Below, in pieces: positions 1-20,000 of a stretch of DNA of 20,000 bases. Each line of letters begins with the position of its first letter. Within the stretch, counting starts at the first letter, position 1. The notes beneath the pieces are model-generated. The model did no database searches. It saw nothing but the letters and a program-made list of their open reading frames with translations, and had not been told where the DNA came from. The stretch is from an uncultured virus (IMG/VR IMGVR_UViG_2061766007_000951) (lineage: Duplodnaviria > Heunggongvirae > Uroviricota > Caudoviricetes), in the IMG/VR virus record IMGVR_UViG_2061766007_000951; one strand, given 5' to 3'. The translations under genes and the position numbers were made by a program.

Positions 1-398
1 AAAAAGGATGCTTCTTCCTGTCGCGCCTTCCAAAGCTCGCACGCAGTGTTAAAACGGTTGCGTAAAGTCTTACCGGCCTGACGCGTTGTATACTCCCATT
101 CAACAAAAAGGAAGATAGAGCTTTCTGGAACATGTGCAAAAATGCGCAGCTTTACCATTGCTTCTGCAACCTGGCGCACGTTTTCGGGGCTTTCAACCTT
201 TATAAGGCTTGCAAACTCCTCACCGTCGCCGATGTCAAAAATGCCGTCATCGTCTGCTTTTGTAGCTCCTGCAAGATATAACAATACAGGTGCGCTTTTA
301 AGTTCCGGGGCCAGCATCTTTTCTGCTCTGTTCATTGCTTTGTTTTCAAGCAGATCTGTCGGAATCTTGGCCCATGGTTTTGAATTAAAAAAACTCAT
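1..398 (-). CDS. Putative phage replication initiator (replisome-organiser N-terminal-like), partial; not in the ORF track
   Basis: ATG at 398 overlaps the upstream stop (TAATG). The frame is open to the window edge: MSFFNSKPWAKIPTDLLENK...LLYLAGATKADDDGIF...EEFASLI...VAEAMVKLRIF...FVEWEY. Pattern and position fit phage replication initiators. Confidence 0.55.
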   Translation of the reverse strand, partial: MSFFNSKPWAKIPTDLLENKAMNRAEKMLAPELKSAPVLLYLAGATKADDDGIFDIGDGEEFASLIKVESPENVRQVAEAMVKLRIFAHVPESSIFLFVEWEYTTRQAGKTLRNRFNTACELWKARQEEASF

Positions 399-1777
399 TA
401 TGCTGCCTCCTTAATCTGCTTTTTAGTTTTGCGGGGCTTCCATTTTGTCTGTGGCACTGTTTTATACCATTTTTCAAAAACGGCTTTAACTTCTGGAGTA
501 GGCAGGCAGTTTCTTCTGTCGCGTTCATCTGCATAGAACTGCCCGATTTTTCCATCGTTCTTTACCTCTGCCGTTGCAACAGGCACGCCTTCTTTTTGAA
601 TAAAGACAATAGTGCATTCGCCTTTAAGGGTTTTCTGATAATAACCGCCGGCACAGATGCACTGATGTAAAGCTTCTGCCTGACGCTTCCATTCCTCGTA
701 ATCTGTACATACGAAAATAGAATAGCCGTCTACGACATCGCTGTACTGCCCGAATTTCTTAAGAATTTTTTCAGCTTTAGGCTGGAGCTTAATAAGTTCT
801 TTTTTGAACTTTTCAGCGCGTTCAGCTTCTGCAGCAAGACGTTGAGCTTCGTATTCTGCCGCCCTTGCTTCTGCCGCTATTCGCTCTGCTTCTTCAATGC
901 GGTCAATTTCTGCCATGACAACATCATGCTTTGCAAGCAGGTCTTTTGGATGCCTCCAGTAAGGATCGTGTACATCGTGGCCGGCTCTTACAGCCATGCG
1001 GATGTAGTCTCCCCAATAATTCATTTTGGCATTAAAAGCTTTCTGCCCCTTAAAACGTGATTCAATATGAACACGAAGCTTTTTAAGATAGAGATAATCC
1101 TCATACTTCACAGCGCTTACACTTCGGCTGTTTCGATCCCATTCGCTCACATCTACCATGTACTGCAGATAGTTTTCAGGATCGTTGCTTTTGATACATT
1201 CATTAAGGTTCTTTAATGGAAGCAGGCGGTATTTTCTATTCATGTTTTTACGCATAAAAAGACAGATTTCCCGCCGGCGCTTTTCTGAATATCTCCAGAA
1301 GCGTCCATCCATTCCCACCTTTTCATAGCCTGCAGCCATTACAAGCTCTAACTGCGGATGCTTTACCCAGACCTGCAAAACTCTTATAAGATAGAGCCTG
1401 TTCCAATCGGAATGCGCAACCTTCTTCAAAAGATATTTAAAATCAGGATATACACCACAAATCAGTTCTTCATCTTGTTTTGTAAGCCTGCCGGAATAAC
1501 CGACAAAAGAAGGGCGCTGTCTTTTATTCCAGCCTTCTTCTTCTGCGATGTTATCATCATAGTAATAACCATCAATCCTAAGCCCCGGAAATGTGATTAC
1601 TACGCCACCATAAATAGATACATAAAGATTCTGGTCCCAGTATTCTTTATTATCATTTTCCTTGTAGACATCTACAGTCGAGTATTCGCCTTTTTTTGAA
1701 TATTCAGCATTTACTATCCGTGTAATATGTCCGTCCACGACTTCAAGACGGTCGGTCCATTTTGTTGGTCTATGCAT
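398..1777 (-). CDS. PcfJ-like protein
   Basis: 459 aa. The C-terminal region YWRHPKDLLAKHD...AEALHQCICAGGYYQK...TIVFIQKEGVPVATAEV...IGQFY matches the PcfJ-like pattern; it follows a PcfK-like gene. Confidence 0.8.
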   Translation of the reverse strand: MHRPTKWTDRLEVVDGHITRIVNAEYSKKGEYSTVDVYKENDNKEYWDQNLYVSIYGGVVITFPGLRIDGYYYDDNIAEEEGWNKRQRPSFVGYSGRLTKQDEELICGVYPDFKYLLKKVAHSDWNRLYLIRVLQVWVKHPQLELVMAAGYEKVGMDGRFWRYSEKRRREICLFMRKNMNRKYRLLPLKNLNECIKSNDPENYLQYMVDVSEWDRNSRSVSAVKYEDYLYLKKLRVHIESRFKGQKAFNAKMNYWGDYIRMAVRAGHDVHDPYWRHPKDLLAKHDVVMAEIDRIEEAERIAAEARAAEYEAQRLAAEAERAEKFKKELIKLQPKAEKILKKFGQYSDVVDGYSIFVCTDYEEWKRQAEALHQCICAGGYYQKTLKGECTIVFIQKEGVPVATAEVKNDGKIGQFYADERDRRNCLPTPEVKAVFEKWYKTVPQTKWKPRKTKKQIKEAA

Positions 1778-1785
1778 AGCTTCAC

Positions 1786-2559
1786 CTACTCAAAATCAAA
1801 CAACAGACCGTTGCCGTTTTCGTCATAATGGACCGGTTCAGATGCAGCTTCTTTTGGTTCTGCTTCGCGTGGATTCGAGCTTCCCTCGTTTTCGTTGTCC
1901 GCCTTTTCAGGTTCCGTTTCTGCCTTGGTTTCCACAGCCCCGCAAGATTGTGCATCTTCTTCAGTTTCCCCAAATACTTCAAAACCATATTCGTCGGTTT
2001 TGAGCCCACCCTGTTCTTCTGCCTGATTGGACATGACACTTGAGTTTTCGTTGTCGGCCTCTGTGGGTTCCGTTTCTGCCTCTGTATCATTCTGCAAGTT
2101 TTCGTTTTCAGGAGATGCTTCGCAGTCTGTTTCTGCCTCTGTTGTAGAGTTTTCGTTTTCCAGTTCTGCATCATCCGGGGTTTCTGCCTTACAGTCCTCA
2201 CATGCTTTTGAAACTTCCGGCGGAGTTTCCGCCAGCTTTGGCAATATCTCAAGATAAAAATCCCTCGCCATTTTGAAAACGACCACGTCCTCAACACAAG
2301 CTGTATTGCCTTGTCTTGGCATTGCTTTTACAGCTTCTGTAATGAAGTTCCAGCAGTCGTCTATTTTCTCCGGGCGATAAAGAGATTTAAGAGCTTCGTC
2401 TCTCTCACACTCTTCTTCAAGATATTTTTTGATAATTACTATATGCTGCGCAGTCTCGACTTTTCCGAGCCCCGCAAGATATTCTTTGTAGTTGATTTTG
2501 CTTGGCATACGACCACCTAGCTCTGCGAGCTTTGTTTTTCTTTTTCTCGTAAGTGCCAT
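1786..2559 (-). CDS. PcfK-like (AcrIIA9-related) protein with a long acidic low-complexity C-terminus
   Basis: IIKKYLEEECERDEAL...KIDDCWNFITEAVK...ACVEDVVVFKMARDFYLE is the PcfK-like pattern; typical PcfK-PcfJ gene order. Confidence 0.75.
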   Translation of the reverse strand: MALTRKRKTKLAELGGRMPSKINYKEYLAGLGKVETAQHIVIIKKYLEEECERDEALKSLYRPEKIDDCWNFITEAVKAMPRQGNTACVEDVVVFKMARDFYLEILPKLAETPPEVSKACEDCKAETPDDAELENENSTTEAETDCEASPENENLQNDTEAETEPTEADNENSSVMSNQAEEQGGLKTDEYGFEVFGETEEDAQSCGAVETKAETEPEKADNENEGSSNPREAEPKEAASEPVHYDENGNGLLFDFE

Positions 2560-2813
2560 GCGGCGGCATCTTCCTTGCCCTGAACAAACCAGCGGAAATC
2601 TTCAAGACGCTTTAAGCGTTCTTCTGCACAGATACGGTTTGCCTGATCTACTGACATGCCGATAGTTTTCTGATAAAAACCCTGTTCTGCCATTGAGTAG
2701 ACATCTACTAAAGGTTCCTTATCGCCTTCTATCGTTCTGAAAGCTTTAACAAGACGATTACAAAGGTCCTGCATTTCCTGGTAATACTGATAAACAGTCA
2801 TTGTCTTAATCAT
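2517..2813 (-). CDS. Hypothetical early phage protein (98 aa)
   Basis: The likely start is ATG 2813, coupled by ATGA to the stop of the xis-like gene (MIKTMTVYQYYQEMQ...). The ORF-track start at 3020 would overlap xis. Confidence 0.65.
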   Translation of the reverse strand: MIKTMTVYQYYQEMQDLCNRLVKAFRTIEGDKEPLVDVYSMAEQGFYQKTIGMSVDQANRICAEERLKRLEDFRWFVQGKEDAAAWHLREKEKQSSQS

Positions 2814-2998
2814 GCAGCACCTCCGCGTTTTGCTCTGCCAACTCTTTTGTGGGCTTCCAGATAAGCCTCCAAATCCTTTATTAAGTAAAGGCGCAGGCTC
2901 TTCATTTTGATGTAGGGAATGTCCGACATAAAAAGGGTAGTGCGCCCGATTCCGAGAAGCTTGCATGCTTCGTTTACTCTTACGCAGATGCGTTCCAT
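2810..2998 (-). CDS. Excisionase-like (HTH_17/MerR-type) small DNA-binding protein
   Basis: 62 aa, VRVNEACKLLGIGRTTLF...IPYIKM...RLYLIKDLEAYL; GGAGGT SD upstream; first gene of the leftward early operon. Confidence 0.8.
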   Translation of the reverse strand: MERICVRVNEACKLLGIGRTTLFMSDIPYIKMKSLRLYLIKDLEAYLEAHKRVGRAKRGGAA

Positions 2999-3021
2999 TT
3001 TGTTTACCTCCGTTCAACAAA

Positions 3022-3083
3022 ATAAAAAAGAGTGGGAACCGACATCGTCGATTTAATCCGTTGCAGAACGCTGCCGGTTCCCA
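3022..3083 (-). terminator. Intrinsic terminator-like hairpin upstream of xis
   Basis: Minus-strand stem UGGGAACCGGCAGCGUU/GACGAUGUCGGUUCCCA (3033-3083; one mismatch, two G-U pairs) followed by CUCUUUUUUAUUUU. Confidence 0.6.
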
Positions 3084-3320
3084 TAGGATTTTATATGACT
3101 AACACTTTCGGGTAGGGACCTGTAAGTGGAAAGTCCAGAAGAGAGCCCGAGGCGGCGGAGATGGTTTTGGGTCTGCCGCCCCAGGCAATAACAGCTTTTT
3201 GGTGATGAGCCAGGCCCGCTGTCATAACCTCCATACTTCTCGGAAAGAAAGACTTACGGTAATCGTCCAACTCTCAATCCAAAGCCGTCCAGCGTATTTA
3301 CACGGCATGCGTAATGGCCT

Positions 3321-3373
3321 AAAAAAAAGAGCCCGTCAAACTGCACGCTTCGAGAAATGCAATCTAACAGGCT
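3321..3373 (-). terminator. Intrinsic terminator in the early leader
   Basis: 16-bp stem AGCCUGUUAGAUUGCA/UGCAGUUUGACGGGCU, fully paired on the minus strand with four G-U pairs, followed by CUUUUUUUU. Confidence 0.75.
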
Positions 3374-3390
3374 TTATGTCAAACCGTTTG

Positions 3391-3417
3391 TCCTGTCGGG
3401 GATTTGCGGTTATAACC
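3391..3417. repeat. Copy 1 of an inverted repeat shared with the integrase upstream region
   Basis: TCCTGTCGGGG-ATT-TGCGGTTATAACC; the reverse complement of 5268-5296 is TCCTGTCGGGG-TATTA-TGCGGTTATAACC. Confidence 0.85.
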
Positions 3418-3498
3418 AGATTAAAACCTCGAAGCTTGTCATTTCTAAGCAGTTTGTCAAGAACTGCTTAGAATCTGTTAGTATACTAACAGCGATAT

Positions 3499-3576
3499 GT
3501 ACGGTTCCCGTACTTCATGATTATAGAATATTACGAAAAGCGTACATTGTCAAGAAAAAAATTACAGAAACCGTAC
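3499..3576. promoter_or_regulatory. Three putative repressor operators overlapping a leftward sigma70 promoter
   Basis: GTACGGTTCCCGTAC (3499-3513), TTACGAAAAGCGTAC (3531-3545) and TTACAGAAACCGTAC (3562-3576). Minus-strand TTGACA (3553-3548)-N17-TATTCT (3530-3525). Confidence 0.7.
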
Positions 3577-3608
3577 TTTTTTTTCGATTTAAAAGTAAGG
3601 GGTTTTAT

Positions 3609-3950
3609 ATGGCATTTATGGATAATGTAGAAAGGGAATTAGAGAGTAGGGGCATAACTCAAAAAAAGCTGGCTGAAGATCTGGGCTTAAGAAGGCCCAC
3701 TTTATCAGATTGGAAAAAGAACGGAGCAATTCCTGCCGGAGACATCTGCATAAAAATTGCAGATTATCTCGGAGTTTCTGTTGAATGGCTTATAACAGGA
3801 AAAGAAAAGGAAGGAAACGGCCTTACACCAGAAGAGCGCCATTTATTGACACTCTGGGCACACCTCACTTCTGAACAGAAAGACACAATCAGCACCCTTT
3901 TAGAAAAATGGGAAGCCGATTATGTTCAGGCAAAAAAAGAGAAAGCTTAG
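3609..3950 (+). CDS. XRE-family HTH phage repressor (CI-like, 113 aa)
   Basis: RGITQKKLAEDLGLRRPTLSDWKKNG...KIADYLGVSVEWLITG. ATG 3609 follows AAGGGG; the gene is divergent from the early operon. No S24 peptidase domain is visible. Confidence 0.85.
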   Translation: MAFMDNVERELESRGITQKKLAEDLGLRRPTLSDWKKNGAIPAGDICIKIADYLGVSVEWLITGKEKEGNGLTPEERHLLTLWAHLTSEQKDTISTLLEKWEADYVQAKKEKA

Positions 3951-5233
3951 AAAGTCTGACAATCATCACATGGAGCGGGATGTAAAACAGCCCCGAAAAT
4001 ACGCTGCTGTGCTCCCATTATAAGCTTTGCTTCTTCCATTGTCTGATGCGCTGCATAGTGTTCAAGCATAACCTGTGATTTATGGCCCGTCTGACTTTGC
4101 AGAGCCTTCTGGTTTACCTTATCGGCCATGTAGGTAGTATAAAAATGACGCCAGGCGTGAAAAGTCATTTTCTTTGCAGTTTCCTTATCCATACCGGCCT
4201 TTATAAGCGCCTGCCTGAAGTACATCAAAAAATGTTTGCCGTCTGTCGGTCTGTCGGGTTTATATCCCCAGAAAATATAACCCGCTCCGTTTGGATACGG
4301 ATTAGTCTGTGCAAGCTCGCGCAGTTTTTCTATGATATAAGGGAAGGCAACATATACAGTGCGCTCCTCGGTGTTTTTGGTACACTTAAGCCCGTCTTTT
4401 TCACTCCAGGAGTGGCGCACGTGGATGCAGTCATCTTCCAGATCATCCTTTGTAAGTGCTAAAATTTCACCGCATCGCATACCGGTACACATTGCCAGCA
4501 TGGATGCAAGGCGTGAATATTCGTTGGTCCATTCTACACGGAAAACACTGCGAGCCATTTCCATTGTAAGTATTGCCCGCTTGTGATATTCAGCCTTATA
4601 CATAACCCAGCCTTTTGAAAGGTCTCTGGGCATAAGCTCGTTATTGTATGCCCATTTTAATGGAGTAAGGACTGCGCGTAAAATATGATTTTTTGTGTTG
4701 CCGCTCAATTCCATTTTATCAAGCCGGTCAAACTGCTTTTGAATATCTGCCCGCGTTAGTTCTCCCAGCTGTTTATTCTGCAAAAGCTCGGTCCAGTGCT
4801 TTCGGATAAACTGCTCGGAATTCATTGTGTGCTTTTTGTGGACTTTCTGCCCTTTGCGAAGCTTCTCGTTTAAGTAGCGTGATTTTTCAGGATTCCAGAA
4901 ATCGCACAGCCAGTCTAAAGCCGGAACATTGAGCTTCTGTACATCCGTCAGGCAATAGCCGGAAATAAAACCTTTGCGCTGGAAATCTTCAAGGAACTGC
5001 AGGACATCTTCTTTTGTGTAGGAAGCTTTTTTGATGCTATCATAGAATGAGAGTTTTTCAATATCCTGTTCGCGGTTGTTGTACATATTCCATGCAGTAC
5101 GCACAGCTCTGTTGTAGTTTGTTTCTTTTGTGGAAAGCCAGGAAAGATATTTACCGGTGCGCTCATTTCGGAAACGCACATAATAGTAGGGCGAGTTTGC
5201 CCTCGTAGTGAGAGAGAATGGAAGTTTTTGCAT
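3947..5233 (-). CDS. int: Tyrosine recombinase / phage integrase
   Basis: 428 aa with catalytic motifs TGMRCGEILAL (R), TFHAWRH (HxxR), TGH and LEHY (Y); adjacent to the tRNA-derived att site. Confidence 0.95.
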   Translation of the reverse strand: MQKLPFSLTTRANSPYYYVRFRNERTGKYLSWLSTKETNYNRAVRTAWNMYNNREQDIEKLSFYDSIKKASYTKEDVLQFLEDFQRKGFISGYCLTDVQKLNVPALDWLCDFWNPEKSRYLNEKLRKGQKVHKKHTMNSEQFIRKHWTELLQNKQLGELTRADIQKQFDRLDKMELSGNTKNHILRAVLTPLKWAYNNELMPRDLSKGWVMYKAEYHKRAILTMEMARSVFRVEWTNEYSRLASMLAMCTGMRCGEILALTKDDLEDDCIHVRHSWSEKDGLKCTKNTEERTVYVAFPYIIEKLRELAQTNPYPNGAGYIFWGYKPDRPTDGKHFLMYFRQALIKAGMDKETAKKMTFHAWRHFYTTYMADKVNQKALQSQTGHKSQVMLEHYAAHQTMEEAKLIMGAQQRIFGAVLHPAPCDDCQTF

Positions 5234-5267
5234 TTTGCAGGTCTCCTGTGTAGTTTAGTTTTTCACA

Positions 5268-5296
5268 GGTTATAACCGCATAATACCCCGACAGGA
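5268..5296. repeat. Copy 2 of the inverted repeat, in the integrase 5' region
   Basis: GGTTATAACCGCA-TAATA-CCCCGACAGGA, the inverted match to 3391-3417. Confidence 0.85.
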
Positions 5297-5306
5297 TGTA
5301 TTTTTA

Positions 5307-5592
5307 TGTACCACTTTGTGTACCACTTTTGATTTTTGCCCCGAAATGCTGTTTTTTACAAACCCCGCACTTGAGCTAAATCCTTATAATACAACGATTT
5401 AAGTGGTCTGATGCTGGGCGGGCTCGAACCGTCTACCTGCTGCTTAGAAGAAGGTCAAAAGGTAGTTCAAAACCGTTCACATCAATTCGGAAAACCTGCT
5501 AAGTCCTTATAATATAACGATTTATGGTTCATGTCAATTTTTAACCGTTCGCAACAGTTCAATTTTTATGTACCACTTTTATGTACCACTTT
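5307..5592. other. Phage attachment site attP (core plus arm sites)
   Basis: TGTACCACTTT occurs four times (5307-5317, 5319-5329, 5569-5579, 5582-5592). A 27-bp direct repeat (5375-5401 and 5498-5524) flanks a tRNA 3' fragment. Phage genes lie on both sides. Confidence 0.85.
5409..5450 (-). tRNA. 3' half of tRNA-Arg(TCT) (attP core; a fragment, not a full tRNA)
   Basis: CTTCTAA (anticodon loop) GCAGC AGGTA GACGG TTCGAGC CCGCC CAGCATC A. No 5' anticodon stem or D arm upstream. Confidence 0.8.
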
Positions 5593-5736
5593 TTCAGGCG
5601 GCTTTATTTCTTTATCAGATTCTTTAATCACCGTAAAAGAATACTGCGACGCCAGGACACAAGATTCTTCAACACCGTAATATACAGCGATGATTTTCTT
5701 TATGTCTGCCTTATTCAGAACTATTGCCTCTTTCAT
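5566..5736 (-). CDS. Small hypothetical protein (56 aa); not in the ORF track
   Basis: ATGA-coupled to the upstream stop, with a GGAG SD. Translation: MKEAIVLNKADIKKIIAVYYGVEESCVLASQYSFTVIKESDKEIKPPEKVVHKSGT. Confidence 0.6.
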   Translation of the reverse strand: MKEAIVLNKADIKKIIAVYYGVEESCVLASQYSFTVIKESDKEIKPPEKVVHKSGT

Positions 5737-5990
5737 TTTTCAAGCTCCGCAAGACGGGTCTGCAATTCGTTGATTCTGTCGCGGGCTTCCTGACGCTGGG
5801 CTGCAAGCTCTTCATAATCATACGGATCTTCTTCGCCTTTAAGTCTTGCTTCGTAGATTTTGACAACCTTCCAGTCGCCGATAGAACTAACTGGAGAATC
5901 TAAGGCCGAGACAAGTGAACCAATCTCCTGTCGGATGCTTTCTTCTTCTTCGCGTTTTTGTTCGAGTGTTTTTTCGTTCTTTGACTTCAT
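5733..5990 (-). CDS. Small coiled-coil protein, possible tail fibre assembly chaperone (85 aa)
   Basis: GGAGGT SD before ATG 5990. GDWKVVKIYEA...PYDYEELAAQRQEARDRINEL resembles small proteins encoded near phage tail fibre genes. Confidence 0.6.
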   Translation of the reverse strand: MKSKNEKTLEQKREEEESIRQEIGSLVSALDSPVSSIGDWKVVKIYEARLKGEEDPYDYEELAAQRQEARDRINELQTRLAELEK

Positions 5991-7032
5991 TTTGTTTACC
6001 TCCAAAAAGATATTTATATAATGCATCCAGATTCCGGACGCTCTTATATGCGTTGTATTTCATAATATTTCCGCGCCAACTTTTATACTGTTCTTCTATC
6101 TGCTGTTTAGTAATCCTATGTTTATGCAGAAGTACATAAAGCTTTTTAAGTTTTCGTCTCTGGCGGACTATGGACCTGTTTACCGGAATGATTACAACCT
6201 TGCCCGTTTCGGTTAATAGATAGCGCATCTGCAGAAAGATAAAACCTTTTTCAAGCTTCATAATTTGTGTTTTTTGGGAATTGATTTTAATACCAAGATT
6301 TTGGGAAATTACCTGATATTCTTTATAAAGCTTGCGCAGAAATTCCTTGCTCTCATGGATTATATATGTATCGTCCATATATCTGCCATAATATTTACAG
6401 CCTTTTACAATCTTGCAGAAGTTATCAAGTTCTGTCGGATAAAAGATGCCGGCGGTCTGGCTCAACTGACTGCCAATGCCTACTCCCTTATCGCCTTCAA
6501 AAGTTTGTACAAGATATTCCGTAAGCTTTATGACTTTTTCATCATCTATCTTTTCTTTGATTTTCTGCAGAAGTATGTCATGCGGAATGCTGTCAAAATA
6601 TTTTGAAAAATCTATTTTAAGCACCCAGCCTTTGTTTCCGTGTTTTCTGTAATAGCGCTGCAGATGTACTTTAAGTCTTTTTCGTGAAAACTCAATGCCT
6701 TTTCCCTTTACGCTGGCTCCGTTATCATATATTAGGTTTTTGAATAATACAGGATTCAAGACATAATCGCACAAAGCTCTCTGCAGCACTCTGTCGGAAA
6801 TGTGCATTGATTTTATATGACGCGGTTTTCCCCGTTCGTTTATATCAAACTCATAAAAAGCTTTCTGTCTGTAGGTGCCGTCGAGCAAAGCTTTGCGCAG
6901 TGTATTTATGTTCTGGAGCAGGTTTGATTCATAACGCTGCACGCTTTCTTTCCAATCAACACCCTTCTTGCAGTTCATAAATGAATTGTAGAGATTATTC
7001 AAATCTGTAAGGCGGTCAAAAAGCTCTGCCAT
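5887..7032 (-). CDS. DGR reverse transcriptase
   Basis: 381 aa with ERGKPRHI, DRVLQRAL, KIDFSKYFDSIPH, GVGIGSQLSQ (DGR-type SQ motif) and YGRYMDD; lies downstream of the TR. Confidence 0.95.
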   Translation of the reverse strand: MAELFDRLTDLNNLYNSFMNCKKGVDWKESVQRYESNLLQNINTLRKALLDGTYRQKAFYEFDINERGKPRHIKSMHISDRVLQRALCDYVLNPVLFKNLIYDNGASVKGKGIEFSRKRLKVHLQRYYRKHGNKGWVLKIDFSKYFDSIPHDILLQKIKEKIDDEKVIKLTEYLVQTFEGDKGVGIGSQLSQTAGIFYPTELDNFCKIVKGCKYYGRYMDDTYIIHESKEFLRKLYKEYQVISQNLGIKINSQKTQIMKLEKGFIFLQMRYLLTETGKVVIIPVNRSIVRQRRKLKKLYVLLHKHRITKQQIEEQYKSWRGNIMKYNAYKSVRNLDALYKYLFGGKQNEVKERKNTRTKTRRRRKHPTGDWFTCLGLRFSS

Positions 7033-7290
7033 ATATCCTCAAAAAAAACAACAGGCGTTTACAGCGGTACTGGTCATAACCAACCGCATCGCCTGCATTA
7101 TTCGCCTTTTACGGCAAGGTTGCAGTTTCCTTCGCATCACGCGCGGACTAAAAAGCCCTGATTGCGTATGATTCAAATCGGGGACGGACATAATTGTTCG
7201 TATTGCTCGCATTGTTGTAGTTCGCATTGCCGTTGTTGTTCACATTGGCGAAATTGGAACTCGACGCGACTTTATAAACTGCCGCCTTCT
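7033..7290 (-). ncRNA. Predicted DGR RNA (avd 3' end + TR + structured spacer)
   Basis: Spacer hairpins GGGCU/AGUCC, GCC/GGC and CAGGCG...CGCCUG (with an inner GCGGU/ACCGC). Long-range pairing of 7288-7276 with 7128-7116. Confidence 0.6.
7175..7270 (-). repeat. DGR template repeat (TR)
   Basis: 96 nt, rich in AAC/AAT codons; aligns ungapped to VR 7939-8034. Of 20 mismatches, 19 are at TR adenines and the other is the terminal base. Confidence 0.97.
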
Positions 7291-7844
7291 TTATCACGTT
7301 TTAATTTTTCTGCCATCTTCCTGCGCGACTTGTTGTCGCTCTGCCTCCAGCCCTTCAAAAGATGTTCTTCTTTCTCAAGGGAATCAAGCAGCTTGTCAAA
7401 ATAGTTGAGATTCTGTGGGAGCAGTCTCTCAATATATTCAAGCTCGTAGAACAGATGGCGCACTGCTGCAATGGCTTCATTCTGGCAGAATCTTCTCTGC
7501 TCCCACTCGGCCATTATAGCAGGATAAATACTGTTTGCGGCAACGATTCCTGATACCATTTTCCACATTGTCTCAATTATGATTTTGCGCTCGGCATCTA
7601 TAAACCATTGCGGATATTCGCAAACAAATTCTTTATTTAATCCTTTTCCGTGCTTTTCAAAAATGTCATTGATGATTTTTGTTTCTTCAGGCGTTGCATC
7701 TTTAATTGTATGCGCAATGTTTTTAGGATGCTTCTTTTCGCCAAAATCACGCATTAACCAGCGAGTTATCTCAAGCCTTATGTTTATGGCGTTTTTGTAA
7801 AACTCCATATCGCTTAATTTTCGCAGATTTTTAATTACTGACAT
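7272..7844 (-). CDS. avd: DGR accessory variability determinant (Avd-like four-helix bundle)
   Basis: MSVIKNLRKLSDMEFY...IVAANSIYP...RRFCQNEAI...EEHLLKGWRQSD; lies between target and TR. The AGGAG SD favours ATG 7844 over TTG 7850. Confidence 0.85.
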   Translation of the reverse strand: MSVIKNLRKLSDMEFYKNAINIRLEITRWLMRDFGEKKHPKNIAHTIKDATPEETKIINDIFEKHGKGLNKEFVCEYPQWFIDAERKIIIETMWKMVSGIVAANSIYPAIMAEWEQRRFCQNEAIAAVRHLFYELEYIERLLPQNLNYFDKLLDSLEKEEHLLKGWRQSDNKSRRKMAEKLKRDKEGGSL

Positions 7845-7869
7845 TTTCAACTCCTATAACGTAATCTGT

Positions 7870-7926
7870 CGCCCACCGCACCCACAAGGGGTGCGGATTA
7901 GGGCGCCGCTTCGGGCATTCGCCCTA
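7870..7926 (-). promoter_or_regulatory. GC-rich hairpins downstream of VR (DGR homing/target-recognition element)
   Basis: CCGCACCC-ACAAG-GGGTGCGG (7876-7896, 8-bp stem) and TAGGGCG...CGCCCTA (7899-7926). Confidence 0.75.
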
Positions 7927-9261
7927 CGCTCCGATTACGAAGCGGGGACGGACACAATAGCCCGCATAGCTCGCAATGTCGCAGGCCGCAAAGCCGTTGT
8001 TGCTCACACCGGCGAAAAGGGAACTCGACGCGACATCGCGCAGCCAGTAATACGACTTTCTGTTATTGATTGCCATTGTCGAGAAGGCAAACAGCGGCAG
8101 ACGTGTCTTTCCAGTTCCTGTGTCGTATCCTGAAGAACTCCAGACAACAGAGCCGTAAACTTCAACTTCTGTCATAAGACAAGCCTGTACGTTGTTCCAT
8201 GCCCATGAAGAAGATGCGCCTTTTTCAGAATGTAAGCGGTTTTCGTAGGTTGTGGTCACGACAGTCGATACCAGCTCATTACAGGTTTTAAGATGACTTC
8301 CAAATTCCGCATAAAGCTGCTGGTTTATGGTTGCGCCGCTTGCAGTTGAGCCGGAAGAAACAACCGAGCCCAGAGTAGACGATGCCATTTCGGAACCCCA
8401 ATAACCGCCGCTTGTCGTGTTGCTGGAGTTCATTCGTTTTCGTCCAAAATGATTTTTTTCTGTAGGATCTGCGCCTTTTCCCGGGATAAGAACCAGATGA
8501 TGTTTTCCACTTACAGGGTTTAAGCAGTCGTTGTCGCCTTCCGGGAAGGTTGAACCGTTGCCCATGAGAGTGTCAATGCCGGCAATGGTGACCCACGCTG
8601 TTCCGGTTTCTGCATACTGACTGTCCTGATTTGGCGCAGAAATTGCCCGCGACATCTGGAAGTAGTCTCCGACATAAATATCTTCTAAAACAGAATAGCC
8701 GTCGGTACCGTTCAGACGCTTCCACAAAGTGCCGTCGCTGTAATATTCTGTGATGTTCTTACCAAGTACACCGTTTATAAAGCGCGGTACATTGTGGTCC
8801 TGCTCCATAAAGGCATTTTCTTCAAGCAGAAGCCATTTCTGGTGGCGCACACTCGAAACTGTAATGTCGATGTATTTAAGGTGCACCCAGCTGTTTGGTC
8901 TGCAGGCCCCTACAAGATTGCCCGAAAGTGAAGCAATAGGAAAGGTGCCCGTTCCTGCAAAGTTTAAGGTTGGAGCTGTGTTTGTGTTTCCGTTTACAAA
9001 GAAAACTAAAACCTCGCGCCCCGTAAGTAAAGTAAAGTCAGGACAGCTCTCTGCAGAAAGCGTTGCCTCCTTGCCCTCTGTTGCGGCAGCTGTCGTACAG
9101 ATGGCAATAGGAACCGACTGCAGCACCGCTTTTGAAACACCCTTGTCTGCATCATCTGCAGTGCCGGGCTTGTGCCTTGTCTGAAACATATCACTGTCGC
9201 TCAAACTAAGCAGCGACAACCGCTCCGACGATGTAGCACCTTTGAATCTTGTGTTTGACAT
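7924..9261 (-). CDS. DGR target: putative tail fibre / receptor-binding protein with a C-terminal CLec-like variable domain
   Basis: 445 aa ending YWLRDVASSSLFAGVSNNGFAACDIASYAGYCVRPRFVIGA; directly follows the tail tip gene. Confidence 0.85.
   Translation of the reverse strand: MSNTRFKGATSSERLSLLSLSDSDMFQTRHKPGTADDADKGVSKAVLQSVPIAICTTAAATEGKEATLSAESCPDFTLLTGREVLVFFVNGNTNTAPTLNFAGTGTFPIASLSGNLVGACRPNSWVHLKYIDITVSSVRHQKWLLLEENAFMEQDHNVPRFINGVLGKNITEYYSDGTLWKRLNGTDGYSVLEDIYVGDYFQMSRAISAPNQDSQYAETGTAWVTIAGIDTLMGNGSTFPEGDNDCLNPVSGKHHLVLIPGKGADPTEKNHFGRKRMNSSNTTSGGYWGSEMASSTLGSVVSSGSTASGATINQQLYAEFGSHLKTCNELVSTVVTTTYENRLHSEKGASSSWAWNNVQACLMTEVEVYGSVVWSSSGYDTGTGKTRLPLFAFSTMAINNRKSYYWLRDVASSSLFAGVSNNGFAACDIASYAGYCVRPRFVIGA
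7939..8034 (-). repeat. DGR variable repeat (VR) with a 3' IMH-like end
   Basis: Matches the TR with adenine-specific substitutions; ends GTCCGTCCCCGCTTC versus TR GTCCGTCCCCGATTT. Confidence 0.97.
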
Positions 9262-9282
9262 ATTTTATCTCCTTATTAAAAA

Positions 9283-12200
9283 TTATTCCCATCCTGATGT
9301 AAATATTTTCAAATTGAAAACTTTATAATGGCGTTGATATCCACTTGTTAAGCTATTTGTTATTGTTATTATTTTTTCATCATCGATTGTCTGTTGATAC
9401 AACAAAGAATCTCCTGCTAATTTTGTCAATAACAAAGAGCTTCTATCCTGACATTCTATTCTACCAAGCCAAGCATCTAATTGATTGTTGTAAGCATAAA
9501 AATATACAGCTTTTTTATCATAAACAGGACAGATTACTCTGAATGGATCAGAGCCATACGATTTCACTGTATCACCTTCAAAAACAACAAGAAGCCCTGC
9601 GATTGTCTCTATATCATCCAGTTCAACAGTGCTGAAAGAAGAACTAGACGAAAACAAACCCTCTGCAATAAGTTGGCCTAAACCAGCGGCAAATCTTCCC
9701 TGATTTGCTTCAATAGTTCCATCTGCAGAAATATTAAAACCATAATGAGAACCTTGTGCCCAATCTTCGCTATGTATACTTCCTCCTTCTGGTACTATAA
9801 TTTCATTTGCAAAAAGCTTGTTTATAAAAGCCTCATTAGCAACAAGATTTTCAATAAAAGCCTCATTAGCAACAAGCCTATCCGTAAAAATCTGATTACT
9901 TGTAAGATGATCCAAATAAGCATACGCCCTTGAGTTGTTCTTCTGAAGGTCTGCCTGGGCAATGTTGAGAATATCACCCATAGCAATGTTATTATGTCCG
10001 ATGTCTGTATCTTCTTCCCACTGCCATTCTTTGGCGGTACCTATAAACTTGTAGAGCCTGCCCGGTAAGAATTCGCCGGTAATAGACAGGCTGGATTCTG
10101 TCTGACTGCCGCTCCATACAAAATAATCGTTGATGGAAAGCAAAGCCGGAATATCCTCTACTGCAGAAATAGGACCTAAGAAAGCGCCCTCTGCAAAAGT
10201 GTAATAAGTAAACCATAAGTCGTAAGAATAAGGTGTAGAAGAAATCTGCTGGTCGATGTAGTTGTTGTTGTTCTGGTCCTGATATTCGTTGCCTTCTTCA
10301 TCCTCGTATTGTTCGTAAGCAACAACAGGGCTGTAATAAACCGGAATCTTAAAGCGTCCAGGTTTTACGATATTTCCCTGTCTTATAAAGAAAATAATCT
10401 TATGCCCGATAACTTCATACTCCCAGCCGGCAGGAAGATTTATCTCACCGATAGAAAAATCGCGATCTTCAAGGCCCTGTTTTACGCTTATTGTTGTTTC
10501 TATGCGCTGCGGTAAAACTGCGCGTCCGTTTTCGTCTGTATTGACTACGGCATTAAGAACATCTGCAGAAACATCTACAGGAGCAACAGCGCCATAAAGT
10601 TCTACAAGTTCGTTCTGCAGCGTGTTTATCTGTTCGCGCAGGCGGTTCAGATCGTTTAAGGTTGCGTTGCGGTTGTTTGCCTGTGGCTTCGTGAGGTTTG
10701 TCTTATAGGTTGGAATTGTGCCGTACTGGTAAATTGCTTCGTTGTAATCTTTAAGGGTTAAAGTCATTCCGCCGTTCTGGTTTGGCTCTATACCGTAGAT
10801 TTTCATTGTGTTTGTAATCTTGGTAAAGTGTCCGCCGTTATCCAGAAGTCCAAAAGACAGATGGTTGCCGATTTCCGGCTTTGCATGATAAGCAGAAACA
10901 GTAAGAGGCGTTGTAAAGATAAGCGAGCGGGTCTGTGTTTCATCTTCTCCCAGATCTCCCTCAACTTCTGCACTGAAAAGCGCAAATCCGTAGTCGTTTG
11001 TGCCCTGAATGATTACGCCGTAGCGCTCGTTTTCGTCAAACTCTACGACATCCTGAATTGTAATCTTTGTTATCTGATTCTGGTCGTTATAAGTGATGCT
11101 TGAAATGATGCTTGAGCGCAAGCCCTGCAAAAGCTGTGGAACCTGCAGCAATACAGTAGAGTAGAGCGGATAATAGTCGCCTTCGCTTCCTACGTCTACT
11201 TTAATTTCACGTGGCTGGAGCTGGGACTGTCTAAGCATTCGTTGTGCAATTTTATAAGCATGGTTATATTCTGTAATATAATCAAACGCAGCTTCGGTCA
11301 CCGTGTCGCTCTGGTAGTCATAAGAACCGCCGTCGAGCATGGAATAGAATGTATCTATCTGCCAGCTGTAGCGGTTTGTAAAGGTAATTTTCATTCCGTC
11401 AGGCTTACGCTGCATGCTTTTTGAATAGGTCATGCTTGCAATGTTTTCGGCATTCAGAAGGGCAACAGGTGTTGTCTCTTCTTTGTCTATGCACACTTCG
11501 AGCAGGCCTTCCTGATTTATGATAAGGGTTGAATTACAGATAGACAAAAGCTTTTCGATAAGGTTTTTCTTGCTTATGGATTCTGTTAAGATGCCGTCGC
11601 AATTAAAGCCTTCTGTATCGCAGTAGTCGTACAATGCCCCGAAAGATGAAAGGTCTATTTCATCCATGTCAAACTTGCTGGGCTCATGTACAGAGCTTGT
11701 AAGGATTTCCAAAATCCAAGATGCAATATTTCTTGTAGGTGTTTTTGATTCGCTCCAGTCGGTACCGTCCCAGGTGCGTGCATATCCCTGCGACATACAG
11801 TGCAATTCGTCGAGCATTCCTTCTGTGTTGTCGTTTGCAACAATTCTGTAGCCTACGCGTGTACATTTGTTAAAAAGCTCTTCTTCTACAAGGCTGCAGG
11901 CAACAAGAGAATTTGCGCTGGACTTTGCAGCATCATAACAGAAAGTCTGATACCAGAGGAGCATACAGTCCTCCTGGCTGTTCTTTTCCATTTTTGGAGT
12001 TGCCTTTTCAAGCTTTATGGAAATTGTCTTGCCATAGCTTTCTGCAGCTGTAAAAGTCTTTTCGGCAACAAAGCGGATTGTGTGGTTTACATTTCGTGTA
12101 ATAACATTGTTTTCTGTAAAGTAGAAAAGATGCCAGGTATTGCCGCCGTCATTACTCCAGTAAGGATTTACGGTGACGGAGCGAGCCTCCCATGCTTCTG

Positions 12201-13056
12201 CTTCTGTGTTATACTGTCGCAATGAGTTGAACTGAATACAAACCTGAATCTTCATTGCGTTATCGGCTGCCTGTACGATAACAGGCTCTGCATCCTGTCC
12301 GAATTCATGCTTTACTTCACTTCCGGCATAAGTAGAACTTACCTTCTGGTTAAAGCCCGGTAAAGTCATATTTACACCCGGCTGTCTTACTTCTACTTTG
12401 TTTGCCTGTCTTGAATCGTAATAAAGGGAATCTGAATCGAAATTCTGCTCACCGCTTATGCCGTTTGCATTGCTTGCAATACGTTCGTTTCCGATAAACA
12501 TTTCGGTAATTTTCTGTGAACCGTAGCCGGCAGAAAAGGCAGCGTTATAAAAACTGAATATTCCGTCCTCTCCGCTTTCTGAACCGTTTTGAATAGAGAA
12601 AAATCCGTCTGTAAGGTTGTAAGGCGTATTGTAAACCGAGCCCATAACAAACTGCACGGGATTTCCAAGCGCCTTTTTATTTTTGGCACCGCGTACAAAA
12701 GGAAGCTGCTGGACCTGCTGAGCAAGGTTCTGCGCGTTCCTCTGTGCCTTTTCCATTTCTTCCTGCGCTTCTTTAGACTTCTGGTCTGCATAAGCTGCAA
12801 CGCCGACTGCCGTACCGACAGCAATAACAGTTGCCGTAATTGCAATAATAGCAATGGTTGTTGCCGCCTTTGGAACCTTGCGCACATAAAGAACATCATC
12901 CGGCTGGACTATATAAGAACCGTCTATGCGGTTGCCGGCTTTAAGGCACAATGAATGAGAAAAATTGATGTCAGGAAAAATATCTTTAAGCCTTCCGTTG
13001 GCGGTAATTTCTTCATGCTTTGCGTTTAATGTGTTGTAGACGTTAATTGTTCCCAT
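9283..13056 (-). CDS. Tail tip / host specificity protein (lambda J-like)
   Basis: 1257 aa; follows the NlpC/P60 gene; contains TPTRNIASWILEIL and YDYCDTEGFNCDG segments typical of J-like tip proteins. Confidence 0.75.
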   Translation of the reverse strand: MGTINVYNTLNAKHEEITANGRLKDIFPDINFSHSLCLKAGNRIDGSYIVQPDDVLYVRKVPKAATTIAIIAITATVIAVGTAVGVAAYADQKSKEAQEEMEKAQRNAQNLAQQVQQLPFVRGAKNKKALGNPVQFVMGSVYNTPYNLTDGFFSIQNGSESGEDGIFSFYNAAFSAGYGSQKITEMFIGNERIASNANGISGEQNFDSDSLYYDSRQANKVEVRQPGVNMTLPGFNQKVSSTYAGSEVKHEFGQDAEPVIVQAADNAMKIQVCIQFNSLRQYNTEAEAWEARSVTVNPYWSNDGGNTWHLFYFTENNVITRNVNHTIRFVAEKTFTAAESYGKTISIKLEKATPKMEKNSQEDCMLLWYQTFCYDAAKSSANSLVACSLVEEELFNKCTRVGYRIVANDNTEGMLDELHCMSQGYARTWDGTDWSESKTPTRNIASWILEILTSSVHEPSKFDMDEIDLSSFGALYDYCDTEGFNCDGILTESISKKNLIEKLLSICNSTLIINQEGLLEVCIDKEETTPVALLNAENIASMTYSKSMQRKPDGMKITFTNRYSWQIDTFYSMLDGGSYDYQSDTVTEAAFDYITEYNHAYKIAQRMLRQSQLQPREIKVDVGSEGDYYPLYSTVLLQVPQLLQGLRSSIISSITYNDQNQITKITIQDVVEFDENERYGVIIQGTNDYGFALFSAEVEGDLGEDETQTRSLIFTTPLTVSAYHAKPEIGNHLSFGLLDNGGHFTKITNTMKIYGIEPNQNGGMTLTLKDYNEAIYQYGTIPTYKTNLTKPQANNRNATLNDLNRLREQINTLQNELVELYGAVAPVDVSADVLNAVVNTDENGRAVLPQRIETTISVKQGLEDRDFSIGEINLPAGWEYEVIGHKIIFFIRQGNIVKPGRFKIPVYYSPVVAYEQYEDEEGNEYQDQNNNNYIDQQISSTPYSYDLWFTYYTFAEGAFLGPISAVEDIPALLSINDYFVWSGSQTESSLSITGEFLPGRLYKFIGTAKEWQWEEDTDIGHNNIAMGDILNIAQADLQKNNSRAYAYLDHLTSNQIFTDRLVANEAFIENLVANEAFINKLFANEIIVPEGGSIHSEDWAQGSHYGFNISADGTIEANQGRFAAGLGQLIAEGLFSSSSSFSTVELDDIETIAGLLVVFEGDTVKSYGSDPFRVICPVYDKKAVYFYAYNNQLDAWLGRIECQDRSSLLLTKLAGDSLLYQQTIDDEKIITITNSLTSGYQRHYKVFNLKIFTSGWE

Positions 13057-13411
13057 TTTGGACCTCGTATAAGTTTTGAATAATCTTTGGATTGATTAAG
13101 GAAATGCGCACTCCCTGATTTGTTGTTGCATGAATCATCCGCTTGTTATCAAGGGCAAAGGCAATATGCAGCTCGCTGTTGCTGTGCATTTCGATTATCG
13201 TTCCTGTTTTAATAATGTCAGTTTTTTTGACGTTGAGGGTCGGTGCTTTTTCACCGGCAAGTTTAATGTCGTGGTTTTCGTAGATTACATCATCAAGATG
13301 ATTTCCCAGCCGCTTTTCACATTCAATTACAAGTCCGTAGCAGTCAAACCCGTTCCGGTCCCTTCCGTTTTCTTTATAAGGAACTCCTATAAGGTCTGAA
13401 ACATCTATCAT
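13043..13411 (-). CDS. NlpC/P60-family tail assembly protein (lambda K-like)
   Basis: LIGVPYKENGRD..GFDCYGLV...HIAF...MIHAT, carrying the Cys-His-His motif. Confidence 0.85.
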   Translation of the reverse strand: MIDVSDLIGVPYKENGRDRNGFDCYGLVIECEKRLGNHLDDVIYENHDIKLAGEKAPTLNVKKTDIIKTGTIIEMHSNSELHIAFALDNKRMIHATTNQGVRISLINPKIIQNLYEVQNGNN

Positions 13412-13860
13412 GCGCCGCCTCGGTTTGAATCCGTATCGTATTTGTAAACATTAAAAACCATGTTCAGGCGCCCGTCGTTTTCAAGATTGAATTCCAGCTG
13501 GTTGTTGTCTCCGAGTGAAACAGATCCGTAGAAATGGCGGTAAGACTTGAGCTCTTCAACACTTCCCCCGTTCAATATACCTATGACTTCCATTGAGTAG
13601 CGGCAGTCTGCATTTTCTACCCATTCAAAAACATCGGGATTATCGACAATAGAAATTGAAAGGTTTCCGGCTTCACCCTGATTGTTTGGTTTTGTGTAAT
13701 CAAAACTGGATGCTTTGTAAGTCTGCTCTTCAAAAACTACATCTTCGTTATTGTTTACAAAGCGCAGTGTTCCGGCGGTTGGATGAGAAAGCTTTATAAG
13801 GTACTGTTTGGCGTAGTTGCCGCCTTCAAACAAAAGGCGGTAGATTTGTGATGCTGTCAT
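13408..13860 (-). CDS. Minor tail protein (lambda L / DUF1833-like position)
   Basis: LIKLSHP...LRFVNNNEDV...YKASSFDY...LSISIVDN; synteny between the M-like and K-like genes. Confidence 0.6.
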   Translation of the reverse strand: MTASQIYRLLFEGGNYAKQYLIKLSHPTAGTLRFVNNNEDVVFEEQTYKASSFDYTKPNNQGEAGNLSISIVDNPDVFEWVENADCRYSMEVIGILNGGSVEELKSYRHFYGSVSLGDNNQLEFNLENDGRLNMVFNVYKYDTDSNRGGA

Positions 13861-14199
13861 TTACACTTCCTCTATGTTCATTGAAAGTACGCGTGTCGTC
13901 TGGTCCGTATCTTCGGGCGACGGAATATCTGAAAATCTGTAAACACCGTTTCCAAGGCCGGAGCATGTAAAACAGCCGGATGTCTGTCCGAGTACATCAT
14001 TGAACCAGGTCCAGAAAAGAGCAAGTTCTGAATGAGTAAAGAAAAGCCGACACTTCCATTTCATGAGCTTTTTTGTGTTTACCTGCCAGGCAACGCGGCG
14101 GCCCGACATATAAGAGATTTCTTCTGTATTTGCAATAGGCTGATTATTTGCCCCGAAAAACTTTGAATTAACGCCAGTAGGCCATGTATGTACAGTCAT
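13861..14199 (-). CDS. Distal tail protein (lambda M-like)
   Basis: 112 aa directly after the tape measure gene; N-terminal WP, FWTWFND segment and C-terminal IEEV. Confidence 0.55.
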   Translation of the reverse strand: MTVHTWPTGVNSKFFGANNQPIANTEEISYMSGRRVAWQVNTKKLMKWKCRLFFTHSELALFWTWFNDVLGQTSGCFTCSGLGNGVYRFSDIPSPEDTDQTTRVLSMNIEEV

Positions 14200-14208
14200 T
14201 GCTTCCTC

Positions 14209-16595
14209 CTAAAAATAACTTATACCGCTGTTTTTATTGTTTCCTACTGCCATTGACTGCGAGTAGTCTCCGTTTTCCATCTGGGCGCGCACAATATCGC
14301 GGATGATAATCTGCAGCCCTTTTGGAGACATCTGTGCACTTGCACTCACTTTGTCGGATGCAGTATTTTCTATGGTCACCGGCATGTTTACAGTTGCGCC
14401 TCCGCGTCCGCCTCCGTTGGCAGCTTCCCAGAGTGCACGCTGTTGCTGTGCGTTCAAAATCATTTCGCCGGTGCGTGCATGAACATAAGTGTTATCGCCT
14501 CCAGCTGTTGCTCCATTCAAACCGCCAACAACACCACCCTGTGCAAAGGCCGGAGGTTTTGGGCGCGATGCGGTTATAGATGCAATTTGTACTGCGCCAG
14601 CGGCTGCAACAAGCGCACCTGTGATAATTCCGGCAATTCCGCCCTGTGCAATAGCCTTAGAGATACCTTCTGCAATGTTTGCAGTTGCCTGCAGGATGCT
14701 TACATTCCATTCCCACATTTTGACTTTGTATTCTTCCTGGGCGGCTTTGCGTTCTATCTGCTTTTTCTTTTCGCAGNNNNNNNNNNCTCTTCGTTGCGCT
14801 CCTGTTCGTTATTCTGACGGGCAAGAGCGGTGATGTCTTTTGAAATGCCGGCAAACTGTTCAATATAACTCTGTATTTGAGAAATAGTGTCTGCAATAGC
14901 ATCTTTCTGTTCCTGCAAAGCTTTCTTCTGTGCTTCAAGAGATTTCTGCTTTGCTGCATCTTCTTCTTCTGCAATCTTTTCGTTTATGTTCAGAAGAGCA
15001 AAACGCAGGCGTTCTTTTATTTCAATTTCTTCATCTGTAAGCTCACCCTTAGAATCAAGGTAAGTCATGTAATCCATGAGAGCTTCTTTCTGCATGGCAA
15101 GAGTTTCCTCTTCTGTAATCTGCCATGCTTCCATAAGGTCCTTAGAATGCTTCCAGACGTCCTCGGTTGTTTTTGCCTGTTCTGCCCACTTTTCAATCTG
15201 TGCAAGCTGTCCTGTCTCACCGGCCCATATACCTGTTGATGTAAGAGAGCGGTCAAAAGCCGGATCGGAATACATGTTTATATAAGCCTGTGTTGCAGCG
15301 TTCAACAAAAGCTGTGCTTCTGTCTCTTCGCTGATTTCTTCTCCAAGAGTGCGGCGGTTGTTTATCTGTTCCTGTGTTTTGCGTAAAGTTTCTGCATAAT
15401 CTTCGCGCAGTTTGTTTCTTCGCTCAAGCAGGGCGTTTGCTTCTGCTTCTTTTTTTGCCTGTTCTTCTGCTGCTTCTGCTTCAAGCTGTGCGGCTGTTTT
15501 CTGTGCATTTATCTTAAGCTGGAGCTCGCGTCGTTCTTCACGTCTTGCAGTCAGGAGCTTGCTCTGTTCAGATATTTCATTCTGGATGCGCTCGATTTCT
15601 TTATCGACATCAAAAGTACCGCCGGATGTTCTTTTAAGCTGAAGCTTTGCAGCATCCGTCATATTCTGATAACTGTGAAGAGTTTCGTAGTAGTTGTCTA
15701 TCTTTTCCTGCAGTCCGTCTATTTCTTTTGTGAGTGTTTCAATAGTCTGCTTTGCCGGGTCTGTGTTTGCTTCTACAGCTTCTTCGTATTCACGCTTAGC
15801 TTTCTTTGCATCGGCCCAGCCCTGGATAAGCTCTGTAAAGAACCGGCGCATAGGTGCAAGCTTCTTTTCAAAAGTTGCTCCGACTTCTTCTTTGTAGTCA
15901 GACATTGCGTTTTTGAGCTGTTCTGTAGAACCTGTTGCCTTTGCAGTTTCTTCTGACATGCCTTTGAACTTTTCGGCAACAATATCAATGGCTTTTCCGC
16001 TTTCAAGCTCTTCTTTTGTAAGTCCTTTTAATTCTGCTATCTGGTTTCCAAGCTGTCCTGTTGAACCGGAAAAAGTTTTATTGAGCGCGGTCACTGCAGA
16101 ATCAAGCGACATCATGCCGGATGCAGAAACATCAAGCGCAGCGCTCATTATGTTCTGAATTTCTTCCTGTGTACGTCCTGCGCTTGCAAGCTGTGCCATC
16201 ATCGGCAGAAGCTGTTCGTCTCCAACTGTAGAAATACGCTGCAACTGTGAGGCGTAGTTCTTAAGCTGCATAACAGAGCCGTCATCAAGATAAGGATTGT
16301 TTCTTGCAGCAACCTCAAGCTGTTTTTCGGCGGTTGCCTGTACGCGGTATAATTCTGTTGTTTCTTTTATAGCTTCGTTTGCCTTTTTAATAGCGGTCAC
16401 CGCAACACCGACAGCTGCGCCTACCGCTCCAAAAGATTTTACAGCGCCCGTTATGGCACCGTTAAGACGCTTTAAGCCTGAAAGGTTCTGATTATTGTTT
16501 TTCGAGAATTCATTTATCTTTTTGCTTACTTTATCTAAGCCCGTTTCGGCATCTTTTGTATCCGATGTTATTTTTATGGTTGCCTTTTTACTCAT
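14209..16595 (-). CDS. Tail tape measure protein (interrupted by an assembly gap at 14777-14786)
   Basis: Long Ala/Lys/Glu-rich helical ORF. After the Ns the frame CEKKKQIERKAAQEEYKVKMWEWNV runs into the 14209..14718 ORF, which has the FAQGGVV...GEMILNAQQQ motif of TMP C-termini. Confidence 0.85.
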
Positions 16596-16640
16596 CGTCT
16601 GTTCCTTGCTTTATAATAAAGTCAGTTAAGAAGAAAAGAG

Positions 16641-17219
16641 TTATTTTTCAAAAAGGCTGTTGAAGGCATCCAGATCTTGTTGTGTTTTTTCGTCCTGTTC
16701 GGTTGGAAGCTCCCATGCTTTGCGGAGTTTAGACATCTGCTTGCCGTATTCGGTTTTTGTTTCTCCGTCCCAGCAACGGTATGACATGACTTCATTAAGC
16801 TTTGTGTTGTGAAGTCCTGAAAGCAGGGCAAGAAACTGATGCCAGTGCATCTGTTTATAGTGTACCCCGTCAGGCTTTTCTAAAAGGTCAATTTTATACT
16901 GCTCCATAAAAGATGCATATATAAGCTGGGAATCCAAAAAGTAGTCAAGAACCTTTTCTGTGCCTGCGCGCTCGCCGGTGTTTCGTGGAAGCTCGCACTC
17001 CGGCTGATAGAATTTCATTAAAAGCTCAAAGCATTCTTTCTGCTCTTCTGGAGGAACTTTGTCTATATAGATGTGCTGTATCTGGTTTAATGTGGCGTCT
17101 TTTGTGGCAATTATACGAGAAAAACCCAGCCACACTCTCCAGTCGGTCTGTATATGATAAATATTGCCGGCTGCAGTCTGGATGCAGTCGGCAAGTTTAT
17201 TGAGAAACAAATCAATCAT
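16641..17219 (-). CDS. Bacteriophage Gp15-family tail assembly chaperone
   Basis: IQTDWRVWL...LDYFLDSQLIYASFMEQYKIDL...MHWHQFLALLSGL...EVMSYR; immediately upstream of the tape measure gene. Confidence 0.8.
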   Translation of the reverse strand: MIDLFLNKLADCIQTAAGNIYHIQTDWRVWLGFSRIIATKDATLNQIQHIYIDKVPPEEQKECFELLMKFYQPECELPRNTGERAGTEKVLDYFLDSQLIYASFMEQYKIDLLEKPDGVHYKQMHWHQFLALLSGLHNTKLNEVMSYRCWDGETKTEYGKQMSKLRKAWELPTEQDEKTQQDLDAFNSLFEK

Positions 17220-17749
17220 TATGTTGCAGAATAAGTTCCTTCTGTAAATTCAATGTCTCCGTCATCAACGGTAATATAACCGATTTCCGGTTCATCATTG
17301 AAAGCAACATCGAAAGTGATTGTTTCATCAACAGAGTTTAAGTCGTTGATAGTCAAAGTACAGTCTGCTTTCCAGGCAAGGAAAACAGCGTGCTCTTCGC
17401 CTTCTTCCGGTTCGTCGCATGGTTCCTGGAAGAAAACAAGACAAAGCTCTGCTTTTGCTTCTTCGCCAACTTTCTGATTTGCAAACTTTCCGAAAATGAA
17501 GTCGTAGTCATCTTCGCCTTTGTGCATTACAAGAGGTGTGCTGAAAGATGGAACATAGCGCAGAAGGTCTATTGTCGGATTTTCATCTGCAATGTAGTCG
17601 CGCTCTTCTGTCTGCGGATTCATGTTCAAATCAAAAGCTGTTGTCTTTTTGATTCTGGTCCATACAGGATTTTCTTTGTCTACAAGTCCTGTGTCTGAAT
17701 CAATGGCTGTATTGATAAACGGTGCAATCTGATACTTCTTAACACTCAT
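17219..17749 (-). CDS. Major tail tube protein, paralog 2 (acidic)
   Basis: 176 aa with the NPQTEERDYIADE pattern; co-linear with 17766..18278. Confidence 0.7.
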   Translation of the reverse strand: MSVKKYQIAPFINTAIDSDTGLVDKENPVWTRIKKTTAFDLNMNPQTEERDYIADENPTIDLLRYVPSFSTPLVMHKGEDDYDFIFGKFANQKVGEEAKAELCLVFFQEPCDEPEEGEEHAVFLAWKADCTLTINDLNSVDETITFDVAFNDEPEIGYITVDDGDIEFTEGTYSAT

Positions 17750-17765
17750 TTTCTGTCTCCTCTAA

Positions 17766-18278
17766 TTATGAATAAGTACCTTTTGTAAAGGTAATTGAGT
17801 TTCCGGCAACTGTTGCATAACCGACATCTGTTTTTCCGTTGAAGCTCACATCAAAAGTGATTGTTTCATCAACAGAGTTCAGATCGTTGATTGTGATTGA
17901 ACATGGAGCTTTCCAAGCCAGGAAGTGAGTAGGACTTGCAGCGCCATCAACAGGTTCCTGATAGAAAACAAGCATCACTTCGGCCTTTGCCTTTTCTCCA
18001 ACTGCAAGATTAAAGAATTTACCAAAAATAAATTCATAATCTGCTTCGCCTTTGTACATTACAAGAGGTGTGTTGAAAGTAGGGGCATAGCGCAACAAAT
18101 CAATAGTCGGATTTTTGTCGCTTATAAAATCACGCTCCTCTGTCTGTGGATTCATGTTCAGATCAAAGGATGTTGTCTTTTTGATTCTGGTCCATGTTGG
18201 GCTTGCTGTATTAACTAACCCGCTGGAATTGACGGCAGTGTTCAGAAATGGTGCGATTTGGTATTTTTTTACACTCAT
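17766..18278 (-). CDS. Major tail tube protein, paralog 1
   Basis: 170 aa, beta-rich; lies between the tail terminator and the chaperone. Confidence 0.7.
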   Translation of the reverse strand: MSVKKYQIAPFLNTAVNSSGLVNTASPTWTRIKKTTSFDLNMNPQTEERDFISDKNPTIDLLRYAPTFNTPLVMYKGEADYEFIFGKFFNLAVGEKAKAEVMLVFYQEPVDGAASPTHFLAWKAPCSITINDLNSVDETITFDVSFNGKTDVGYATVAGNSITFTKGTYS

Positions 18279-18324
18279 TATAAACTCCTTTTATAAGAAT
18301 TACTAATAATATTGTCAGATGACT

Positions 18325-18786
18325 TTAGGCAAGTTCTTCTTCTGTAATAATATTTATTGTAATTTCGGATGCAGTCATCTGCTGGGCAACTGCTCCTGTA
18401 TCACAGAAAAACTCTATCTGCTCAAGCTCGCTTTCTTCTGCATTTCCGTCAAAATCCGGATTTTTTGCAATGGCGGTCTTAAAAGCTTTTGAATATCTGC
18501 ACATGCGCGACATAAGAACAGAATAGGCAGCTTTCTGAAAAAGGAATGTAATTGTAAAATCACTTCTCCAGGCAGTGCCGTCTATAAAGCCTTCTTCCTG
18601 GCTTTGTGTTTCGGGCAGTATTGAAACAACTACCGGCGATTCATAGCGCGACAGGTCTACTGTTCCTATAACAATGTTTTTTTCTGTAATTGTGGGAAGC
18701 GTGCAGTCTCTTGAAGCAAGCCCCGCAAGTTCTGCATTTACATCTGTGAGGATAAAGTTTTTTATTGTCTGTGCAAGATTTTCCAT
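18325..18786 (-). CDS. Putative tail terminator / tail completion protein
   Basis: 153 aa, acidic; assignment is based mainly on its position before the tail tube genes. Confidence 0.5.
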   Translation of the reverse strand: MENLAQTIKNFILTDVNAELAGLASRDCTLPTITEKNIVIGTVDLSRYESPVVVSILPETQSQEEGFIDGTAWRSDFTITFLFQKAAYSVLMSRMCRYSKAFKTAIAKNPDFDGNAEESELEQIEFFCDTGAVAQQMTASEITINIITEEELA

Positions 18787-18788
18787 TT

Positions 18789-19229
18789 CTAACTCCAGTA
18801 TTTATTAAGTTCTTTGTCTATGTATTTTTGTACATCGTCCATGTAGGCGCCGCTGTTTGCGTAAGCATCGCCGGCCTGTACGAAATTACGCGGAGCAATA
18901 AACCAAGCTTTTGCCCGCTTTGTAGGGCCTTGATGTCCGTAGCTTAAAGTCATTGCTTTTGGGAATATTGTCCGGCTTTTTGTTGTGAGCGCTTTTGGAA
19001 AAACGTTTGCTTCGTCTCCGCTTTTCTTTACCTTATAGGTATAAGCTTTTTGGAGTTCGCCTGTGCGCCTCTGCAGATCGCTGTTTCTTATGGCAGCTTT
19101 AATTGTGTTTGCAGTTCCTTTGGCTGCAATGCGGAGTACTCCCTTTTGTATGGACTTTAAGCTTTTGGAAGTGCCTGCGAGTGCGTTCTGGACCTGTTCT
19201 ATATCACTTTGTATCGTAAGAAATTTCAT
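18789..19229 (-). CDS. Putative neck protein (HK97 gp10-like)
   Basis: 146 aa, basic; RRTGELQKA...LSYGH...APRNFV pattern and synteny. Confidence 0.55.
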   Translation of the reverse strand: MKFLTIQSDIEQVQNALAGTSKSLKSIQKGVLRIAAKGTANTIKAAIRNSDLQRRTGELQKAYTYKVKKSGDEANVFPKALTTKSRTIFPKAMTLSYGHQGPTKRAKAWFIAPRNFVQAGDAYANSGAYMDDVQKYIDKELNKYWS

Positions 19230-19452
19230 CTACAATTCCTTCTACAGCTTCGCCCCAGCTTTCCCATTCCTGCACCAGACTGTCATAATAAACGATTAAA
19301 AGTGCATAGTCTTTGAGAGTTTCCGGCGGAGTAAGTTTCTGTCGTTCAGGCTTTGGCGGTAAAACTGGTTTATTTTGTTTTTGCTTTGTTGTTCTGCACC
19401 CTGTCATTATTGGCAGCAATAACAGCAGCAACAATATCGTTAATTTCTTCAT
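19204..19452 (-). CDS. Putative o-spanin (Rz1-like lipoprotein)
   Basis: MKK plus a hydrophobic stretch ending in MTGC (lipobox), then Pro-rich PVLPPKP; overlaps the i-spanin 3' end in another frame. Confidence 0.7.
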   Translation of the reverse strand: MKKLTILLLLLLLPIMTGCRTTKQKQNKPVLPPKPERQKLTPPETLKDYALLIVYYDSLVQEWESWGEAVEGIVDEISYDTK

Positions 19453-19690
19453 CGGTTTTTGCCTCGTTTATTTTGTTCTGGACTTCGCTGTTCTTCTGCA
19501 GGATGCTTGCAAGCTCCTGTGAATGTTTTACAAGATAAGAAATGTTTATTTCTTTGTCTGCAAGCTCGCGTTCAAGTTCTACAATTTTGTACTTTGTTTC
19601 CTTATGCTGTTTGTGCATTTCGGCAATAACTGCAATAAGAATAACAATAAGCGTAATAAGGGCAATAATGATTGTAAGAGCTGTGCTCAT
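19370..19690 (-). CDS. Putative i-spanin (Rz-like)
   Basis: Single N-terminal transmembrane helix followed by a coiled coil. Confidence 0.7.
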   Translation of the reverse strand: MSTALTIIIALITLIVILIAVIAEMHKQHKETKYKIVELERELADKEINISYLVKHSQELASILQKNSEVQNKINEAKTDEEINDIVAAVIAANNDRVQNNKAKTK

Positions 19691-19924
19691 TTAGTCCCTC
19701 CTGAATTTGTCGAGCATGATATTCAGGTCTATTGTTCCGGCACCAAGTCCGTAAACAACTGCCCACATAAAACAGATCTCGCCGCTTTCTGCATTAAGGA
19801 TGCCGCACCATTTAAGGATATGGCATGCAATTATTCCAAGCACTGCAATTACCTTAAAAATCTTACTCATGGTCTTTGCGCTGGTAAGTTTGTTGTCTGT
19901 GCTCTGGATTGGCTGTTCTTCCAT
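19691..19924 (-). CDS. Putative holin (two TM helices)
   Basis: 77 aa with two hydrophobic segments, a basic C-terminus (KFRRD) and a GGAGGT SD; directly upstream of the spanins. Confidence 0.55.
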   Translation of the reverse strand: MEEQPIQSTDNKLTSAKTMSKIFKVIAVLGIIACHILKWCGILNAESGEICFMWAVVYGLGAGTIDLNIMLDKFRRD

Positions 19925-19953
19925 CTGTACCTCCGTTTATAAAAATGTCAGTT

Positions 19954-20000
19954 AAATAAAAAGACCCGCCGATTTGAGCTTCTTCGAGAGGCTTGGCGGG
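19954..20000 (-). terminator. Possible intrinsic terminator, truncated by the window edge
   Basis: CCCGCC/GGCGGG stem followed on the minus strand by UCUUUUUAUUU. Confidence 0.45.

Follow-up and report, generated by a model that had tools for sequence, protein, structure and literature searches.

Matched inverted copies in an early leader RNA and an integrase leader suggest an RNA switch in a temperate phage of rumen Treponema

The 20-kb stretch of DNA analyzed here (the window, W) is part of a temperate phage infecting rumen Treponema. To our knowledge, the phages of spirochaetes are almost unstudied. The gene order read on the minus strand is tail genes, a DGR, attP, the integrase gene int, the repressor gene (on the opposite strand) and early genes, and the lysogeny region contained the following features:

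3947..5233, minus strand: tyrosine integrase (int), 428 aa, matching PF00589 at 5.6e-17 and phrog_1
3609..3950, plus strand: CI-like HTH repressor, 113 aa, matching PF01381, PF07022 and phrog_8/4/3
5409..5450, minus strand: att core, matching the 3' part of a host tRNA gene exactly and in the same direction as int
5300..5329, minus strand: pair of arm-type repeats (..TGGTACA..), immediately upstream of copy B (see below) and kept in relatives

The repressor gene and int are convergent, with overlapping stop codons. Every other gene to the right of the repressor is encoded on the minus strand, a rightward early operon is absent, and the repressor module is mosaic among relatives. The tRNA that shares the att core has UCU in its anticodon loop, and contigs with tRNA-like flanks matched positions 5409-5450 only. 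A second pair of arm-type repeats is located at 5562-5592; the arm-type repeats are candidate Int arm sites. No link of a CII-like protein to int was found, and a blastn search of 2900-5800 against the phage collection returned no match.

Two short segments on either side of int and the repressor gene are inverted copies of each other:

3391..3417, minus strand: copy A, with block 1' at 3391-3401 and block 2' at 3405-3417
5268..5296, minus strand: copy B, in the int 5' leader, with block 1 at 5286-5296 and block 2 at 5268-5280

A preliminary description of this DNA had reported two inverted copies sharing exact blocks of 11 and 13 nt, and this was borne out by the repeat listing, which included I16 (3391-3401 / 5286-5296, 11 nt, 100% complementary) and I3 (3405-3427 / 5258-5280, 23 nt, 83%), the latter containing the exact 13-mer 3405-3417 / 5268-5280. 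When the 120 nt preceding int were aligned locally with the reverse complement of the downstream region, the score was 46, compared with 27 in the direct orientation and 22 for the best of 20 shuffles; the inverted pair is not due to chance. Searches of the window with up to two mismatches found each block in just two exact copies, and no 1-mismatch match to either block was listed in the 20 kb. With only two copies present, the site is not regulon-like.

Of 40 related loci (designated L001, L002, etc.), 33 carried the pair in the same two positions. In these 33 loci copy B was located 17-78 nt 5' of the int ATG; copy A was found 477-611 nt past the int stop in most loci, and 970 and 1289 nt past it in two. 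The GC-rich block 1 varied among approximately 15 lineages, yet within a lineage it was the same in both copies, with perfect identity and no G-U tolerated in the matched lineages. The sole exception was L026, a natural recombinant with a mismatched A/B pair. Scores of copy B against the cognate copy A summed to 512 over 15 lineages, versus 290 +/- 26 when partners were permuted (0/20000), and the cognate copy was the best partner in 12 of the 15 lineages tested. The preliminary description had named conservation of both copies in relatives as a check on its proposal, and the copies were indeed kept and co-varying. In the comparison of W with L001, the same 3 of the 11 block 1 positions were changed in both copies, and the approximately 180-200 nt around each copy were otherwise nearly identical.

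Several candidate causes of the variation in block 1 were considered and rejected. Binding of the repressor to block 1 is not supported, since block 1 does not follow repressor type: L003 and L004 have block 1 in common and different repressors, L007, L008 and L009 share block 1 across three repressor types, and L001 and L009 carry like repressors with differing block 1 sequences. Block 1 followed neither the Int sequence (5 of 428 residues differ between W and L001) nor any other protein compared between these two within the 9-kb loci (92-100% alike). A link to the att core or the tRNA T-arm was discarded because W, L001, L002 and L005 share one core type and have four block 1 variants; a second core type, found in 11 of the 19 loci searched (8 being lineage representatives), also occurred with several variants. 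The DGR was dismissed as the cause of block 1 change, as the TR/VR pair is located elsewhere and adenines account for only 2 of the 3 changes.

Copy A is located downstream of an early promoter-like site, in a segment with the following predicted features:

3525..3553, minus strand: leftward early promoter-like site TTGACA-17-TATTCT, 10/12 matches, predicted start near 3518
3321..3518, minus strand: early leader RNA (ELR), approximately 198 nt, fold -64.3 kcal/mol, z = -4.86
3321..3373, minus strand: intrinsic terminator t1, stem 3373-3357 / 3346-3330 (17 bp), then U8 at 3328-3321
3428..3435, minus strand: X1 (GCUUCGAG), 5' half of a pseudoknot helix, also listed as repeat I21
3347..3354, minus strand: X2 (CUCGAAGC), apical loop of t1, pairing with X1 by fold and covariation

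The leftward promoter used in the preliminary description corresponds to the first of these, and its -35 element and upstream T-run are invariant between W and L001 despite differing operators. The ELR parts are an operator dyad, palindrome 1 (3476-3493), hairpin 2 (3443-3473), X1, hairpin 4 and t1. Hairpin 2 carries TTGACA in its loop; a role as a second -35 was rejected, as no -10 was present at 16-18 nt in any lineage. On the minus-strand RNA, copy A forms the apex of hairpin 4 (3416-3378), whose lower stem gave a weak signal with G-U pairs allowed (371/20000) and no support with Watson-Crick pairs only.

The terminator that the preliminary description had placed at 3321-3373 was recovered by RNA folding as a 17-bp hairpin followed by U8, having been missed by a simple terminator scan on account of its 10-nt loop. 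In all 20 loci printed, a terminator was located 12-20 nt past block 1'. Changes on both sides were observed at 11 of 16 pairs of t1, and 76.8% of cells were paired versus 26-57% when the arms were slid, with strand-specific G-U pairs present. X1 and X2, on opposite sides of block 1', form a helix that spans copy A. This Watson-Crick helix was 8 bp in 13/16 lineages and at least 6 bp in 15/16, in at least 10 different sequences, and its cognate sum was 124 versus 81.8 +/- 4.3 when permuted (0/20000). An antiterminator formed by copy A with either t1 arm was also tried and rejected, with no cognate excess by permutation. RNAalifold on MAFFT alignments yielded 0 pairs for the int leaders and 2 pairs for ELR, with helix arms out of register, so alignment-free cognate/non-cognate permutation and a hand-set structure were used instead.

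ELR is a new structured RNA, composed of a terminator and a loop-linker pseudoknot, that is absent from Rfam: Rfam 15 gave no gathering-score match in the region and nothing relevant at E <= 5 in 2900-5700. A covariance model (CM) of the 3' 142 positions of ELR matched 26 loci at E <= 2.3e-10 and 2 of the 5 genomes behind the related loci, and a search of 151 genomes in the family of G002 matched G002 itself only. RNA-library contigs from three studies covered parts of 3000-3500, carrying no strand or true ends and with DNA carry-over possible; one comprised 3322-3489 plus 11 further letters, to approximately 3500, and ended in the U-run with no loose end, and two bridged t1. A contig from a fourth RNA-library study, again with no strand or true ends, covered 5230-5407, including copy B. 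RNA runs X18-X20 had no cover at the repressor and int, a gap that carries no weight, since a different immunity module is present in these samples (loose ends at 3489) and absence from contigs is not evidence. Production of a short leader RNA that ends at the conserved terminator is likely. This agrees with the approximately 200-nt early RNA proposed earlier, and the placement of both segments in minus-strand transcription units is likewise supported.

These observations bear on a different reading of the pair, in which a protein, be it Int, a host factor or a phage regulator that escaped detection, would bind the same DNA site ahead of each of the two convergent lysogeny genes, and in which gene conversion or selection on a single recognition sequence would keep the copies alike. 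The CII sites of lambda, which serve pI and pRE, provide an analogy. Both copies face inward, toward int and the repressor gene, and the arm-type repeats lie immediately next to copy B; block 1 is a quasi-palindrome (CCG-N-CGG type) whose perfect identity with no wobble fits a DNA site or gene conversion. In some lineages the A/B similarity reaches approximately 50 nt and the ELR CM also matched the int leader on its antisense strand (E 8.6e-6 to 0.9), which together indicate an old inverted duplication. However, block 1 tracks neither repressor type nor Int even though 3 of its 11 positions separate W from L001 in each copy, and a third copy is absent from the 20 kb. Gene conversion tracts should vary, but identity between the copies stops sharply at block 1 in every lineage. 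Copy A is also 190 nt from the repressor start, with the whole operator region between, and its flanks are explained by the terminator and pseudoknot of an RNA from the opposite strand. The palindrome GGTTATAACC, suggested in the preliminary description as a shared protein site, turned out to be specific to the W/L001 lineage and is not kept in relatives. We consider a shared DNA site unlikely.

The preliminary description had also raised the possibility that an invertible int-repressor segment is bounded by the repeats. The repeats do flank a 1.9-kb segment with a recombinase gene, and crossover sites of inversion or other recombination would need a perfectly identical short core. Yet a single orientation was observed, with ELR on the int strand in 30/30 loci with an ELR match, and X1 and X2 covary from either side of block 1', so that the uninverted order is the selected one. 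Recombination ends are a highly improbable explanation for the pair.

Attention then turns to copy B, which adjoins a hairpin over the ribosome-binding site of int:

5243..5269, minus strand: hairpin sequestering the int SD, fold z = -2.46

The int SD, AGGAG, is at 5247-5243. When the int leader is folded to minimum energy, CACAGG (5250-5245) is paired with the anti-SD CCUGUG (5269-5264), as the preliminary description had anticipated. Its other proposed anti-SD, UCCUGU (5296-5291), did not pair with the SD in this fold; that segment makes its own small hairpin, with block 1 of copy B folding as a small GC hairpin. Block 2 continues into the anti-SD. Relatives have equivalent SD hairpins of 11-14 bp, with different sequences and often a bulged G, and block 2 consistently extends to the anti-SD arm (..AACCUG), which it reaches in full in the L003 type.

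The formation of a local hairpin by each copy would be expected if the repeat were a functionless relic of an inverted duplication, each copy being kept for a local reason (the ELR hairpin on one side, the 5' hairpin of the int leader on the other), and the existence of the mismatched pair in L026 is in line with this. Independent local constraint cannot, however, hold loop bases identical between copies while lineages differ, and we regard a relic as very unlikely.

Pairing between the two RNAs was energetically favorable. With both RNAs unfolded first, the net binding energy of cognate pairs was -14.8 to -32.7 kcal/mol, versus averages of -5 to -14 for non-cognate pairs. Swapping partners between W and L001 costs 9-14 kcal/mol, and the own pair of L026 reached only -11.1 kcal/mol, within the non-cognate range. 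A wobble bias between the copies, which would have marked RNA pairing on one strand, was absent and counts against the pairing: 14 transitions fit the int-sense strand versus 13 for the other strand, with 49 transversions. The int-sense strand had an energy advantage in 17/21 rows, which is small and drawn from non-independent rows.

The consequences of this pairing for the ribosome site depended on the model used. In W, the early RNA would cover only the first two bases of the operative anti-SD, CCUGUG. Unmasking of the SD, part of the earlier proposal, did not emerge from free cofolding: the unpaired probability in W was 0.25 without ELR and 0.33 with it, the same as the mean with non-cognate RNAs, and the 13-14-bp SD hairpin remained intact in the cofolded dimer in several lineages. 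When the duplex was imposed in a constrained model, the mean cost of opening the ribosome site fell from 11.2 to 4.8 kcal/mol, in 16/16 lineages.

Pairing may be real with an outcome other than activation, and the same pairing energy and covariation would be expected. RNase III could recognize the 11+13-bp duplex, which is longer in relatives, and destroy or process the int message, in a logic similar to sib retroregulation; alternatively, ELR could be titrated by the int leader, or a long int transcript could have its stability set by pairing of its 5' and 3' parts in cis. The SD hairpin that stays closed on cofolding in many lineages is consistent with such outcomes, as is a scan that found no minus-strand terminator from the int stop to t1, so that an int RNA reading through would have copy A as its 3' part. 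Against this, block 2 reaches the anti-SD arm, as an activator needs, and a default-off SD hairpin of 11-14 bp requires some opener. An outcome of this kind appears distinctly unlikely.

Our preferred reading, which we hold tentatively and at somewhat less than an even chance, is that ELR pairs with the int leader and raises int translation. The joint changes in the ELR core and the int leader in many relatives suggest that the switch for integrase is an RNA rather than a protein; we infer that both RNAs exist with the ends given here, that they meet and that activation is the result. In a lysogen, the reconstituted tRNA gene would be directed into int with no terminator between them, so the int leader is probably always transcribed, and int would be silenced at the level of translation while its leader is made. 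Once the repressor is off the early promoter, by infection or induction, ELR would build up and dock on the int leader through the complementary hairpin apices. The duplex would then grow into the anti-SD arm and make opening of the ribosome site cheaper, and integrase would be made only while the early operon is on. The same pairing may be possible in cis, as the lack of a terminator before t1 would allow a run-on int transcript with copy A at its 3' end. The pseudoknot, the block 1 hairpin, read-through from the tRNA gene and the mismatched L026 had no part in the preliminary description.

A broader and doubtful extension is that ELR represents a new family of pseudoknotted riboregulators that replaces CII- or Xis-type protein control of int behind a tRNA promoter. 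Here int would be always transcribed and locked, ELR would be the key, and the rapidly changing yet always matched block 1 would set private specificity groups. Related prophages in one cell would then be unable to switch on each other's int, an RNA counterpart of heteroimmunity; the 9-14 kcal/mol cost of cross-pairing between W and L001, from three matched substitutions, is in keeping with this.

Detailed knowledge of how int synthesis is tied to the choice between lysis and lysogeny comes from lambda and a small number of other phages, where the link operates via proteins and sib. The sequence evidence presented here points to an RNA-only link between the early operon and int. If confirmed, integrase would join the targets of phage riboregulators, and the silence of int in a prophage behind a strong tRNA promoter would be explained. 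The lineages would also provide a natural set of orthogonal RNA-target pairs, separable by three-base swaps.

Several known systems are comparable to this arrangement. In lambda, int is controlled by CII at pI and by sib retroregulation through RNase III, with an RNA duplex in some transcripts only. Integrase output would likewise be coupled to an early developmental decision in the present phage, but the partners are 1.9 kb apart, in two transcription units and on the same side of att. The boxB hairpins of lambda nutL and nutR, which bind N, are inverted copies that flank the immunity region and vary between related phages; two divergent operons transcribe them in the same sense, one copy being between the early promoter and the first terminator. 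Copies A and B resemble them as two inverted small-hairpin copies around the immunity region that vary between related phages and one of which is between the early promoter and the first terminator. They differ in that copy B, on the strand of copy A's RNA, is read as the complement, and in the absence of the rightward early operon.

The CI RNA of P4 and the c4 RNA of P1/P7 are small RNAs from the leader of an early or immunity operon that pair with complementary boxes elsewhere in phage transcripts. They show matched RNA/target changes between related phages, and they repress their own operon (by termination or translation block) and give immunity. ELR is similarly leader-derived, with complementary boxes and matched changes. 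However, those RNAs have their target boxes in the same early operon, whereas the window has just two exact copies, the second in the leader of int, and activation is the effect predicted here.

Literature on small or leader RNAs controlling phage integrases and on Treponema phages, covered mostly at title and abstract level, contained no description of ELR-int pairing. IsrK of the Gifsy-1 prophage acts on a read-through form of its own transcript (orf45-anrP; PMC4825925). Both IsrK and ELR are prophage RNAs ending at their own intrinsic terminator; the IsrK target is not an integrase, and IsrK lacks a separate inverted copy 1.9 kb away. The two RNAs are without sequence or Rfam relation. As in an IsrK-like activator, a trans-acting base-pairing sRNA of the anti-antisense type, ELR has its own terminator, complementarity to its target that is matched in all lineages but L026, and a closed ribosome site adjoining the sRNA site.

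The phage in the window is temperate, siphovirus-like and partial, and its genes are arranged along the minus strand in the following order.

9283-19690 (-), tail and structural genes (Phage_Gp15, NlpC/P60)
5887-9261, diversity-generating retroelement (DGR)
5300-5600, attP region
3947-5233 (-), tyrosine integrase (int)
3609-3950 (+), CI-like HTH repressor, its stop overlapping the int stop
3430-3608, dense operator/promoter region
then the early genes, PcfK- and PcfJ-like proteins among them

The DGR cassette is complete on the minus strand, with the RT at 5887-7032, an Avd-like gene at 7272-7850, and a template repeat (7176-7270) that is 80% alike over 95 nt to the variable repeat (7940-8034). 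The repeats differ at plus-strand T, which is coding-strand A, and the 445-aa ORF (7924-9261) that carries the variable repeat at its 3' end is only 79% identical between the window's own phage (W) and its relative L001. At the extreme end of the window (19964-20000, minus strand), a full-length match to the abiF RNA motif RF03085 (Rfam) scored 55.4 bits (gathering score, 37).

The preliminary description had reported inverted copies in the early leader RNA (copy A, 3391-3417; RNA predicted from 3518 to 3321) and the int 5' leader (copy B, 5268-5296), both on the minus strand. These are correct, with exact matches of 11 nt (block 1; 3391-3401 and 5286-5296) and 13 nt (block 2; 3405-3417 and 5268-5280), and their local alignment scores 46; of 20 shuffles, the highest scored 22. 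They are the only exact copies in the 20 kb, and a regulon-like site was rejected on the absence of a third.

Relatives were drawn from IMG/VR (9 loci), metagenome contigs (38 loci) and genome contigs (7 loci); five of the seven genome-contig records are labelled Treponema or Treponemataceae MAGs, and one of these loci, L049, matches Int residues 175-428 with 100% identity. Among the 40 loci with complete int and sufficient flank, a matched pair was found at the same two places in 33. Of the remainder, L027 and L046 stop short of the expected position, L050 has a weak pair only and no GC block, L052 and L053 have no pair, and L026 has both copies with differing types. The last, L013, is rearranged, and its DGR region lies inverted directly after int (L013:1-5994), with neither repressor nor copy A; this could reflect rearrangement, a defective element or an assembly error.

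About a dozen versions of the GC-rich block 1 are seen, all variants of CCCG(Y)CGG with differing flanks, and within each genome except L026 the version is the same in both copies. Across 15 lineage representatives, the summed score of copy B against copy A was 512 for cognate partners versus 290 +/- 26 for permuted ones (0/20000), and 12 of the 15 lineages had the cognate as best partner, the three exceptions lying in one cluster with near-identical block 1. In the sharpest case, the comparison of W with L001, three positions of block 1 differ, the same ones in each copy, although the surrounding sequence is nearly identical (over about 200 nt at copy A and 180 nt at copy B). The original observation is confirmed and considerably strengthened. 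L026 is a natural recombinant: its int leader carries an L003-type and its leader RNA an L002-type block 1 (L026:2925-3009 and 4811-4959), its copies share just 8 nt, and they are predicted to bind at -11.1 kcal/mol, a value within the range of non-cognate pairs.

Several other causes of this covariation were considered and rejected. The repressor type and block 1 are shuffled independently: W and L001 carry unrelated HTH/operator modules, but this is also true of L003/L004 and L007/L008/L009, which have block 1 in common. Int differs between W and L001 at 5 of 428 residues (76 of 1287 nt), all other proteins compared between the two are 92-100% alike, the DGR target excepted, and block 1 does not go with the type of att core.

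Among L001-L009, phages that are otherwise closely related have swapped repressor/operator modules as cassettes in the interval from int to copy A; these nine loci hold at least four repressor N-terminal types, with exchange points within the repressor gene and near palindrome 1. The switch region (3430-3608) holds three GTACG-N5-CGTAC dyads (about 3499-3513, 3531-3545 and 3562-3576), in place of which L001 has ACTCTC..GAGAGT-type dyads, together with a palindrome that is perfect over 18 bp (3476-3493) and a hairpin with a 12-bp stem (3443-3473), whose arms vary in a matched way among relatives while the loop keeps TTGACA.

Copy A lies in a structured minus-strand RNA. A long hairpin followed by T6-T9 starts 12-20 nt past the copy A block 1, in the outward sense, in 20 of the 20 loci printed. 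When a structure was set by hand on an alignment of 17 sequences, pairing held in 76.8% of terminator cells versus 26-57% with slid partners, both sides change in 11 of the 16 pairs, and the covariation score was 0.343 versus 0.219 (0/500). Several of these pairs are mostly G-U, which would give A-C on the opposite strand. An unexpected long-range helix joins the linker upstream of copy A (X1, 3428-3435) to the apical loop of the terminator (X2, 3347-3354). It is contiguous and Watson-Crick over 8 bp in 13 of 16 lineages and at least 6 bp in 15 of 16, in at least 10 unrelated sequences, with a cognate sum of 124 versus 81.8 +/- 4.3 permuted (0/20000). The helix forms a loop-linker pseudoknot enclosing hairpin 4, which bears the copy A block 1 at its apex. 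Taken from its predicted start, the RNA is 198 nt long and has a folding energy of -64.3 kcal/mol (z = -4.86). A search for a covarying antiterminator that includes copy A gave none, and no Rfam family matched the region. A covariance model built on the 3' 142 positions of this RNA matched 26 loci at E <= 2.3e-10 and, among 151 genomes of the family centred on G002, that centre genome alone; it also matched the antisense of int leaders weakly, which suggests that the two copies are old inverted duplicates.

In the int leader, block 1 of copy B forms a small hairpin, and the end of block 2 (..AACCUG) is the upstream arm of a hairpin closing the Shine-Dalgarno (SD) sequence, by CCUGUG with CACAGG in W and by 11-14 bp of different sequences, often with a bulged G, in most relatives. 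Upstream, RNA-library contigs with tRNA-like flanks match only 5409-5450, identifying this stretch as the att core. The core (42 bp) is identical to the 3' portion of a host tRNA with anticodon loop UCU, in the same direction as int. No terminator was found on the minus strand between the core and int, so transcription of the tRNA gene in a lysogen should enter int, which would give a reason for a translational lock. The attP region has arm-type repeat pairs on both sides of the core (5300-5329 and 5562-5592) and a 27-nt direct repeat (5375-5401 and 5498-5524), and among relatives the core occurs in three or more variants, all belonging to one tRNA type.

Cognate pairs had net binding energies, from partition functions and counted after unfolding both RNAs, of -14.8 to -32.7 kcal/mol, and non-cognate pairs averaged -5 to -14; crossing the W and L001 partners costs 9-14 kcal/mol. 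The proposal that pairing of the two RNAs unmasks int translation stood in part. With the predicted duplex imposed, the mean cost of opening the ribosome site fell from 11.2 to 4.8 kcal/mol, decreasing in 16 of 16 lineages, but free cofolding left SD accessibility unchanged in most lineages. In W, the complementarity stops two bases into the operative anti-SD. There was no wobble bias between the copies (14 vs 13 transitions, 49 transversions), and the int-sense strand was slightly better in energy (17/21, mean -2.7 kcal/mol), a weak difference over non-independent rows.

Contigs from four RNA-library runs, which have neither strand nor true ends and may include DNA carry-over, lend weak support to transcription of both regions. 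An L001-type contig of 179 nt (X18) has one end at 3322, within the U-run and without a loose end there, and the other near 3500, so that it nearly coincides with the predicted RNA; one X19 contig covers 3357 to about 3507. The terminator is bridged by one X19 and one X20 contig, and an X17 contig (5230-5407) covers the entire int leader. RNA-library contigs from three studies also cover parts of 3022-3320 (-), a candidate for another non-coding RNA or leader. This stretch has a second terminator-like hairpin with a T-run (3094-3022), and about 3140-3090 is conserved in nucleotides among distant relatives (..CUUCUGGACUUUCC..GGUCCC..GUCAUAUAAAA). A 47-aa ORF there (3091-3234) had no family match and may not be conserved in the L003 type, because the stretch is much shorter there.

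Altogether, pairing between two same-strand RNAs, as the preliminary description proposed, is the most economical explanation of their matched, fast-changing complementarity; that both RNAs exist with their predicted ends and that pairing acts in the proposed direction is inferred. None of the papers listed in literature searches describes an RNA controlling a phage integrase in this manner. Further analogues are the P4 CI RNA, P1 c4, lambda sib and lambda nut, each of which falls short on at least one defining feature. The closest documented analogue is IsrK of Gifsy-1 (PMC4825925).
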